Source: an uncultured Solirubrobacterales bacterium (GTDB taxonomy: Bacteria; Actinomycetota; Thermoleophilia; Solirubrobacterales; 70-9). Taken from it: 64,000 nucleotides of DNA. Location: assembly GCA_963706605.1 (NCBI GenBank), contig OY970165.1:2175517-2239516 (forward strand), given 5' to 3'. Under the pieces are notes generated by a model. It was not told where the DNA came from. It made no database searches and worked only from the letters and a program-made list of their open reading frames with translations. Position numbers and translations under genes: made by a program. Shown here piece after piece: positions 1-64,000 of this stretch. The stretch's first letter is position 1, and every line of letters begins with the position of its first letter.

Positions 1-1
1 G

Positions 2-271
2 GGGGGTCGATCTCGGATCGCGAGCGCACCCGACACCGGATCCCCCGACGAAAATAGTCCGTACGCAATTGGGAAGGTTGGGGCCGACGGCGAGGCCAAC
101 CTGCAGCCCCTTCCGGACTGGTACCCGGACTTCGACGCCATCGCTTACTGCGAGTGGTGTGGCCGGCCCATCCCCGCTCCTCGGGCGCGGTTCTGTAAAC
201 CCGCGCACCGTGCCGCGGCTTGGCGAGCACGGAAGAGCGCTGAACGTGAAGAACCCGGACAGGGAGGTTGA
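2..271 (+). CDS. 3' end of a gene entering from upstream; C-terminal CxxC...FCxxxH zinc-ribbon-like tail, function unknown (phage module)
   Basis: Frame 2 is open from the window edge to TGA 269-271. It is absent from the ORF track because no start lies in the window. Translation ends ...LPDWYPDFDAIAYCEWCGRPIPAPRARFCKPAHRAAAWRARKSAEREEPGQGG. It lies directly upstream of the capsid gene. Confidence 0.4.
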   Translation, partial: GGRSRIASAPDTGSPDENSPYAIGKVGADGEANLQPLPDWYPDFDAIAYCEWCGRPIPAPRARFCKPAHRAAAWRARKSAEREEPGQGG

Positions 272-345
272 AAGATGGAAGTAGGAAACGGGTGCCGCCT
301 CAGAGACACACAGGGACGGCGCTTGGCAAACCCTCAACTTAGGAG

Positions 346-1878
346 TTGAAGATGGCTGGAAGCACCGAACCTCTGCTGGAAACTCGCGTGCAGATGGGGA
401 ACGCCAGCGAAAAGTTGGCAGCAAAGCAACCGGGCATCAAGTCGCTGCGAGAAGGCCGCTACGCCTGCATCCGCAGCTTCGAGGACTACGAGGCGGGTAA
501 AGACTATGTTGGGCCCGATCACCCGGTGCTCCGCATGCACCCAGAGCACTTCGCTCTCTTCGGCACCAGGGCTGCCGAGACCGCCATTAGGTCGGTTTCA
601 AAAAGCGGGAGGCGCCGCGGGAAGACAAGCCGAGCTCAGTTGACCCCGGCCTCGGAAATCCGTAGTAGGGCCCCGTGGGCGCGGAGTGGTGAGCGCCCGG
701 CGTCTCCTCAGATCCGGCGTGCCCGAGTGGTCGATGGGGATGCGATCTATGACCTCTCGACGGTCCGAGGCAACGCTGCCGATACCGCGCCGATGACACG
801 CGAGCTGCGGGACCGAGCTATGCGGGCGATTGAGCGGGCACGCTTCCCGCATGGCCGAGCCAACCCCGACTCAATCCGCGATCATCTCGCGGGGTTGATC
901 GATTCGACCGACGATGACAAAGGCAATCTCTGTCGTCATCTGCTGCTCACGGGGAGCCCTGAGTACCGGACACTCTTTGCGAAAGCAGCAGAAGGCAAGA
1001 TGCTTTCCGCGGGAGAGAAGCGGGCTCTATCGCTGGATAGCGCGAGCGCAGGCTTCTTGGTCCCGTTCACCTTGGACCCAACCATTGTTCCTACCTCCAG
1101 CGGGGTGATCAACCCACTGCGTGCTATCTCGCAAACCGGGACGACCCTGACCGACATTTGGCAAGGCGTCACTTCCGATGGGATCAGCGCGGGCTATGGG
1201 GCTGAAGGCAGCGAAGCCGAAGACGACGCACCAACCCTCGATCGGCCCGAACTTGACATGGCCAAAGCCGACGCCTGGATCCCCGCTGCTTTCGAGATGG
1301 GTCAGGACTGGAGCGGCCTCGAGCCGGCAATCGCCGCATTGCTCCAGCGCTCCAAGGACGAACTGGAGGCGTCGAAGTTTCTCACTGGCGATGGTGAAGA
1401 GGAGCCGTTCGGTCTATTGACCGGTGCCACCGAAATCAAAGAAACGGCGACCAAAGAAGTTCTCGCCGAGGTCGACCTAGAGACGGTCGAAGAAGCACTC
1501 CCCGTGGGCTTTCTGGAACAAGCGCAGTGGCTCGGCAATCGATCAATTTTCAAGAAGATCCGTCATCTCCCTGTAGAAGGAGGCGCTCCGATCTGGGTCA
1601 AGTTCCCAGGGGAGAAGCCGGAGATCAACGGCATCACCGCCAACGAAATCTCCACGATGGATGCGACGTTGGCCGGCGGCAAAAAGGTTTTGATCCTCGG
1701 CGACTTCAGCTACTTCCTGATTGTCGATCGGATTGGGATGAGCATTCAGTTCATCCCCGAGATTCCTGGTTCGACCGGCCGTCCCACCGGCCAAGTCGGG
1801 ATCTTCGCGATGTGGCGCAACAGCTCGAAGGTGCTCAGCAAAAAAGCTTTCTGCGTGCTGAAGGTTAAGGCGAGCTGA
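346..1878 (+). CDS. Phage major capsid protein, HK97-like fold, with ~200-aa N-terminal (delta/scaffold-like) extension
   Basis: 510-aa ORF with AGGAG just upstream of the ATG. The C-terminal ~300 aa read like HK97-family capsids (LSLDSASAGFLVPFTLDPTIV, LGNRSIFKKIRHL, KKVLILGDFSYFLIVDRIGMSIQFIP, GIFAMWRNSSKVL). Confidence 0.8.
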   Translation: MKMAGSTEPLLETRVQMGNASEKLAAKQPGIKSLREGRYACIRSFEDYEAGKDYVGPDHPVLRMHPEHFALFGTRAAETAIRSVSKSGRRRGKTSRAQLTPASEIRSRAPWARSGERPASPQIRRARVVDGDAIYDLSTVRGNAADTAPMTRELRDRAMRAIERARFPHGRANPDSIRDHLAGLIDSTDDDKGNLCRHLLLTGSPEYRTLFAKAAEGKMLSAGEKRALSLDSASAGFLVPFTLDPTIVPTSSGVINPLRAISQTGTTLTDIWQGVTSDGISAGYGAEGSEAEDDAPTLDRPELDMAKADAWIPAAFEMGQDWSGLEPAIAALLQRSKDELEASKFLTGDGEEEPFGLLTGATEIKETATKEVLAEVDLETVEEALPVGFLEQAQWLGNRSIFKKIRHLPVEGGAPIWVKFPGEKPEINGITANEISTMDATLAGGKKVLILGDFSYFLIVDRIGMSIQFIPEIPGSTGRPTGQVGIFAMWRNSSKVLSKKAFCVLKVKAS

Positions 1879-2172
1879 GCGTGTCACAGATTTCCGAAAA
1901 GAGTTTCCAACGAGGCGGAGCTTCTCAGTTCCGGGCCCACCCTCGGGCATCGACTGACGGTTCGGTGCTGGAAAGTGGAAGCACGGCTCTAAGTCCTCTG
2001 CTTCCAACAGCGGTCGACCACTGCCCTCGCCGTGATGGCACTTCGCGGCGCCCGCGGCGGGGGCAGAAGGTTAAAAAGGGGGGGTACCCCTCGATGTCTG
2101 GCCGCTCGCCGCGCGACACCGGCTCCGCCCTCGTCGCGAAAAAAAGAGCGATCTGAAGGGGGGCGGGTCTGA

Positions 2173-2553
2173 GTGGCTGCCACGAAATTCCTCACAGAGA
2201 CCCGCCAGGCGATCGTTGACCTAGTCAGTGACGGCCTCTGCCTGAAAGACGCAGCGCGGGTGGCTGACGTCCGTGAGAAGACCTTGAAGGGCTGGCTCAC
2301 CCGAGGGCGCAAAGAAGCCAGCGGCTCGTATCGGGAATTTGCTGACGCGATTGACGTGGCGCGGCGGGAGGCAGAAGCGCGCGAGAAGCCGATGGACCGA
2401 GACGAGCTGAAGCTGGTTGTTTCGCGGGCCGCCAAGAATGGATCGGTAGCCGCTCAGAAGCTCTACTGGAAAATCCTGCACAGGGGTACCTCTTCGCCAG
2501 GGACATCGAACGACGCCTTCGCAGGGCTCGACGACGCGAGCCGGGAGAGCTGA
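2173..2553 (+). CDS. Small helix-turn-helix protein, terminase-small-subunit-like
   Basis: GTG start. LVSDGLCLKDAARVADVREKTLKGWLTRGRKEASGSYREFADAIDVARREAEAR matches the pattern of phage TerS-type N-terminal HTH proteins. The stop overlaps the next start (TGATG). Confidence 0.5.
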   Translation: MAATKFLTETRQAIVDLVSDGLCLKDAARVADVREKTLKGWLTRGRKEASGSYREFADAIDVARREAEAREKPMDRDELKLVVSRAAKNGSVAAQKLYWKILHRGTSSPGTSNDAFAGLDDASRES

Positions 2554-5273
2554 TGTCCGGGCCCTCCAGCAGCATCGACGTCTTCCTGAAATTACATGGC
2601 CAGAGGGCCTTCAAAAAGGAAGTCGCTGCTTCGGGCGCCGAGCTGGAGGCGATGGGGCTGAAGGGCGCCAAAGCAGTGGCGGCCTTTGCCAACTCGGGTG
2701 AGAAGCTGAAGAAGTTCGGCAAATCCTGGACCCATCATGTGACCCTGCCAATGGTCGGATTGGGCATTGTCGCGGGGAAGATGGCAGTCGACTTTCACCA
2801 GTCGATGTCGCTCATCCAGACGCAGGCCGGCGCCTCGGCCAAGGAAACGCACTTCCTCGAAAAGTCGGTGTTGGGGATGGCGAAGGCATCGAAGTTCGGG
2901 CCGAATGAACTAGCAGAGGCACTCTTCCGGGTTCGCTCCGCCGGCTTCAAAGCGAAGCAAGCTATGGATGTACTCGGCCAAGGGAAAAACCTCGCCACGA
3001 TGGGGGGAAGCGACCTCGAGATGACGACCAAAGCCCTGACGGGCGCTGCGAAGTCGCTCGGGAAGGAGAAGTTGGGCCAGCTCCGAGGGCTGGCCGCGGA
3101 AATGAACGCCATCGTCGGCACCGGCGACATGCGGATGGAAGAACTCCAAGAGGCGTTGTCGACGGGCGTGCTCCCGGCGTTTGTAAGCGCCGGGCTTGGT
3201 ATGCGTGACTACGGCTCAGCGCTCACCGTGATGACCGATCGCAATGTCCCTGCGGTTGTCGCCTCAATGCGGCTCCGTACCGCGATCTCGATGCTGGTTC
3301 CTCACACCAAGAAAGCAGAAGAAGCCCTCGGTGCGGTTGGAATCAAATCCGAAGACATGGCCGACATCATGCGCAAAAAGGGCTTGCCGCAGACGATCAA
3401 ATTCCTCGCAGATCACCTAGACAAGCTCTCTAAGAACAAGGCCAACAGGACGATGATCGAAGCATTCGGAGGTGCAAAATCGAGCGCCACGATCGAGATG
3501 CTCGTCCAGAACGTCAGCGAATTGCCCGAAAAATGGGACCTCATCGCCAGAGGTGTTGGCAAATACAACCATCAGCTCAAGATCGCCGAAGAACAGCCGG
3601 GGACGAAACTCGCCACGGCGTGGTCGAGCGTGCAGGTCTCGCTCATCGAACTGGGAGACACCTTGCTCCCCGCCGCGGTGCCGGCGTTCGAAAAACTGAC
3701 TACAGCGGCGGTCGGATTCGGCCATGTGTTTACTGGGCTGCCGTCCAATGTCCAGGCTGCCACGCTGGGGCTGCTGGTCCTCACTGGGCCGGTGGCGAGC
3801 GGGCTGGGATATTTCGCATCAGGTATGGGGCGTGCGCTCGTCCTTACGAAAAAGCTGGCCCTGGCCGGCAAAGATATTCAGGCCTTTTCCTGGGCGATGC
3901 AGAACGGTCAGACGATGGCGGGCGCGTCTGCATATGCATTCCAAGGTTCAGGGGTTGCCGCTGCCGCACAGGTTGCCAAGGGATTTGCCTACAGCATTGG
4001 CCCCATGCTGGCGGCCTATGGGATAGCGAATATCGCCATCTCTGGCAGTGAAGGCCAATGGGCGGACGCCGGATTCAAGGCCGGGGGCGCACTGGTTGGC
4101 GGAATCCTCGGGTCTGTTATTCCGGGTGGCACCCTGATTGGCGCTGGTCTCGGCTCGGTTATAGGCGGCAAACTGGCCGACCAGCTCAACGAAGCCGGAG
4201 TCTTCGGCCAGCGCTATACCCCGCTCGTCCGACGGATTGCTCTTGGCTCAAAAGAAGCGACTTACTGGTTTGGTGAACAGAAGTTGGCCTCGCAGGCTCT
4301 CGCGGGGGCCGAAGGTCGACTCGTAGCAGCCCACCATCGTCAGCATTCGGCCATAGCCGGCGTCAAAGACGCCCAGGCGCATCTCACCGCGATGGTGAGG
4401 AAATACGGAGCTGGGGCTCGCCCAGTCATTCGAGCGGAAGGGACGCTCGCACAGAAGCGCTGGGGGGTCGCCAAAGCCACGCAGGCAATCCACGACAAGG
4501 AAAAGCTTCGTGGGATCGCCCTTGCAGGCGCGAAAGCTGACTTCCGTTGGTCGATCGCCACTGAGAAAGAACAGATTCACCTTCTGGGTCTCAGAGCTAA
4601 GCGCCTAGGTCATCTCTTGCACTACGAACAGTTTCATGGCGCAAGCCGGGAACGACTCGGAGAAATCGGCAAGCGGATCGGCAACGTTCTTGGAGCCCTC
4701 CATGGCGAAGAACGCAAGCTGAAAATTACGGGAGGAAACGCCGCGAAACAGGTCGGCGAGAAATGGGCCAACACGATGCTCAACATGAGCACGGTGATGT
4801 TGAAGTTTGAAACCCGCCCGTTCGAAACGAAACTTGATCACCTGGGCGAAAACCCTGGGCCAAAAAAGCTATCCGAAGGCTTTAAGGAAATGAGTAAACA
4901 GACCAGTGGCTTGCTCAAACACTTCACCGGCATGGTGGAAGAAGCCAACCAGCAGGCCCAGGAACTCGAAAGCCGAAGCCTTCCAAGCTTCGAAGCTTTC
5001 CCGGGCCTGGTTCCCAAACGACATCGATCCCCGCACCACGGCAGGGGCAGAGGGCATATGCCCGCAGGTCCCCAGCGCACCAATCGGCAACCAAGACGGC
5101 GCGACATGCTGGCGATCCCTGCGCCCAAGAGGAACCAGCTAACTACGAGTGGGGGACTGGCTGGGCAACTGGGCAACTTCGAGATCAACCTCCACCAACC
5201 GATCGAACTCGACGGCAAGGTGATTGCCGAGAGCGTCACTCGTCATGCAGCAAAGTCCGCTTCCAGGAACTAG
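2553..5273 (+). CDS. Phage tail tape measure protein (TP901-family core)
   Basis: 906 aa. The N-terminal region LIQTQAGASAKETHFLEKSVLGMAKASKFGPNELAEALFRVRSAGF...DLEMTTKALTGAAKSLG is typical of tape-measure core domains. It also has a central Gly/Ala-rich hydrophobic block and a long helical C-terminal half. Confidence 0.8.
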   Translation: MSGPSSSIDVFLKLHGQRAFKKEVAASGAELEAMGLKGAKAVAAFANSGEKLKKFGKSWTHHVTLPMVGLGIVAGKMAVDFHQSMSLIQTQAGASAKETHFLEKSVLGMAKASKFGPNELAEALFRVRSAGFKAKQAMDVLGQGKNLATMGGSDLEMTTKALTGAAKSLGKEKLGQLRGLAAEMNAIVGTGDMRMEELQEALSTGVLPAFVSAGLGMRDYGSALTVMTDRNVPAVVASMRLRTAISMLVPHTKKAEEALGAVGIKSEDMADIMRKKGLPQTIKFLADHLDKLSKNKANRTMIEAFGGAKSSATIEMLVQNVSELPEKWDLIARGVGKYNHQLKIAEEQPGTKLATAWSSVQVSLIELGDTLLPAAVPAFEKLTTAAVGFGHVFTGLPSNVQAATLGLLVLTGPVASGLGYFASGMGRALVLTKKLALAGKDIQAFSWAMQNGQTMAGASAYAFQGSGVAAAAQVAKGFAYSIGPMLAAYGIANIAISGSEGQWADAGFKAGGALVGGILGSVIPGGTLIGAGLGSVIGGKLADQLNEAGVFGQRYTPLVRRIALGSKEATYWFGEQKLASQALAGAEGRLVAAHHRQHSAIAGVKDAQAHLTAMVRKYGAGARPVIRAEGTLAQKRWGVAKATQAIHDKEKLRGIALAGAKADFRWSIATEKEQIHLLGLRAKRLGHLLHYEQFHGASRERLGEIGKRIGNVLGALHGEERKLKITGGNAAKQVGEKWANTMLNMSTVMLKFETRPFETKLDHLGENPGPKKLSEGFKEMSKQTSGLLKHFTGMVEEANQQAQELESRSLPSFEAFPGLVPKRHRSPHHGRGRGHMPAGPQRTNRQPRRRDMLAIPAPKRNQLTTSGGLAGQLGNFEINLHQPIELDGKVIAESVTRHAAKSASRN

Positions 5274-5285
5274 ATAGAGGAGAGA

Positions 5286-5606
5286 ATGACAATGACGGAT
5301 CCCAAGTGGAACCTCGCTGACTTTCGTAGACGCTTTCCTGGCGTGAATAGAAGGGCAACACGCGCCATGCTCGACATCTGCAATGCGGCGATCAGAAATG
5401 GCCTTACTCGCGAGGAGGTTGCGGATGTCCTCACGGGTCTTTCGGCGGGCCATCCCGGCGGGGGTATCCCAACCGATGTTCTTATTGGAGCCCTTGCTCA
5501 ACGCGCCTTTCCCATCAGCGAGGGTGAGCGCGAGGCCCTCAACCTTCCCACGGCAACGGAGATCGCTCGAGAGGCGATCGATTCTGTTGACGCCCCGCTG
5601 ACCTAG
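5286..5606 (+). CDS. Hypothetical protein (phage-like element)
   Basis: 106-aa ORF immediately after the tape measure, with GAGGAGAG upstream. No recognisable motif. Confidence 0.4.
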   Translation: MTMTDPKWNLADFRRRFPGVNRRATRAMLDICNAAIRNGLTREEVADVLTGLSAGHPGGGIPTDVLIGALAQRAFPISEGEREALNLPTATEIAREAIDSVDAPLT

Positions 5607-5616
5607 CCAATGAGCA

Positions 5617-6285
5617 CTAGCTCCCGTGGTCGAATACATAGACCATCCGATCCCCGAAGCGATTTCGGCAGCGGACACTCTCATGGCCGTAGAGGGGCTG
5701 TTCGCTCCCCGGCGGGGAGTGCCGGACCTGAACATGGGTGTGGCAACTGAAGCTGTGAATTACGAAGCCGAGTTCTTCCCGCCCTCCTCGTTCGTAGCGG
5801 AAGGCCTTCGGTGGAGAGAGACGCGAGTGGAGGGCCATCCAGGCATGGACTGCGCTAGCGATCCCCGCTGCCCAGCCGCACGGCAGGCCGAGTGCGGACA
5901 ACCGTATCGGCACACCGTTGTCCCGCCCCTGGAGTCCGTGGTGGCTGCACTGCTTCCATCGGCGCGACTGGCCGGGGCTGACCAGAAGACCTGGCGTAGA
6001 CCAGTGCGCCGAGCGCCACTGGTCGCTATCGGGTTCCGCGATGGCTTCCCCGACACGGACCTTGCCATGCCAGATGAAGCGAAACTCGCAGTTGAGCCCA
6101 GCGGCCACCTGGTTGTTGCCTGGGCAGTTCGCAAAGAGGCGGGAGGCTCCGGGCCACTGCTCTCGAACCTTCGCTGCTATCGCGGCATCGGCAGCTGGGA
6201 ATCCCTGCGCAGTTGCTCCCACGGGCCAGGCAAGGGCAGCAGCAGTAAGGGCTGCGACGCCGAGGCGGGTCACGCTCGCACGCAC
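5617..6285 (-). CDS. Secreted hypothetical protein (signal peptide)
   Basis: Trimmed from ORF 5617..6486 to the GTG at 6285, because the upstream part overlaps the wHTH gene in another frame. The N-terminus VRASVTRLGVAALTAAALAWPVGATAQG looks like a Sec signal peptide. Confidence 0.4.
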   Translation of the reverse strand: MRASVTRLGVAALTAAALAWPVGATAQGFPAADAAIAAKVREQWPGASRLFANCPGNNQVAAGLNCEFRFIWHGKVRVGEAIAEPDSDQWRSAHWSTPGLLVSPGQSRRWKQCSHHGLQGRDNGVPIRLSALGLPCGWAAGIASAVHAWMALHSRLSPPKAFRYERGGREELGFVIHSFSCHTHVQVRHSPPGSEQPLYGHESVRCRNRFGDRMVYVFDHGS

Positions 6286-6292
6286 CGTGGAG

Positions 6293-6511
6293 TCATATAC
6301 GGCATGCTCGCCCCTCGCTATCGAATGCAACCAAGCGGCAGGCCACCAGCACGCGGACATGGTAGCCAGCGAGCGCCGTCTCCAGGCCAAACGCTCGCGC
6401 CAGGTTATCCAGCGATACCGGCTTCTCCGCGGCAGCGATGCGTTGTTGCAGTGTTGCCCGGATCGGGTGGTGGAGAGCACGGACAAGCGCTCGGGAACCT
6501 CGCAGGCCCAT
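6293..6511 (-). CDS. ArsR-like winged-helix transcriptional regulator
   Basis: 72 aa. LHHPIRATLQQRIAAAEKPVSLDNLARAFGLETALAGYHVRVLVACRLV fits the ArsR/SmtB wHTH pattern. It is divergent from the XRE gene. Confidence 0.5.
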   Translation of the reverse strand: MGLRGSRALVRALHHPIRATLQQRIAAAEKPVSLDNLARAFGLETALAGYHVRVLVACRLVAFDSEGRACRI

Positions 6512-6611
6512 ATCGGGAACTCCCTTCTAGCTCAATCGGAATAGATCGGTCTAGGTACCCTATGACAATCTGGCAGGTTGCGATACGGGAGGCGCGGCGA
6601 ACCTGCGCAAA
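6512..6611. promoter_or_regulatory. Divergent intergenic 'switch' region between the wHTH (-) and XRE (+) regulators
   Basis: 100-bp segment of lower GC between two divergent regulator genes, carrying CTAG-containing repeats (ctagctcaatcggaatagatcggtctag). Promoters are inferred from the geometry only. Confidence 0.3.
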
Positions 6612-6839
6612 GTGCCCGCCCGTTCCGACACCCCTCCCGCTGCTTTCGCTGCCAACGTCGAGCGCATCCGGCAGAAGCGCGGACTCACTCAGGAGCAGCT
6701 GGGGTGGGCGTCGGGCATCCACCAGACGGCCGTCGCTCGGATCGAGAGCGGCGAGCGCAAACCGACGCTCGAAACGGTCTTCAAGCTCGCGCGTGGGCTG
6801 GAGGTTCCTCCCGCCGAGCTGTTTGCCGGGATCGACTGA
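6612..6839 (+). CDS. XRE (Cro/CI) family HTH transcriptional regulator
   Basis: 75 aa. NVERIRQKRGLTQEQLGWASGIHQTAVARIESGERKPTLETVFKLARGLEVPPAELF is a canonical HTH_3 sequence. Confidence 0.8.
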   Translation: MPARSDTPPAAFAANVERIRQKRGLTQEQLGWASGIHQTAVARIESGERKPTLETVFKLARGLEVPPAELFAGID

Positions 6840-7064
6840 GCGCCAAGCGCAGCCAGCCAGCCTTGACGCGCTGCTGCCTGCGGGTGTAGCCTCGCGAGCA
6901 ATAAGCGGGGCCGGCGTGCGGAAACACCCGGCCCCTGGCGCTCGGCTCAGTCAGACCAGGCCGAACGCGAGGGGAAGGGTACCCATGTTGGCGGCCTCGG
7001 AAAAGCGGCCCCCGGCGGCGTTGGCGCGCCAACCGAGGGCCTGACCACCGGGAGGTCTTTCCCA

Positions 7065-7409
7065 ATGGCTAGAAAAAATGATCCAACCAATGGCGGCGGA
7101 ACCATCGCGGCCCTTCGGAAGGCGCTGGGGCTAATGCACGGTTCGGCTGCGCAGCTCTACGACATCGCGGAAGGGCTGGATGGGGAGACGCAGGAGGCGA
7201 TCGAGGTGATCGCCGGGGACCTTGACAGCGGGCAGTCCGGGATCCGCCACAAGCACCTCGCGCAGTTGACGATCCCAGGCGACTACATCGAGGCGTTCCG
7301 CCAAGGGTTGCTGCGCGAACTGAAGTTCAACGGCGACTGGTTGGCAGAGCAAGCCGCCGAGGCCAACGAGGGCCGAGCGCAGGCCGAGCGCGAGGCGGTG
7401 GCTGCCTGA
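7065..7409 (+). CDS. Hypothetical protein (phage early-region style)
   Basis: 114-aa ORF. The stop overlaps the next start (TGATG). Confidence 0.45.
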   Translation: MARKNDPTNGGGTIAALRKALGLMHGSAAQLYDIAEGLDGETQEAIEVIAGDLDSGQSGIRHKHLAQLTIPGDYIEAFRQGLLRELKFNGDWLAEQAAEANEGRAQAEREAVAA

Positions 7410-7831
7410 TGGCGCGCAAGCTGACCGTTGAGCAAGCCGATTTGCTCGCCGAGCACGTCGCATGGAAGTTCGAGGGGGAGACGGAGAGATGCGGGTCTCC
7501 CGAGGCGGTTCTCAAGGCCGCCGAGGTTGTGGCTCCCTTGATCGACCTCATCCGTAGCCTTGTCGAGCGTCGGGAGTTCGACGACAGGGAGCTGGTCGCG
7601 AAGTTTGCGGCCGAGTGGCTAGGCCACACCGGGGCAACCGTGGGTTCCGAAAGCGAAGGCTTGGAGCACATTCGCGAGGGCAACCAGGATTACTTCTTCT
7701 GCGAGGGAGGCCAGGCGGGGAGCGAACAGGCCGCTGAAAGGCAGATCGCGGAATATGTCGCCGAGTCGCGCATGTGGCGAGAAATCCTCGACACGGCGAA
7801 TGGTCGTCGGGCCGAGGCGGTGAGCGCCTGA
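7409..7831 (+). CDS. Hypothetical protein
   Basis: 140-aa acidic ORF. It ends ...AVSA with the TGATG junction. Confidence 0.45.
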   Translation: MARKLTVEQADLLAEHVAWKFEGETERCGSPEAVLKAAEVVAPLIDLIRSLVERREFDDRELVAKFAAEWLGHTGATVGSESEGLEHIREGNQDYFFCEGGQAGSEQAAERQIAEYVAESRMWREILDTANGRRAEAVSA

Positions 7832-8022
7832 TGGAACACCTGACGCCCGAGGAACAGCGAAAGATCAACGTGCTCGCCGTCGCGCTGCGCGAAGTCGAGC
7901 ATGGGTGCCCCGGCCTTTCCTCGCCCTGCCAACGCGCGGTCGAGACCGTCGCCAGGATGATGGCTAGACGTGAGGACCGGCGGGCGCCTGCGTCTCGACC
8001 TCTGAGGGCGGTGAGCGCCTGA
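7831..8022 (+). CDS. Hypothetical small protein
   Basis: Start trimmed to ATG 7831 (MEHLTPEEQRKINVLAVALREVEHG...) within ORF 7774..8022. The junction sequence at its 5' end is identical to the one at its 3' end. Confidence 0.35.
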   Translation: MEHLTPEEQRKINVLAVALREVEHGCPGLSSPCQRAVETVARMMARREDRRAPASRPLRAVSA

Positions 8023-8246
8023 TGGCTATCCAAGTTGTGCCCGCCCCGGCCCCGGTCCCCTCGCCCCCCGAGCAGTCGGATGCACGGCATCGGGTGGAGC
8101 TCGCAGAAGCCCTCGTGGCAATACGACGCGCATCGGTCTCACCGCTTCTGCCGGATCACGCCCAGGCAGTAGTGGGAGCAACGGCATCCCTGCTCGAATT
8201 GTTCGCGCCGAGTTCGGTGTTGACCCTCATAGGGGACGAGAGCTGA
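8022..8246 (+). CDS. Hypothetical small protein
   Basis: 74-aa ORF, translationally coupled on both sides (TGATG). Confidence 0.35.
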   Translation: MAIQVVPAPAPVPSPPEQSDARHRVELAEALVAIRRASVSPLLPDHAQAVVGATASLLELFAPSSVLTLIGDES

Positions 8247-8437
8247 TGGCCCCCCACAAGTCAGAGGAGGGGAAGCTCAAGGAGGTGGCCCGACGCATGG
8301 TGGAGTTTTCCTGCCGCGAGCAAGGGCTGGAGGTGCAGATCACCGATCCGGTCGTCATCGGGAAGGTCGCAGCGATCTTGCGGCCTGATTCAAATGCGCC
8401 ACGTGGGTACCACAAAAGCGGCAAGGGAAGGGGGTAG
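8246..8437 (+). CDS. Hypothetical small protein upstream of integrase (possible excisionase-type position)
   Basis: 63-aa ORF ending 3 nt before the integrase start. No motif recognised. Confidence 0.3.
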   Translation: MAPHKSEEGKLKEVARRMVEFSCREQGLEVQITDPVVIGKVAAILRPDSNAPRGYHKSGKGRG

Positions 8438-8439
8438 CG

Positions 8440-9666
8440 ATGGCCGAGGGAATCCGAAAGCTGCACTCGAAGGGGTGCCCCGCGAAGCAAGGCCAGCGCT
8501 GCCGCTGTAACGCAGGCTACGAGGCGTCGGTCTACTCATCGCGGGAGGGCCGGAAGGTCCGCAAGACCTTCAAGCGGGAAGCCGAGGCGAAGTCCTGGCG
8601 CTCTGAAGCGAAGAGAGCGCTCGATCAGGGCAGCTTGCGTCCGACTGCGCGTGATGGGCGGACGCTGGGCGAGGCGCTGCAGGCATTTGTTGAGGGCATG
8701 CAGACCGGCGCGATCCATCCCAAGGGCCGCGAGCGCTACAAGCCGAACACGATCCGTTCTTATGAGAGGGCGCTGAGGGTCCATATTGCGCCCTCGCAGG
8801 TCGCGCGGATCAAGGTGGGGGAGGTACGGCGCCGGGATCTCAAGGGCCTCGCCGGCGAGCTGCTCGCAGCCGACCTGTCGGCGCGCACCGTCAGCAACGT
8901 CCTTAACCCGATCCAGGCCTTCTACCGCTGGGCGATTGACGCTGACGAGCTGGTCTACAACCCGGCCGAGGGGATTGACCTCCCGACCGGCCAATCGAAG
9001 CGCCCGAAACGCATTGCGACGCCGAAGGAAGCCGCAGCCCTGATCGCTGCGCTTGAGGTAGAGGATCGGCCGCTCTGGGCAACCGCCTTCTATGCTGGCC
9101 TGCGCCGCGGTGAGCTGCAGGCTCTTCGAGCCTGTGACGTCGACCTCGGTGCGAGCCTGATCCACGTCGAGCGCGGTTGGGATCAGGTAGAGGGGGCGAT
9201 CGACCCGAAGTCCACCGCAGGGCGCCGCAGGGTGCCCCTACTGGCCATCCTGCGTGACTATTTGGACGAGCACCTGTTGAGGACTGGCCGGAGCGGGGAA
9301 GACCTCGTATTCGGCCGCACGCCGGAGCACGCCTTCTATGCCTCGACCATCGACGGCCGCGCCAAGCGTGCCTGGGAGGCCGTGAACAAGGCCGAGAGAG
9401 AGGCGGCAGAGCCCGAGGACCGCGAGCCGGAGCTGCTCCACCCGCCACATCTACACCTGTGCCGCCACACGTTCGCCAGTCTGCTGATCGATTCAGGGGC
9501 GAACGCGAAAGCCATTCAGGAGTTCATGGGGCACTCCAAGATCCAGACGACCTATGACGTGTACGGGCACCTGCTCCCCGGCAGTCATGACGAGGTGCGC
9601 GAGCGCATGGACGCTTACTTGCTCGGCAGCGTTGAGGACGCCGAGCAAGCCCGCCAGGCTGCGTAG
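8440..9666 (+). CDS. int: Tyrosine-type site-specific integrase
   Basis: 408 aa. It has a SAM-like core-binding region (IRSYERALRVHIAP...) and a catalytic domain with ...GLRRGELQALR..., LCRHTFASLLIDSGANAKAIQEFMGHSKIQTTYDVYGHLLPG (the R..HxxR..Y signature). Confidence 0.9.
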   Translation: MAEGIRKLHSKGCPAKQGQRCRCNAGYEASVYSSREGRKVRKTFKREAEAKSWRSEAKRALDQGSLRPTARDGRTLGEALQAFVEGMQTGAIHPKGRERYKPNTIRSYERALRVHIAPSQVARIKVGEVRRRDLKGLAGELLAADLSARTVSNVLNPIQAFYRWAIDADELVYNPAEGIDLPTGQSKRPKRIATPKEAAALIAALEVEDRPLWATAFYAGLRRGELQALRACDVDLGASLIHVERGWDQVEGAIDPKSTAGRRRVPLLAILRDYLDEHLLRTGRSGEDLVFGRTPEHAFYASTIDGRAKRAWEAVNKAEREAAEPEDREPELLHPPHLHLCRHTFASLLIDSGANAKAIQEFMGHSKIQTTYDVYGHLLPGSHDEVRERMDAYLLGSVEDAEQARQAA

Positions 9667-9720
9667 CTGCTGTCTGGCTGGCGAACGAACTGGCGAACGC
9701 CCCTAGCTGGCCCGCGATCA

Positions 9721-9746
9721 ACTTCCGCGTCATTTGACGCGGAAGT
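9721..9746. repeat. Perfect 12-bp inverted repeat (hairpin) downstream of int
   Basis: ACTTCCGCGTCA-TT-TGACGCGGAAGT, read directly. Confidence 0.8.
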
Positions 9747-9782
9747 GCCCGCATTCCGCTCTAGCAAGCCCTCTCCAACAGA

Positions 9783-9811
9783 AAACGCCCCGCCGGGGAG
9801 GCGAGGCGTTT
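9783..9811 (+). terminator. Hairpin terminator candidate (A-tract / stem / T-tract, possibly bidirectional)
   Basis: AAACGCC-C-CGCC-GGGGA-GGCG-A-GGCGTTT followed by CT. Confidence 0.45.
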
Positions 9812-10136
9812 CTGGGGTTACTACAGGGAGGAGAGATATGTATCTCTATATATGTGGATCCGTGGGAGGTAGGTGAGCCCTTATGTGCCGCGGAGCAAGT
9901 TGATGGGAGTCAACTGCCATATGAGCGGCGCCAGACCCGACCAGGAAGATTTTCGTTCAGCCTTTCATCGGTTTCTCTCGCGAATCCTTGAATCAAGATA
10001 CGAACATACGTGCGATTTGTGTGTGAGGCGAGTCACAGAGGCCCGATTGCCCGCCTCTGGGGCTCTGTTCGGCGATTCTTCTACCCAATTCTAAGGTCTC
10101 GCTAAACATCTGGCAAGGGCTTTCTCGGGCCTCGGG

Positions 10137-10952
10137 GTGGACGGCTGTACCGTTCCTGCGTGGCCAATGGGTTCTAAGGCGCGAATAGACGCGGTTCTGG
10201 CCGAACGGGGTCTTTTCCCGTCGCGTTCCGCCGCCGCCGGCGCGGTTCGCGCCGGCGAGGTCCGGGTCGGTGAGGACGGGCCTGTGGCGCTCCGTCCCAG
10301 CCAGCTCGTCGATCCCGCGGCCGACTTCCGGGTCGAGGAGGGCCCGCGCTTCGTCTCCCGCGGTGGGATCAAGCTCGACAACGGGCTGACGACCATCGGC
10401 ATCGACGCCACCGGGCGCGATTGCCTCGACGTCGGCGCCTCGACCGGCGGCTTCACCGACTGCCTTCTGCAGCGCGGCGCTGCACGGGTCGTGGCGCTTG
10501 ACGTCGCCTTTGGACAGCTCGACCTGCGCATGCGGGAGGATCCCCGCGTGACCGTGATCGAGCGGCTCAACGCGCGCGCCCTAGCCCCGTCGGACCTGCC
10601 CTTTCAGCCGGACCTGGTCACCGTCGACGTCTCCTTCATCTCCTTGACCAAGGTGCTGCCGGCCGTGGCCGGCTGCCTCGCACCCGCGGGCGATGTGCTG
10701 GCGATGGTCAAGCCCCAGTTCGAGCTGGGGCGCGAGCGGGTCCGCAAGGGCGTCGTCCGTGACGCCGCCGACCGCCGTGAGGCGATCCTCTCGGTGGCGC
10801 GGGCGGCCGATGAGCTCGGCCTGCCCGTCCGCGGCTTCGCCGCCTCCGGCCTGCCTGGGCCAAAGGGCAACCGCGAGACCTTCGTCTGGTGTGGAGGGGC
10901 CGGTGAGTCACCCATGGACCTTGAGGCGGCGATCCGCGAGGTCGAGCCTTGA
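10137..10952 (+). CDS. tlyA: TlyA-family rRNA (cytidine-2'-O)-methyltransferase
   Basis: S4-like N-terminus (RIDAVLAERGLFPSRSAAAGAVRAGEVRV) followed by an FtsJ-type SAM motif (CLDVGASTGGFTDCLLQRGAARVVALDV). Confidence 0.85.
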   Translation: MDGCTVPAWPMGSKARIDAVLAERGLFPSRSAAAGAVRAGEVRVGEDGPVALRPSQLVDPAADFRVEEGPRFVSRGGIKLDNGLTTIGIDATGRDCLDVGASTGGFTDCLLQRGAARVVALDVAFGQLDLRMREDPRVTVIERLNARALAPSDLPFQPDLVTVDVSFISLTKVLPAVAGCLAPAGDVLAMVKPQFELGRERVRKGVVRDAADRREAILSVARAADELGLPVRGFAASGLPGPKGNRETFVWCGGAGESPMDLEAAIREVEP

Positions 10953-11800
10953 GCGAGCGTGTCGCGGCCCTGATCACCCATTCGCACCCACCCGCCGCGA
11001 CCGACGCGGTGGCGGTGGCGGTCGCCGCCGCCGAGGAGGCGGGTTGGCGCTTGGTGGCCACATCTGAGGAGGCGGCAAAGCACGGTGAGGCTGCCGCCGG
11101 CCTCGAAGCCGTCGACTCACTGCCCCGTCAGCTCGACCTCTGCGTCGTGCTCGGCGGCGACGGCTCGATCCTCTACGCGCTGCGCCACTTCGCCCGCAGC
11201 GGCGTCCCGGTTTTCGGGGTCAACTTCGGCACCGTCGGGTTTCTCGCCGCGGTCGAGCGCGCCGACGCCGGCGAGGGGATGCGGCGCGCCTTTGCCGGTG
11301 AGACCGAGGAGATCGACCTGCCCGGTCTCGAGCTCGAGATCGGGGGTGAGACGAGGGTCGCCTTCAACGACGTCAGCTTCATCCGCCGCCCCCACGAGCG
11401 GGTCGCCGAGCTGAGCTACAAGATCGCCGGTGAGGAGGTCGGCCACGTCCGCTGCGACGGGCTGGTCGCCGCCACCCCGGTCGGCTCCACGGGCTACAAC
11501 CTCGCCAACAGCGGCCCGATCCTCGCCTGGGGGGTGAGGGGCTACGTGGTCAGCTACATCGCCCCACACTCCTTGACCGCACGGGCACTCGTCGTGGCGC
11601 CCGGCGACGTCCTCCACGTCGGCAACGCCGGGGGACGCGAGCCCGTCGACGTCGCCATCGACGGGGCGCCCGCGGGCAGGTTGGAGTCCGGGGAAGCACT
11701 GGGGGTCACCTTCGCCGAGGGCGTCGGGCGGCTCGCGCAGCTGCCGGGGACGAGCTTCTACCAGCGGATACGCGAGAAGTTCGGCCATCTAGCCGTTTAG
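10949..11800 (+). CDS. nadK: NAD+ kinase
   Basis: VVLGGDGSILYALRHFARSGVPVFGVNFGTVGFLA and ATPVGSTGYNLANSGPIL motifs. TTGA overlap with tlyA. Confidence 0.85.
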   Translation: MSERVAALITHSHPPAATDAVAVAVAAAEEAGWRLVATSEEAAKHGEAAAGLEAVDSLPRQLDLCVVLGGDGSILYALRHFARSGVPVFGVNFGTVGFLAAVERADAGEGMRRAFAGETEEIDLPGLELEIGGETRVAFNDVSFIRRPHERVAELSYKIAGEEVGHVRCDGLVAATPVGSTGYNLANSGPILAWGVRGYVVSYIAPHSLTARALVVAPGDVLHVGNAGGREPVDVAIDGAPAGRLESGEALGVTFAEGVGRLAQLPGTSFYQRIREKFGHLAV

Positions 11801-11832
11801 GGCGACCTCAGCGGTTGTCTAGGGTTTGCTCG

Positions 11833-13356
11833 ATGGAGCGCAAATGGTGGACCCTCGTCCTGAGCTCGATCGCGACGTTCATGCTGCTGCTGGACATCAC
11901 GGTCGTCAACGTCGCCCTGCCCGACATCCAGCGCGATCTCGGCGCCAGCCTCTCCAGCCTGCAGTGGGTGGTCGATGCCTACTCGCTGATGCTCGCCGTC
12001 TTCCTACTGACGGCGGGGTCGCTGGGTGACCGACTCGGGCGCCGTCGCGTCTTCTCGCTCGGTCTCGGCCTCTTCACCTTTGCCTCCTTCCTCTGTGGGA
12101 TCGCCGGCGATCCCACCCTGCTCAATCTGGCGCGCGGCCTGCAGGGGATCGGCGGGGCCGCGATGTTCGCCACCTCTCTCGCCCTGATCGGCCAGGAGTT
12201 CCACGGAAAAGACCGGGCGACCGCATTCGGGGTCTGGGGCGCGACGGTCGGCGGCGCCGTCGCGATCGGTCCCCTGGTCGGCGGCCTGATCACCGAGCAC
12301 CTTGGCTGGGAGTGGATCTTCTTCGTCAATATCCCAATCGGCGTCATCGCGGTCGCGCTGACCGAGGCGAAGCTCGCCAACGTCGCCGCTCAGGATCCCG
12401 AGCGAATCGACCTGCCTGGGCTGGCCACCTTCTCCGGCGGCCTCTTCCTGCTCATCTTCGGGCTGATCCGCGGCAACCCCGAGGGCTGGGGCAGCCCCGT
12501 GATCGTCGCCTCGCTCGCCGGCTCGGCGGCGCTCCTGCTCGCCTTCGTGGTGATCGAGGCGAGCAGCAACCACCCGATGCTCGACCTCGCCCTCTTCCGC
12601 AAACCGGCCTTCAACGGCGTCTCGGCGGTCGCCTTCGGCCTCTCCGGGGGGATGTTCGCAATGTTCCTCTACCTGACGATCTACATGCAGGGAGTGCTCG
12701 ACTACTCGCCGCTGGAGACCGGGCTGAGGTTCCTGCCGCTCACCGTGCTCTCCTTCGTCGTCGCGCCGATCTCCGGCAAGCTCTCCGAGTGGGTGCCGAT
12801 CCGCGTTCTCGTCGGCATCGGCCTTGGCCTGGTCGGGGTCGGGCTGCTGCTGATGCACGGGCTCGACCCAGGTTCGGATGTCTCGGCCCTGCTGCCCGGT
12901 TTCCTGGTCGCCGGGGTGGGGATCGGCACCGTCAACCCCAACATCGGCCAGGCGGCGATCGCCGTCGTGCCCGCGGCAAAGGCCGGGATGGGCTCGGGGA
13001 TCAACACGACCTTTCGCCAGGTCGGGATCGCCACCGGCGTCGCCTCGCTCGGCGCGGTCTTCCAGTCCCAGATCGACTCGAAGCTCTCCAGTCTGCTGCC
13101 GAACGCGCCGCCCGGGCTCGCCGAAGTCGTCTCCTCCGGTGGCTCGCGCGCCGCCGCCAACGTCGCCCCACCCGCTCAGCGGCCCGAGATCGTGCATGCG
13201 GCGAAGGTCGCCTTCGTCAGCGGCTTCAACGAGATCCTCCTGATCGGCGCGATCCTCTCCTTCGTCGGCGCCGCCCTCGGCTTCGCCCTCGTTCGCGCCG
13301 GCGATTTCGTCCAATCCGCGCCTGGGCCAGAGGCGGCGGAGGCGGTCCCGGCGTAA
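11833..13356 (+). CDS. MFS transporter, DHA2 (EmrB/QacA-like, ~14 TMS)
   Basis: MERKWWTLVLSSIATFMLLLDITVVNVALPDIQRDLGAS...GSLGDRLGRRRVF is typical of the DHA2 family. The protein is hydrophobic throughout. Start chosen at ATG 11833 inside ORF 11815..13356. Confidence 0.8.
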   Translation: MERKWWTLVLSSIATFMLLLDITVVNVALPDIQRDLGASLSSLQWVVDAYSLMLAVFLLTAGSLGDRLGRRRVFSLGLGLFTFASFLCGIAGDPTLLNLARGLQGIGGAAMFATSLALIGQEFHGKDRATAFGVWGATVGGAVAIGPLVGGLITEHLGWEWIFFVNIPIGVIAVALTEAKLANVAAQDPERIDLPGLATFSGGLFLLIFGLIRGNPEGWGSPVIVASLAGSAALLLAFVVIEASSNHPMLDLALFRKPAFNGVSAVAFGLSGGMFAMFLYLTIYMQGVLDYSPLETGLRFLPLTVLSFVVAPISGKLSEWVPIRVLVGIGLGLVGVGLLLMHGLDPGSDVSALLPGFLVAGVGIGTVNPNIGQAAIAVVPAAKAGMGSGINTTFRQVGIATGVASLGAVFQSQIDSKLSSLLPNAPPGLAEVVSSGGSRAAANVAPPAQRPEIVHAAKVAFVSGFNEILLIGAILSFVGAALGFALVRAGDFVQSAPGPEAAEAVPA

Positions 13357-13387
13357 GTCGATCCGCTTCCACTGCTACTAAGAGGGC

Positions 13388-15070
13388 GTGCTGCGCGAGC
13401 TTCGCATCGAGAACCTGCTGCTGATCGAGAAGGCCGAATTGCGGCTGGGGGAGGGGCTGAACGCGATCACCGGCGAGACCGGTGCCGGCAAGACCGTGCT
13501 GGCTCACTCGCTCGACCTGCTGATGGGAGGCAAGGCGCGGCCGCAGATCGTCCGGCCGGGTGCCGAGGAGGCCTGGGTCGAGGGCGTCTTCGACCTGCCC
13601 GAGGGGTTGCTGGCTGAGCCTGGGATGGGTGAGATCGCGGAACGCCTGCCCGAGGATGCGGAGGAGATCGTGCTGGGGCGCCGTGTCTCGGCCTCGGGGC
13701 GGACCGCCGCCTTTCTCGCCGGGCGCGCCGCCTCCGCGTCGGACCTGAAGCTGTTGGGCGGCAGGCTGCTCGCCTTCTACGGTCAGCACGAGCACCGCAA
13801 GCTGACCATCTCCTCGGCCCAGACGGAGGTGCTCGACGGCTTTGCCGGCGCCGACCATCTGGCCTTGCGCGGGCGTTATCGCGAGGCGCACCGCGAGTGT
13901 GCACGGCTGGAGACGGAGCTCGCCGAGCTGCGCGAGCGCGACGGGTCCCGCGAGCGCGACCTTGACCTCTATCGCTATGAGCTCTCGGAGATCGAGGAGG
14001 TGGCGCCCGACCCGGCGGAGGAGGTGGAGCTGTCCGTCGAGCGCCAGCGACTGCGCTATGCCGAGGGGCTGCGAGGGGCTGCGATCGGCGCCCTGGCGGG
14101 CGCAGTTGGGGCTGATGAGGACGGTGGTGGCGCGACGAGTGTTCTGGCCGAGGCCGAGTCGATGCTGCACGGGGTCGCCGGCGTCGACGCCGACCTCGAT
14201 GCGCTCGCCGAGCGCCTCGGTGCTCTCGCTGTCGAGCTGAGCGACGTCGGCGGCGAGCTGCGCTCCTACCTGGACAGAATCGAAGCCGACCCTGGCCGGC
14301 TGGCCGAGGTCGAGGAGCGGCTCGAGGCGATCGAGCGGCTGAAGCGCAAGCACGGCGGCAGCGTCGAGTCGGTGCTGGACCATGCCGAGCGCTGCCGGGC
14401 CGAGATCGGACGACTGCAGGGTGCCGAGACCCGTGGCGCCGAGGCGCAGGCCGCCCTGGCAGAGGCGGAAGCGAGCCGGGCGAAGCTGGGCAAGCAGCTG
14501 AGCAAGGGTCGCGCCGCCGCCGCCGGTCCGCTGAGCGAGAAGGTCGCGGCGGAGCTGGAGCGGCTGGCGATGCCGGGGGCGATCCTCGAGGTCGAGCTGA
14601 CGCCCCATGCGGAGGGCTTCGGCCCGAACGGATGCGAGGCGGTGGAGCTGCTGGTTGCGCCGAACCCCGGGATCGAGGCGGCGCCGCTGCGTGACGCGGC
14701 CTCGGGCGGCGAGCTCTCGCGGGTGATGCTGGCGCTGACCGGGCTGGGGGAGGGGGCCGGCGCCGGCACGCTGGTCTTCGACGAGATCGATGCCGGGGTC
14801 GGCGGCAAGACCGCCCGCGTCGTCGGCGAGCGCCTGCGCGCCCTCGGCGAGGGACGCCAGGTCCTCTGCATCACCCACCTGCCGCAGGTCGCCTCGCTGG
14901 CGGGGACCCACTTCCGGCTGGAGAAGGATCTGGCCGGGGAGCGCGCGACCGCCGAGGTGCAGCGCCTCGACGGTGAGGGAGTGGTCGAGGAGATCCGTCG
15001 CATGCTCGGCGGCGAGAGCTCCGACGAGGCTGCCGACCGCCACGCTCGCGAGCTGCTTGCCGCCGCCTGA
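13388..15070 (+). CDS. recN: DNA repair protein RecN
   Basis: MLRELRIENLLLIEKAELRLGEGLNAITGETGAGKTVL (Walker A), a long coiled coil, and C-terminal ASGGELSRVMLAL...LVFDEIDAGVGG. Confidence 0.9.
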   Translation: MLRELRIENLLLIEKAELRLGEGLNAITGETGAGKTVLAHSLDLLMGGKARPQIVRPGAEEAWVEGVFDLPEGLLAEPGMGEIAERLPEDAEEIVLGRRVSASGRTAAFLAGRAASASDLKLLGGRLLAFYGQHEHRKLTISSAQTEVLDGFAGADHLALRGRYREAHRECARLETELAELRERDGSRERDLDLYRYELSEIEEVAPDPAEEVELSVERQRLRYAEGLRGAAIGALAGAVGADEDGGGATSVLAEAESMLHGVAGVDADLDALAERLGALAVELSDVGGELRSYLDRIEADPGRLAEVEERLEAIERLKRKHGGSVESVLDHAERCRAEIGRLQGAETRGAEAQAALAEAEASRAKLGKQLSKGRAAAAGPLSEKVAAELERLAMPGAILEVELTPHAEGFGPNGCEAVELLVAPNPGIEAAPLRDAASGGELSRVMLALTGLGEGAGAGTLVFDEIDAGVGGKTARVVGERLRALGEGRQVLCITHLPQVASLAGTHFRLEKDLAGERATAEVQRLDGEGVVEEIRRMLGGESSDEAADRHARELLAAA

Positions 15071-15110
15071 GGGCGCTGACACCGCTTGCCAGAGCGGTTA
15101 GTCTGCTCTC

Positions 15111-16298
15111 GTGGCCACTGCCAGTCACCGTCGCTTCCCTGCATTGCTCTCATCTCGAAATGGGGTATCCGTCGATACCGCGATCAGCGGCACGGCCCGC
15201 CTCGGTCGGCGCACCAAGGACCTCGTCAAGCGGCTGCGTCCCGGCGATATCGCCGTCATCGACCACGTCAACATCGACCGGATCGCCGCAGAGGAGCTGA
15301 TCGCGACCGGCGTCCGCGTCGTCGTCAACGCCGCCGAGTCCTCTGACGATCGCTATCCGAACGCCGGTCCGCTGCTGCTGGTGCGGGCCGGGGTGGTGCT
15401 GATCGACGCCACCGACACGAATCCCTTCGATCTGCTCGAAGACGGTGTCCAGGTCGCGGTCACCGACGGTGTGATCAGCGTTCGCGGCAAGGAGCTGGTG
15501 CGCGGCAGGACACTGGAGATCACCGAGTTGGAGCAGCGCCTCGCGGGACAGCGCGAGCGGGTCGACGAGGCGCTCGCCGAGTTCGCCGAGAACACCGTCG
15601 CCCACGTTCGTCAGGAGACCGACCTGCTGACCGGCGCGATCGAGTTTCCGGCGACGCGGACCTCGTTCCGCGACCGCCATGTGCTGATCGTCGTACGCGG
15701 CGAAGGCCACCGGCGTGATCTGAAGGCATTGCGTGCCTACGTCCGCGACGTCCGCCCGATCGTCGTCGCCGTCGATGGCGGCGCTGACGGCGCGCTGGAA
15801 GCGGGTCTCAAGCCGGACGTCATCCTCGGCGACATGGACTCGGCCGGTGACGAGGCGCTGCGCTGCGGGGCGGAGCTGATCGTCCACGCCTACCCCGACG
15901 GCCGGGCGCCGGGCCGGGAGCGGTTGCTGGAGCTTGACCTGCCGCACACGCTGGTGCCGGCCGCCGGGACCAGTGAGGACGTCGCGATGCTGATGGCCTT
16001 CGAGAAGGGGGCCGACCTGATCGTCAGCGTCGGCGCCCACTTCAACCTGATCGAGTTCCTCGACCGCAACCGCGGCGGCATGTCCTCGACCTTCCTGACG
16101 CGGTTGCGGATCGGCGAGAAGCTGGTCGACGCGAAGGGCGTCAGCCGCCTCTACAACCCAGGCTCGGGATTTGGCCCCGTGGTCCTCTTCCTCGTCGCCT
16201 TCGCCATCCTGCTGACGATCGTGGTGATCACCTCGCCGGCGCTCAACGACCTCTCGCAGCTGGTCTGGCTGAAGATCAGGATCTGGCTTGGCCTGTAG
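15111..16298 (+). CDS. steA: SteA-like cytokinesis-associated protein (thiamine-pyrophosphokinase-like domain + C-terminal TM)
   Basis: GTARLGRRTKDLVKRLRPGDIAVIDHVNIDRIAAEELI..., DVILGDMDS, and a C-terminal TM segment. The position after recN matches actinobacterial synteny. Confidence 0.7.
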   Translation: MATASHRRFPALLSSRNGVSVDTAISGTARLGRRTKDLVKRLRPGDIAVIDHVNIDRIAAEELIATGVRVVVNAAESSDDRYPNAGPLLLVRAGVVLIDATDTNPFDLLEDGVQVAVTDGVISVRGKELVRGRTLEITELEQRLAGQRERVDEALAEFAENTVAHVRQETDLLTGAIEFPATRTSFRDRHVLIVVRGEGHRRDLKALRAYVRDVRPIVVAVDGGADGALEAGLKPDVILGDMDSAGDEALRCGAELIVHAYPDGRAPGRERLLELDLPHTLVPAAGTSEDVAMLMAFEKGADLIVSVGAHFNLIEFLDRNRGGMSSTFLTRLRIGEKLVDAKGVSRLYNPGSGFGPVVLFLVAFAILLTIVVITSPALNDLSQLVWLKIRIWLGL

Positions 16299-16334
16299 CG
16301 GTGTGCCGGGCGACCAACTAGCCTTCGGCCGCTG

Positions 16335-17201
16335 ATGGGTTACAGCGCGCGCTACCACGCCACGTCGCTGATCGCTGTCTTCCTCGCTTTGGCGATCGGG
16401 ATCCTGATCGGCGCCGAGTTCGGCGGCGAAACGCTGTCGAACACGCGCAAGGACCTCGAGCACAGCCTCACCGGCAACCTCCAGGATGCTCGCGCCCGCG
16501 CCGACCAGCTGGGCGGCGAACTGGGGCGGGCCGACGAGTTCTCCAGCCGCGTCTACCCGGTCCTCGTGCGCGACCAGCTGCGCGGGCGGCGGATAGGGCT
16601 GATCGCCTTCGGCGATTTGCCGGGCGACGTGTCCGGGGCGATCGAGGAAGCGCTGGCGCCGACCGGGGCGCGCCTGGTCGGGGTCGGGGTCGTGCGCGAG
16701 CCGGTCGACGTCCACTCCCTGGGCGGCGATCTCTCGAAGACTCGCTTTGCCGACATCGCCAACAACACCGATACCCAGACCACCCTCGGGGTCGGGATCG
16801 GTCGCCAGCTCGTCCGCGGTGGCACGCTGCTGGAGCCGATTCGCAGCCAGTTCTTCTCGAGGGCCAGCGGCAACTTTGGCGCGCTCGACGGCGTCATCGT
16901 CGTTCGCGACCAGCCGCAGGACATGGGCCCGGTGCAGCGCGGCGTCGCCGGTCGGATCGAGTCCGGGCTGGCGAGCGGCATCACGGGCACCCACACGCCG
17001 GCGGTCGGGGTCGAGGACTCCGAAGCCGAACCGTCGTCGATCTCTTTTTTCCAGGGCAACGACCTCTCCAGCGTCGACGACGTCGACCTGGTCGCGGGGC
17101 AGCTGGCGACGGTCTTTACGCTGCTCGGCGCGGAGGGCAGCTTCGGCGTCAAGGGCAGCGCCGACCGCCTGCTCCCCGACCTGCTCGCGCCGCACCGCTA
17201 G
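16335..17201 (+). CDS. MctB/copper-transporter-family (SteB-position) membrane-anchored protein
   Basis: N-terminus MGYSARYHATSLIAVFLALAIGILIGAEFG followed by a coiled segment. The position between steA and pyrG matches mycobacteria. Confidence 0.6.
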   Translation: MGYSARYHATSLIAVFLALAIGILIGAEFGGETLSNTRKDLEHSLTGNLQDARARADQLGGELGRADEFSSRVYPVLVRDQLRGRRIGLIAFGDLPGDVSGAIEEALAPTGARLVGVGVVREPVDVHSLGGDLSKTRFADIANNTDTQTTLGVGIGRQLVRGGTLLEPIRSQFFSRASGNFGALDGVIVVRDQPQDMGPVQRGVAGRIESGLASGITGTHTPAVGVEDSEAEPSSISFFQGNDLSSVDDVDLVAGQLATVFTLLGAEGSFGVKGSADRLLPDLLAPHR

Positions 17202-17210
17202 GTCATAGCG

Positions 17211-19711
<2,501 letters not shown>

Positions 19712-19731
19712 GACGGGTTAGCCTGTCCGGC

Positions 19732-20841
19732 GTGGAGAGGCTGCATGAGACGTTCGTCAGGCTCTGCGAGATTCGCAGCCCGACCGGGGAGGAGCGCGAG
19801 GTCGCCGACACGATCGTTGCCGAGCTGAAGGCCCTCGGCCTCGATGTGAGCGAGGACGACGCGGCCGGGCCGGCCGAAGCGGGGGCCGGGAACATCGTCG
19901 CGCGACTGCCGGGCCGCTCCGACCGCTGGGTGATGTTCTGCGCCCACATCGACACCGTCCCTCACCAGGGCCAGATCGAGGTCGTCGACGACGAAGGCGT
20001 TTTTCGCAGCCGGGGCGAGACGATCCTCGGCGCCGACAACAAGGCCGCGGTCGCGGTCTTCATGGAGCTGGTCGCCCGCCACGTCACAGAGCCGCCGCCG
20101 GTCGGGATCGAGCTGCTGTTGACCGTCGCCGAGGAGCAGGGGTTGCGCGGGGCCAAAGCATTCGACCCAAGCGCCTTGCGGGCCGAGTGCGGCTTCGTCC
20201 TCGACCACGCCAGCGCAATCGGCGAGGTGATCGTCACCTCGCCCACCCAGCAGAAGGTCCTCGCCGACTTCGCCGGCGTGGAGGCGCACGCCGGGATCCG
20301 GCCCGAGGACGGCAGCAACGCGATCGCCGCCGCGGCGGCGGCGATCTCGCGGATGAAGCTGGGGCGGCTCGACGAGGAGACGACGGCCAACGTCGGGGTG
20401 ATCGCCGGCGGCACCTCGGGCAACGTCGTGCCGGGTCACTGCCGGATCACCGCCGAGGCGCGCAGTCTCGGCGCGGATCGGGCTGCCGCGGTGGCCGGGG
20501 AGCTGACCGAGGCCTGCGCCTGGGGTGCCAGCGAGCATGGTTGCGACGTCGACGTTCGGGTCGAGGAGCTGTTCCGCGGCTACGAGGTGCCGTCCGCGTC
20601 GCCTTCGTTGGGACTGGCAGAGGCGGGGCTGCGCCGCGCCGGCTTCGAGCCGCTGCGGACCTCGACCGGAGGCGGTAGCGACGCCAACGCGCTGATCCTT
20701 GCCGGCTTCGATTGTGTGCTGCTCGCCAACGGCACCGATGCCAATCACACGCCGCAGGAGAGCGTCTCGGCGCGCAACCTCGACACGATGCTCGAGGTCT
20801 GCGAAGGAATCGTCGCCGAGGCGGCCGCGGTCGCGGAGTGA
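19732..20841 (+). CDS. M20-family metallopeptidase (peptidase T-like)
   Basis: FCAHIDTVP, LGADNKAAVA and LLLTVAEEQGLRGAK motifs. Confidence 0.75.
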   Translation: MERLHETFVRLCEIRSPTGEEREVADTIVAELKALGLDVSEDDAAGPAEAGAGNIVARLPGRSDRWVMFCAHIDTVPHQGQIEVVDDEGVFRSRGETILGADNKAAVAVFMELVARHVTEPPPVGIELLLTVAEEQGLRGAKAFDPSALRAECGFVLDHASAIGEVIVTSPTQQKVLADFAGVEAHAGIRPEDGSNAIAAAAAAISRMKLGRLDEETTANVGVIAGGTSGNVVPGHCRITAEARSLGADRAAAVAGELTEACAWGASEHGCDVDVRVEELFRGYEVPSASPSLGLAEAGLRRAGFEPLRTSTGGGSDANALILAGFDCVLLANGTDANHTPQESVSARNLDTMLEVCEGIVAEAAAVAE

Positions 20842-21854
20842 GCAGGCGCCTTCAGCTGCGGCGCGGTTTCGTCGTCGGCGAGGATCCGCTGACGGTCGAG
20901 GTCGACGGGGAGAGGCGGGCCGCCTGGGCCGACACGGGCCTGCTCGGCGAGATGCTGGAGGGCGACGAGGTGGTGGTCAACGTCGCCGCGCTGGACCTCG
21001 GTCTCGGATCGGGGGGCTTTGACGTCGTCCACGTCAACCTGACCCGTGGGCTTGAGGCGGGGGGGCGCGAGGGCGGGCATGTGATGAAGCTCAACTACAG
21101 CTCCCTCCAGCATGCGGTCGAGCCGGTCGAGCGCTCGTTCGAGGAGACGGGGCGGGGGACGGTGATGCCCGTCTTGGTCCTGCCGCTGCACGGCCACCTG
21201 GCTCCCGCTGTATGGGCAGCGGCTCAGGCAGAGCCCGAAGCAAGGATCGGCTACGTGCAGACGGGGGGTGGAGCCCTACCGGGGTCTATGAGCCGGGATC
21301 TCGCCGAGTTGCGCGAGCGGGGACTGGTCTGCGGTCACGTGACCGCTGCTTCCGCCTACGGCGGCGAGCACGAGGCACTCTCGGTCGCCGGTGCCCTGGA
21401 CGCCGCTGCCGAGAGGCTTGGCTGGGAGGCGGCTGTGGTCGGCCCCGGACCCGGCATCATTGGCTCTGAGACCCGCTTGGGCCACGGTGGACTGGCGGCG
21501 CTCGACAACGCCCACGCCGCGCTGGCACTTGGCCTTCGCACGCTGCTTTCACCCCGCCTCTCCGCCGCCGACCCTCGCGAGCGCCACCGCGGCGTCAGCC
21601 ACCACACTCTGACCGTGATGCAGATGCTGCTAGGCGCGGTCGAGGTCGTCGTGCCCGCGGGCAACCCCGTTGTGACGGCGCAGCTGGCCGAGGCAGCGGC
21701 ATGGCGCCACAAGCTCGAAGAGGCTCCCGCCGATCTCGCCGGCTACGCCGCCTCGGGTCTCCCGGCCCAGACTATGGGCCGCACCCTCGATGACGACCCG
21801 CTGTTCTTCGCAGCTCCGCTGGCCGCGGGCGCCGCCTTGCGGCGCGAGGAATGA
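20838..21854 (+). CDS. DUF3866-like protein
   Basis: Start trimmed to GTG 20838 (GTGA overlap with the M20 gene). VVVNVAALDLGLGSGGFDVVHVNL resembles DUF3866. Family assignment is from memory only. Confidence 0.5.
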   Translation: MSRRLQLRRGFVVGEDPLTVEVDGERRAAWADTGLLGEMLEGDEVVVNVAALDLGLGSGGFDVVHVNLTRGLEAGGREGGHVMKLNYSSLQHAVEPVERSFEETGRGTVMPVLVLPLHGHLAPAVWAAAQAEPEARIGYVQTGGGALPGSMSRDLAELRERGLVCGHVTAASAYGGEHEALSVAGALDAAAERLGWEAAVVGPGPGIIGSETRLGHGGLAALDNAHAALALGLRTLLSPRLSAADPRERHRGVSHHTLTVMQMLLGAVEVVVPAGNPVVTAQLAEAAAWRHKLEEAPADLAGYAASGLPAQTMGRTLDDDPLFFAAPLAAGAALRREE

Positions 21855-21879
21855 GCCGCCCGCGGGAGAACCACCCCGC

Positions 21880-22827
21880 ATGGCAATCGCCGTCGAGCCA
21901 CGACCGGCCACCGATGCCCGTTTCGAGGGCCTGGTCCTCGACTTCCTCTCCTACCTGGAGCTGGAGCGGGGTCTCTCTCGCAACACGCTCAATGCCTACC
22001 GCACCGATCTGCTCCAGTACGGCGGGTTCCTCGGCGAGCACGAAATCGACGCGCTGGCTGCGCGCCCGGCCGACATCGGCGACTTCCTCGCCGATCTGGC
22101 CACGGGCAACGGCCGGCCAGCCTGCTCGGCGGCGACCGTCCACCGCAAGACCGCCTGTTTGCGTTCCTTCTACAAACACCTGCGCCGCGACGAGCTGATC
22201 AGCGACGACCCGACCGCGGCGCTGAGCGCGCCACGACGTGCCAGGAAGCTGCCCCAGGTCCTCAACTACGCCGAGGTGCAGAATCTGCTCGCCGCGCCGC
22301 GCGGTGACGAGCCGACGACGCTGCGCGACAGAGCGCTGCTCGAGGTGATGTACGCGTGTGGATTGCGCGCCTCGGAGACGATCGGGCTCGAGCTCGCCGA
22401 CGTCGACCTGCGTGAGGGTCTGTTGCGGACGCGCGGAAAGGGGTCGAAGGAGCGGATAGTCCCGCTCGGCCGCAAAGCGATCGCCGCAATCTCCGTCTAT
22501 CTGCGCGGGGGCCGGCCGAAGCTGGTCGGCGAACGCCACGAGGCGAGGCTGTTCGTCAACTTCCGCGGCGGTCCGCTCAGTCGCCAGGGGCTCTACAAGA
22601 TCGTCCAGCGCCACGCTCGCAGCGCCGGACTGGCTGGGCAGATGAGCCCCCACACGCTGCGCCACAGCTTCGCCACCCATCTGCTGGCAGGAGGCTGCGA
22701 CCTGCGCGCCGTCCAGGAGATGCTCGGCCACGCCGACATCGCGACGACGCAGATGTACACGCACCTCTCGGGGGAGCGCCTCAAGGAGGTCTATTTCCAG
22801 GCGCACCCAAGGGCCGTCGCCGACTGA
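21880..22827 (+). CDS. xerD: Tyrosine recombinase XerD
   Basis: FLSYLELERGLSRNTLNAYRTDL, RDRALLEVMYACGLRASE, SPHTLRHSFATHLLAGGCDLRAVQEMLGHADIATTQMYTHL. Confidence 0.88.
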   Translation: MAIAVEPRPATDARFEGLVLDFLSYLELERGLSRNTLNAYRTDLLQYGGFLGEHEIDALAARPADIGDFLADLATGNGRPACSAATVHRKTACLRSFYKHLRRDELISDDPTAALSAPRRARKLPQVLNYAEVQNLLAAPRGDEPTTLRDRALLEVMYACGLRASETIGLELADVDLREGLLRTRGKGSKERIVPLGRKAIAAISVYLRGGRPKLVGERHEARLFVNFRGGPLSRQGLYKIVQRHARSAGLAGQMSPHTLRHSFATHLLAGGCDLRAVQEMLGHADIATTQMYTHLSGERLKEVYFQAHPRAVAD

Positions 22828-22833
22828 CCTCTG

Positions 22834-22876
22834 GCGTTCGCACCTATCCGACATATGGGCGGATAGGTGCGAACGC
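22834..22876. repeat. 43-bp palindromic element, copy 1 (17-bp stem, 9-nt centre)
   Basis: GCGTTCGCACCTATCCG-ACATATGGG-CGGATAGGTGCGAACGC. It starts 7 nt after the xerD stop. Confidence 0.85.
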
Positions 22877-22895
22877 GATCGGATAGAACTGAGGG

Positions 22896-23810
22896 ATGCC
22901 CGAGCTGCCCGAGGTCGAGACCGTCTGCCGCCAGCTCGAGCCGGAGCTGGAAGGGCGGCGGATCGAGCAGCTGGAGGTGCTCGACGCGCGCTGGTGCCGC
23001 CCACAGCCGCCGGCCGAGCTGGAGGCGGCGGTGTCGGGGAGGAAGATCGTGGGACTGGGTCGACGCGGCAAGTACCTGCTGCTCGGGCTGGATGGACGGC
23101 AGACGCTGGTCATGCACCTGCGGATGACCGGCAACCTGGTGCTTGAGGGCGAGGAGAAGCTCGATCCCTCCGAGGGGATGAGGCTGTACGAGGGTGAGCG
23201 TTCGACCTCGGAGCGCCACCTGCGCGCCCGTTTCCGGCTGGACGGCGGCCGCCAGGTCTGGTTCACCGATCCGCGCCGCTTCGGCGAGGCGTTCCTGCTT
23301 GACGATGTTGACCTCGAGGCGCGCTTCGAGCGGCTTGGGGTCGAGCCGCTTTCCGACGCGTTCACCGCGGAGGAGCTGGGCGAGGTCGCCGCGGGCCGCA
23401 CGGCGCCGCTCAAGTCGTTCCTGCTCGACCAGTCGAGGGTCGCCGGGGTCGGCAACATCTACGCCGACGAGGCGTTGTTCCGGGCGCGGTTGCACCCGCT
23501 CTCACCCGCCGGCTCGATGCGGCCCGAGCACCTTGAAGCCCTGCGCGACGGGGTCGTCGCCGCGTTGGAAGCCGGCATCGACGGCGGTGGCGCCTCGATT
23601 GACGACTACCGCGACGGACGCGGTGAGAAGGGCCGGATGCAGGACGAGTTCCTCGTTCACACGCGCGAGGGAGAGCCCTGCCCCCGCTGCGATGGCACGA
23701 TCGAGCGGATCGTCGTCTCCGGTCGCTCGACCTACTACTGTCCGGCCTGCCAGGTGCGGCTGCGCCGCCGCCCACGCCGTCGTCGCCGTCCGGCTCCGCG
23801 TTCAACGTAG
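22896..23810 (+). CDS. mutM: Formamidopyrimidine-DNA glycosylase
   Basis: MPELPEVETV N-terminus and a C-terminal zinc finger CPRCDGTIERIVVSGRSTYYCPAC. Confidence 0.92.
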   Translation: MPELPEVETVCRQLEPELEGRRIEQLEVLDARWCRPQPPAELEAAVSGRKIVGLGRRGKYLLLGLDGRQTLVMHLRMTGNLVLEGEEKLDPSEGMRLYEGERSTSERHLRARFRLDGGRQVWFTDPRRFGEAFLLDDVDLEARFERLGVEPLSDAFTAEELGEVAAGRTAPLKSFLLDQSRVAGVGNIYADEALFRARLHPLSPAGSMRPEHLEALRDGVVAALEAGIDGGGASIDDYRDGRGEKGRMQDEFLVHTREGEPCPRCDGTIERIVVSGRSTYYCPACQVRLRRRPRRRRRPAPRST

Positions 23811-23815
23811 AGGTC

Positions 23816-24541
23816 GTGGCCGGCAAAACGCTGAAGACGGAGGCGATCGTCCTGCGCAGCATCCGCTATGGCGAGGCGGACCGCATTCTCCATCTGTACT
23901 CGGCGGAACGGGGGCGGATCGGGGCGATCGCCAAGGGGGCGCGACGCCCCAAATCCCGCTTCGGCGGCCGTTTGGAGCCATTCTTCCGGCTCGATCTGCT
24001 GCTGCACGAAGGTCGCGGTGAGCTACTCACCGTAACCCAGGTCAACACGGTCGACGGCTATCCACGGTTGCGCTCCGCCGGCGCGGCGCTGACCGCGGGA
24101 GCCCGTGCCTGTGACGCGGTGTTGAGGCTGCTCGATTCGGCAGAGCCCAATCCTCCGGCCTACAACCTGCTCTGCCGCTACCTGTCGTTGCTCGACGACC
24201 CGGCGGCGACGCAGGCGACGGCGCTGCGGACGGCGCTCTCCTTTCGCCTCAAGCTGGCGCTGGCGGCCGGCTTCTCGCCCGAGCTCGCCTCCTGTACGCG
24301 CTGCGGGGAGGGGGAGCACCTGGTCGGCTTCTCGGGCGCGGCCGGGGGGATCGTCTGCGTGAGCTGCGAGGCGGGTTCTTTCCCGCTCTCCGAGGAAGCG
24401 CACCGCTTCATGGTCGACTCGATCGCCAGGCCGCTGTCCGAGGCGCCGGACGCCGGCGAGCGGGAGCTGCGCCAGGTCGAGCGGGCGGTCGGCGAGACGC
24501 TCGAGCACCACGCGCACGTGCAGCTGCGCTCCGCCGCGTAG
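23816..24541 (+). CDS. recO: DNA repair protein RecO
   Basis: EAIVLRSIRYGEADRILHLYSAERGRIGAIAKGARR and the CxxC..CxxC motif (CTRCGEGEHLVGFSGAAGGIVCVSC). Confidence 0.85.
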   Translation: MAGKTLKTEAIVLRSIRYGEADRILHLYSAERGRIGAIAKGARRPKSRFGGRLEPFFRLDLLLHEGRGELLTVTQVNTVDGYPRLRSAGAALTAGARACDAVLRLLDSAEPNPPAYNLLCRYLSLLDDPAATQATALRTALSFRLKLALAAGFSPELASCTRCGEGEHLVGFSGAAGGIVCVSCEAGSFPLSEEAHRFMVDSIARPLSEAPDAGERELRQVERAVGETLEHHAHVQLRSAA

Positions 24542-24564
24542 GATCGGAGGCCTTGGAGGCCACC

Positions 24565-25563
24565 ATGACTTTTGAGGATCGCGTACGAGCCTGGGAGGCC
24601 GAGTTCCTCTCCGATCTGGCAACGCCCTCCTATCCCGCCCGCCGTCGCGCCGAGGAGCCCGACAGCCCGCTTCGCACTCCCTTCCAACGGGACCGCGACC
24701 GGATCGTCCACTCGAAGGCGTTCCGTCGCCTCAAGCACAAGACGCAGGTCTTCATCGCTCCCGAAGGAGATCACTACCGCACCCGCCTGACCCACACGCT
24801 GGAGGCCTGCGGCATCGCCCGCACCGTGGCTCGCGCGCTCGGCCTCAACGAGGACCTGACGGAGGCGATCGGGCTTGGCCACGACCTCGGGCACCCGCCC
24901 TTCGGGCACACCGGCGAGGATGCGCTCGACGCAGCGCTGAGCGAGCGCTGCGGGCACGGGTTCAAGCACAACGTTCACTCGCTGCGCGTGGTCGACGTGC
25001 TGGAGCGGGACGGCCAGGGGTTGAACCTGACCGAGCAGGTCCGCGACGGGATCCTCAACCACACCGGCTCGGACAAGCCGGCGACCCTGGAGGGGCGGAT
25101 CGTCAAGCTGGTCGACCGCGTCGCCTACATCAACCACGACATCGACGACGCGCTGCGAGCGGGGATCCTGCGCCCTGACGATCTGCCCGCGGCCGAGATC
25201 GAGCTGCTCGGCCCGACCGGGTCGGCGCGTATCGACACGCTGGTGCGCGACATAGTCGAGCGCTCCGCCGCTGCCGGCGACATCGTGCAGAGCGACGAGG
25301 TGGGTGGGGCGATGCTGCGGTTGCGCAAGTTCATGTTCGACCGCGTCTACCTGGGGGAGACCGCACGCGCTGAGCACGAACGTGCGCAACGGGCCCTGAG
25401 CGGCCTCTTCAATCACTACATGGAGCACCCCGAGGAGGTGCCGGAGGGAGAGCCGGGGGCGAGCGACTGCCAGCGGGTCGCCGACTATCTGGCCGGAATG
25501 ACGGACCGCTACTGCATCGCCCGTTTTGCGGAGCTGACGATCCCCGAAGCGGCGCGGTTCTGA
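24565..25563 (+). CDS. dgt: dGTPase-like HD-domain triphosphohydrolase
   Basis: PFQRDRDRIVHSKAFRRLKHKTQVF, THTLEACGIAR, GLGHDLGHPPFGHTGE. ATG 24565 chosen inside ORF 24553..25563. Confidence 0.8.
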   Translation: MTFEDRVRAWEAEFLSDLATPSYPARRRAEEPDSPLRTPFQRDRDRIVHSKAFRRLKHKTQVFIAPEGDHYRTRLTHTLEACGIARTVARALGLNEDLTEAIGLGHDLGHPPFGHTGEDALDAALSERCGHGFKHNVHSLRVVDVLERDGQGLNLTEQVRDGILNHTGSDKPATLEGRIVKLVDRVAYINHDIDDALRAGILRPDDLPAAEIELLGPTGSARIDTLVRDIVERSAAAGDIVQSDEVGGAMLRLRKFMFDRVYLGETARAEHERAQRALSGLFNHYMEHPEEVPEGEPGASDCQRVADYLAGMTDRYCIARFAELTIPEAARF

Positions 25564-27344
25564 TGGCGCTGATCTCCGAGGAGAGCCTGGAGCGGGTCAA
25601 GCAGGCGGTGGACATCGTCGAGGTGGTCTCGGCCCACACCGACCTGCGCCGCCAGGGCGCCCGCTGGGTCGGTCTCTGCCCGTTCCACGAGGAGCGGACC
25701 CCGTCCTTCTCGGTCGACGCGGGAGAGAAGCTCTACCACTGCTTCGGCTGTGGGGTGGGCGGCGACACGATCAAGTTCGTCGAGGAGAAGGAGGGGCTCG
25801 GCTTCGCCGAGGCGGTGGAGCTGCTCGCCGACCGCTACGGGATCGAGCTGCAGCGTGAGCGCGAGGATCCGCGGGCGGAGGCAAAGCGACAGCAACGGCG
25901 GCGGCTGGGCGAGCTGCTCGACCGCACCGCGACCTTCTACGCGCAGTATCTCTGGGGCTCGGAGGAGGGGGGCAAGGCGCGCGGGTATTTGGCCGAGCGG
26001 GGGCTGGGCGAGGAGACGCTGCGGGCGTTCGCGGTCGGTTTCGCGCCGAGCGCCTGGGACACCGTGCTGCTGCGCGGGCAGCGGGCCGGCTTCAAGGTTG
26101 AGGAGCTGCGTGACGTGGGGCTGGCGCAACGAGGACGGAGCGGCGGCGAGTACGACCGCTTTCGCTCACGGATCATGTTCCCGATCCGCGACCGTCGCGG
26201 CCGCACGCTCGGCTTCGGCGGGCGCGCGATGCGCTCTGACCAGGGGGCGAAGTACGTCAACACGGCCGAGACCGACTTCTTTCACAAGAGCCGCATGCTG
26301 TACGGGATCGACCTCGCCAAGGAGGCGATCGCGAAGGTTGGCCGAGCGGTCGTGGTGGAGGGGTATACCGACGTATTGGCGCTGCACCAGGCCGGTGTCG
26401 GCGAGGCAGTGGGCGTGATGGGCACCGCGATCACCGAGGACCAGGTGGCGGCGCTCTCGGGAATGGTCGAGGAGGTGGTGTTGGCGCTCGACGCCGACTC
26501 GGCCGGACAGGAGGCGATGCTGCGGGCGCAGCGGGTCGCAGCGGGGCGGAAGGTTCGGCTGCTCGTCGCGGCGATGCCGGCCGGGGAGGACCCAGCCGAG
26601 ATGATGGCCGAGGAGGGAGGCGCCGAGCGTTTCCGGGCGTTGGTCGAGGGGGCGGTCGATCTGCCCGCCTTCCAGGTCGGGCTCGTGCTGGACGGAACCG
26701 ACGTCTCCTCGCCGGCAGAGCGCGACCGGGCGCTGAGCGAGGTGGCGCCGATCCTCGCCGGGATGGGGGAGACGGCGAGCCGTGACGACCTGGTGCGCCG
26801 AGTTGCCGGCAGGCTCGACCTCGAGCCGGCGCTGGTGATGGGCCGGCTGACCGCGGCGCGGGCGCCGAGCGGGGGCGGTGCGGAATCGCCCCGGCGAGAC
26901 GGCGCCCCGGCGCCGGTGACGCCACGGGGTGGTGGCGAGCTGACCTCGCGCGAACGCCGCGAGCGGGCTCTGTTGGCGATGTGCGTGGCGTTGCCGGACG
27001 AAGGCCGGAAGTACCTGGAGCGCCTCACCGACGAGCACCTCTCGCCGAGCGGCGCCCGTGTTGCGGGCTGGCTGCGCGAACACCCGGAGGACCCGGCGTC
27101 GAACCTCCCGCACGACGACGACCAGCTCGCCGGCCTGATCGCAGAGCTGGTCATCCTTGCCCACGACGAGCCCGCTTCGGCCGAGGCGATGGAGCTCAAC
27201 TTCCTCCTGCTCGAGCAGCGCCGTCTCGAGTCGCAGATTGCGGCAGCCGGCGAAGCAGACGACTACGAGCGCCGCGCGACCCTGAGCCGAGAGCGTGCCG
27301 CCCTGGTCGAGCGCATAGCCCGGACCGAGCACGTCGGTGGTTAG
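25563..27344 (+). CDS. dnaG: DNA primase
   Basis: Zinc-binding CPFHEERTPSFSVDAGEKLYHCFGCGVGGD and a Toprim region VVVEGYTDVLALHQAG...LALDADSAGQEA. Confidence 0.92.
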   Translation: MALISEESLERVKQAVDIVEVVSAHTDLRRQGARWVGLCPFHEERTPSFSVDAGEKLYHCFGCGVGGDTIKFVEEKEGLGFAEAVELLADRYGIELQREREDPRAEAKRQQRRRLGELLDRTATFYAQYLWGSEEGGKARGYLAERGLGEETLRAFAVGFAPSAWDTVLLRGQRAGFKVEELRDVGLAQRGRSGGEYDRFRSRIMFPIRDRRGRTLGFGGRAMRSDQGAKYVNTAETDFFHKSRMLYGIDLAKEAIAKVGRAVVVEGYTDVLALHQAGVGEAVGVMGTAITEDQVAALSGMVEEVVLALDADSAGQEAMLRAQRVAAGRKVRLLVAAMPAGEDPAEMMAEEGGAERFRALVEGAVDLPAFQVGLVLDGTDVSSPAERDRALSEVAPILAGMGETASRDDLVRRVAGRLDLEPALVMGRLTAARAPSGGGAESPRRDGAPAPVTPRGGGELTSRERRERALLAMCVALPDEGRKYLERLTDEHLSPSGARVAGWLREHPEDPASNLPHDDDQLAGLIAELVILAHDEPASAEAMELNFLLLEQRRLESQIAAAGEADDYERRATLSRERAALVERIARTEHVGG

Positions 27345-27447
27345 TAGTAGGCAATGAGCCTCAAAAGTCTCGCCGAGGCGACGTCGCCCATGCCTCGATA
27401 GCGAACAGATGTTCGTATCTGTCTGACTCAATCGGCAGAATTCCTGC

Positions 27448-27969
27448 ATGGACAAGCGGTTTCTGGAAGATTGCCTAGCGAAAGGGATGTCGCTTGAGGC
27501 GATCGGCGAGCATGCTAGGAAGCATCCCGCGACGGTGAGCTATTGGCTGAAGAAATACGGCCTTGTCGCCGTCAAGCTGCGTGGCTCGCGCCGACGCCGG
27601 GGTGACGGCGCCAGGACGGCGACTTTCGAATGTCGGCGACACGGTGCCGCCGAGTTCGTCCTCGAGGGACGCGGTTACTACAGATGCAAGCGTTGCCGGT
27701 CCGCCGCCGTTGCAAAACGCCGGCGGACCGTGAAGAGGAAGCTGGTGGACGAAGCCGGAGGCGCCTGCCTTCTCTGCGGATACCACCGCTGGATCGGGGC
27801 GTTGCAGTTCCACCATCTCGATCCCAGCCGCAAGGAGTTCCACCTTGGTCAACGCGGCTATTCGCGATCCTTGGCCCGAAGTCGTGTTGAGGTCAGCAAA
27901 TGCGTCCTACTCTGCGCCAACTGCCATGCCGAGGTCGAGGGCGGGTTCGCTACTCTGCCGGAGGATTAG
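27448..27969 (+). CDS. HNH endonuclease with N-terminal HTH and zinc-ribbon
   Basis: MSLEAIGEHARKHPATVSYWLKKYGL (HTH), CRRHG...YYRCKRC, and CLLCGYHRWIGALQFHHLDPSRKEF...CVLLCANCHAEVE (HNH). Confidence 0.75.
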   Translation: MDKRFLEDCLAKGMSLEAIGEHARKHPATVSYWLKKYGLVAVKLRGSRRRRGDGARTATFECRRHGAAEFVLEGRGYYRCKRCRSAAVAKRRRTVKRKLVDEAGGACLLCGYHRWIGALQFHHLDPSRKEFHLGQRGYSRSLARSRVEVSKCVLLCANCHAEVEGGFATLPED

Positions 27970-28024
27970 CGCACTCTTCCGATGAGTTGTCGGGTGGGTT
28001 GATTGCCTAATCCACTTCGATTAT

Positions 28025-28098
28025 TCCGGGGTAGCTCAATTGGTAGCAGCGCTCGGCTGTTAACCGAGAGGTTGTGGGTTCGAGTCCCACCCCCGGAG
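28025..28098 (+). tRNA. tRNA-Asn (GTT)
   Basis: Cloverleaf read by eye: acceptor TCCGGGG/CCCCGGA, anticodon loop CTGTTAA, T-loop GGTTCGAGTCC. CCA is not encoded. Confidence 0.9.
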
Positions 28099-28103
28099 CT
28101 TTC

Positions 28104-29348
28104 TCAGGAATGAGAGCGGGTGCGCGCTAGTTTCTCGACCAGTTGCGCACCCCTCTCAGCGCCGTCGTGGCCTCGCGACCAGGCGGCCAGCTCGGCGGCA
28201 CGGGCGGCGAAGGATGGGTCGGCGAGGATGCGGCGGGCGGCCCAGCGCAGGGGGGAGGGGTGGCAGAGGCGCCAGGGCAATGAGAGGCCGACCTTTGCCC
28301 AGTTGACGCGCATCGCGGTCTCACTCATGTCGCCGATGATCGGGCTGATCAGCACCGGCGTACCCGCGCCGAGCGCTCGGGCGACGGTGCCGTGACCGCC
28401 GTGTGAGATCACCAGCGAGGCCGCCGGCATCACCTGGCTGTAGCTGAGCCAGTCGACGAGGATCGCGTTGTCCGGAACCTCGATCGGGCTCTGCGGCACG
28501 ACTCGGTTGGTCGTCGCCACCACCCGCACCGGCTCCTCTGCAAACGCCCTCAGCGCCGTGCGCACCAGGTGGTTGCCCGAATCGTGCGCGGTGCTCGGTG
28601 CGACCAGGACAAGTGGGTCCTCGCCGGCCGGCAGCTCGATCTCCGGGTGAGGGATTTCGAAGGTCATCGGCCCGGTCACCTCGACCCCCGCCGGCCAGCG
28701 GCGCGGGTACTCGAGTTGCGGGAAGGTTCCGACCAGCGCCAGGTCAGAGCTGATCCCGCCGTGGAAGCGCTCCGTGGGGGGCAGTCCCAACCGCGCCCGT
28801 TGCCGGTTGAGGTCGGCGCGGCCCTGCTCGAGGCCGACGTTCAGCGCTCGCTGTCCCGATCGCCAGACGGCTCGTCCGAGCGGCGTGCGCGGTGGCTGCA
28901 GGCCAATGGCGAAGAAAGGAAGGCCGGGCTCGACCGCCGGATAGATGTGGGGGATGAGGGTCGCCAGCGGCACCCCCGCCGCCTCGGCTGCGAGCGCCGG
29001 CGCCAGCGTGAGGATGTCGCTGACCACGGCATGGGGTTGCATCTCCTCCAGTAGCGGCAGCAGCGCCCGTGCCGCCTCGGCCGCGTGGGCGCCCTCCGCG
29101 GAGTCGGGGTCGGGCGGCGGGAACATCCTGTATTCCTCGGCCGCGGCAAAGCCCAGCCCCGCTCCCTCCACCGCGGCCCGCCGCTCCTCCCAGGTCTCGA
29201 TCGTCACCGCGTGGCCGCGTCCAGCCAGCGCCCGCCCCAAGGCGATCGCCGGGAAAACATGGCCTGGATCGCCGAATGCGGCGACCAGGAACCGACTAGG
29301 GGGTATCGAGTCCCTCGCTTGGTCGGTTGAAGACAATCTCGGGAACAT
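28104..29348 (-). CDS. Family-1 (MGT/UDP-glycosyltransferase-like) glycosyltransferase
   Basis: RFLVAAFGDPGHVFPAIALGRALAGRGH N-terminus and the C-terminal nucleotide-sugar motif ISHGGHGTVARALGAGTPVLISPIIGDM. The start overlaps the upstream SDR gene by ~50 nt, so the start is uncertain. Confidence 0.72.
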   Translation of the reverse strand: MFPRLSSTDQARDSIPPSRFLVAAFGDPGHVFPAIALGRALAGRGHAVTIETWEERRAAVEGAGLGFAAAEEYRMFPPPDPDSAEGAHAAEAARALLPLLEEMQPHAVVSDILTLAPALAAEAAGVPLATLIPHIYPAVEPGLPFFAIGLQPPRTPLGRAVWRSGQRALNVGLEQGRADLNRQRARLGLPPTERFHGGISSDLALVGTFPQLEYPRRWPAGVEVTGPMTFEIPHPEIELPAGEDPLVLVAPSTAHDSGNHLVRTALRAFAEEPVRVVATTNRVVPQSPIEVPDNAILVDWLSYSQVMPAASLVISHGGHGTVARALGAGTPVLISPIIGDMSETAMRVNWAKVGLSLPWRLCHPSPLRWAARRILADPSFAARAAELAAWSRGHDGAERGAQLVEKLARTRSHS

Positions 29349-30063
29349 GGCAGTTGGGGGAGGTGTGGAGCAGGAAACGGACCGCCTCGCCGATGTCCTC
29401 CGGCCGGATCATCTCCTCACCGGGGACCTGGCTCTTGGCGAACTCGGTCATCGGAGTGTCGACGAAGCCCGGCGCCAGCGCCGTGCACTGGATGCCGGCG
29501 CCGCCGACCTCGCGGTGCGTCGACTGGGTGAAGTTGATCACCGCGCCCTTGGTCGCGGCGTAGACGGAGAGCCATGCCTGCCCGCCTTTTCCGGCAATCG
29601 AGGCGGTGTTGACGATCAGCGCCTTGCCATGCTCGGCGCCGGCCTCGCGCAGCATCGGCAGGCCCTCGCGGGTGCCGATGATCAGCGCCCGCAGGTTGAC
29701 CGCGAGCTGCATGTCGAGGAATTTGGTCTGGATCTCCTCCATCGGGGCGCCGATGCCAACCCCGGCGTTGTTGACCAGCACGTCGAGGCGCCCGTAGGTC
29801 TCGCGGTGCTTGGCAAATACGCCGACCACGTCCTCCTCGTCGGTCATGTTGGCGGCGACGCTCTGGACGGCCGGGGCGGTGGCACGCAGATCCTCCGCCG
29901 CGCCCTCCAGCTTCTCCGCTCGCCGTGCCGAGACGGTCAGCGCAAATCCCTCTTCGCCAAGCGTGCGGGCGATGGCCAGGCCGATCCCGCTCGAGGCCCC
30001 CGTGATCAGTGCTGCCCTATCCGCCAAGTCTCCCCCTTCGTGCTCGTCTTCGTCAGGGTTCAC
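29296..30063 (-). CDS. SDR-family oxidoreductase
   Basis: Trimmed to GTG 30063. AALITGASSGIGLAIARTL (TGxxxGxG), NNAG, and YAATKGAV (YxxxK). Confidence 0.78.
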   Translation of the reverse strand: MNPDEDEHEGGDLADRAALITGASSGIGLAIARTLGEEGFALTVSARRAEKLEGAAEDLRATAPAVQSVAANMTDEEDVVGVFAKHRETYGRLDVLVNNAGVGIGAPMEEIQTKFLDMQLAVNLRALIIGTREGLPMLREAGAEHGKALIVNTASIAGKGGQAWLSVYAATKGAVINFTQSTHREVGGAGIQCTALAPGFVDTPMTEFAKSQVPGEEMIRPEDIGEAVRFLLHTSPNCHVPEIVFNRPSEGLDTP

Positions 30064-30124
30064 CTTATATGTCGCCTGGGTGCGGCGTTTGCAGGACGGA
30101 TGCGCATGTCCGCAGCCGAATAAC

Positions 30125-31216
30125 ATGGCCGCGATGCCTCTGTGCAGAGCCACCAGCGCTTTCGTTTGCCTGCTCGCGGCCGCCGCCCTCGCGGCCGGTT
30201 GCGGCAGTTCCGACTCGTCCACCTCTTCGGGCACCGCTGCGAGCAAGCCGGCGCCGCCGAAGAGCGAGTTCCCGAAGGCGGAAGGCAGGACGCTGCGCGA
30301 AATCGTGAAAGCGGCTGACTCGCATTCCGAACTCGTCGTCTCGCCGGCCGCGCTCGCTTTCTACAAAGGGGTGAACCGCTTCCCGTTCGGGATCTTCCAC
30401 CCGGATCGCACCCAGGTCGACGGCGCCCAGGTGGCCCTCTACGTCGCCAGGGTTCCGCAGGCCACGCCGGCGGGCCGCAAAACCGCGAAGGACGAAGGGG
30501 GCGAAGAAAAGAAGGGTGCCGCCGCGAGGGCACGCACCGAAGCGCTCGAAGCGCCGGCGACGGGACCGTATCGGGCGGCGATCGAAAGCCTTGCCACTGA
30601 GCCCGCCTTCCGCGCCCAGACTACGAGCAGCGACCCCAATGCCGCCACGCTCGTCTATACGACTGACGTCAACTTTCCCAGCGATGGCGAGTGGCGTGTC
30701 GCGGCCCTGATCAAGCAGGGCGATGAAATCGCCGCGTCGCTGCTGCCGAGCGCCACCGTCGGCGAATACAAGGGTGTGCCGCAGGTCGGGCAGAAGGCGC
30801 CGCTGATCCACACTCCGACTCCTTCTGACGTTGGCGGGGACCTCTCCAAAATCACCACCCGCATCCCGCCGGACACTCAGAACCGGGTCGACTACGCGGA
30901 CGTTCTGGGCAAGGAACCGATCTTCCTCTTGTTTGCGACCCCCCAGTTCTGCCAGAGTCGGGTATGCGGCCCGGTCGTCGATGTGGCCGAGCAGGTCAAG
31001 GAGCAATACGGCGACAAGGCTGCGTTCATCCATATGGAGATCTACAAGGACAACGATCCGAGCAAGGGCGTTCGGCCGCAGGTGAAGGCGTTCCACCTGC
31101 CGAGCGAGCCATGGCTCTTCGCGATCGACCGTCAGGGAGTGATCCGGGCCGTGATCGAGGGGGCCTTTGGGGTCGAAGAACTGACCAGGGTCGTGAAAGA
31201 GGTGAGCGGGGAATGA
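30125..31216 (+). CDS. Lipoprotein with C-terminal thioredoxin-like/redoxin domain
   Basis: Trimmed to ATG 30125. Lipobox FVCLLAAAALAAGCGSS. C-terminal IFLLFATPQFCQSRVCGPVVDV...FIHMEIYKDN resembles TlpA/redoxin-type proteins. Confidence 0.6.
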   Translation: MAAMPLCRATSAFVCLLAAAALAAGCGSSDSSTSSGTAASKPAPPKSEFPKAEGRTLREIVKAADSHSELVVSPAALAFYKGVNRFPFGIFHPDRTQVDGAQVALYVARVPQATPAGRKTAKDEGGEEKKGAAARARTEALEAPATGPYRAAIESLATEPAFRAQTTSSDPNAATLVYTTDVNFPSDGEWRVAALIKQGDEIAASLLPSATVGEYKGVPQVGQKAPLIHTPTPSDVGGDLSKITTRIPPDTQNRVDYADVLGKEPIFLLFATPQFCQSRVCGPVVDVAEQVKEQYGDKAAFIHMEIYKDNDPSKGVRPQVKAFHLPSEPWLFAIDRQGVIRAVIEGAFGVEELTRVVKEVSGE

Positions 31217-31578
31217 GCGAGAAAACCGCGCCCGATCCAGAGCTGCTGAAGTCGTTTGCCGAGGAGGCGCGGCGGCGCTGCGACGTGATCGCGGCCGGGC
31301 TCGCAACCGAGACCGAAGACTTCGAGACGCTGCGGGCGGAAGCCCATGCGCTGAAGGGGACGGCGGGTGTGGTCGGTCTGCGCCGCCTGGCCGAGCTCGC
31401 CGGCCTGATGGAATCCGACCTCGCCGAAGCAAAGAAGACCGGCGTTCTCCGCGGCGGCCGCTCTCACCAGATCGCCGACGCCGCCAAGGCTCTCTCCGAA
31501 GGCGCCAACGCCGCCGCCGACGGCAAAGAGGAGCCCCCCGACGTAGGCCGCTCCCTCGCCCAGCTCTTCAGCGCCTGA
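31213..31578 (+). CDS. Stand-alone Hpt (histidine phosphotransfer) domain protein
   Basis: Trimmed to ATG 31213 (ATGA overlap with the upstream gene). LRAEAHALKGTAGVVGLRRLAELAGLME is a classical Hpt phospho-His helix. Confidence 0.6.
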   Translation: MSEKTAPDPELLKSFAEEARRRCDVIAAGLATETEDFETLRAEAHALKGTAGVVGLRRLAELAGLMESDLAEAKKTGVLRGGRSHQIADAAKALSEGANAAADGKEEPPDVGRSLAQLFSA

Positions 31579-31619
31579 CCGACACCAATCCGCCCGCAGC
31601 ACGCTACCCTCGCCCCCCT

Positions 31620-31693
<74 letters not shown>

Positions 31694-31760
31694 TCCCCAG
31701 TGGGCCGCCTCTCTGCGTCGGCAAAGTAGACTCGCTAAGTACCGAGATGAAGATCGCGGG

Positions 31761-33134
31761 ATGTGGGGGAGATCGATGATGTTCGGGGGAGGCACGGATC
31801 CCTTGCGTACGCATGCACCTCACTCGTGGTTTCTGCGCCTGACCATTGCCGGCTGCTTGGCGGCGGGTTTGGTCGCGCCGCCCGCGGGCGCTGCGCCAGG
31901 CTGGTCGCGCCCGATGAATGTCTCCGGGGTTATGAGCATTGGCGAAGAATCCCCGTCGGTGGATGTGGATTCCAGAGGCAATGCGACCGTCGTGTGGCGG
32001 CGATACCGCGGCGGAAAACTCATCTACGAGAGCGCGGTGCGGCAAGCCGGCGGACCTTGGTCCACTCCATCCCGTTTCTTTGGCGGTTTGGAAGATGCGT
32101 ATGGATTGCAGATCGCCGTCGATCCCCTGGGCAACGAGACGGCCATCTGGGGGCGCCGTGTGGGTCGCTCCTGGGTCGTCCAGAGCGCGACCCGCTCAGT
32201 CGGAGGGAGCTGGTCGGCGCCGGTCACCCTCTCCGCAGCTGGCGCGGGTTCAGCGCTCGTAGCGGCCGGCCCTGAAGGCAACGCGACTGCGGTCTGGCTC
32301 TTGGAACGGGAGGAAGGTTGGCGCTCGGTCGTCCAAAGCGCGACCCGGTCGGCTGGAGGGACCTGGTCGGCACCGGTGACCCTGTCTCCACCGAGAAAGG
32401 CCGCCCAATTTCTCCAAATCGCACTTGACCCCCAGGGCGGCGCAACTGCGGTCTGGAGAGAGGAATACAGCGGTGCAATTGAAAGCTCGACCCGCACATC
32501 CGGAGGGATCTGGTCGGCGCCGGTCGCACTCTCTGCCAATGGAGTAGTTGGCGGTTGGCCCCAGGTGGCTGTGGATTCCCAGGGCAACGCGACGGCGGTC
32601 TGGGCAGGCAGTGCGTCCAATAGCCGTCGGATCCAAACTGCGACCCGCCCGGCCGGTGGGACCTGGTCGGCGCCGGTCAGCATCTCCAAGGCGGGGCACC
32701 GCCACGTACAGGACCCGCAGATCGCGGTCAGCCCCCAGGGCGAGGCGACCGCGATCTGGCAACGTTCCAACGGTAGTTATCTCGTCGTCCAGGGCGCGAC
32801 CCGCCCGGCCGGAGGGGGCTGGTCGAGGCCGGTCGACATCACTACCGGTGACGGACGGGGTGGGCAGCATCTGCGGCTGGTGGTGGATTCCTGGGGCAAC
32901 GCGACCGCGATCTGGGAGGGCTACGACACCCGCCCCGGCCCCAACTTCGCCATCCAGGCGGCGAAGCATCCGCCTGGAGGTGCCTGGTCGCAGCCCGCCG
33001 ATATCTCCCGTTGGACGAAGAGCCTTGGCGAACCGCAGATTGCTGTCGATCCGCAGGGCAGATCAACCGCAATCTGGGTAATCGGCACTAAGGGCGGCGC
33101 GGTCATCCAATCTGCCACCTCGGTCAGGAGGTAG
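31761..33134 (+). CDS. Secreted repeat protein, probable beta-propeller (about eight ~47-aa repeats with GGxWSxPVxLS / GNATAVW motifs)
   Basis: Start trimmed (ATG 31761 or 31776) because ORF 31662..33134 begins inside the tRNA. It has a hydrophobic N-terminal segment (FLRLTIAGCLAAGLVAPPAGAAPG). Repeats include ...VQSATRSAGGTWSAPVTLS...DPQGNATAVW. Confidence 0.6.
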   Translation: MWGRSMMFGGGTDPLRTHAPHSWFLRLTIAGCLAAGLVAPPAGAAPGWSRPMNVSGVMSIGEESPSVDVDSRGNATVVWRRYRGGKLIYESAVRQAGGPWSTPSRFFGGLEDAYGLQIAVDPLGNETAIWGRRVGRSWVVQSATRSVGGSWSAPVTLSAAGAGSALVAAGPEGNATAVWLLEREEGWRSVVQSATRSAGGTWSAPVTLSPPRKAAQFLQIALDPQGGATAVWREEYSGAIESSTRTSGGIWSAPVALSANGVVGGWPQVAVDSQGNATAVWAGSASNSRRIQTATRPAGGTWSAPVSISKAGHRHVQDPQIAVSPQGEATAIWQRSNGSYLVVQGATRPAGGGWSRPVDITTGDGRGGQHLRLVVDSWGNATAIWEGYDTRPGPNFAIQAAKHPPGGAWSQPADISRWTKSLGEPQIAVDPQGRSTAIWVIGTKGGAVIQSATSVRR

Positions 33135-33237
33135 AGCGCACGCTGCTCGCTTCACCCGTCCGGGGTCGGGCCTTGATCACGGTGCGCTGAGCGTATGAAA
33201 TCGCCGAGGCAAATCTGTGGTCTGAAGACACCGGAAC

Positions 33238-33384
33238 TTGGTCCCGAAATTGGTCCCCGACTCCACCGAACTGAGCCGAACTCCTTGGACCTGATTCGCC
33301 ATATCAGGCCAGATTCGGCTCTATGGAAGGTTTCCGGCGCGACTCATAATCCGTGGAGCGCAGGTTCGAGTCCTGCCCGCCCCA
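33238..33384 (+). repeat. Composite repeat copy A (103-bp arm + 44-bp tRNA-Met 3' segment)
   Basis: 33341-33384 is identical by eye to tRNA positions 31650-31693. The arm begins TTGGTCCCGAAATTGGTCCCCGACTCCACCGAACTGAGCCGAACTCC... Confidence 0.9.
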
Positions 33385-33498
33385 TGAAGAAATCCGCTTC
33401 ATCTTGCCAATACGCTGGATTCATGGGGCGCCGGTGCTTGCAGTGGTAATGGTTTGCGGGGTGGCCCGCAAAACCCATTGGAACTCAAAGGGATCTCT

Positions 33499-34599
33499 GT
33501 GATCCGCGGTGTGCTCCGGCTGGGGCTGGCCCTGTCAATCGCGCTTGCCGTCAGCGCGACTTTCTCGGTTGCGGCGGTCCCAGACGGCCCGCGGCTCGCG
33601 ATCATCAGGGCCTTCCCTTACCCCAAGAGTCTGACTGAAATCGCAACCGTCAACGCGGTGGGTGGTGCGCTCCAGACGGTGACGAAGGACGAAGGCCCCC
33701 AGACCGTCGGGATAGTCGGCTCTCACCCGGCCTTCTCGCCCGACGGCAGCCTTATTGCCTTCGCCGGCTCCGCCGTCGAGGCAGGCGGAGAAGTAAGCCC
33801 AGTGGTTTCGGTGGTCGGTGCGGACGGGACCGGGTTGCGGACGCTGAGGGGCACCTTTCCAACCGAAGCGGAGCCCATCTTCGCACCGGACGGCCACACG
33901 ATTGCCTTCGCCACCCTGAAGGTCGTCAACGGTCCTCTCGAGCGGCTCGGGAGGGCTCTGAGCAGAAATGGAGCTTACGTCCTCCTGGGAATCCGGTCGG
34001 TGGATATCGAAGATGGCTCCCAGCGAATGGTGACCCCCTGGCGCCCATGGGGCCAGGGCGCTGTCCTGTACCCGTCCTCCTACTCGCCCGACGGATCGAC
34101 CCTGGCCGTCACCGCTTGGCCTTTCAACGACTCCCCGAGGGCGAGGGCCGTCGCCGTTCGTCTCGACGGCAGCGGTTCGACCCTGCTCGCCAAAAATGCA
34201 GAGGAGCCGGTCTATTCACCCGATGGGTCGCGGATCGCCTTCGTTCGAGTGCATACCCATGTCAAACATCTTCCGGACCGCCGCAAGCGCACGATCATTC
34301 GCAAAGATCTCTACGTCATGCGCGTGGACGGCTCGGGCCTCGCCCGACTCACCCGCAGTCCCCGCCTGCTTGAGGAGTGGCCGAGTTGGGACCCATCGGG
34401 CAAGAGGATCGCCTTCAACAGCTATCGGCCGGGACCCGGACTCCTCCGTCTGCCAACCGACACGTCCGTAATGCAGGTCAACGCCGACGGGACCTGCCTG
34501 ACGAAGGTGCTGGCTTCTCGTTTTCGCGAGAGCCTCGGCGGTGCCGCCTGGCAGCCGGGCCCGGGCCGTGGGGCAGGCCCGATTGAGTGCGGCGGATAA
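33499..34599 (+). CDS. Secreted PD40/TolB-like WD40 beta-propeller repeat protein
   Basis: Signal-like N-terminus VIRGVLRLGLALSIALAVSATFSVAAV (GTG 33499 preferred over TTG 33454). Repeats FSPDGSLIAFAG, FAPDGHTIAFAT, YSPDGSTLAVTA, YSPDGSRIAFVR, WDPSGKRIAFNS. Confidence 0.7.
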   Translation: MIRGVLRLGLALSIALAVSATFSVAAVPDGPRLAIIRAFPYPKSLTEIATVNAVGGALQTVTKDEGPQTVGIVGSHPAFSPDGSLIAFAGSAVEAGGEVSPVVSVVGADGTGLRTLRGTFPTEAEPIFAPDGHTIAFATLKVVNGPLERLGRALSRNGAYVLLGIRSVDIEDGSQRMVTPWRPWGQGAVLYPSSYSPDGSTLAVTAWPFNDSPRARAVAVRLDGSGSTLLAKNAEEPVYSPDGSRIAFVRVHTHVKHLPDRRKRTIIRKDLYVMRVDGSGLARLTRSPRLLEEWPSWDPSGKRIAFNSYRPGPGLLRLPTDTSVMQVNADGTCLTKVLASRFRESLGGAAWQPGPGRGAGPIECGG

Positions 34600-34641
34600 C
34601 CGCGACGCCACCAGCTGCCCCAAGCTTTTTCTCGCGGAAAT

Positions 34642-34788
34642 TTGGTCCCGAAATTGGTCCCCGACTCCACCAAACTCAGCCGAACTCCTTGGACGTAATT
34701 CGCTCTAACGAGCCAGATTCGGCTCTATAGACGGGTTCCGGCGCGACTCATAATCCGTGGAGCGCAGGTTCGAGTCCTGCCCGCCCCA
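34642..34788 (+). repeat. Composite repeat copy B
   Basis: The arm differs from copy A at 12 of 103 positions (by-eye alignment). The 44-bp tRNA segment 34745-34788 is identical to the tRNA. Confidence 0.9.
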
Positions 34789-34809
34789 TACGACGAGGAA
34801 GAAGGGCAC

Positions 34810-35025
34810 TCAGGCGGTGATGATCTCGTGACCGTCGGGGAAGAAAATTGCGACTGGCCGATGCTCCGCCACTGCTTCGGCGAGGATCGAGCTGAAGCCC
34901 TCCTGGTCGGCGGCGATAAAAATGGTTCCCTCGGGATAGCGATCAGGATCGAGCACGGCTTCGATCAGTCGCTCGTTTGCGACTTCTCCGGCCCGAGTGA
35001 ATTTGCTGCGCTGTAGCTCTTCCAT
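34810..35025 (-). CDS. Small hypothetical protein, paralogue of the N-terminal part of 35453..35806
   Basis: 71 aa. DPDRYPEGTIFIAADQEG...HRPVAIFFPDGHEIIT aligns with MAARYPNRAHFISADNPHQGE...GDPVVIVYLDGHELLV of the neighbouring gene. Confidence 0.4.
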   Translation of the reverse strand: MEELQRSKFTRAGEVANERLIEAVLDPDRYPEGTIFIAADQEGFSSILAEAVAEHRPVAIFFPDGHEIITA

Positions 35026-35138
35026 GATCCCGCGATTTGTTTCCAGTGGTTGATCAACAATGGCGTGCTTCTCATCACCTTTGATGGTAGAGGGCTCATT
35101 GCCCCATTTCGCGCCGGAGGTTTTGAAAGCCTCTGTCT

Positions 35139-35456
35139 GTGGTCCCGAAAGAGCGAGAGATTTTCATCGACGTGGAGCCGGACATCCGAATCCGGTACCG
35201 CCGCAGCGAGCCTCCGCCGCCGGTGTCCTACGCGATTGTGCTGGAGAGCCTCGAGGACGGCGAGTGGACGACCGTGCGGCTTTGGGACAACGCCGATGTA
35301 GTCGACGAGCACCACGAGCACGAGTACACGCGGGCTGGCGGAAAGCAGGCGCCGGACATTCTGTATTTCAGCTCCTCCAACGAGGCGATGGCGGCGGCAA
35401 TCAGGAAAGCCAAGACGGGGGCTCCGGCGATCGTGAGACAATGGCGAGAGTCATGA
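35139..35456 (+). CDS. Small His-rich protein, possibly DUF6516/TumE-like toxin-type fold (unverified)
   Basis: 105 aa with a GTG start. SYAIVLESLEDGEWTTVRLWDNADVVDEHHEHEYTRAGGKQAPDILYF resembles, from memory, the ...RYDN....H.H... motif of that family. ATGA overlap with the next gene. Confidence 0.4.
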   Translation: MVPKEREIFIDVEPDIRIRYRRSEPPPPVSYAIVLESLEDGEWTTVRLWDNADVVDEHHEHEYTRAGGKQAPDILYFSSSNEAMAAAIRKAKTGAPAIVRQWRES

Positions 35457-35806
35457 GTCACGACGCCGACATCGATCCCGCAACTGAGAGGGTCCTCGCT
35501 GGTATCGAAGATGAAGACATGGCCGCTCGCTACCCCAATCGAGCGCACTTCATCTCGGCCGACAATCCCCATCAAGGGGAGATGGCGACCCGTGCGTTGT
35601 TCGACGGCGATCCCGTCGTGATCGTCTACCTCGACGGACACGAGCTGCTCGTCCAGCCTGAGCAGGCACATGGCTTCGCACGATGGTCGCGCGCTGCTGC
35701 GGCGCTCCTGCTTCGCTTCAAGCGCCTCGACCAGGGCACTTTGCAGCTTCCCCCTCGCGCTCATATCGAGGCCCGCGACTCGGGCGGCCATCCAATCGCG
35801 GCGTAG
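35453..35806 (+). CDS. Hypothetical protein (second gene of the two-gene operon)
   Basis: 117 aa from ATG 35453 inside ORF 35060..35806. Translationally coupled to 35139..35456. Confidence 0.4.
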   Translation: MSHDADIDPATERVLAGIEDEDMAARYPNRAHFISADNPHQGEMATRALFDGDPVVIVYLDGHELLVQPEQAHGFARWSRAAAALLLRFKRLDQGTLQLPPRAHIEARDSGGHPIAA

Positions 35807-35822
35807 TCCGTCGAATAGGCCT

Positions 35823-35863
35823 TAACGGGCCAGATTCGGCTCTCTGGACGGTTCCGGCGCGAC
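35823..35863 (+). repeat. Truncated arm-only repeat copy C
   Basis: TTAACGGGCCAGATTCGGCTCTCTGGACGGTTCCGGCGCGAC matches the last ~40 nt of the arm. It stops within 3 nt (GAC) of the start of the 44-nt tRNA-derived core, whose next bases would be TCATAAT. Confidence 0.75.
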
Positions 35864-35891
35864 GGGGATCAACCCCAGCGGCTGGAATGAA

Positions 35892-36648
35892 TTACCGTCG
35901 GGCTTCGAGCCAGTCGGCCGCTCGATGAAGCAGGGCTGGAATGCCTCGCGTCGACGTCTGCGGCTCCTGCCGAACAACGTGCAGTCGCGTGGGGTGAATT
36001 CCGCGCTGGGTGAGGAGCAGGGTCAGCGACTTGCCCCACAGGCGCCCGAAGCGTCGAAGCGTTTCTTCGATCAGCGCGGAACGCCTTTCAAGCGCCTGTT
36101 CGCCTGCCGGCTCGTTGGGGTCGCCGAAAACCGCCCTCGTGAGCGCCGCCTCCGGGAACTCGATGACCATTTTTTCGTCGCCCTGGAAGAGCCCGATCTG
36201 CGCGACTTCCTCGCCAGCGTCTTCGAGGGTCTTGCGCAGCTCGTCGTCGTCCACTGAGGCAAGGTGGATCGTCCGCTGTCGCTCGACGTAAAAGAGTTTT
36301 TCGACTGGCGTTTTCTCCCTGCTGCCGAGCTTCTTTGTGAGCATTTCTACGAGCCAGTCAGCATCTTCCGTAGCCCCGGCCTCCGCGACGAAGTGTCGAA
36401 TCTCCCTCGTAATCACGGATCGCTGCGATGGCGCGCCACGAGTCCACGAGCCGGGCGGCAAGGTGTCGCTGTAGGTACAGGCTGTGCGCGACGGAGGTGT
36501 CCTCGCCGAACAGGTTGGCCTTAAAGCGGCTCTCCATGTTCCCCAGATCGGCAACCGTCTCTGAAAGCAGGAAAACAAAGCGGTCGATCCGGTTGTCGGG
36601 GTCGAACACGTCGCGCAGTTTGAGGCCGCCGTCGGGAGACGTAGGCAT
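35892..36648 (-). pseudogene. Frameshifted gene of unknown function
   Basis: An N-terminal ~70 aa in ORF 36358..36648 (MPTSPDGGLKLRDVFDPDNRIDRFVFLLSETVADLGNMESRF...) continues in the other frame in ORF 35892..36578 (...VITREIRHFVAEAGATEDADWLVEMLTKKLGS...). The frame switch lies near 36420-36440. Confidence 0.5.
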
Positions 36649-36692
36649 GGGGGAAGGCTAACGGTCGTTGAAGGAGATACTTAAGGCTTTTT

Positions 36693-36839
36693 TTGGTCCC
36701 GAAATTGGTCCCCGACTCCACCGAACTCAGCCGAACTCCTTGGACGTGATTGGCTCTATCAGGCCAGATTCGACTCTATGAACGGGTTCCGGCTCGACTC
36801 ATAATCCGTCGGTCGAAGGTTCGAGTCCTTCCCGCCCCA
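36693..36839 (+). repeat. Composite repeat copy D (variant tRNA segment)
   Basis: The arm is conserved. The 44-nt segment 36796-36839 differs from the resident tRNA at 5 positions, including a compensatory T-stem pair (GAAGG/CCTTC versus GCAGG/CCTGC). Confidence 0.9.
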
Positions 36840-36866
36840 TAGCCTGCTGACACTTCGTCTTCGCGG

Positions 36867-38408
36867 TCAACCGTTTCCGGTCCACCAGTTCCGTAGGCGC
36901 TCGATGTGGTTCCGGAACTTCGTATAGGTGGCTCTAATAGCCATCGCTAGGAGTCCGAAGAATCCAACGTCGACCAAGACTGCGCCCAGGGTGCTTTGGT
37001 GATTCCCGCCGGTGGTTTCCTGACCGAACGCCGTGGTGACTATCGTTCCTGCGAGGAGGAGCAGCACGCACCCGATGACCACGGATCGGGTCGGAATGCG
37101 GGCGAGAGCTCGACTCAGGATGCGGGCCAGGGTGCGGGGCATGTCCGCCTTGAACGCAAACCACCATTCCTGCCACGGTCGTGGAAGCCATGGTTGGTAG
37201 GTCGGAGTGATGCCGGCGTCAAGGCTCGACAGAGGTTTCAGCTCCTCGACATATGGTTCTTCCGGCTCGGCTGGCAACGGCGCTGGAGTAGGGGCATCGC
37301 TGATCACGTCGAAAAGGTGTGCGTCCCTTCCGCGTAGAAATAGGACCGGGGTACCGAACTCGATGTCATTGCCGGCGGCGAAAATGGAGCGGCGGGCTTG
37401 GGCAAGGGCAGCATCAACTGGGAAGTCCCGTGCCAAGGCGTCGTAGAGCCTTCCAGCAAATGCGATCGCCGCCTCGTCCGTGATCTCGAATTGCATGCCT
37501 ATGACCGCTGGCACGCCGTAGTGAGCGAGACTTGCGGCTGCACCCGAAAAGGGGTCGACGTGCGAACTCCGGGCCCCTTCGCATGAGTTGAGCACGGCGA
37601 GCCTTAGGCTGCGCTCGTCCTGGAGAAGCAGGCCTAGTTCCTCGCCCGAGACTTCGTGGGGATCTCCGCGCTCGTTCTCGAGGATCAGGATCCCGCTTTG
37701 GTCACGAGTGTCATAGCTGCCATGACCAACGAAATGGAAGACGTGAATCTCGTCGTGTTGGTTGATGGCCTCGTCCAACCCCTTGAGGGTTCCCCTATCC
37801 AGCCATTCCAGGGTCACCAGCCCTTCACCGCACAAAGGCCCCAGCGCCGCGGTCAGCTTTGCCTTCTCCTTCTCGACGTCCAGCGTGGCGAAGCCGTTGG
37901 GAGAGCTGATCAACCCGAGCACATTCAAAGGGAGGCTGAGGGGATACGCGGCGGGAACGTCGCGGAGGTCGAGCGAGCGAGCCACCGGGCTGTATATAGA
38001 CTGGGAGAGGAAGCGAGGCTTCTCGTAGAGATACTCCCAGGGAAGGTCCATCAGCTTCGGGGCATCGGAGAGGCACAAGGTAAGCCGAAGGCCCTTTCGA
38101 GAGCTCTCAGCCGCTCCGCGTGCCGAGCGGAATATGTCTCGAATTTCCCCTACCATCAAAGCCTCGAAGAGGCGCTCGCCAAACCGGCGAGCCTCCTCCA
38201 TCGGTGTTGAGCGGTAATTCCGCAAGGGAAGGCGCTGCCTGCCGACTCGCAGCACGAAGTTGTCTAGCTCGAGCTCCGTAAAGGGAACTTCAAAGGCTGC
38301 CGAGGCGGTCGAGTCGTCAGCTGCCGTGGCAACAATCCGGTAGCAATTGCTACCGGTCGGGTGGAACCGGATTCTCAGCTCGTCGTAGGGAAGCGCTTCC
38401 TCTGCCAT
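36867..38408 (-). CDS. CHAT-domain (caspase-like) protease with C-terminal two-TM tail
   Basis: 513 aa. The His/Cys dyad context is IHVFHFVGHGSYD and LAVLNSCEGARSS. The C-terminus carries VVIGCVLLLLAGTIVTTAF and LGAVLVDVGFFGLLAMAI hydrophobic helices. Confidence 0.8.
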   Translation of the reverse strand: MAEEALPYDELRIRFHPTGSNCYRIVATAADDSTASAAFEVPFTELELDNFVLRVGRQRLPLRNYRSTPMEEARRFGERLFEALMVGEIRDIFRSARGAAESSRKGLRLTLCLSDAPKLMDLPWEYLYEKPRFLSQSIYSPVARSLDLRDVPAAYPLSLPLNVLGLISSPNGFATLDVEKEKAKLTAALGPLCGEGLVTLEWLDRGTLKGLDEAINQHDEIHVFHFVGHGSYDTRDQSGILILENERGDPHEVSGEELGLLLQDERSLRLAVLNSCEGARSSHVDPFSGAAASLAHYGVPAVIGMQFEITDEAAIAFAGRLYDALARDFPVDAALAQARRSIFAAGNDIEFGTPVLFLRGRDAHLFDVISDAPTPAPLPAEPEEPYVEELKPLSSLDAGITPTYQPWLPRPWQEWWFAFKADMPRTLARILSRALARIPTRSVVIGCVLLLLAGTIVTTAFGQETTGGNHQSTLGAVLVDVGFFGLLAMAIRATYTKFRNHIERLRNWWTGNG

Positions 38409-38449
38409 CTGGCTTAGGGTACACGTCTCGTGTAGTATCGTGATGAGAA
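38409..38449. promoter_or_regulatory. Divergent promoter/operator region between CHAT gene and RHH-ParE operon
   Basis: Inverted repeat TACACG-TCT-CGTGTA (38420-38434) overlaps a TAGTAT -10-like hexamer (38433-38438) lying 12 nt before the antitoxin ATG. This geometry is typical of an RHH autoregulated operator. Confidence 0.45.
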
Positions 38450-38713
38450 ATGGCTGCCACTGCTAGACGAATCAACGTCACGCTTGACGAGGAGCACGCA
38501 GGTAAGCTCGCGAAGCTGGCGGAGCGGACGCATGTTCAGGAGGGGACCCTTGCCCGCTCGCTTCTTTCGACGGCTCTTGACGATGCCGATCCGGATGCGG
38601 CTCGCATTACTGAAGTCTTGAATGGGATCCCCGGCGCCTGGGAGCGGACCCAGGAGGGACTTGCTCAGGCGGCCCGTGGTGAAGGAACGCCACTCGACGA
38701 GCTGGCATCTTGA
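38450..38713 (+). CDS. Ribbon-helix-helix (CopG-type) antitoxin
   Basis: 87 aa. RRINVTLDEEHAGKLAKLAERTHVQEGTLARSLLSTAL is a typical RHH N-terminus. It lies directly upstream of the ParE-like gene. Confidence 0.7.
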   Translation: MAATARRINVTLDEEHAGKLAKLAERTHVQEGTLARSLLSTALDDADPDAARITEVLNGIPGAWERTQEGLAQAARGEGTPLDELAS

Positions 38714-39007
38714 GTGGCGCAGATCATCGTCACCCCGCAGGCGCGGCGGGACATTGAAGACGCGACCGCGGCCCTTAGTCTCCATGGCGATATCTGGACT
38801 CGTGTCGCGCGCTCGCTAAGAGTTCTCGAAACCTTTCCTTTAGCGGGTCCCGAGCTGGATGGTAGGTGGACGCCGGTTCGATTCATCATTGGTCCGTGGC
38901 CCTGGATGATCTTGCTCTACCGCTACGAAGAGCCGTCGGATCGAGTCTTCGTCGTCGCGATGCACGACGCGCGGTCGGCGACTTCGGCCACGGCGAGTCG
39001 GCCTTGA
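38714..39007 (+). CDS. parE: ParE/RelE-superfamily toxin
   Basis: 97 aa with a GTG start immediately after the antitoxin stop. IIVTPQARRDIEDA...FPLAGPELDG...RFIIGPWPWMILLYRYEEPSDRVFVVAMHDAR matches the ParE pattern. Confidence 0.7.
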   Translation: MAQIIVTPQARRDIEDATAALSLHGDIWTRVARSLRVLETFPLAGPELDGRWTPVRFIIGPWPWMILLYRYEEPSDRVFVVAMHDARSATSATASRP

Positions 39008-39011
39008 AGAC

Positions 39012-39140
39012 TTGGTCCGAAATTTGGTCCCCGACTCCACCGAACTCCTGGATGTAATTCGCTCTATCTGGCGAGACTCGGCTCTATAGAAGGCTCCCGG
39101 CTCGACTCATAGTCCGTTGAATGTTCGAGTCCTTCCCCGC
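39012..39140 (+). repeat. Composite repeat copy E (degenerate; terminal copy of the array)
   Basis: The arm is recognisable but one CCGAACT unit is deleted. The tRNA-derived part GACTCATAGTCCGTTGAATGTTCGAGTCCTTCCCCGC is decayed. Confidence 0.8.
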
Positions 39141-39178
39141 TTTTATGGAAGAGGCCTCGGCTCTCTATCGTTGGGGGC

Positions 39179-39508
39179 ATGCCTGAAGCTCCTGAACTCG
39201 ACGAGTTCGAGTCCTTGGTCGTTGACGCAATCGATCGGCTGCCGGCTGAATTCCAAGAGGTATTGGCGAACGTCGCGGTTGTGGTATCCGATCTCGGAGA
39301 CGAGGTACATGCATATGGTCAGTACTTCGGAGACGGTGTCGCGCGCGAAAGCTATGAGGACCGGATCGTCATCTACCGTGACACTCTGGAGCGTGACTTC
39401 GGCCATGACCGTGACCTGCTTGCCCGCCAGGTCGAGCGGACTTTGCGTCACGAGCTTGCCCACCACCTCGGCTGGGGTGAGCAAGGAACGGGAGGCCTGG
39501 GCCTATGA
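39179..39508 (+). CDS. Zinicin-like small metallopeptidase-family protein (DUF1025-type)
   Basis: 109 aa with HELAHHLG (HExxH) near the C-terminus and LPAEFQEVLANVAVVV near the N-terminus. Confidence 0.65.
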   Translation: MPEAPELDEFESLVVDAIDRLPAEFQEVLANVAVVVSDLGDEVHAYGQYFGDGVARESYEDRIVIYRDTLERDFGHDRDLLARQVERTLRHELAHHLGWGEQGTGGLGL

Positions 39509-39613
39509 CTGAGACAAAACGCCTCCCAACCAACCGGGACCGGTAGATCGACTGGTCCCCCGTTCACCGATGGACTAAGGTCGTCGAGCGCAGTTTTCGC
39601 TGCGCCCCAACAA

Positions 39614-40111
39614 TTGAGAGGCGGTCCCTTGGATCCTGTCGGATATGAGCTGTGTACTCCCGAAGGCGACAAGGGCGGTGGCGTTCGTGCAACTCGTCGC
39701 TTCCAGGTCGGCGAAACGGTGATGGTTGGAGTGCTCGAGGGCGAGGTCGCCTGCAACGACTCGCACGCGACTCAGGTGAGTCGCACCAAGTGGGCCCGGC
39801 ACGGTGGCCTCGGCCCCCTGGTCAACCACTCGTGCAGTCCGAACTGCGGTGTTCACGTGAACGACACCGGCGCCTGCGATTTTGTGGCCCGGAGGTCGAT
39901 CTCCAACCATGAGGAGATCACTTTCGACTATGCGATGCGCAACTATTCGATCGAGCACTTTCCAGGTGGCTGTCTCTGCGGAGCGGATATTTGCCGCGGT
40001 TCGGTGACCGGCTGGAAGGATCTCCCTACCGAGCGCAAGGTCGCCTACGAGGGCCTGGTTGCGCCCTACCTGCTCGAGATTGATCGCGAGCTGGCTGGCT
40101 CAGTCGCCTGA
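39614..40111 (+). CDS. SET-domain protein (putative lysine methyltransferase)
   Basis: NHSCSPNC, EEITFDY, and post-SET CLCGADICRG motifs. The TTG start is uncertain. Confidence 0.75.
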   Translation: MRGGPLDPVGYELCTPEGDKGGGVRATRRFQVGETVMVGVLEGEVACNDSHATQVSRTKWARHGGLGPLVNHSCSPNCGVHVNDTGACDFVARRSISNHEEITFDYAMRNYSIEHFPGGCLCGADICRGSVTGWKDLPTERKVAYEGLVAPYLLEIDRELAGSVA

Positions 40112-40241
40112 CGCGCCGAGTGGGACGAGTCGGGGGTGGCAAGCTTGGCCCCGACACCAATCATCGACTCTCGCCAGCCACTTAAGCTCAGGCCCGAGCG
40201 CCACATCTTCCGCTCGCCGCTAGGCTTAAAACGCTTCATCC

Positions 40242-40312
40242 GGCGCCTTGGCGGAGTGGCTACGCAGCGGCCTGCAAAGCCGTTTACACCAGTTCGATTC
40301 TGGTAGGCGCCT
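40242..40312 (+). tRNA. tRNA-Cys (GCA)
   Basis: Acceptor GGCGCCT/AGGCGCC, anticodon loop CTGCAAA, T-loop TTCGATT. Confidence 0.85.
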
Positions 40313-40329
40313 CTGACTGCTTGTCCGCG

Positions 40330-40495
40330 ACGTCAACTTATCTGGACGATCTGTTCGTCGACCCGGAGGTCCGTTCCAGCGTCGGGGACGACCGCCGACG
40401 ACAACTATCGTGCACGAGCCGCATATGACCGGGTTGCGACCCGAACCGGCTGGATCACCTACGACATGGTCCCCAACGGAAAAGGGCCCCGTTAG
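40330..40495 (+). pseudogene. GNAT acetyltransferase remnant (C-terminal pieces in two frames)
   Basis: The frame from 40339 gives YLDDLFVDPEVRSS..., resembling the GNAT motif-A region. A second frame (40418-40495) gives AAYDRVATRTGWITYDMVPNGKGPR*, resembling a GNAT C-terminus. There is no N-terminal half and no start. Confidence 0.4.
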
Positions 40496-40510
40496 GGGCC
40501 CCTTGTTTCC
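40482..40510 (+). terminator. Rho-independent terminator candidate
   Basis: GGGCCCC-GTTA-GGGGCCC followed by CTTGTTTCC. Confidence 0.55.
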
Positions 40511-40754
40511 GAAGGACGTACCACCAGATAGTCACGTAGCTGGCTCGTCGGTCCTCAAGCTTTGAAGTTTTCCTGTTGCCCTGCCGGCGGCTACAGATAG
40601 ATAAACACGCCGTATGAGGAAAAGTTGCACCGCTTGCATCGGCGCTTGCAGCCGGCGACTTTAGGCCCCGGCTCATGGTTTCGCCGCCCTTGCGTCCGCG
40701 GGTCTCCCGCAGGCGCCGGTTCCCTCGCCCCGATGCTAGATTCAGATGTCCCTG

Positions 40755-40827
40755 GGGCGCATAGCTCAGTTGGGAGAGCGCCGCCTCGACAAGGCGGAGG
40801 TCACTGGTTCGAGCCCAGTTGTGCCCA
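40755..40827 (+). tRNA. tRNA-Val (GAC), with C rather than U at position 33
   Basis: Acceptor GGGCGCA/TGTGCCC, anticodon stem CCGCC/GGCGG, loop TCGACAA, T-arm ACTGG-TTCGAGC-CCAGT. Confidence 0.75.
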
Positions 40828-40852
40828 CTCCATCTGCCAGAAGGGAGCTACG

Positions 40853-41314
40853 ATGGCCCATCGCCTACTGCGCGCCGGTGAAGCCCACTGGCGCGAGTCG
40901 AACCAGATGCGGGTGCTCAACACCGATCTCGCAAAGCAGATGGAGGCGACGAGCCTTGGTGCACGCCTGTGGAGATTGCGGCCGGGCCAGGCCTCGACCA
41001 GGCACAAGCATCAGAGCGAGGAGGAGCTCTACGTGCTGCTCGAGGGTCGGGGCCGGATCCGCGTCGGGGAGGAGGCGCTCGAGCTGGCGCCGCTCGATGC
41101 GCTCCTGGTCGAGCCCGACACGATTCGCCAGGTCTTCAACGACACCGATGCCGAGGCGCTGTGGCTCGTCGTGGGTGCGCCGCCCGAAGCGGCGAACACC
41201 CTCGAGATGAGCGAAGAGCAGCTGCGCCAGCTCTATCCCGAGGGGCCGCGTGCCCTGCCGCCGGAGCTCGGTGGGGGTGAGCTCAGACCGTCGCCGGCAG
41301 ACGAACCTCGGTGA
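40853..41314 (+). CDS. Cupin-domain protein
   Basis: Trimmed to ATG 40853 (AAGGGAG upstream), because ORF 40625..41314 runs through the tRNA-Val gene. GARLWRLRPGQASTRHKHQSEEELYVLLEGRGRIRVGEE is a cupin motif. Confidence 0.7.
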   Translation: MAHRLLRAGEAHWRESNQMRVLNTDLAKQMEATSLGARLWRLRPGQASTRHKHQSEEELYVLLEGRGRIRVGEEALELAPLDALLVEPDTIRQVFNDTDAEALWLVVGAPPEAANTLEMSEEQLRQLYPEGPRALPPELGGGELRPSPADEPR

Positions 41315-41711
41315 GGCGGATGCTGTTGCCAGAGGGGTCGCGGAAGCCGGAGTCGATTCCGTAGGGCCGCTCTTCCGGCGCCTCGCTGAACTCAACGCCG
41401 CGAGCCTTCAGCTCTTCATAGGAGGCCTGGCAGTCCTCGGTGGTGAGGAAGACCGTGCCGGCGAAGCCCTTTGCCATCACGTCGCGGACCTGCTCGGCCG
41501 TATCGGCGTCCATCACCGGCGGGCCGGGGATCGCCATCAGGGTGATCGAGACATCTTCCTGGCCGACGGGCCCGACGGTGAGCCAGCGGAAGTTGTCCAT
41601 CTCGGGGAGGGTGACGTCGGCCCGCACCTCCATGCCGACCTTCTCGGTGTAGAAGGCGAGCGCCTCGTCTTGGTCGTGGACCCACAGCTGCGCGTTCGCG
41701 ATCTTGATCAT
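41283..41711 (-). CDS. VOC-family (glyoxalase/bleomycin-resistance) protein
   Basis: MIKIANAQLWVHDQDEALAFYTEKVGMEV... and ...YGIDSGFRDPSGNSIRL. Confidence 0.8.
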   Translation of the reverse strand: MIKIANAQLWVHDQDEALAFYTEKVGMEVRADVTLPEMDNFRWLTVGPVGQEDVSITLMAIPGPPVMDADTAEQVRDVMAKGFAGTVFLTTEDCQASYEELKARGVEFSEAPEERPYGIDSGFRDPSGNSIRLTEVRLPATV

Positions 41712-41750
41712 CTGGGTTCTCCTTGCTCGACGGAACAGTTCGCGTCGATG

Positions 41751-42185
41751 CTAGGCCCGCGCCGCGGCGCTGTCTTCTCGAAACGTGCGGTTTTGAGGGC
41801 GGGAGTAGGCGCGCACGACGCAGCCGGGAATGCGGACGTGGGCCGAGGCCGGCGGGAAGAGGGCCCGGTACGCCGTCGGCGACTTGCCGTAGGTGCGCGA
41901 GAAGCTCGTCGTGAACGAGCCGACGCTCTGCAGCCCGACCGAGAAGCAGATCTCGGCGACCGAGTTGTCGGTGGTGCGCAGCAGCGCCGCGGCGCGCTCG
42001 AGCCGACGCGTCAGAAGGTAAGCGTGCGGCGACTCGCCGAAGGCACGGCGGAACTCACGGCTGAAATGCGCACGGGAGAGGCCGGCGGCGTCGGCCAGGT
42101 CATCAACGCTCAACGCCTCGAAGTAGCGAGCGTCGGCGAGGTCCTTGGCGCGCAGCAGGTGGCGGACTGGCGGGACATACGCCAT
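41751..42185 (-). CDS. AraC-family transcriptional regulator (HTH-only, short)
   Basis: LSVDDLADAAGLSRAHFSREFRRAFGESPHAYLLTRRLERAAALLRTTDNSVAEICFSVGLQSVGSFTTSFSRTYGKSPTAYR. Confidence 0.8.
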   Translation of the reverse strand: MAYVPPVRHLLRAKDLADARYFEALSVDDLADAAGLSRAHFSREFRRAFGESPHAYLLTRRLERAAALLRTTDNSVAEICFSVGLQSVGSFTTSFSRTYGKSPTAYRALFPPASAHVRIPGCVVRAYSRPQNRTFREDSAAARA

Positions 42186-42210
42186 GCAGGCAGTCTAGGC
42201 TCGCCGCCTT

Positions 42211-43923
42211 GTGATCGGGACCTATGCAGGCGTGCTGGCCGTGTGCGGGGCCTCGCTGGCGATCGGACAGGCGGCGCTTGGGCTCTGCGGGATCAGGCGG
42301 TGGTCCTGGCTTTCGCCCGCCCTCGGACTGGCCCTGCTCTGCGCGATCTGCTGGGCGACCGTGCGGTTGCCGGGGCACGGCACGATCTCGGCGGCCCTCG
42401 TCCTGGCGCTGACGGTCACCGCCGCGATCCACCTGCGGGGGCGAGTGGAGGGCGGGGGGGAGGCACTGCGGATGGGCACGCCGGTCGCTGCGGTCAGCTT
42501 GGCCGCCGCCTCGCTGCCGTTCGTCGTGGAAGGCCATTTCGGCATCCTCGGCACCGGCTTCAACCCCGACATGTCGCAGCACCTGCTGGCAACTGACCGC
42601 TTGGCACAAGGCGCCGGCTCGCAGCTCCTCCACCAGGGTTATCCCCTCGGACCCCACGCCATCGTCGCCGCCCTCAACAAGGGTCTGGGAATCGGCCTCG
42701 TCCAAGGCTTCACCGGCCTCACGGTCGCGGTTGCGGTCCTGGCCCCCCTGACCGCGGTCGCGGCCTTCGCCGACCAGCCACCCCTCCGCCGCGCCGCGGC
42801 AGCCCTGGTGGTCGGCCTTCCGTACCTGGTCGCCTCCTACTTCGCCCAGGGCGCCTTCAAGGAGGTGATCCAGGCCCTTTTCGTGCTCGCGTTCGTCCTC
42901 GCTCTGCGCGAGAGCAGCCGCAGCTGGCACGAGCTTCCACTGCGCTTCGTCCCGGCCGCGTTGATCGCCGTCGGCTCGGTGTACGTCTACAGCTTCCCGG
43001 GACTCATCTGGCTGGCGGCGATCCTGCTGATCTGGCTGGCGCTGGAGCGGTCGCTGCCGGCGAGGCCCCTGCTCTTGGCTTTCCTCGTCTTCCTGGTCGG
43101 AACGCTCCCCGAGCTGGGCCGGATGATCGACTTCCATCACTTCGAAACGTTCGACCCCAACGGCCCCGGTCTCGGCAACCTGTTCGGCCAGGTCTCGCCC
43201 TTCACCGCACTTGGGATCTGGTTCTCGGGCGACTTTCGGCTGGCGCCGGGAAACGGAGCGGTCCCCGCCTTCGCCTACTACTTCGGCGCCGCCTTCGCCG
43301 CTGTGCTGCTCGTCTACGGGCTGATCTTGTGCCTGCGCCGGCGCGAGACGACGATCCTCGCCGCGGTGTTCGCCGCCGTGGTCGTTTACGCCGTGGCTCG
43401 GGTCAGCGGCACTCCATACACCTCCGCCAAGGCGCTCGAGGTGGTGGCGCCGCTGGCGACTCTGGTCATTCTGCTGCCGCTGCTGCGCCGGCCCGTCGCC
43501 TTCCTCTATCTGCTCGCCGCGGGTGTCTGCTCGCTGCTCGTCTTCGCCAACGCGCCGGTTGGGCCGACCACCTACTCGCCCGCGCTGACCGGTTTGCGCC
43601 CGTTGCTCGGCACGGACCCAACCTTGGTTCTGGCGCCGCAGTCGCTGCTCGACGACGAACACGGCGCTCGCTACATTGCCTGGGAGCTGCGCGGCGGCCG
43701 CGTCTGCATCGAGGATGAGGGCAGCGCTGGGGGCGCGCCGCCAAACGGTGTCCGCTTCGTCGTCACCATGGAGTCAAGCGAACGCGCGCCGTTCCGCGAC
43801 CTGGCCCTGAGTCGCCATGCGGGTCCCTACCTGCTCTGGGAACGCCGCGGCCCGATCCGTGGCCGGAGTGACTGCCCGCTGATCGCTGTCCGCCAAGTGC
43901 GGCAAGGACCCCCCACCCAGTGA
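42211..43923 (+). CDS. Polytopic membrane protein (possibly GT-C-type glycosyltransferase)
   Basis: 570 aa with more than 10 hydrophobic segments in the N-terminal 450 aa and a soluble C-terminal ~110 aa. Divergent from the AraC gene with a 25-bp spacer. Function is not recognised. Confidence 0.5.
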   Translation: MIGTYAGVLAVCGASLAIGQAALGLCGIRRWSWLSPALGLALLCAICWATVRLPGHGTISAALVLALTVTAAIHLRGRVEGGGEALRMGTPVAAVSLAAASLPFVVEGHFGILGTGFNPDMSQHLLATDRLAQGAGSQLLHQGYPLGPHAIVAALNKGLGIGLVQGFTGLTVAVAVLAPLTAVAAFADQPPLRRAAAALVVGLPYLVASYFAQGAFKEVIQALFVLAFVLALRESSRSWHELPLRFVPAALIAVGSVYVYSFPGLIWLAAILLIWLALERSLPARPLLLAFLVFLVGTLPELGRMIDFHHFETFDPNGPGLGNLFGQVSPFTALGIWFSGDFRLAPGNGAVPAFAYYFGAAFAAVLLVYGLILCLRRRETTILAAVFAAVVVYAVARVSGTPYTSAKALEVVAPLATLVILLPLLRRPVAFLYLLAAGVCSLLVFANAPVGPTTYSPALTGLRPLLGTDPTLVLAPQSLLDDEHGARYIAWELRGGRVCIEDEGSAGGAPPNGVRFVVTMESSERAPFRDLALSRHAGPYLLWERRGPIRGRSDCPLIAVRQVRQGPPTQ

Positions 43924-43925
43924 GC

Positions 43926-43968
43926 GCGTTCGCAGTTAGCCGACTATATGGCGGCTAACTGCGAACGC
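43926..43968. repeat. 43-bp palindromic element, copy 2
   Basis: GCGTTCGCAGTTAGCCG-ACTATATGG-CGGCTAACTGCGAACGC. It starts 3 nt after the stop of the membrane-protein gene, 46 nt before the thrS start. Confidence 0.85.
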
Positions 43969-44013
43969 CGGGCGGGCTGGGGGCTCTTGGTGGGCGTGGG
44001 TAGCATGGGCGCG

Positions 44014-45948
44014 ATGGAGGCGACGACGAAAATCACCGCCAAGCTGCCTGACGGCACGCCGCTGGAGCTGCCCGACGGCGCCACCGGCGCCGATGCCGCT
44101 GCCGCGATCGGGCCCGGGCTGGCCAAGGCGGCGCTGGCGATTCGCGTCGACGGAAAGCTGCGCGACCTCGGTGCTCCGCTGCCCGAGGAGTCCGAGATCT
44201 CGATCCTCACCGACCGTGACCAGGAGGCGCTGGAGCTGATCCGCCATGACGCAGCTCATGTCATGGCCGAGGCAGTGATGGAGCTGTACCCGGGGACCAA
44301 GGTGACGATCGGCCCTCCGATCGACCAGGGCTTCTACTACGACTTCGAGTTCCCGGACGACGTCAGGGTCAACGAGGACGACCTGGAGCGGATCGAAGCG
44401 GCGATGCGAAAGCACATCGAGGCCAACGAGCCCTTCGAGCGCCGCGACGTCCAGCCTGCGGACGCGGTCGAGCTGTTCCGCGCCCAGGGCCAGGAGTACA
44501 AGGTCGAGCTGATCGAAGACCTGGTTCGCGACGAAGGGGTGGAGGCAGTCTCGCTGTACCGCAACGGGCCCTTCGAGGATCTCTGTCGCGGGCCCCACGG
44601 TCCGTCCACGGGGCGGATCAAGGCGATCAAGCTGAGCTCGGTGGCGGGCGCCTACTGGCGCGGCCGCGAGGACCGCCAGATGCTGACCCGGATCTACGGC
44701 ACGGCCTTCTTCTCGAAGAAGGACCTCGATCGGCACCTCGAGCTGATCGAGGAGGCAAAGGCGCGGGACCACCGCCGGCTCGGTCCCCAGCTGGGGCTCT
44801 TCATGTTGCGCAAGGAGGCGCCGGGGATGCCCTTCTGGCTCTCCCACGGGACGACGTTGCTGCGCCTGATCGAGGCCGAGGTCCACAAGCAGCTGCGCAA
44901 GCGCGAGTACGTCGAGATCAAGACTCCGCACCTGATGGACGTCGACCTCTGGCACCGCTCCGGCCACTGGGACAACTACCAGGAGAACATGTACCTGACC
45001 GAGTCCAAGGAGCGCCAGTACGCGATCCGGCCGATGAATTGCCCCGGCGCCTGTCTCGTCTTCGGCTCCGAGCGCCACTCCTACCGCGAGCTGCCGCTGC
45101 GGATCGCCGAGTTCGGCCAGGTCTCCCGCGCCGAGCGCGAGGGGGTCCTGCACGGGCTGCTGCGGGTGCGCGCATTCACCCAGGACGACGCCCACATCTA
45201 CTGCGCGCCGGAGCAGATCGTCGACGAGGTGACCGGCATCTGCGAGGCGATCGACGAGCTCTACGCCCGCTTCGGCTTCGAGGACGTCCATATCGAGCTC
45301 TCTACTCGGCCGGAGAAGTCGATCGGCAGCGATGAGGAGTGGGAGCAGGCTGAGCAGGCGCTGCGCAGTGCCCTGGAGAGCCAGGGCCGCGAGTACACGC
45401 TCAACCCGGGCGACGGTGCCTTCTACGGGCCGAAGATCGACTTCCACATCACCGACGCGCTCGGCCGCTCCTGGCAGTGCGGCACCTGTCAGGTCGACTT
45501 CTTCATGCCCGAGCGCTTCGATCTCTCTTACACCGATCAGAACGACGAGCCCCAGCGTCCGGTGATGATCCACCGCGCTCTGCTCGGCTCGATGGAGCGT
45601 TTCGCCGGGATCTTGATCGAGCACTACGGAGGTCGCTTCCCGGTCTGGCTCGCGCCGGTGCAGGCGATCGTGCTGCCGATCTCCGACCGCCATGTCGAGG
45701 CCGGCGTCAAGGTCGCCGCGAAGCTGCGCGAGCTCGGGGTCAGGGTTGAGACCGACCGCCGCTCGGAGTCAATCGGCAAGAAGATTCGCGACGCCGAACT
45801 GGGCCGCAACCTCTACATGCTGGTGGTCGGCGATCGCGAGGAAGAGAGCGGCGAAGTGGCGGTGCGCTCCCACGCCAAGGGCGAGCTGGGGACAATGGCG
45901 ATGGCCGACTTCGCGGATCTCGTCCATCGTGAGGAGCGCTCCGCCTGA
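44014..45948 (+). CDS. thrS: Threonine--tRNA ligase
   Basis: TGS domain (ITAKLPDGTPLELPDG), editing-domain HDAAHVMAEAV, class II core RPMNCPG, FGQVSRAE..GLLRVRAFTQDDAHIY. The start (44005 or 44014) is uncertain. Confidence 0.92.
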   Translation: MEATTKITAKLPDGTPLELPDGATGADAAAAIGPGLAKAALAIRVDGKLRDLGAPLPEESEISILTDRDQEALELIRHDAAHVMAEAVMELYPGTKVTIGPPIDQGFYYDFEFPDDVRVNEDDLERIEAAMRKHIEANEPFERRDVQPADAVELFRAQGQEYKVELIEDLVRDEGVEAVSLYRNGPFEDLCRGPHGPSTGRIKAIKLSSVAGAYWRGREDRQMLTRIYGTAFFSKKDLDRHLELIEEAKARDHRRLGPQLGLFMLRKEAPGMPFWLSHGTTLLRLIEAEVHKQLRKREYVEIKTPHLMDVDLWHRSGHWDNYQENMYLTESKERQYAIRPMNCPGACLVFGSERHSYRELPLRIAEFGQVSRAEREGVLHGLLRVRAFTQDDAHIYCAPEQIVDEVTGICEAIDELYARFGFEDVHIELSTRPEKSIGSDEEWEQAEQALRSALESQGREYTLNPGDGAFYGPKIDFHITDALGRSWQCGTCQVDFFMPERFDLSYTDQNDEPQRPVMIHRALLGSMERFAGILIEHYGGRFPVWLAPVQAIVLPISDRHVEAGVKVAAKLRELGVRVETDRRSESIGKKIRDAELGRNLYMLVVGDREEESGEVAVRSHAKGELGTMAMADFADLVHREERSA

Positions 45949-46090
45949 GGCGGCGGCGACCCTGTGATCGGTCCTGTGCCTATACTTCGACCACTTGTTC
46001 GCAGGCATGCCAAACACAGAGCGCCGCTGAGCGTCCCGTGCCCGCCTCCGCACCCCTCGTCCTCTTGAAGCTCCACCTCTCCTCTAGATA

Positions 46091-46753
46091 GTGCCTGTCC
46101 CGCGCAGGTTCGATCGTCGCCCGCCGGAGCGCGACACGACCCGGATCAACGAACGGATCCGGGTCCCCAAGGTGCGCCTGATCGGCGCTGACGGGGAGCA
46201 ACTCGGCATCGTCGACACGCCCGATGCCCTCAAACGTGCCCAGGAAGCCGACCTCGATCTGGTCGAGGTGGCGCCCAACTCGAAGCCGCCGGTGACCCGC
46301 CTGCTCGACTACTCGAAGTACAAGTACGAGCAGGAGCAGAAGCAGAAGGCGGCCCGCAAGCATCAGCAGCAGGTCAACGTTCGTGAGATCAAGCTGCGCC
46401 CGAAGATCGCCAATCACGACTATGAGACCAAGAAGGGCCACGTCGAGCGCTTCCTCCGCCACCACAACAAGGTCAAGATCACGATCATGTTCCGCGGCCG
46501 CGAGCAGGCGCATCCCGAGCGGGGCCGGGCTCTGCTTCAGCGGCTCTTCGAGGACCTCGATGGGCTCGCCGTGATCGAGTCCGATCCACTGCAGGAAGGC
46601 CGCAACATGAGCATGATGCTGGCGCCCAGCAAAGAGGTCGCCGCGCTGGAGGCCAAAGAGGCCGACGGGCCGGCTGAAGAGGCTGAGAAGCCGGCCGAAG
46701 AAGTCGAGAAGCCGGCGGCCAGTGAAGCCGAGGAGACCGCGGACGAGTCTTAG
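46091..46753 (+). CDS. infC: Translation initiation factor IF-3 (with acidic C-terminal extension)
   Basis: [63 protein letters not shown]...[21 protein letters not shown] start preceded by ATA. Confidence 0.88.
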
Positions 46754-47823
46754 GCGGGCGCGAGCGTGTCCGCGATTCGCTCCGCCGCGTGGCCGTCCCA
46801 GAGGGGCGGCGGCTCGATACGCCCCACCGGGCGCTCGGCCAGCGCTGCCGGGATGCCGGCAATCGCGGCGGGGTCGAGACCGAGCAGGGTGTTGGTGCCG
46901 GCTCGGATCGTCACCGGCCGCTCCGTGTTGTCACGCAGCGTGAAGCAGGGGATACCGAGGTAGGTCGTCTCCTCCTGGATCCCGCCGGAGTCGGTGAGGA
47001 CGGCGCGGGCATCGGCGATCAGCGAGAGGAAGTCGACGTAGCCGAGCGGGTCCGAGAGCAGCAGGCCGGGATGCTCGGCGGAGACCGCCTCCATCTTCTT
47101 GCGGGTTCGGGGGTGCACCGGGAAGACGACCGGTATCTCCTCGGCGAGCGCGGCGAGCCGCTCGATGGTCTCCGGCAGCAGCTCGCCGTCGACCAGGGCG
47201 GGGCGATGCAGGGTGACGAGCACGTACCCACCGGGCTCGACCCCGAGCTTCGCCGCCGAGCCGGCGGTGCGGAAGCGATCCTCCAGGGCGACCAGGGTGT
47301 CGATCATCGTGTTGCCGACGAAGTGCATGCGCTCGTCGCCGATGCCCTCGGCGCGCAGGTTCTCGATCGCCTCGTCGCTGTGCAGGAAGAGGTACTCGGA
47401 GAACTCGTCGGCGACGATCCGGTTGATCTCCTCGGGCATGGTGCGGTCGAAGCTGCGCAGCCCTGACTCGATGTGGGCGACGGGGATCTGCATCTTGGCC
47501 GCCGTCAGCACCGCTGCCAGGGTCGAGTTGACGTCGCCCGGCACCATCACCAGGTCTGGCTGCTCGTCGACAAGCACCGGCTCCAGCCGCTCCATCGTGC
47601 ACGCGGTTTGCGTGGCGTGGCTGCCGGAGCCGACCTCGAGCATGTGGTCGGGTGCCGGTACGCCCAGCTCCTCGAAGAAGACCTCCGACATCAGCCGGTC
47701 GTAGTGCTGGCCGGTGTGGACGATCGTGTGCCGCCCCTCGGGAATGCGTCCGCGCAGCGCCGCGATCACAGGCGCCGTCTTGACGAAGTTCGGTCGGGTT
47801 CCGATCACGTAGACGATCCGCAT
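46750..47823 (-). CDS. wecB: UDP-N-acetylglucosamine 2-epimerase (non-hydrolysing)
   Basis: Trimmed to ATG 47823. [19 protein letters not shown]..., [62 protein letters not shown]. Confidence 0.88.
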
Positions 47824-47897
47824 CGCGCGGCAGCCTACTGGCGCGGCCCGCTGGTTCCGGCGTCGCCCGCTGCCGGTCTGCTTCAATACCCGTCCCG

Positions 47898-48098
47898 ATG
47901 CCGAAGATGAAAACCCACTCGGGCGCCAAGAAGCGCTTCCGCAAGACCGCCAAGGGCAAGCTGCGTGGCCGGCGCGCCTACTCGAGCCACATCCTCGAGA
48001 AAAAGTCGCCGAAGCGGAAGCGGCAGATGGCGCGGCCGGTGGAGATAGCCAAGGCCGACGAAAAGCGCGTCCGGACCCTGCTTGGAGGCGGAAAGTGA
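47898..48098 (+). CDS. rpmI: 50S ribosomal protein L35
   Basis: [42 protein letters not shown]. Confidence 0.92.
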
Positions 48099-48454
48099 GC
48101 CGGGTCAAGCGGTCTGTCCACGCCCGCAAGAAGCGGCGCAAGGTGCTGAAGGAAGCGAAAGGCTACTTCGGCCGCAAGCATTCCTCCTACCGCTTCGCCA
48201 AAGAGCAGGTGCAGCGGTCGGGGATGTACGCGTACCGCGACCGTCGCAACCGCAAGCGGGACTTCCGCCGGCTCTGGATCACCCGGATCAACGCCGCCGC
48301 GCGGCTCGAGGGCATGAGCTACTCGCAGCTGATCCACGGTCTCGACAAAGCCGGCGTCGAGGTGAACCGCAAGATGCTCGCCGAGATCGCGGTCTCAGAC
48401 CGCGATGCGTTCCGCCGATTCGTGGAGCTCGCCCGGGAGGGTGCGGCCGCCTAG
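48095..48454 (+). CDS. rplT: 50S ribosomal protein L20
   Basis: [39 protein letters not shown]...[13 protein letters not shown]. Confidence 0.92.
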
Positions 48455-48478
48455 CCGCAACCCACACTCCACTTTCCC

Positions 48479-48511
48479 GGGCGGGCCGTTTTCACGGCCC
48501 GCTTTTTGTTT
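48479..48511 (+). terminator. Rho-independent terminator of rpmI-rplT
   Basis: GCGGGCCG-TTTTCA-CGGCCCGC followed by TTTTTGTTT. Confidence 0.85.
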
Positions 48512-48558
48512 GCCCGGGGTGGTCCGGGCAGCCCAGGAGAAGATAAGAAGAAACCGAA

Positions 48559-49287
48559 ATGACGACGATGATCTCCAGCCCCCACAACGAGAAGCTGAAA
48601 CTGGTCCGCAAGCTGCACGATCGCAAGCACCGCGAACGTGAGCGGCTGTTCGCGACCGAGGGCGAGGACCTAGTCGAGGCGGGGTTGGCCGCGGGCGTCG
48701 AGCCGAGATTCCTGCTGAGTGCCGCGGGCAGCGGGCTTGGTGGAGATGAGGTGGAGCCGGCGCTGCTGGCGGAAGTCTCGGCGCTCGGTTCGGGGACGCG
48801 CGCGATTGCCGTCTGGCCACAGGTCTGGGCCGCCGCGGCCCAGCCGCCCTGCGTCTACCTGCACGGAGTCGCCGACCCGGGCAACGTCGGCACGATCGTC
48901 CGCACTGCACATGCGCTGCTCGGCGGCACCGTCGTTCTCGGCCCCGGCTGCGCCGATCCGTATGGGCCGAAGGCGGTGCGGGCGAGCATGGGCTCGATCT
49001 TCGGCCAGGCGCTGCTGCGGGCCGGGATCGAGGCGACCCCGGAGCCGCGGGCGGCGCTGGTGGCCCACGGTGGTGAGGGGCTGGATGCCCTCGCTGGGGT
49101 GGCGACCCTCTGCATGGGGGCCGAGCGAGGGGGATTGCCGGCCGAGGCCCTTCAGGAATGCGCCGTCGAGGTCACGATTCCGCTGCGCCCCGGTGGCAGC
49201 GAGTCGCTCAACGTCGCCGCCGCAGCTGCGATCGCCTGCGAGCGGCTATCGTCGCCCGCCATGCGGGAGGCCGCGCCAGATGCTTGA
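48559..49287 (+). CDS. TrmH/SpoU-family RNA 2'-O-methyltransferase
   Basis: GVADPGNVGTIVRTAHAL and LNVAAAAAIA motifs. The position upstream of pheS is common for this family. Confidence 0.75.
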   Translation: MTTMISSPHNEKLKLVRKLHDRKHRERERLFATEGEDLVEAGLAAGVEPRFLLSAAGSGLGGDEVEPALLAEVSALGSGTRAIAVWPQVWAAAAQPPCVYLHGVADPGNVGTIVRTAHALLGGTVVLGPGCADPYGPKAVRASMGSIFGQALLRAGIEATPEPRAALVAHGGEGLDALAGVATLCMGAERGGLPAEALQECAVEVTIPLRPGGSESLNVAAAAAIACERLSSPAMREAAPDA

Positions 49288-50338
49288 ACGGATCGAGAAG
49301 ATCGAGGCCGAGGCCAGGGCGGCGATCGGGTCCGCAGCCGGCACCGCTGAGCTGGAGGAGCTGCGGGTCCGCTATCTGGGCCGCAAAGCCGAGCTGACGA
49401 CGATTCTGCGCGGAATAGCCGAGCTGCCCCAGGAGGAACGGGGGGAGGTCGGCGGCGGTGCCAACAGGGCCCGCCAGGCGTTGGAGACGCTGCTTGAGGG
49501 ACGCGCCGCTGAGCTGGGCGCGAGCGAGCTGGAGGAGCAGCTGGCGAGCGACCGGGTCGACGTCACCCTGCCCGGAGTGCCGGTCAGACCCGCCGGGCAC
49601 CTGCACCTGATCACCCGCACGACGCGGCAGATCGAGGACGTGATGATCGGGCTCGGCTACCAGGTGGTCGAGGGGCCCGAGCTCGAGCACGACTACTACA
49701 ACTTCACGGCGTTGAACCACCCGCCGGGGCACCCCGCGCGGATGCTCCAGGACACCTTCTACGTGCAGTCGCACCCCGAGCTCCTGCTGCGCACCCACAC
49801 CTCTCCGGTGCAGGTCCGGGCGATGGAGGCCCAGTCGCCGCCGGTCTTCCTGATCATGCCGGGCAAGGTCTACCGGCGCGACTCCGACGCCACCCATACC
49901 CCGATGTTCCACCAGGTCGAGGGGTTGGCGATCGGCGAGGGGATCACGCTTGCCGACCTGCAGGGCACCCTGGAGGAGATGCTCCGGGCGATCTTCGGCG
50001 AGGCCCGCCAGGCCCGGATGCGGCCCCACTTCTTCCCCTTCACCGAGCCCAGCGTCGAGTTCGACGTCTCCTGCTTCCAGTGCGAGGGCACGGGTGAGCT
50101 GGCGGGGGGCGAGCGCTGCAACCTCTGCAAGGGCAGCGGCTGGATCGAGGTCGGCGGCGCCGGCATGGTCGACCCCAACGTGCTCGGCTTCGTCGCCGAG
50201 AACGGCTATGACCCCGAGCGGGTGCAGGGCTTCGCCTTCGGTATGGGCGTGGAGCGGATCGCGATGCTGCGGCACGGCGTCCCCGACCTGCGCCGCTTCT
50301 TCGACAACGACGCGCGGATGTTGGGGCAGTTCCTATGA
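49280..50338 (+). CDS. pheS: Phenylalanine--tRNA ligase alpha subunit
   Basis: Trimmed to ATG 49280 (MLERIEKIEAEARAAI...LRVRYLGRKAELT). Class II motifs FYV..LLRTHTSPVQVR, PGKVYRRD, GAGMVDPNV, and FAFGMGVERIAMLRHG. Confidence 0.92.
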   Translation: MLERIEKIEAEARAAIGSAAGTAELEELRVRYLGRKAELTTILRGIAELPQEERGEVGGGANRARQALETLLEGRAAELGASELEEQLASDRVDVTLPGVPVRPAGHLHLITRTTRQIEDVMIGLGYQVVEGPELEHDYYNFTALNHPPGHPARMLQDTFYVQSHPELLLRTHTSPVQVRAMEAQSPPVFLIMPGKVYRRDSDATHTPMFHQVEGLAIGEGITLADLQGTLEEMLRAIFGEARQARMRPHFFPFTEPSVEFDVSCFQCEGTGELAGGERCNLCKGSGWIEVGGAGMVDPNVLGFVAENGYDPERVQGFAFGMGVERIAMLRHGVPDLRRFFDNDARMLGQFL

Positions 50339-52800
50339 GGGTTCCGTACTCGTGGCTGCGCGAATACTGCGATCCGGGGGTGAGCCCCGACGAGCTGGCC
50401 GAGCGGCTGGCGATGACCGGCACCGAGGTCGAGCGGGTCGGTGCGGTTGGCCCACCCGTGGCCGAGGGCTTCGTGATCGGCAAGGTCGTGGAGTGCGGGC
50501 GCCACCCCGATGCCGATCGGCTCAGCGTCTGCACGGTCGACACCGGTGAGGGTGAGGCGAGGACGATCGTCTGCGGCGCCGCCAACGTGGCGGCGGGTCA
50601 GACGGTGCCCGTGGCCCTGCCGGGGGCGACGATGCCCGGTGGCGCGAAGCTGGGCAAGGCGAAGCTGCGCGGGGTCGAGTCGCACGGGATGATCCTCTCC
50701 GCCGCCGAGCTGGAGATCGCGGAGGAGTCGGAGGGGATCCTGGTGCTCGACGACGGTGTCGCGCCCGGCACCGCGCTGACCGAGGTGCTGCCGCTGGCCG
50801 AGCCGGTGCTGGAGCTGGAGGTGACGCCGAACCGGGTCGACTGCTTCGGCGTCTACGGCGTCGCCCGCGAGGTGCACGCGATCAGCGCCGCGCCGCTTGC
50901 CCCCGAGCCCTGGAGCGAGGACGCGCCGGCGGAGGGGGAGGGCGAGGTCGGCGATTACGCCTCAGTCGCGGTCGAGGTGCCCGAGCTCTGCCCGCGCTTC
51001 ACCGCCCGCGTCTTCACCGACGTGACGATCGGCCCCTCGCCCGCCTGGCTGCAGGCGCGACTGAGCGCCGCTGGGCAACGGCCGATCAACAACGTCGTCG
51101 ACATCACCAACTACGTGATGCTGCTCACCGCGCAGCCCCTGCACGCCTTCGACCTCGACAGGGTTCCCGACGGGGCGTTGACCGTCCGCGCCGCGGCTGC
51201 GGGCGAGACGATGACGACGCTCGACGGCGTCGAGCGCAGCCTCGACGAGGAGACCGTGCTGGTCTGCGATTCCAACGGGCCCTCGGGAATCGCCGGGATC
51301 ATGGGTGGCCAGGTCTCCGAGGTCTCGGCCGAGACGACGCGGGTTCTGCTCGAGGTGGCGAACTGGAACGGCACCAACATCCTCCGCACCTCGCGCCTGC
51401 TCGGCCTGCGCTCGGAGGCCTCCTCGCGCTTCGAGAAGCAACTCCACCCGGAGCTGTGCCTGCGGGCGCAACGGATCGCATCGCGGCTGATGGTCGAGCT
51501 GTGCGGGGCGAAGCTCGTCCCCGGCACGATCGACTTCGCCGCAGAGATCCCGGAGGCGCCGAGAATTCGGCTGCGAGGAGAGCGGGTCGGGGGCCTGCTC
51601 GGGATGCGGATCGAGCAGGCCGACCAGGTCGCCTACCTGGAACGGCTCGGCTTCGGGGTCGAGTCCGACGGCGATGACCTCGAGGTCGAGGTTCCGCCCG
51701 ACCGCCACCACGACGTCACCCGCGAGGTCGACCTGATCGAGGAGGTGGCGCGCGTCCACGGCCTCGACGAGCACCTGCCCTCGACCCTGCCGGGCTCTGC
51801 CGGGCAGGCCGGTGGGCTGCGGCGCGACCAGCGGCTGCGCCGCCGCGCCGAGGACGCGATGCGCGATCTCGGCTTCGACGAGATCGTCGGCTGGAGCTTC
51901 ACCGGCCCCGGTGAGCCGGCCAGGCTGCGGATCTCCGAGGGCGATCCTCGCGCTGCCGGGGTGACGATTTCCAATCCCCTCTCCGAGGAGGGTTCGGTGA
52001 TGCGCACCACCGTGCTCGGATCGCTGCTCGGCGCCGCCCAGGGCAACCTCGCCCGCGACGCTGAGCGCGTCGCCCTGTTCGAGTCGGGCCGCGTCTACCT
52101 CAACCTCCCGCCGACGGGCCGAGAGGATGGTTCGCTCGCCGGGGGGTTCGCCGGGGAGCAGGCGGCGCCATTCTCCGAGCCGCACCGGCTCGGCTGTCTC
52201 GCGGTCGGGCCGTTGGCGCCGAAGTCATGGCGGGGCGGCGGCGAGCCGGCTGATTTCTTCGTGGTCAAGGGGGTGCTGGAGGGGTTGGCGGCCAGGCTTG
52301 GAGTGGGGCTTGCCTTCGAGCCGGCGGCTGAGCCCTTCCTGCACCCCGGTAGAGCGGCGAAGGTCCTGGTCGACGGCATCGATGCCGGCTGGATCGGCGA
52401 GCTGCACCCATTGGTCTGTCGCGAGTGGGACCTCCAGGTGGCGGCCGGCTTTGAAGTCGGGCTGGCGGAGCTGGTTGCGGCCGCGACCGCGGGTGAAGAG
52501 ACGTTCGAGGACGTGACCACGTTCCCCGCCGTCTTCCAGGACCTGGCGGTGGTCGTGCCCGCCGAGGCCTCGGCGGCGGAGGTGCGCGGCGCGGTGCTCG
52601 CCGGCGGCGGAGAGCTGCTGCGCTCGGCCGACGTCTTCGACCTCTACGAGGGGGAGCAGCTCGGCGCGGGGCGCAAGAGCCTCGCCCTGCGGCTCGAGTT
52701 CCGGGCCGGCGACCGCACCCTCACCGACGAGGAGGTCGCCGAGCCCCGCGCCGCAATCGTCACGTCACTAGGCGAGATGGGAGGGTCGCTCCGTGAGTGA
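50335..52800 (+). CDS. pheT: Phenylalanine--tRNA ligase beta subunit
   Basis: MRVPYSWLREYC, tRNA-binding domain GKVVECGRHPDADRLSVCTVD, and the B3/4 and B5 regions. ATGA overlap with pheS. Confidence 0.92.
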   Translation: MRVPYSWLREYCDPGVSPDELAERLAMTGTEVERVGAVGPPVAEGFVIGKVVECGRHPDADRLSVCTVDTGEGEARTIVCGAANVAAGQTVPVALPGATMPGGAKLGKAKLRGVESHGMILSAAELEIAEESEGILVLDDGVAPGTALTEVLPLAEPVLELEVTPNRVDCFGVYGVAREVHAISAAPLAPEPWSEDAPAEGEGEVGDYASVAVEVPELCPRFTARVFTDVTIGPSPAWLQARLSAAGQRPINNVVDITNYVMLLTAQPLHAFDLDRVPDGALTVRAAAAGETMTTLDGVERSLDEETVLVCDSNGPSGIAGIMGGQVSEVSAETTRVLLEVANWNGTNILRTSRLLGLRSEASSRFEKQLHPELCLRAQRIASRLMVELCGAKLVPGTIDFAAEIPEAPRIRLRGERVGGLLGMRIEQADQVAYLERLGFGVESDGDDLEVEVPPDRHHDVTREVDLIEEVARVHGLDEHLPSTLPGSAGQAGGLRRDQRLRRRAEDAMRDLGFDEIVGWSFTGPGEPARLRISEGDPRAAGVTISNPLSEEGSVMRTTVLGSLLGAAQGNLARDAERVALFESGRVYLNLPPTGREDGSLAGGFAGEQAAPFSEPHRLGCLAVGPLAPKSWRGGGEPADFFVVKGVLEGLAARLGVGLAFEPAAEPFLHPGRAAKVLVDGIDAGWIGELHPLVCREWDLQVAAGFEVGLAELVAAATAGEETFEDVTTFPAVFQDLAVVVPAEASAAEVRGAVLAGGGELLRSADVFDLYEGEQLGAGRKSLALRLEFRAGDRTLTDEEVAEPRAAIVTSLGEMGGSLRE

Positions 52801-53824
52801 CGCACGCCCGCAACCGCTCGACGGTGGCCCCGCCGCGCGGGTCCTGGTGGCTGGAGCCTCCGGATTCACCGGCGCCCTTGCCGCGCAGATCGTCTGGCGC
52901 CACCCGCGTCTGGAGTTGGTCGGGGCCACCTCGCGCAGCGACGCCGGCACGCGGCTCGATCGCCTCTACCCGCGTTACCGGGTGCCGTTGGAGCTGACCG
53001 AGCTGGACCTGGACCGGCTGGAGGGCGTCGATGCCGCGATCGTCGCCTACCCACACGGAGCCTCGGCGCCGACGGTCGCCGCGCTGCGCGGGCTGGGCGT
53101 GCTGGTCGTCGACCTCTCGGCCGACTTCCGGCTGCGCGACCTGCCGACCTACGAGCGCTGGTACGGCGAGCACGGCGCGCCTGAGCTGCTGGAGGGCGCC
53201 GTCTACGGCCTCACCGAGCTCTACCGCGAAGAGCTGCGCGAGGCCGAGCTGGTCGCGACCCCCGGCTGCTACCCGACCGCGAGCGTGCTGGCACTGGCGC
53301 CGCTGGCCGAGCGCGGCCTGCTCGCCGACGTCGTGATCGACGCCAAGCAGGGCGTCTCCGGCGCCGGTCGTGGCGGCGGCGACGAAATGCACTACGCGAA
53401 TATGGACGAGAACGCCTTCGCCTACAAGACCGAGGGTCACCGTCACCGGCCCGAGATCGAGCAGGAGCTGGCGGCGCTGGGTGGCGAGGCGCCCGTCACC
53501 TTCGTTCCGCACCTGTTGCCGCTCGACCAGGGTGAGCTGACCAGCTGCTACGCGCAGCTGAGCGAGCCGATCTCCAAGCAGGAGGTCCAGGCGCTCTACG
53601 CGGAGCGCTACGCCGGCGAGCCCTTCGTCCACGCGGTCGAGCGGCCACCGGGTCTGCGCGACGTCCGCGATACGAACGAGTGCCACGTCTACGTCACGGT
53701 CGAGGAGCGCGGCAGGGTGCTGGCCTTCTCGGCGATCGACAACCTCTGGAAGGGGGCCTCGGGACAGGCGGTGCAGAACCTCAACCTGATGCTGGGGCTG
53801 GACGAGACCGAGGGGCTCATATGA
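52793..53824 (+). CDS. argC: N-acetyl-gamma-glutamyl-phosphate reductase
   Basis: VLVAGASGFTGAL, ATPGCYPTA (active-site Cys), and NLWKGASGQAVQNLNLMLG. Confidence 0.9.
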   Translation: MSDARPQPLDGGPAARVLVAGASGFTGALAAQIVWRHPRLELVGATSRSDAGTRLDRLYPRYRVPLELTELDLDRLEGVDAAIVAYPHGASAPTVAALRGLGVLVVDLSADFRLRDLPTYERWYGEHGAPELLEGAVYGLTELYREELREAELVATPGCYPTASVLALAPLAERGLLADVVIDAKQGVSGAGRGGGDEMHYANMDENAFAYKTEGHRHRPEIEQELAALGGEAPVTFVPHLLPLDQGELTSCYAQLSEPISKQEVQALYAERYAGEPFVHAVERPPGLRDVRDTNECHVYVTVEERGRVLAFSAIDNLWKGASGQAVQNLNLMLGLDETEGLI

Positions 53825-54975
53825 GCGGATTCTTCAAATCCCGCTGGGTGGCCCCGCCGGCCGGGGTCGAGGAGCTCGATCCTTCGCGGCTCGCCCCCGG
53901 TTTTGCCGCCGGCGCGGTCGCCTGCGGGTTGAAGGAGAGCGGCAATGCCGACGCCGCCGTCGTCGTCGCGCGGTCGGAGCGTTGCGACTCCGCCTTGCTG
54001 TTGACGCCGAATGCCGCCGCCGCCGCCCCGGTGCGACTCTGTCGCAAGAGCTGCGACCTGGGCGGCATCCGGGCCGCCGCGGTCAAGGCCGGCAACGCGA
54101 ACGCCGCCACCGGTGAGCAGGGAATGCGCGACTCGGTCGCGATTCAAGCCGCGGCCGCGGAGGAGTTGGAGCTCGACCCCGCGCAGGTCGCGATCGCGGC
54201 GACCGGGAAAATCGGCGTCGCCCTGCCCGTCGACGACGTCGTCGACGGCATCCGCCGCGCCGCGACGCAGGTGCGTCCCGACGGTGGGATCGAGTTCGCG
54301 GAGGCAATCATGACCACCGACGCGTTCTCCAAGTGCTGCTCCGTGCGCTGCGACGGGGTCACCCTCTCGGCCCAGGCGAAGGGGGCCGGAATGATCCAGC
54401 CCGGCTTCGCGACGATGCTCTGCTTCGTGCAGACCGACGCCCTCCTCGAGGGCGCCGAAGCAGCTCTGCGCCCCGCGGTCACCGACTCGTTCGAACGGAT
54501 CACCGTCGACGGTCAGATGAGCACCAACGACACGGTGCTCCTGCAGGCAAGCGGCGAGTCGGGCCTGCCGCTGCCCGACGGCCTGCTCGACGCCGTGCTG
54601 CTGCAGCTGGCGCTGGCGATCGTCGCCGACGGCGAGGGGGCCACCCGCGTCGGCTGCGCTCGTGTCTTGGAGGCGGCCGACGAGGAGGAGGCCGAGCGGG
54701 CGGCGCGGGCGATCGCCAACTCGCCGCTGGTCAAGACGGCGCTCTTCGGTCACGACCCCAACTGGGGCCGGATCGCCCAGGCTGCCGGGATGGCGCTCGC
54801 CGGGGAGGAGCTCGAGGAGCTCGGGCTCAACCACATCGATGCCGAGGAGTTCGCCGGCGACTCCGCCGAGGCCGAGCTCTCGGTACGGCTGGGAAGGGGC
54901 GACCACCGCGCCCACGTCTGGTTCTCGGACCTGGGCTACGAGTACGTTCGGATCAACGCCGAGTACACGACCTGA
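53821..54975 (+). CDS. argJ: Bifunctional ornithine acetyltransferase / N-acetylglutamate synthase
   Basis: Trimmed to ATG 53821. GFAAGAVACGLK, NANAATG, and the autocleavage context ATMLCFVQTDA. Confidence 0.9.
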   Translation: MSGFFKSRWVAPPAGVEELDPSRLAPGFAAGAVACGLKESGNADAAVVVARSERCDSALLLTPNAAAAAPVRLCRKSCDLGGIRAAAVKAGNANAATGEQGMRDSVAIQAAAAEELELDPAQVAIAATGKIGVALPVDDVVDGIRRAATQVRPDGGIEFAEAIMTTDAFSKCCSVRCDGVTLSAQAKGAGMIQPGFATMLCFVQTDALLEGAEAALRPAVTDSFERITVDGQMSTNDTVLLQASGESGLPLPDGLLDAVLLQLALAIVADGEGATRVGCARVLEAADEEEAERAARAIANSPLVKTALFGHDPNWGRIAQAAGMALAGEELEELGLNHIDAEEFAGDSAEAELSVRLGRGDHRAHVWFSDLGYEYVRINAEYTT

Positions 54976-54984
54976 GGAGACGAA

Positions 54985-55824
54985 GTGAGCACCAACGTCG
55001 ACACCCTGCTCGAGGCGCTTCCCTACATCCGGGAGTTCCACGGCCGCACCGTGGTGATCAAGTACGGCGGCTCGGCGATGCGCGACGACGAGCTGCGCGA
55101 GGCATTCGCGACCGACGTGGTGCTGCTCAAGTACGTTGGCCTCAACCCGGTGGTCGTCCACGGCGGCGGCCCCGAGATCACCCGCTACATGGAGCGGCTT
55201 GGGCTCGAGGTCCGTTTCCACGAGGGGCTGCGCGTCTCCGACGCGGAGACGGTCGAGGTCGCCCGCATGGTCCTGATCGGCAAGCTCAACTCCGACATCG
55301 TGCAGCGGCTCAACCGGCATGGGCAGCCCGCGGTCGGCCTCTCCGGCCAGGACGGGACGCTGTTCGAGGTGGCGCCGGTGCCGAATGCCGAGCAGGTCGG
55401 CTTCGTCGGCTCGATCGAGCGGGTGGACGTCGACGTCCTCAACCACATCGCGGAGGACTACATCCCGGTGGTCGCCTCCTCGGCATCCGACCGCGAGGGT
55501 CACGCCTACAACATCAACGCCGACGAGGCGGCGGGCAAGGTCGCCGCGGCGCTCGGCGCCTACAAGGCGGTCTTCCTCACCGACGTCAGCGGCTGGCTGG
55601 CCGATCCAGCCGACGAGGCTTCTCTGATCTCACGCGCCACGGTCGGCGAGGTCGAGGGCAGGCTGGACTCGATCGACGGCGGGATGCGGCCAAAGCTGGC
55701 TGCCTGTGTCGATGCGATCCGGGGCGGCGCCCAGTCGGCCCACATCATCGATGGCCGCAAGCCACACAGCCTGCTGCTGGAGCTGTTCACCGACGCCGGC
55801 ATCGGCACGATGGTGACCTCATGA
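54985..55824 (+). CDS. argB: Acetylglutamate kinase
   Basis: LEALPYIREFHGRTVVIKYGGSAM, VVVHGGGPEI, YNINADEAAG. Confidence 0.9.
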   Translation: MSTNVDTLLEALPYIREFHGRTVVIKYGGSAMRDDELREAFATDVVLLKYVGLNPVVVHGGGPEITRYMERLGLEVRFHEGLRVSDAETVEVARMVLIGKLNSDIVQRLNRHGQPAVGLSGQDGTLFEVAPVPNAEQVGFVGSIERVDVDVLNHIAEDYIPVVASSASDREGHAYNINADEAAGKVAAALGAYKAVFLTDVSGWLADPADEASLISRATVGEVEGRLDSIDGGMRPKLAACVDAIRGGAQSAHIIDGRKPHSLLLELFTDAGIGTMVTS

Positions 55825-57011
55825 ACCTGACCGACCTGCAGGCGCTAGAGGAGCGCTACCTGATGCAGACCTACCGCCGGTCGCCGGTCGAGTTCGTTCG
55901 CGGCGAGGGGGCGCTGCTCTGGGACGCGGAGGGCAAGGAGTACCTCGACTTCCTCGCCGGCATCTCGGTCTGCTCGGTCGGCCACTGTCACCCGGCGGTG
56001 GTCGAGGCGGTGCGCGAGCAGGCGGGTCGGCTGATGCACGTCTCCAACCTCTTCTACACCGAGCCGATGGTGCAGCTGGCCGAGCGCCTCTCCGGGTCGA
56101 GCCTGGGGGGGAGGGTCTTCCTCTCCAACTCGGGGACCGAGGCGAACGAGTGCGCGATCAAGCTCGCCCGCAAGCACGCCCACCTGCGTGGCATCGAGAG
56201 CCCGGAGATCGTCAGCTTCGAGCGCGACTTCCACGGCCGCACCTACGGGGCGTTGGCGGCGACCCCGGCGCTGGCCGAGAATCGGGCCCTGGGCCCGATG
56301 CTGCCGGGGTTCCGCTCGGTCCCGTTCGACGACGCCGGGGCGCTGCGCGACGCCGTCTCCGAGAACACGGCCGCGGTCCTGATCGAGGTGATTCAGGGGG
56401 AGTCGGGCGTCTACCCCCTGAGCGACGGGACGCTGCTGGCGGCCCGCGAGGCTTGCGATGAGGCCGGGGCGTTGCTGATCCTCGACGAGATCCAGACCGG
56501 GATGGGACGGACCGGCTCGCTCTGGGCTTTTGAGCAGACGCCGGTGCGGCCCGACGTGCTGACCAGCGCCAAGGCGCTCGGCGGCGGCCTGCCGATTGGT
56601 GCCTGCGTGACGAGTCCCGAGGCCGCCGACGTGCTGGAGCCCGGCGACCACGGCTCCACCTTCGCCGGGGGCGCTGTGGTCTCGGCCGCGGCGCTTGCGG
56701 TGCTCGATCTGATCGACGACCCGGCGCTGTTGCGCCAGGTGCGCGAGCGGGGCACCGCGCTGCGTGACGCTTTGCTCGCCGTCGAAGGCGTCGAGGAGGT
56801 GCGCGGCCGCGGCCTGATGATCGGGGTGGGGCTGGGGCCCGGGATCGACGCAGCAGCCCTTGGCGCCGACCTTCTGCGCAACGGCTTGATCGTCAACGTT
56901 CCGGAGCCGGGCACGCTGCGCCTGCTGCCCCCGCTGACGGTCGATTCGGCCCAGATCGAGCGTGCCGTTGCGCTGATCGGCGAATCGCTCCTAAGCTACG
57001 CGGCCAGATGA
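55821..57011 (+). CDS. argD: Acetylornithine aminotransferase
   Basis: Trimmed to ATG 55821. YLMQTYRRSPVEFVRGEGALLWDAEGKEYLDF, LILDEIQTGMGRTG, and LTSAKALGGGLP (PLP Lys). Confidence 0.9.
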   Translation: MNLTDLQALEERYLMQTYRRSPVEFVRGEGALLWDAEGKEYLDFLAGISVCSVGHCHPAVVEAVREQAGRLMHVSNLFYTEPMVQLAERLSGSSLGGRVFLSNSGTEANECAIKLARKHAHLRGIESPEIVSFERDFHGRTYGALAATPALAENRALGPMLPGFRSVPFDDAGALRDAVSENTAAVLIEVIQGESGVYPLSDGTLLAAREACDEAGALLILDEIQTGMGRTGSLWAFEQTPVRPDVLTSAKALGGGLPIGACVTSPEAADVLEPGDHGSTFAGGAVVSAAALAVLDLIDDPALLRQVRERGTALRDALLAVEGVEEVRGRGLMIGVGLGPGIDAAALGADLLRNGLIVNVPEPGTLRLLPPLTVDSAQIERAVALIGESLLSYAAR

Positions 57012-57463
57012 GCGCAGAAAGGCGTCCCCCCAAGCAGCCGCCGCCAAGCTCGGCCGCCGACGCGGCCCAGCGCCTGGCGAAGATCGTCGACGCCGCCGAG
57101 CGTGCCGCGGCGAAGGTCATCGACGACGCCGAGGCGCAGGCGCAGCGGCACCTCGATGAGGCCCACGACCGCGCCGACCGGATCGTCGCCGAACGGCTGC
57201 GCGAGCTTGCCGACCAGCTCGACGGGTCCACCGGCGAGCGACGCGGTGGGCACCTGAAACCGGTGCAGGCTCTCGACGATCGGGACGGCGAGGGGGAGCC
57301 ACTTGCGCCGCGCCGCGCCGGCTCCGCCGGGGCACGCCTGCTGGCGACCCAGATGGCGATCTCCGGCGCCGACCGCGAGGAGATCGAAGCACGGCTGCGC
57401 AGCGGCTTCGAGATCGAGGACACCGGCGAGATCCTCGACGCGATACTCGGCCCGGAGGGCTGA
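57008..57463 (+). CDS. Hypothetical coiled-coil protein, translationally coupled to argD
   Basis: 151 aa with an ATGA overlap with argD. It has a helical region AKIVDAAERAAAKVIDDAEAQAQRHLDEAHDRADRIVAERLRELADQL. No enzyme motif is seen. Confidence 0.45.
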   Translation: MSAERRPPKQPPPSSAADAAQRLAKIVDAAERAAAKVIDDAEAQAQRHLDEAHDRADRIVAERLRELADQLDGSTGERRGGHLKPVQALDDRDGEGEPLAPRRAGSAGARLLATQMAISGADREEIEARLRSGFEIEDTGEILDAILGPEG

Positions 57464-57467
57464 GACC

Positions 57468-57827
57468 ATGCATGACGACCCGACCCGCGTGATGGGGCAG
57501 CCGGAGGATCCCGGCGGGCGCCCGCGCGGCAACATGCGACTGCTGATCGCCGGCCTGATCGCCGTCATCGTCGGTCTCGTCGTGGCGATCCTCGTGATCG
57601 CCTCTGATGACGGCAGCAACGGCGCCTCGACCTCCTCCGAACCGGAAATCACGCTCTCGCCCAGCACCACTGAGACGACGACGACGCCGAGCACGACCGA
57701 GACCACCACCGGCACGACGACGACGCCGACGACCACCGAAACGACGACTCCGAGCACGACCACGACCACCGCGCCGACGACGACGAGCGAAGAAGAAAAC
57801 GGCAGCGGCGGACTTCCGGCGCCGTAG
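57468..57827 (+). CDS. Single-pass membrane protein with Thr/Pro-rich extracytoplasmic tail
   Basis: From ATG 57468 inside ORF 57303..57827. TM segment LLIAGLIAVIVGLVVAILVIA, followed by TTETTTTPSTTETTTGTTTTPTTTETTTPSTTTTTAPTTT. Confidence 0.45.
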   Translation: MHDDPTRVMGQPEDPGGRPRGNMRLLIAGLIAVIVGLVVAILVIASDDGSNGASTSSEPEITLSPSTTETTTTPSTTETTTGTTTTPTTTETTTPSTTTTTAPTTTSEEENGSGGLPAP

Positions 57828-57829
57828 GC

Positions 57830-59107
57830 ATGGCTGAGCAGGCGCCCGAGCAGGTCCGCACGGCGGGCTATGAGGCCGACCCGGCCGAGGTTCACCGGGT
57901 CCTCTTGCTCTACTCCGGCGGCCTCGACACCAGCGTGATGCTGAAGTGGATTCAGGATCGCTACGGGGCGGAGGTTGTCTGCCTCACCGTCAACCTGGGT
58001 CAGCCCGGCGAGGACTACGGGGTGATCGAGGACAAGGCGAAGCGGCTCGGCGCACTCGAGTGCCACGTCGTCGACGCCCGTGAGCGCTTCGCTCGCGACT
58101 TCGTCCTGCCGGCGATCAAGGCGAACGCGCTCTACGGCGGCGGCTACCCGCTGTTCACCGCCTTAGGCCGGCCGTTGATCGCCGAGCTGGCGGTTGAGTA
58201 CGCCCGGCAGAGCGGTTGCGACACGATTGCCCACGGCTGCACCGGCAAGGGTAACGACCAGGTGCGGATCGAGGCGACCGTGGCGACTCTGGCGCCGGAG
58301 CTGAAGACGATCGCCCCGGTGCGCTCCTGGCAGATGGGCCGCGAAGAGGAGATCGCCTACGCCCGCGAGCACGGCATCCCGGTCAAGGGCGGCACCGAGG
58401 TGACCCCTTACTCGATCGACGACAACCTCTGGGGGCGCTCTTCCGAGGGGCGCTGGATCGAGGATCTGGGCCATGCGCCCGAGGACGACGTCTTCCAGCT
58501 CGTCACCCGCCCCGAGCTGGCACCCGACGAGCCCGAGACGGTGACGGTCGAGTTCGAGGCCGGGGTCCCGGTTGCCCTGAACGGAGAACGGCTCGGCCTG
58601 GTCGATCTGCTGGAAGCCGCGGCTGAGATCGGGTGTCGCCACGGGGTCGGGATCGTTGACCACATCGAGGATCGGATCGTCGGGTTGAAGGTCCGTGACA
58701 TCTACGAGGTGCCGGCCGCCTCGATTCTGCTGCCGGCCCATCAGGAGCTGGAGAAGCTGGTTGGGACGATCCACCAAAACCAGTTCAAGCCCGGCCTCGA
58801 CCAGAAATGGGGCTACCTCGTCTACGCCGGCCTCTGGTGGGAGCCGCTACGCTCCGACCTCGACGCCTACATGGACGCGGTCAACGCGCAGGTGACGGGG
58901 ACGATCGGGTTGAGGCTGTACAAAGGCGGCGTTCGCGTCGTCACCCGCTCCTCGCCCAACGCCGTCTACGACGCCGACCTCGCCTCTTTCGCCGAGTCCG
59001 GCGGTCTCTTCTCACAGGCCGCCTCACCCGGCTTCATCGAGCTCTGGTCGTTGCAGTCGCGGATGGCGCACCGGATCAGGCAGCGCGACGAAACGGAGGA
59101 GGGCTGA
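57830..59107 (+). CDS. argG: Argininosuccinate synthase
   Basis: VLLLYSGGLDTSVMLKW, AHGCTGKGNDQVR, and SIDDNLWGRS. Confidence 0.92.
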   Translation: MAEQAPEQVRTAGYEADPAEVHRVLLLYSGGLDTSVMLKWIQDRYGAEVVCLTVNLGQPGEDYGVIEDKAKRLGALECHVVDARERFARDFVLPAIKANALYGGGYPLFTALGRPLIAELAVEYARQSGCDTIAHGCTGKGNDQVRIEATVATLAPELKTIAPVRSWQMGREEEIAYAREHGIPVKGGTEVTPYSIDDNLWGRSSEGRWIEDLGHAPEDDVFQLVTRPELAPDEPETVTVEFEAGVPVALNGERLGLVDLLEAAAEIGCRHGVGIVDHIEDRIVGLKVRDIYEVPAASILLPAHQELEKLVGTIHQNQFKPGLDQKWGYLVYAGLWWEPLRSDLDAYMDAVNAQVTGTIGLRLYKGGVRVVTRSSPNAVYDADLASFAESGGLFSQAASPGFIELWSLQSRMAHRIRQRDETEEG

Positions 59108-59259
59108 TGTACGACCGGCTCGGTAAGGCCGCATTGCGCTTCACGGTGATCTACCTGCGTCGCCGCTACCGGCGCGAGATCCGCATCGGCGCCGGCGTCG
59201 CGGTAGTGGCGGTCGGCGTAGCCGTCTACTGGGCCAATCGGGATGCACCCGAGGGCTGA
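59107..59259 (+). CDS. Small membrane protein (hypothetical)
   Basis: 50 aa from ATG 59107 (TGATG coupling to argG), with TM segment GAGVAVVAVGVAVYWA. Confidence 0.3.
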   Translation: MYDRLGKAALRFTVIYLRRRYRREIRIGAGVAVVAVGVAVYWANRDAPEG

Positions 59260-59268
59260 GGTGTTCGC

Positions 59269-60252
59269 ATGCGTAGAACCTCCGCAGTCGCGCTTCTCGC
59301 CCTAGTCCTGCTCGCGGTTGCCTCTGCTCACGCGGCCCAGATCGGCGCGCTGCGGGACAAGGTGGGCGGGGCGCAGAACGAAGCGGCGGCGCTGGCGGCC
59401 CAGATCCGCGATACCCAGGAACGCCTCGCGGCCACCGAAGCGGAAGCCACGGCGGCGGCGGCGCACGAGCGCCACCTCACCGCGCTTCTTGCGCACGGCC
59501 GCGAACGGGCGGCGAGATTGGCCACAGCCGTCGCTCGCTCCGAACAGCATCTCGAGGCCGAGCGCGCCCGTCTGCGCCGCGCCCGCCGGGCGCTCGCGCA
59601 GCGGCTGGTGGCGATCTACGAGAGCGGCTCGCCGAGCACCGCGAGCATCGTCCTCGGCTCCGGCGACCTCAACGAACTGGAGGTCCGCACCGAATACCTG
59701 CAGCGGATTGAGGACTCCGACACCGCGCTCGCGGCTCGGGTCGAGCAGGTGCGAAACAGGGTGCGGCATGAGCTGAAGCTCGTCGCCGCGTTGAAGGCGC
59801 GCGTCGACGCCTACAACGAGCGCCTCGCCGCCGCGCGCTCCGAAATCGCCGCCGTTCGCAGCCGTGCCGAGGCCGCCGCGACGCGGCTGGACTCGCTCTC
59901 GGCCGCCCGCTCCGAATCGCTGGCGACGCTGAAATCGAAGATCGGCCAGTGGGTGAGCGAGATCGAAGCCGCTGAAGCGGCGAGTCGCGCCGCGGCAGAA
60001 GAAACCGTCGGGCGCTGGCTCGGCGGGCCGTTCTCGATCCCCGCCTACATCGTCATGTGTGAGTCGGGCGGCAATTACGGAGCCGTCAACCCGAGCAGCG
60101 GTGCCGGCGGCGCCTACCAGATCCTGCCTTCGACCTGGGACCTCTACGGCGGCCAGGGCGACCCACAGGACGCGCCGAAGGCGGAACAGGATCGGATCGC
60201 AGCTGAAATCTGGGCCGACTCCGGTGGCAGCGCCTGGGTCTGCGCCGGCTGA
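59269..60252 (+). CDS. Secreted coiled-coil protein with C-terminal transglycosylase-like (CESGGN...YQI..STW) domain
   Basis: Signal peptide MRRTSAVALLALVLLAVASAHA, a ~230-aa coiled coil, and C-terminal MCESGGNYGAVNPSSGAGGAYQILPSTWDLYGG. Confidence 0.65.
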   Translation: MRRTSAVALLALVLLAVASAHAAQIGALRDKVGGAQNEAAALAAQIRDTQERLAATEAEATAAAAHERHLTALLAHGRERAARLATAVARSEQHLEAERARLRRARRALAQRLVAIYESGSPSTASIVLGSGDLNELEVRTEYLQRIEDSDTALAARVEQVRNRVRHELKLVAALKARVDAYNERLAAARSEIAAVRSRAEAAATRLDSLSAARSESLATLKSKIGQWVSEIEAAEAASRAAAEETVGRWLGGPFSIPAYIVMCESGGNYGAVNPSSGAGGAYQILPSTWDLYGGQGDPQDAPKAEQDRIAAEIWADSGGSAWVCAG

Positions 60253-60335
60253 ATCGCCGCTTCCGCAAGGGTTCCGTGCGAAACCTTTTGCATTCGGCGC
60301 GCCACGCACGACAGCGGTCCGGTTAGCGTGGCATC

Positions 60336-60659
60336 ATGCAGACAATGGAACTCAGTCGGACCGATGATCGCCTCAACAGTCTCGAGGGCAAGGTCGATGA
60401 GACCAACCGCAAGCTCGATGAGACCACTCGTAAGGTCGATGAGACCGCCCGCAAGGTCGATGATCTGGACCGTGAAATGCATGCCGAATTCCGGTCCGTC
60501 CGTACCGAGATCAAGAACGAAGGCCTGTCCGTCCGTACCGAGATGAAGGACGAGTTCCGGGCTTTCCGCGGCGAGATGAACCTCCGCTTCGACTCGATGG
60601 AGAATCGCTTCGACTCCTTGGAGGATCGGGTGGCGGCGAGACGAGGACGATGCTGGTGA
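60336..60659 (+). CDS. Coiled-coil protein with heptad tandem repeats; expected C-terminal TM helix lies in another frame (60650-60715)
   Basis: KVDETNR/KLDETTR/KVDETAR/KVDDLDR repeats (4 x 21 bp), then ...RFDSMENRFDSLEDRVAARRGRCW*. The overlapping frame encodes MLVTAIGGLFTVFATIIATQL*. Confidence 0.5.
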   Translation: MQTMELSRTDDRLNSLEGKVDETNRKLDETTRKVDETARKVDDLDREMHAEFRSVRTEIKNEGLSVRTEMKDEFRAFRGEMNLRFDSMENRFDSLEDRVAARRGRCW

Positions 60660-60755
60660 CCGCGATCGGGGGTCTCTTCACCGTGTTCGCGACGATAATC
60701 GCCACACAGCTGTAGCCCAAGCAGGGGAGGGGCGGCCGGCGTCGAAGCCGCACCC

Positions 60756-62942
60756 ATGTTCGTGCGCAAGAAGCGAGGTTCGGCCGCGCGCCGCAAAACG
60801 AAAGGAAGGGCGAAAGCGAAGTCGCGGTTCCCGCGCCCGCACCTGCCGGAGGGCCTGCAGCAGCGCCACCTCGACCTGATCGGTCTCTTCCTGATCGCGG
60901 CGGGGGTCTACCTCTCCTTCGTGCTCTTCTTCGGCTGGGACGGGGGCAAGGTCGGGTACGGGCTGGAAACCGGCCTCGAATACCTGTTTGGGAAGGTCGG
61001 AGCGCGGATCGCGACCGTGCTGATGCTGGCGATCGGAGCGATGCTGGTGACCGGCACCTCGATCTCGGCCGTCTTCCGTGGGATCGGCCGCGGTGCGCGC
61101 CATACCGTCCGTGGCGGGCGCGACATCGCCCAGACGGCGATTCAGCATCGCGAGGAGCGGCGCGGCGAAAAGACCTCGTCGGCCTTCGAGACCGAGGCCG
61201 GTCCCACCGACGTGATGAGCGCCTATCCCGAGGACGATGACTTCGAACCGACGGTGGCGATCGCCGAGAACCAGCCCGACGGGGAGCCGGCGACCACGGA
61301 GTTCGACGCCGAGCCCGAGCCTGAGTCCGGTACGGAGGATCTCCAGCCGCACGCGTACGAGGTCGAGGTCCGCACCGAGGAGGGACTCGGCGTCGGCACC
61401 GACTCCGAGTCCAAGCAGGCCTCGCTGACCCCGATGGGGCAGAAGCGCGGCGTCACCACTTCGGAGGAGATCGACTACCGGCAGCCGCCGGCAAAAGTGC
61501 TGGAAAGAGGAAAAGGCGACAAAGGCCCCGACCCGCGCGACCAAGACGCGATCGGGCGCAAGCTGGTCGAGACCCTTGGTCACTTCGGCGTCGAAGCGAA
61601 GATCGTCGGCATCGTCAGTGGCCCGCACGTCTCCCGCTTCGAGCTGCGCCTCGCTCCTGGCACGAAGGTGAAGAAAGTCACCGAGCTCTCCAACGACCTC
61701 GCCTACGCGCTCGCTTCGACCGACATTCGCATTCTGGCCCCGATCCCCGGCAAGCAGGCGGTCGGGGTCGAGGTCCCGAACACGCGCCGTCGCCTGGTCC
61801 GTCTCGGCGACATCTACGCGGGCCGCCCGGAGAAGACCTCACCGCTGGTCGCCTGGCTCGGCAAGGGGATCGACGGAAACGCGGTCTGGACCGACCTGGC
61901 GAAGATGCCCCATGTCCTCGTCGCCGGAACCACCGGCTCGGGCAAGTCCGGCTGCGTCAACGCGATCCTCTCCTCGATTCTGATGCACGCCTCGCCCAAC
62001 GACGTGCGGCTGGTCCTGGTTGACCCGAAGCAGGTCGAGCTGAACCACTACGAGCACGTCCCGCATCTGTTGACCCCGGTCGTCACCTCGCCGCGCCTTG
62101 CCGCCAACGTCCTCGCCAACCTGATCGGTGAGATGGAGAATCGCTACGGGATCATGGGCAAGGCTCGCTGCCGCAACCTGGCCGAGCTGAACCGCGCCCG
62201 CGCCAAGGCCGGCGAGCCGCCTCTCCCACACATCCTCTGCGTGATCGACGAGCTCGCGGACCTGATGATGGTCTCGCCCGCCGAGGTCGAGGACTCGATC
62301 ATCCGCCTCGCCCAGAAGTCGCGCGCCACCGGCATCCATCTCGTGTTGGCGACGCAGCGCCCTTCGACCGACATCATCACCGGCACGATCAAGGTCAACA
62401 TCCCGGCTCGGATCGCCTTCGCCGTCTCATCGCAGACGGATTCCAGAGTGATTCTCGACCAGGGTGGGGCGGAGGCCCTGCTGGGTCAGGGCGACATGCT
62501 CTTCCGCGGCGCCGGGACCTCCAAGATGGCCCGTGTGCAGGGGGCGTTCGTGACCGAGGAGGAGATCGCACGCATTACCAAGCACTGGGCGAAGCAGGGC
62601 GAACCCGAATTCGAGGCGGAGCTCTTGGAGGCGCGCGAGGAGGTTGCGAGCGGTACGGGTGATGACGATTTCGACCCCGACGCCGACGATCTGCTCGACG
62701 AGGCGATCCGCACCGTCGTGCAGACCGAAACGGCTTCCGTCTCGATGATCCAGCGCCGACTCCGGGTCGGTTACACCCGCGCTGGGCGGCTGATCGACAT
62801 GCTGGAGCGCCGTGGCGTCATCTCCGGCTACGAGGGCTCGAAGCCGCGCCAGGTGCTGATCACCGAGGCTGATCTGCACCGAGTGCTCGACGGCGACCAG
62901 CAGGCCGAGCCGGTCGCGGTCGACGCCGACGAGGCGACCTAA
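60756..62942 (+). CDS. ftsK: DNA translocase FtsK/SpoIIIE
   Basis: N-terminal TM segments, an acidic linker, the motor domain HVLVAGTTGSGKSGCVN (Walker A) and LCVIDELADLMM (Walker B), and a C-terminal gamma wHTH SVSMIQRRLRVGYTRAGRLIDMLE. Confidence 0.92.
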   Translation: MFVRKKRGSAARRKTKGRAKAKSRFPRPHLPEGLQQRHLDLIGLFLIAAGVYLSFVLFFGWDGGKVGYGLETGLEYLFGKVGARIATVLMLAIGAMLVTGTSISAVFRGIGRGARHTVRGGRDIAQTAIQHREERRGEKTSSAFETEAGPTDVMSAYPEDDDFEPTVAIAENQPDGEPATTEFDAEPEPESGTEDLQPHAYEVEVRTEEGLGVGTDSESKQASLTPMGQKRGVTTSEEIDYRQPPAKVLERGKGDKGPDPRDQDAIGRKLVETLGHFGVEAKIVGIVSGPHVSRFELRLAPGTKVKKVTELSNDLAYALASTDIRILAPIPGKQAVGVEVPNTRRRLVRLGDIYAGRPEKTSPLVAWLGKGIDGNAVWTDLAKMPHVLVAGTTGSGKSGCVNAILSSILMHASPNDVRLVLVDPKQVELNHYEHVPHLLTPVVTSPRLAANVLANLIGEMENRYGIMGKARCRNLAELNRARAKAGEPPLPHILCVIDELADLMMVSPAEVEDSIIRLAQKSRATGIHLVLATQRPSTDIITGTIKVNIPARIAFAVSSQTDSRVILDQGGAEALLGQGDMLFRGAGTSKMARVQGAFVTEEEIARITKHWAKQGEPEFEAELLEAREEVASGTGDDDFDPDADDLLDEAIRTVVQTETASVSMIQRRLRVGYTRAGRLIDMLERRGVISGYEGSKPRQVLITEADLHRVLDGDQQAEPVAVDADEAT

Positions 62943-62988
62943 CGGGCGTCTTTCACACCAGGATCCTGCAAATAGCCACAATGTCGGG

Positions 62989-63744
62989 GTGGACACCGGT
63001 ATCGGAGTCACCCTTCGGGAGGCGAGGAATCGCCGCAAAGTCGATCTTTCCGAGGTCGAAGCCGCGATCAAGATCCGGATTCGCTACCTGCAGGCGATGG
63101 AGAACGAGGAGTGGGACGCCCTCCCGGGTGGCGCCTACACGCGTGGATTCATCCGCACCTACGCCTCCTATCTCGGCCTCGACGGAGAGCGGCTGGCCGA
63201 CGACTACCGGCGCAGCACCGCTCCACCGGGTGGTGAGCGGGCGCCGAAGCGGGTCGAGCCGGTGCCGATGGGCGCCCGCACGGAACGCCCCCGGATCTCT
63301 GGCCGTGTCCTGATCGTGGCGGTCTGCGTCGGCCTGGTCGCTCTTCTGATCGGGATCGGCCTGATCGCCGGGGATGGTGGTTCCTCCAGCTCGACGCCGA
63401 CGGCGAAGAAGGGCAAGCGACACAGGAAGCAGGATCAGACGACGACCAAGTCGGCCCAACCCGGCGTCGCGATGCGCCTGACCGCGACCGCGGAAGTATG
63501 GGTGTGTCTGCTCGATGCCGAGGAAAAGCCACTGGTCGACGGCCAGATCCTCGAAGAAGGCGCGGAAACCGGTACGTTCAGGTCCCGCGGCTTCGAAGTC
63601 GCCTTGGGCAACGGCTCGGTGACGATGCTTGTCGACGGAAAGCAGGCGAACGTCCCCGCCAGCTCAAGCCCGGTGGGCTACCGCATCGATTCCAGCGGGG
63701 AGCTGACGTCCCTCGAAGAAGGTGAAAGGCCCAGCTGCGAATGA
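62989..63744 (+). CDS. RodZ-like HTH / DUF4115 membrane protein
   Basis: [61 protein letters not shown], one TM segment ([21 protein letters not shown]), and a C-terminal beta-rich domain. Confidence 0.65.
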
Positions 63745-64000
63745 GCGAGGCTCCTGTAAGGGCGGGGATTGTGGTGACGGGGACGGAGGTCTTGACCGGG
63801 CGGATAGCGGACCGCAACGGGCCCTGGATCTCCGAACAGCTGGCCGAGCTGGGGATTGAGGTCGCCCACATCCTGGTCGTCGCCGACCGCCCCGCGGACC
63901 TCGAGGCGGCCCTGCGCTTCATGGCTGCCGAGCAAATGGACCTGATCGTCACCTCCGGTGGGCTGGGCCCGACCGCCGACGACCTCACGGCCGAGATCGT
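63741..64000 (+). CDS. cinA: CinA-family (competence/damage-inducible) protein, N-terminal MoCF-binding domain; 3' end outside the window
   Basis: ATG 63741 (ATGA overlap). [34 protein letters not shown]...[17 protein letters not shown]. The frame is open to the window end. Confidence 0.75.

Follow-up and report, generated by a model that had tools for sequence, protein, structure and literature searches.

The CHAT gene and its product

The window analysed here, a 64-kb stretch of DNA, carries on its minus strand an intact open reading frame of 513 aa (36867..38408), for which an earlier note on the same DNA had proposed a CHAT protease with a His/Cys dyad. The Pfam search that the note had suggested bore this out, with a match to CHAT (PF12770) over residues 75-344 (E=2.6e-28, 99.7 bits against a cut-off of 24). 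The motifs HFVGHG (H225, H229) and LNSCEG (C276) contain the predicted catalytic residues His229 (37722-37724, minus strand) and Cys276 (37581-37583, minus strand), with the coordinates of both checked. The dyad, on whose conservation the proposal had been made to depend, is invariant together with H225 in an alignment of 22 full-length homologues, and in a 96-sequence alignment both histidines are invariant and C276 is kept in at least 90%. Structurally, the AF2 model of the CHAT module (pLDDT 82) matched Csx29, SAVED-CHAT, DdvA, separase, gingipain and MALT1 with a Foldseek probability of 1.0, and we identify the protein, by prediction, as a CHAT protease with a caspase-like fold and a conserved Cys/His dyad. 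Pfam CHAT, AF2, Foldseek and invariant columns delimit a constant N-terminal module (residues 1-368; 37305..38408, minus strand), composed of three N-terminal beta-strands plus helices (residues 1-105) and the caspase-like CHAT fold (residues 106-368). The first ~110 residues had been set apart as a domain of their own, but the Pfam match to CHAT already starts at residue 75, and residues 1-110 share in the conservation of the 370-aa constant module; they do not form a separate domain. The gene is under purifying selection (dN/dS 0.14-0.16), with 43 synonymous and 11 non-synonymous window-specific changes, comparable to the 33:7 seen in the related locus L005.

C-terminally, a disordered Pro/Glu-rich linker (residues 369-405; 37194..37304, minus strand), recognised from AF2, the alignment and the conservation profile, leads into a membrane tail (residues 406-513; 36870..37193, minus strand) delimited by Kyte-Doolittle hydropathy, AF2, motif conservation and charge distribution. 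The linker and the two hydrophobic helices had both been described in the earlier note, and both hold: residues 373-400 have a pLDDT below 50 in the AF2 model, the linker sequence varies among homologues, and a simple hydropathy scan (Kyte-Doolittle) calls TM1 at residues 443-461 (37026-37082, minus strand; peak 2.47) and TM2 at residues 473-491 (36936-36992, minus strand; peak 2.09), with AF2 helices in the tail region at 410-436, 440-461 and 473-510. The tail carries a Trp-rich juxtamembrane segment (WLPRPWQEWW), an 11-aa exo-loop between TM1 and TM2 (GQETTGGNHQS) and a C-terminal motif (RLRNWWTGNG), and three motifs of the tail are conserved at 0.9 or above (37 sequences). Because Arg/Lys-rich stretches lie beside the TM helices and the 11-aa loop carries neither Lys nor Arg, the charge distribution indicates a predicted N-in/C-in hairpin. 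A survey of homologues for the tail, as the note had advised, found the 2-TM arrangement kept in the ~60 closest homologue clusters.

The divergent toxin-antitoxin pair and the shared spacer

Divergent from the CHAT gene lie two small co-oriented forward-strand genes, the putative antitoxin first, the toxin gene beginning immediately behind its stop codon. The 87-aa product (38450..38713) is a probable ribbon-helix-helix (RHH) antitoxin, as judged from sub-threshold profiles (RHH_1, E=0.012, 16 bits against a threshold of 20.5; a RelB-like antitoxin, E=0.026), position and a conserved operator. The 97-aa product (38714..39007) is assigned to the RelE/ParE toxin superfamily from a weak, sub-threshold ParE_toxin match (E=0.059, 14.4 bits against 23), homologue names and topology. 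ParE_toxin was matched by 10 of 26 of its homologues (best E=0.0078), and its ParE-like family of 478 clusters, many of them named ParE by JGI or RelE/ParE by NCBI, is far more abundant than CHAT-2TM. A PDB sequence search with the RHH-like and ParE-like proteins returned no match. The toxin model is of low confidence (AF2 pLDDT 49) with a beta-alpha-alpha-beta-beta-beta topology, and its top Foldseek matches (HP0892, RelE, HigB, ParE and BrnT; E=0.02-1.3) are weak. The earlier reading of a CopG-type antitoxin with a ParE-type toxin is consistent with the gene order, the coupling, the operator and the weak RelE/HigB/ParE matches, but with every profile sub-threshold we call the pair a probable type II toxin-antitoxin (TA) module with an RHH antitoxin and a RelE/ParE-like toxin.

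The spacer between the two transcription units is 41 bp long (38409..38449; sequence and alignment with relatives), and includes the palindrome TACACG-TCT-CGTGTA (38420-38434), predicted to be the probable RHH operator, and a TACCCT (TAnnnT) motif 7 nt before the CHAT ATG. The palindrome is no chance occurrence: in five diverged relatives TACACG-N3-CGTGTA likewise adjoins the start codon of the RHH gene, with varying spacer bases. The intergenic region is ~115 bp in the five relatives, and alignment attributes the 41-bp spacer, which is specific to the window, to a ~75-bp window-specific deletion that also took out the conserved upstream element of CHAT, AAGTAGGTTTC. Because this deletion set the probable TA operator against the TAnnnT box that precedes the CHAT ATG by 7 nt, CHAT may here answer to antitoxin control. 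A shared control region with a palindrome, as the note had described, is present, and the palindrome is conserved in the five relatives; that the two genes share it functionally is put in doubt by the origin of the spacer in a window-specific deletion.

The RHH and toxin genes are conserved as a unit in L001, L005, L019, L091, L092, L095 and L098 (numbers designate homologous loci). CHAT occurs without them at the same tRNA-Met site in L002, L006, L008, L085, L088 and L089, and they occur there without CHAT in L095 and L098. Because each occurs without the other, the TA pair is a separate cassette, and these distributions show it to be independent of CHAT; it would be a self-regulated cassette that accompanies CHAT only in close relatives. 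The proposed CHAT-TA functional unit is unsupported on the same two grounds, the separate occurrence of each part and the window-specific deletion behind the spacer.

A tRNA-Met-anchored cassette array

The CHAT/TA unit is the fifth cassette of an array anchored by an intact, attB-like tRNA-Met(CAT) (31619..31696, forward strand; ARAGORN), and it holds only the CHAT, RHH and toxin genes. After the intact tRNA come units, each of them closed by a conserved arm and a copy of the tRNA 3' segment. The left boundary repeat of the cassette (36690..36840, forward strand; repeat families D1/D4/D5/D7 and alignment) comprises a ~105-nt conserved arm with tandem TTGGTCCC motifs, then a 45-nt tRNA-Met 3' copy that is 89% identical, and the right boundary repeat (39010..39137, forward strand; repeats and alignment) comprises the arm and a degenerate copy of the tRNA-Met 3' core; the arm motif is restricted to the four array repeats. 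This arrangement of a tRNA and repeat-ended units is that of integrase-less tRNA-anchored cassette arrays (CIME or tycheposon-satellite-like), and no cognate integrase was found inside the array within the window. Elsewhere in the window lie a XerC/D-like recombinase (21790-22827) and a prophage integrase (8440-9666), with no link to the array shown. The flanking cassettes code for PD40, Zincin_1 and SET proteins and for proteins of unknown type.

A tRNA-Asn...tRNA-Met hotspot is also found in L002, L005, L006, L008, L088, L089, L091 and more than 17 metagenome loci, and in these relatives it carries different cassette sets. CHAT is missing from 17 loci with the same tRNA-Met hotspot, its place in the array differs between loci (first in L005, second in L091, fifth in the window), and in most loci examined its GC content is 0.60-0.66 against 0.69-0.72 in the flanks. 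We read CHAT from this genomic context as an accessory cassette gene; the sub-clade to which it belongs is syntenic at one site over 55-90% identity, however, so a lineage-specific housekeeping gene would also fit.

The note had pointed to the clustering of TA modules and defence genes on small mobile islands, a setting of which the small cassette in a mobile-looking, tRNA-anchored array beside a TA pair is borne out and the defence-island association finds no support. The neighbours of 12 homologous loci were mostly housekeeping genes, and PADLOC returned only generic matches among them (such as DnaG, dGTPase and kinases) and domain-level matches only for the 513-aa protein itself. No CHAT homologues were found on viral contigs, and those on plasmids were only distant ones.

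Family context and linkage to Pepco

The protein is one of a very large actinobacterial and Chloroflexi family (1560 hits in one search; 20141 clusters at E<1e-3 and 5536 at E<1e-30 in another), in which the ~370-aa module has a fixed N-terminal position and the C-termini are variable. Most of these span the membrane, as one TM with Kelch, several TMs, or TM with TPR, and others are soluble WD40 regions. In 24-25 of ~90 family loci the CHAT gene is translationally coupled to a Trypco1 (= Pepco) gene immediately upstream, which lies at a gap of -8 to +17 nt from the CHAT start codon; all ten Trypco1 genes tested match Pfam PF19493 (E=1e-20 to 1e-27), and at least one TM follows the CHAT module in 22 of 23 Pepco-linked members. 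The window protease is 54-63% identical over ~370 aa to the CHAT proteases directly downstream of Trypco1 genes. Evolutionarily, a rough NJ tree of the family resolves a monophyletic 2-TM clade whose sister is a mostly Pepco-linked CHAT-1TM clade (some with Kelch), and two Pepco-linked members, L009 and L087, fall inside the 2-TM clade, which is itself nested among Pepco-linked clades.

At the window locus the gene upstream of the CHAT start is the divergent RHH gene, with no adjacent Pepco/Trypco1 gene, and a Trypco1 HMM found none in the 64-kb window (best E=1.6) and none in the loci of its sub-clade. This sub-clade usually lies directly downstream of tRNA-Met and alone carries both WLPRPWQEWW and RLRNWWTGNG. 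Linkage at the level of the family is thus shown, as is absence from the window and the sub-clade loci, and on this gene content we regard the sub-clade as having lost Pepco. Across the 55-91% identity found within the Pepco-less clade the dyad and the tail motifs have stayed intact, and a conserved 2-TM hairpin fills the position held in relatives by Kelch, WD40, TPR or multi-TM regions.

Functionally, the small pro-toxin Pepco makes a beta-barrel pore and becomes active once its linked protease removes a C-terminal tail, the region fused to the protease being the sensor in such modules; activation has been demonstrated experimentally for the serine-protease partner SsAvs4 only, and for no CHAT partner (Evans et al. 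2025, bioRxiv 10.1101/2025.11.14.688446). The Trypco naming, and systems in which a caspase carries a variable C-terminus, are described by Kaur et al. (2020, eLife, PMC7159879). The protease family forms Trypco1/Pepco-protease operons, a described class of defence module (PMC7159879; bioRxiv 10.1101/2025.11.14.688446), and the view that the architecture matches no known system is not supported.

A proposed membrane-resident sensor protease and its alternatives

We posit, with a probability of roughly 0.5, that the window CHAT protein resides in the membrane as the sensor protease of a Pepco-protease defence module that has lost its Pepco, and that the TA pair is unrelated to it. A membrane-anchored sensor protease was the second of two options in the earlier note, and it is the one that the evidence favours. 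The protease would sit in the cytoplasm, anchored to the membrane by its C-terminal N-in/C-in hairpin; this hairpin, whose short exo-loop is conserved and which is bordered by Trp-rich juxtamembrane segments, would hold the protease at the membrane and signal events at the membrane or envelope, phage attack for example. Activation would probably be by clustering, after which the dyad would cleave a target, candidates being a Pepco-type protein from a gene in another place, proteins of the cell or of a phage, and the disordered linker of the protease itself. We infer the sensor role of the tail, the defence function, the substrate and the antitoxin control of CHAT. Against this reading, no effector was found in cis, which leaves the defence logic incomplete for the window CHAT gene.

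An unlikely reading, if the best of the rivals, is a HetF-like housekeeping or developmental membrane protease, that is, a divisome or envelope CHAT protease that would process envelope or division proteins and have no role in conflict. The best NCBIfam match of the window protein is HetF (NF045509; E=8e-21), a membrane-localised protein that interacts with FtsI (PMC8406250), and the family includes relatives with TPR and TM regions. Pepco-linked L087 and the 2-TM member P0054 adjoin the dcw cluster MraZ-RsmH-FtsI-MurE/F (in P0054 no Trypco1 was called upstream, and a neighbouring 283-aa gene is without a Pfam match), and the mostly housekeeping neighbours and the synteny of the sub-clade point the same way. 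However, the match scores 74 bits, far under the equivalog cut-off of 1200, and a housekeeping role sits poorly with the absence of the gene from 17 loci with the same hotspot, its atypically low GC, its varying position in an array flanked by att-like repeats, and the tie of the family to a pore-forming pro-toxin.

Slightly more doubtful is the single-polypeptide abortive-infection effector, in which Pepco would have been lost and the Trp-rich 2-TM tail would have become a membrane disruptor: CHAT would cut the linker or RLRNWW|TGNG, in cis or in trans, and freed or clustered hairpins would permeabilise the membrane. The strong conservation of the two Trp-rich motifs in the Pepco-less tRNA-Met sub-clade only, the disordered linker separating protease from membrane, the lack of any other substrate among nearby genes, and the precedent of DdvA, whose CHAT domain and TM helix are joined by a linker that is proposed to be cut by trans-autoproteolysis (PMC11506125), speak for it. 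Because L009 and L087 pair a homologous 2-TM tail with a separate Pepco, though, the tail predates the loss of Pepco and was not the effector at that stage. TM-containing C-termini are moreover widespread in the whole family, where they are the norm at the sensor position, and a second Pepco-less 2-TM group (L007/L084, L090) has neither WLPRPWQEWW nor RLRNWWTGNG. The tail resembles no Pfam or PDB entry and shows nothing detectable against Pepco (hhalign probability 0.2%), and since the linker sequence is unconserved no fixed cleavage site is evident. The membrane-disrupting tail of the earlier note thus finds little footing. We give about as little credence to a version in which the Pepco-less tRNA-Met sub-clade would have merged protease and membrane-active part: once activated, the dyad would cut its own linker or RLRNWW-TGNG and the Trp-rich hairpin would permeabilise the membrane, as a minimal single-gene caspase-triggered death switch wired here to the TA operator by the 75-bp deletion.

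Finally, it is improbable that the gene is an orphaned remnant, a silent passenger held by an addictive TA cassette after loss of Pepco and of its own promoter, as the absence of Pepco from the 64-kb window and sub-clade loci, the deletion of the conserved upstream element and the adjoining TA module might suggest, given the intact reading frame, the low dN/dS and the predominance of synonymous changes, the persistence of the TAnnnT box at leaderless spacing, and a Pepco-less clade that keeps dyad and tail motifs at 55-91% identity.

Implications

Few of the protease-effector pairs that have been proposed for prokaryotic immunity are as abundant as Pepco-protease modules. The locus draws attention to a large set of Pepco partners of the CHAT type, most of which span the membrane, as well as to a well-conserved sub-clade that kept the protease and its membrane anchor and dropped the pore-forming effector. 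Type IV Thoeris has a caspase-like protease; the target of the orphan protease would tell whether it acts alone, as in that system and in Borvo, or via effectors encoded elsewhere. The minimal 11-residue exo-loop would offer a simple model for the activation of a caspase-like enzyme by a membrane signal. The tRNA-Met cassette array is a separate, and possibly more unusual, feature. For annotation, the lesson is that a TA neighbour and a shared spacer are not enough to define a functional unit.

Comparison with known systems

In HetF of Anabaena, which is divisome-associated, as in the window protein, the CHAT domain is N-terminal and cytoplasmic and precedes a membrane anchor. HetF is membrane-localised with one TM and TPR repeats (PMC8406250) and has 836 aa, whereas the window protein has 513 aa and no TPR; at 74 bits and without the CHAT-TM-TPR architecture, membership was rejected. 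HetF is also a core developmental and division gene, in contrast to the accessory cassette gene described here. DdvA, a transmembrane anti-sigma factor of Myxococcus with a TPR-CHAT domain (PDB 8ROT) and a top Foldseek match (E=3.5e-10), shares a membrane-tethered CHAT fold with a long flexible linker to the TM, but its CHAT domain is periplasmic and C-terminal, follows TPR and has an incomplete active site, none of which applies to the window protein, and its cytoplasmic anti-sigma domain and ECF sigma partner have no counterpart at the window locus.

Among solved structures the best structural and sequence matches are Csx29 (the TPR-CHAT protein of Craspase) and SAVED-CHAT (PDB 7ZOQ, 8TL0), with which the window protein has the CHAT fold and dyad in common, although it lacks a TPR or SAVED domain. 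No CRISPR, CBASS, gasdermin, Csx30 or PCaspase substrate genes lie near the window CHAT, in agreement with the earlier observation that the cassette, with only CHAT, RHH and toxin genes, has no gasdermin or CRISPR partner. The PADLOC SAVED_CHAT match is confined to the CHAT core (profile positions 126-252 of 498), and membership of the SAVED-CHAT, Craspase and gasdermin-protease systems was rejected.

The two-gene EACC1-caspase system shares an N-terminal caspase-superfamily protease, prevalence in actinobacteria and action at the membrane, and its proteases carry more than 50 alternative C-terminal regions, one third with TM helices (Kaur et al. 2020; Evans et al. 2025). The EACC1 caspase is, however, of a different caspase subfamily from the window CHAT, and we rejected membership with caspase_w_EACC1 at a non-significant E=0.053, no EACC1 upstream and no co-oriented upstream gene. 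Borvo (BovA) likewise has a solo CHAT-protease gene with no obligatory partner, but BovA bears its CHAT domain C-terminally and has no 2-TM tail; the PADLOC match covers 118 of 711 profile positions (549-666; E=1.5e-6), and this assignment was rejected too.

The Pepco (Trypco1/Trypco2)-protease modules differ from the window locus in that no Pepco/Trypco1 gene is adjacent or within the 64-kb window here, in that their characterised partner is the trypsin-like Avs4 and the protease here a CHAT, and in that the fused region here is just a 2-TM hairpin with an 11-residue loop. They share with it a homologous N-terminal protease, a variable region at the sensor position, and matching taxa, the Actinobacteria and their relatives.

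The CHAT protease and its family

The three open reading frames called in the earlier note were confirmed, namely the CHAT gene (36867–38408, minus strand), which encodes a 513-aa protease with a C-terminal two-helix tail (CHAT-2TM), and the RHH-like antitoxin (38450–38713, 87 aa) and ParE-like toxin (38714–39007, 97 aa) genes, both on the plus strand. The CHAT identity likewise held, with PF12770 matching residues 75–344 of the 513-aa protein (E = 2.6e-28). Residues H225 and H229 (motif HFVGHG) and C276 (motif LNSCEG) show no variation among 22 full-length homologues, and in a 96-sequence alignment the two histidines never vary and at least 90% of the sequences keep C276. Structurally, an AlphaFold2 model built from this alignment (mean pLDDT 82) places three N-terminal strands plus helices (residues 8–102) before a caspase-like alpha/beta core (residues 106–368), a Pro/Glu-rich disordered stretch (residues 373–400), and three C-terminal helices (residues 410–436, 440–461, and 473–510). 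Foldseek matched the model, all at probability 1.0, to Csx29/TPR-CHAT, SAVED-CHAT, the transmembrane anti-sigma factor DdvA, and separase, and SAVED-CHAT 8TL0 was the sole significant sequence match in the PDB.

A word-indexed search recovered 1560 relatives; HMMER, run exhaustively against 1.84 billion cluster representatives, recovered 20,141 with E < 1e-3, of which 5536 had E < 1e-30. Since the match spans query residues ~1–370, and is N-terminal in the target, in almost all HMMER matches, the N-terminal stretch that the earlier note took for a domain of unknown type belongs to a constant ~370-aa module, with many invariant positions among residues 1–110. Beyond this module the C-termini differ, with distant members (55–64% identity over the module) carrying one TM segment plus Kelch repeats, WD40/PD40 propellers, TPR plus TM, or multiple TM segments. 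Named sources of close relatives are Solirubrobacterales and Thermoleophilia MAGs, and those of the wider family include Microbacteriaceae, Actinoplanes, Gaiellales, and Chloroflexi. No CHAT-2TM relatives were found in the viral contigs searched, and plasmids held only distant CHAT proteins (<40% identity).

A probable orphan member of the Pepco-protease modules

In locus L087, which encodes a 2-TM homologue of 54% identity, a 109-aa gene annotated as Trypco1 (PF19493) overlaps the CHAT start codon. Across the family, tblastn, custom HMM, and Pfam scans placed a same-strand Trypco1 gene (~107–120 aa) before CHAT in 24–25 of ~90 loci, its stop codon lying −8 to +17 nt from the CHAT start codon; all 10 linked genes tested scored E = 1e-20 to 1e-27 against the Pfam model, and in 22 of 23 Trypco1-linked proteins the CHAT module is followed by one or more TM segments. 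In the window, by contrast with these loci, the Trypco1 HMM detected nothing over the full 64 kb (best E = 1.6), and none was detectable in the loci of the window's sub-clade. Evolutionarily, a rough neighbor-joining tree of the CHAT module disperses Trypco1-linked members over its whole extent and recovers a monophyletic 2-TM clade, whose sister is a mostly Trypco1-linked CHAT-1TM clade, some members of which have Kelch repeats. Because linked members are so scattered, and because two of them (L009 and L087) fall inside the 2-TM clade, the linkage is most simply read as ancestral and as lost in the window's lineage.

Trypco1 and Trypco2 were named as genes co-occurring with peptidases in conflict systems (Kaur et al., PMC7159879), and have since been renamed Pepco (Evans et al., bioRxiv 10.1101/2025.11.14.688446). 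In the Streptomyces Pepco-Avs4 pair described in the latter study, Pepco forms a stable beta-barrel, which turns into a membrane-permeabilising toxin after the linked protease removes its C-terminal tail. The window protein thus corresponds to one half, protease plus fused region, of a class of defence module already described; the other half, small and pore-forming, is missing. The earlier note had found no known system to match the architecture; the family does form Trypco1-protease operons, and the interest of CHAT-2TM lies in its being an orphan, minimal member rather than in an unprecedented architecture. Gasdermin, CRISPR, SAVED, and EACC1 partners were also considered, and none is present. 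Neither an oral Actinobacteria preprint nor the TRADD-N paper bears on CHAT. As for the defence-island setting that had been raised, PADLOC, applied to 147 neighbour ORFs of 12 homologous loci, returned generic matches only, such as DnaG, dGTPase, and kinases, apart from a few to mad2/mad6, and no defence-system enrichment was found around these loci.

The membrane tail and its possible roles

Two hydrophobic segments (residues 443–461 and 473–491) pass a Kyte-Doolittle scan, and both helices are retained in the ~60 closest clusters (52–91% identity), so that the two-TM tail reported earlier proves to be a conserved feature. Five Arg precede TM1, the 11-residue loop has no Lys or Arg, and the C-terminal 22 residues hold five, a pattern that indicates a predicted N-in/C-in hairpin with a cytoplasmic protease. 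A conservation profile of the Pepco-less sub-clade, window included (36 clusters carry both tail motifs), gave values of at least 0.9 for WLPRPWQEWW immediately N-terminal of TM1, for Gly/Glu positions in and around the short exo-loop, and for the C-terminal RLRNWWTGNG, with the linker sequence unconserved. A fused or Pepco-derived segment was ruled out as the source of the tail (hhalign probability 0.2%), and neither a PDB sequence search nor Pfam yielded relatives of it. A tail-only homology query returned one fragment and missed known homologues too, and so says nothing on fusion of the tail to other domains.

Functionally, an anchor or sensor role fits the hairpin better than an effector role, since homologous hairpins are paired with a separate Pepco in L009 and L087, TM regions are the rule across the family, and the tail is unrelated to Pepco and lacks Pfam or PDB relatives. 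The best-supported reading, with a probability of about 0.5, is that CHAT-2TM is a membrane-resident, signal-activated protease derived from Pepco-protease defence modules, whose cognate pro-toxin gene has been lost. The hairpin would hold the protease at the membrane, serving as anchor or sensor, and a signal would activate it. The sub-clade-specific tail motifs leave room for a new tail role following Pepco loss.

Other readings appear less probable. A HetF-like envelope or division protease is unlikely: HetF, a CHAT-TM-TPR protein that binds FtsI (PMC8406250), is the best NCBIfam match of CHAT-2TM, but the match lies far under its cut-off. Genomic context lends this reading something, in that two 2-TM members adjoin the dcw cluster. 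The Trypco1-CHAT-2TM operon of L087 (7675–9620) sits directly beside dcw genes (MraZ, RsmH, FtsI-type PBP, and MurE/F) and Tad-pilus genes, and the P0054 contig has a homologous CHAT-2TM gene, with no Trypco1 called, also beside the dcw cluster and Tad-pilus genes. That the tail acts as an effector following self-cleavage, against which the observations favouring an anchor or sensor speak, is a doubtful proposition that we rank next; its precedent is DdvA, which resembles CHAT-2TM in having a CHAT domain tethered to the membrane, and whose flexible linker may undergo cleavage in trans (PMC11506125). A silent remnant is very improbable, the gene showing no decay, with a dN/dS of 0.14–0.16 against four relatives and 43 synonymous versus 11 non-synonymous changes on the window-specific branch.

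The toxin-antitoxin pair and the divergent spacer

The RHH and ParE assignments, drawn from sub-threshold profile matches, are plausible. Many of the 478 toxin homologues are labelled ParE or RelE/ParE by their sources; a low-confidence model of the toxin (pLDDT 49) has beta-alpha-alpha-beta-beta-beta topology, and its weak top Foldseek matches, suggestive only at this pLDDT, are all of RelE/HigB/ParE type. Profile searches of the PDB found nothing for the pair. The CHAT + RHH + toxin unit, with the same ~150-nt boundary repeats, recurs in L001, L005, L019, L091, and L092 (81–90% protein identity), CHAT-2TM (55–79% identity) stands directly at the same tRNA-Met with no TA pair in L002, L006, L008, L085, L088, and L089, and the RHH-toxin pair and repeat occur at this hotspot without CHAT in L095 and L098.

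The palindrome TACACG-TCT-CGTGTA (38420–38434) lies in the 41-bp spacer between the CHAT and RHH genes. Because all five TA-bearing relatives keep it beside the RHH start codon, with differing spacer bases, it is the probable operator of the TA module. The intergenic region of these relatives measures ~115 bp and includes an element, CGATCCgAAGTAGGTTTCcAAG, ~10 nt upstream of the CHAT ATG; the element is also present in the TA-less loci L002, L006, and L086, and thus belongs to CHAT. A ~75-bp deletion, found only in the window, removed CGATCCgAAGTAGGTTTCcAAG and joined ...CGTGTACCCT to AAGCCAGATG. The 41-bp control region that the earlier note described as shared therefore exists, but in a derived form. 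In the window a TACCCT (TAnnnT) box, read by eye, overlaps an operator arm and ends 7 nt upstream of the CHAT ATG, a spacing that would suit a leaderless actinobacterial transcript, so that CHAT may here have come under antitoxin control. A sigma-70 promoter and terminator scan found nothing, as expected in an actinobacterium. Upstream of CHAT in the TA-less L002 (~9885–9910), a related palindrome, GACACG-N5-CGTGTC, aligns with the TA operator position; it could be what is left of a TA module since lost, or else a site that matters to CHAT.

The tRNA-Met cassette array

An intact tRNA-Met (31619–31696) anchors an array of about six small units of 1–2.3 kb each (31619–40241), GC-poor at 0.60–0.63 versus ~0.70. 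Each unit ends in a ~105-nt arm followed by 45 nt copied from the 3' part of the tRNA. The arm contains tandem TTGGTCCC motifs and shows no homology to the region upstream of the tRNA. The repeats made up of arm and tRNA copy lie at 33235–33385, 34639–34789, 36690–36840, and 39010–39137, with a degenerate copy near 35814. The CHAT/TA unit is fifth in the window, first in L005, and second in L091, and the products of the remaining cassettes are a secreted repeat protein, a PD40 propeller, Zincin_1 and SET proteins, and small unknown proteins. The ORF of the first cassette (31662–33134, plus strand) encodes a secreted protein made of ~51-aa repeats (153-nt period, motif ...D.QGNATAVW...) with no Pfam match, and the second cassette (33454–34599, plus strand) a PD40/TolB-like beta-propeller that has a signal or TM segment at its N-terminus; the L091 array also has a PD40 cassette, distal to CHAT. 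Two small ORFs of the third cassette (34810–35025, minus strand; 35500–35806, plus strand) have an apparent common C-terminal motif, ...FISAD/FIAAD...V(A/V)I(F/V)...DGHE(I/L)..., suggesting a putative paralogous pair. The sixth cassette encodes Zincin_1 metallopeptidase-like (39179–39508) and SET-domain (39614–40111) proteins, both on the plus strand, and in several relatives (L001, L095, and L098) the TA cassette is likewise followed by the Zincin_1 gene.

The chromosomal side is syntenic among relatives (Hpt, a 360-aa protein, SDR, GT28, tRNA-Asn, DnaG, RecO, and Fpg). A flank-based scan found CHAT in none of 17 metagenome loci with at least 2.3 kb beyond the same tRNA-Met, several of which hold arrays of the same repeat, and CHAT-2TM is thus an accessory gene of the hotspot. 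Its GC content (0.60–0.66) is under that of the flanks in most loci examined. No integrase lies within the array. A XerC/D-like tyrosine recombinase (21790–22827, plus strand; Phage_integrase E = 4e-47) adjoins Fpg ~9 kb from the array, and a recombinase occupies the corresponding position in L091; the GC-poor end of a prophage (346–9666) carries capsid (346–1878), minor-tail or tape-measure-like (2553–5273), and tyrosine integrase (8440–9666) genes. Cassette sets and orders differ among relatives and more than 17 metagenome loci at the same hotspot. In its behaviour the array resembles an integron, or CIME or tycheposon-satellite arrays, and it may be a more unusual feature than the CHAT gene.
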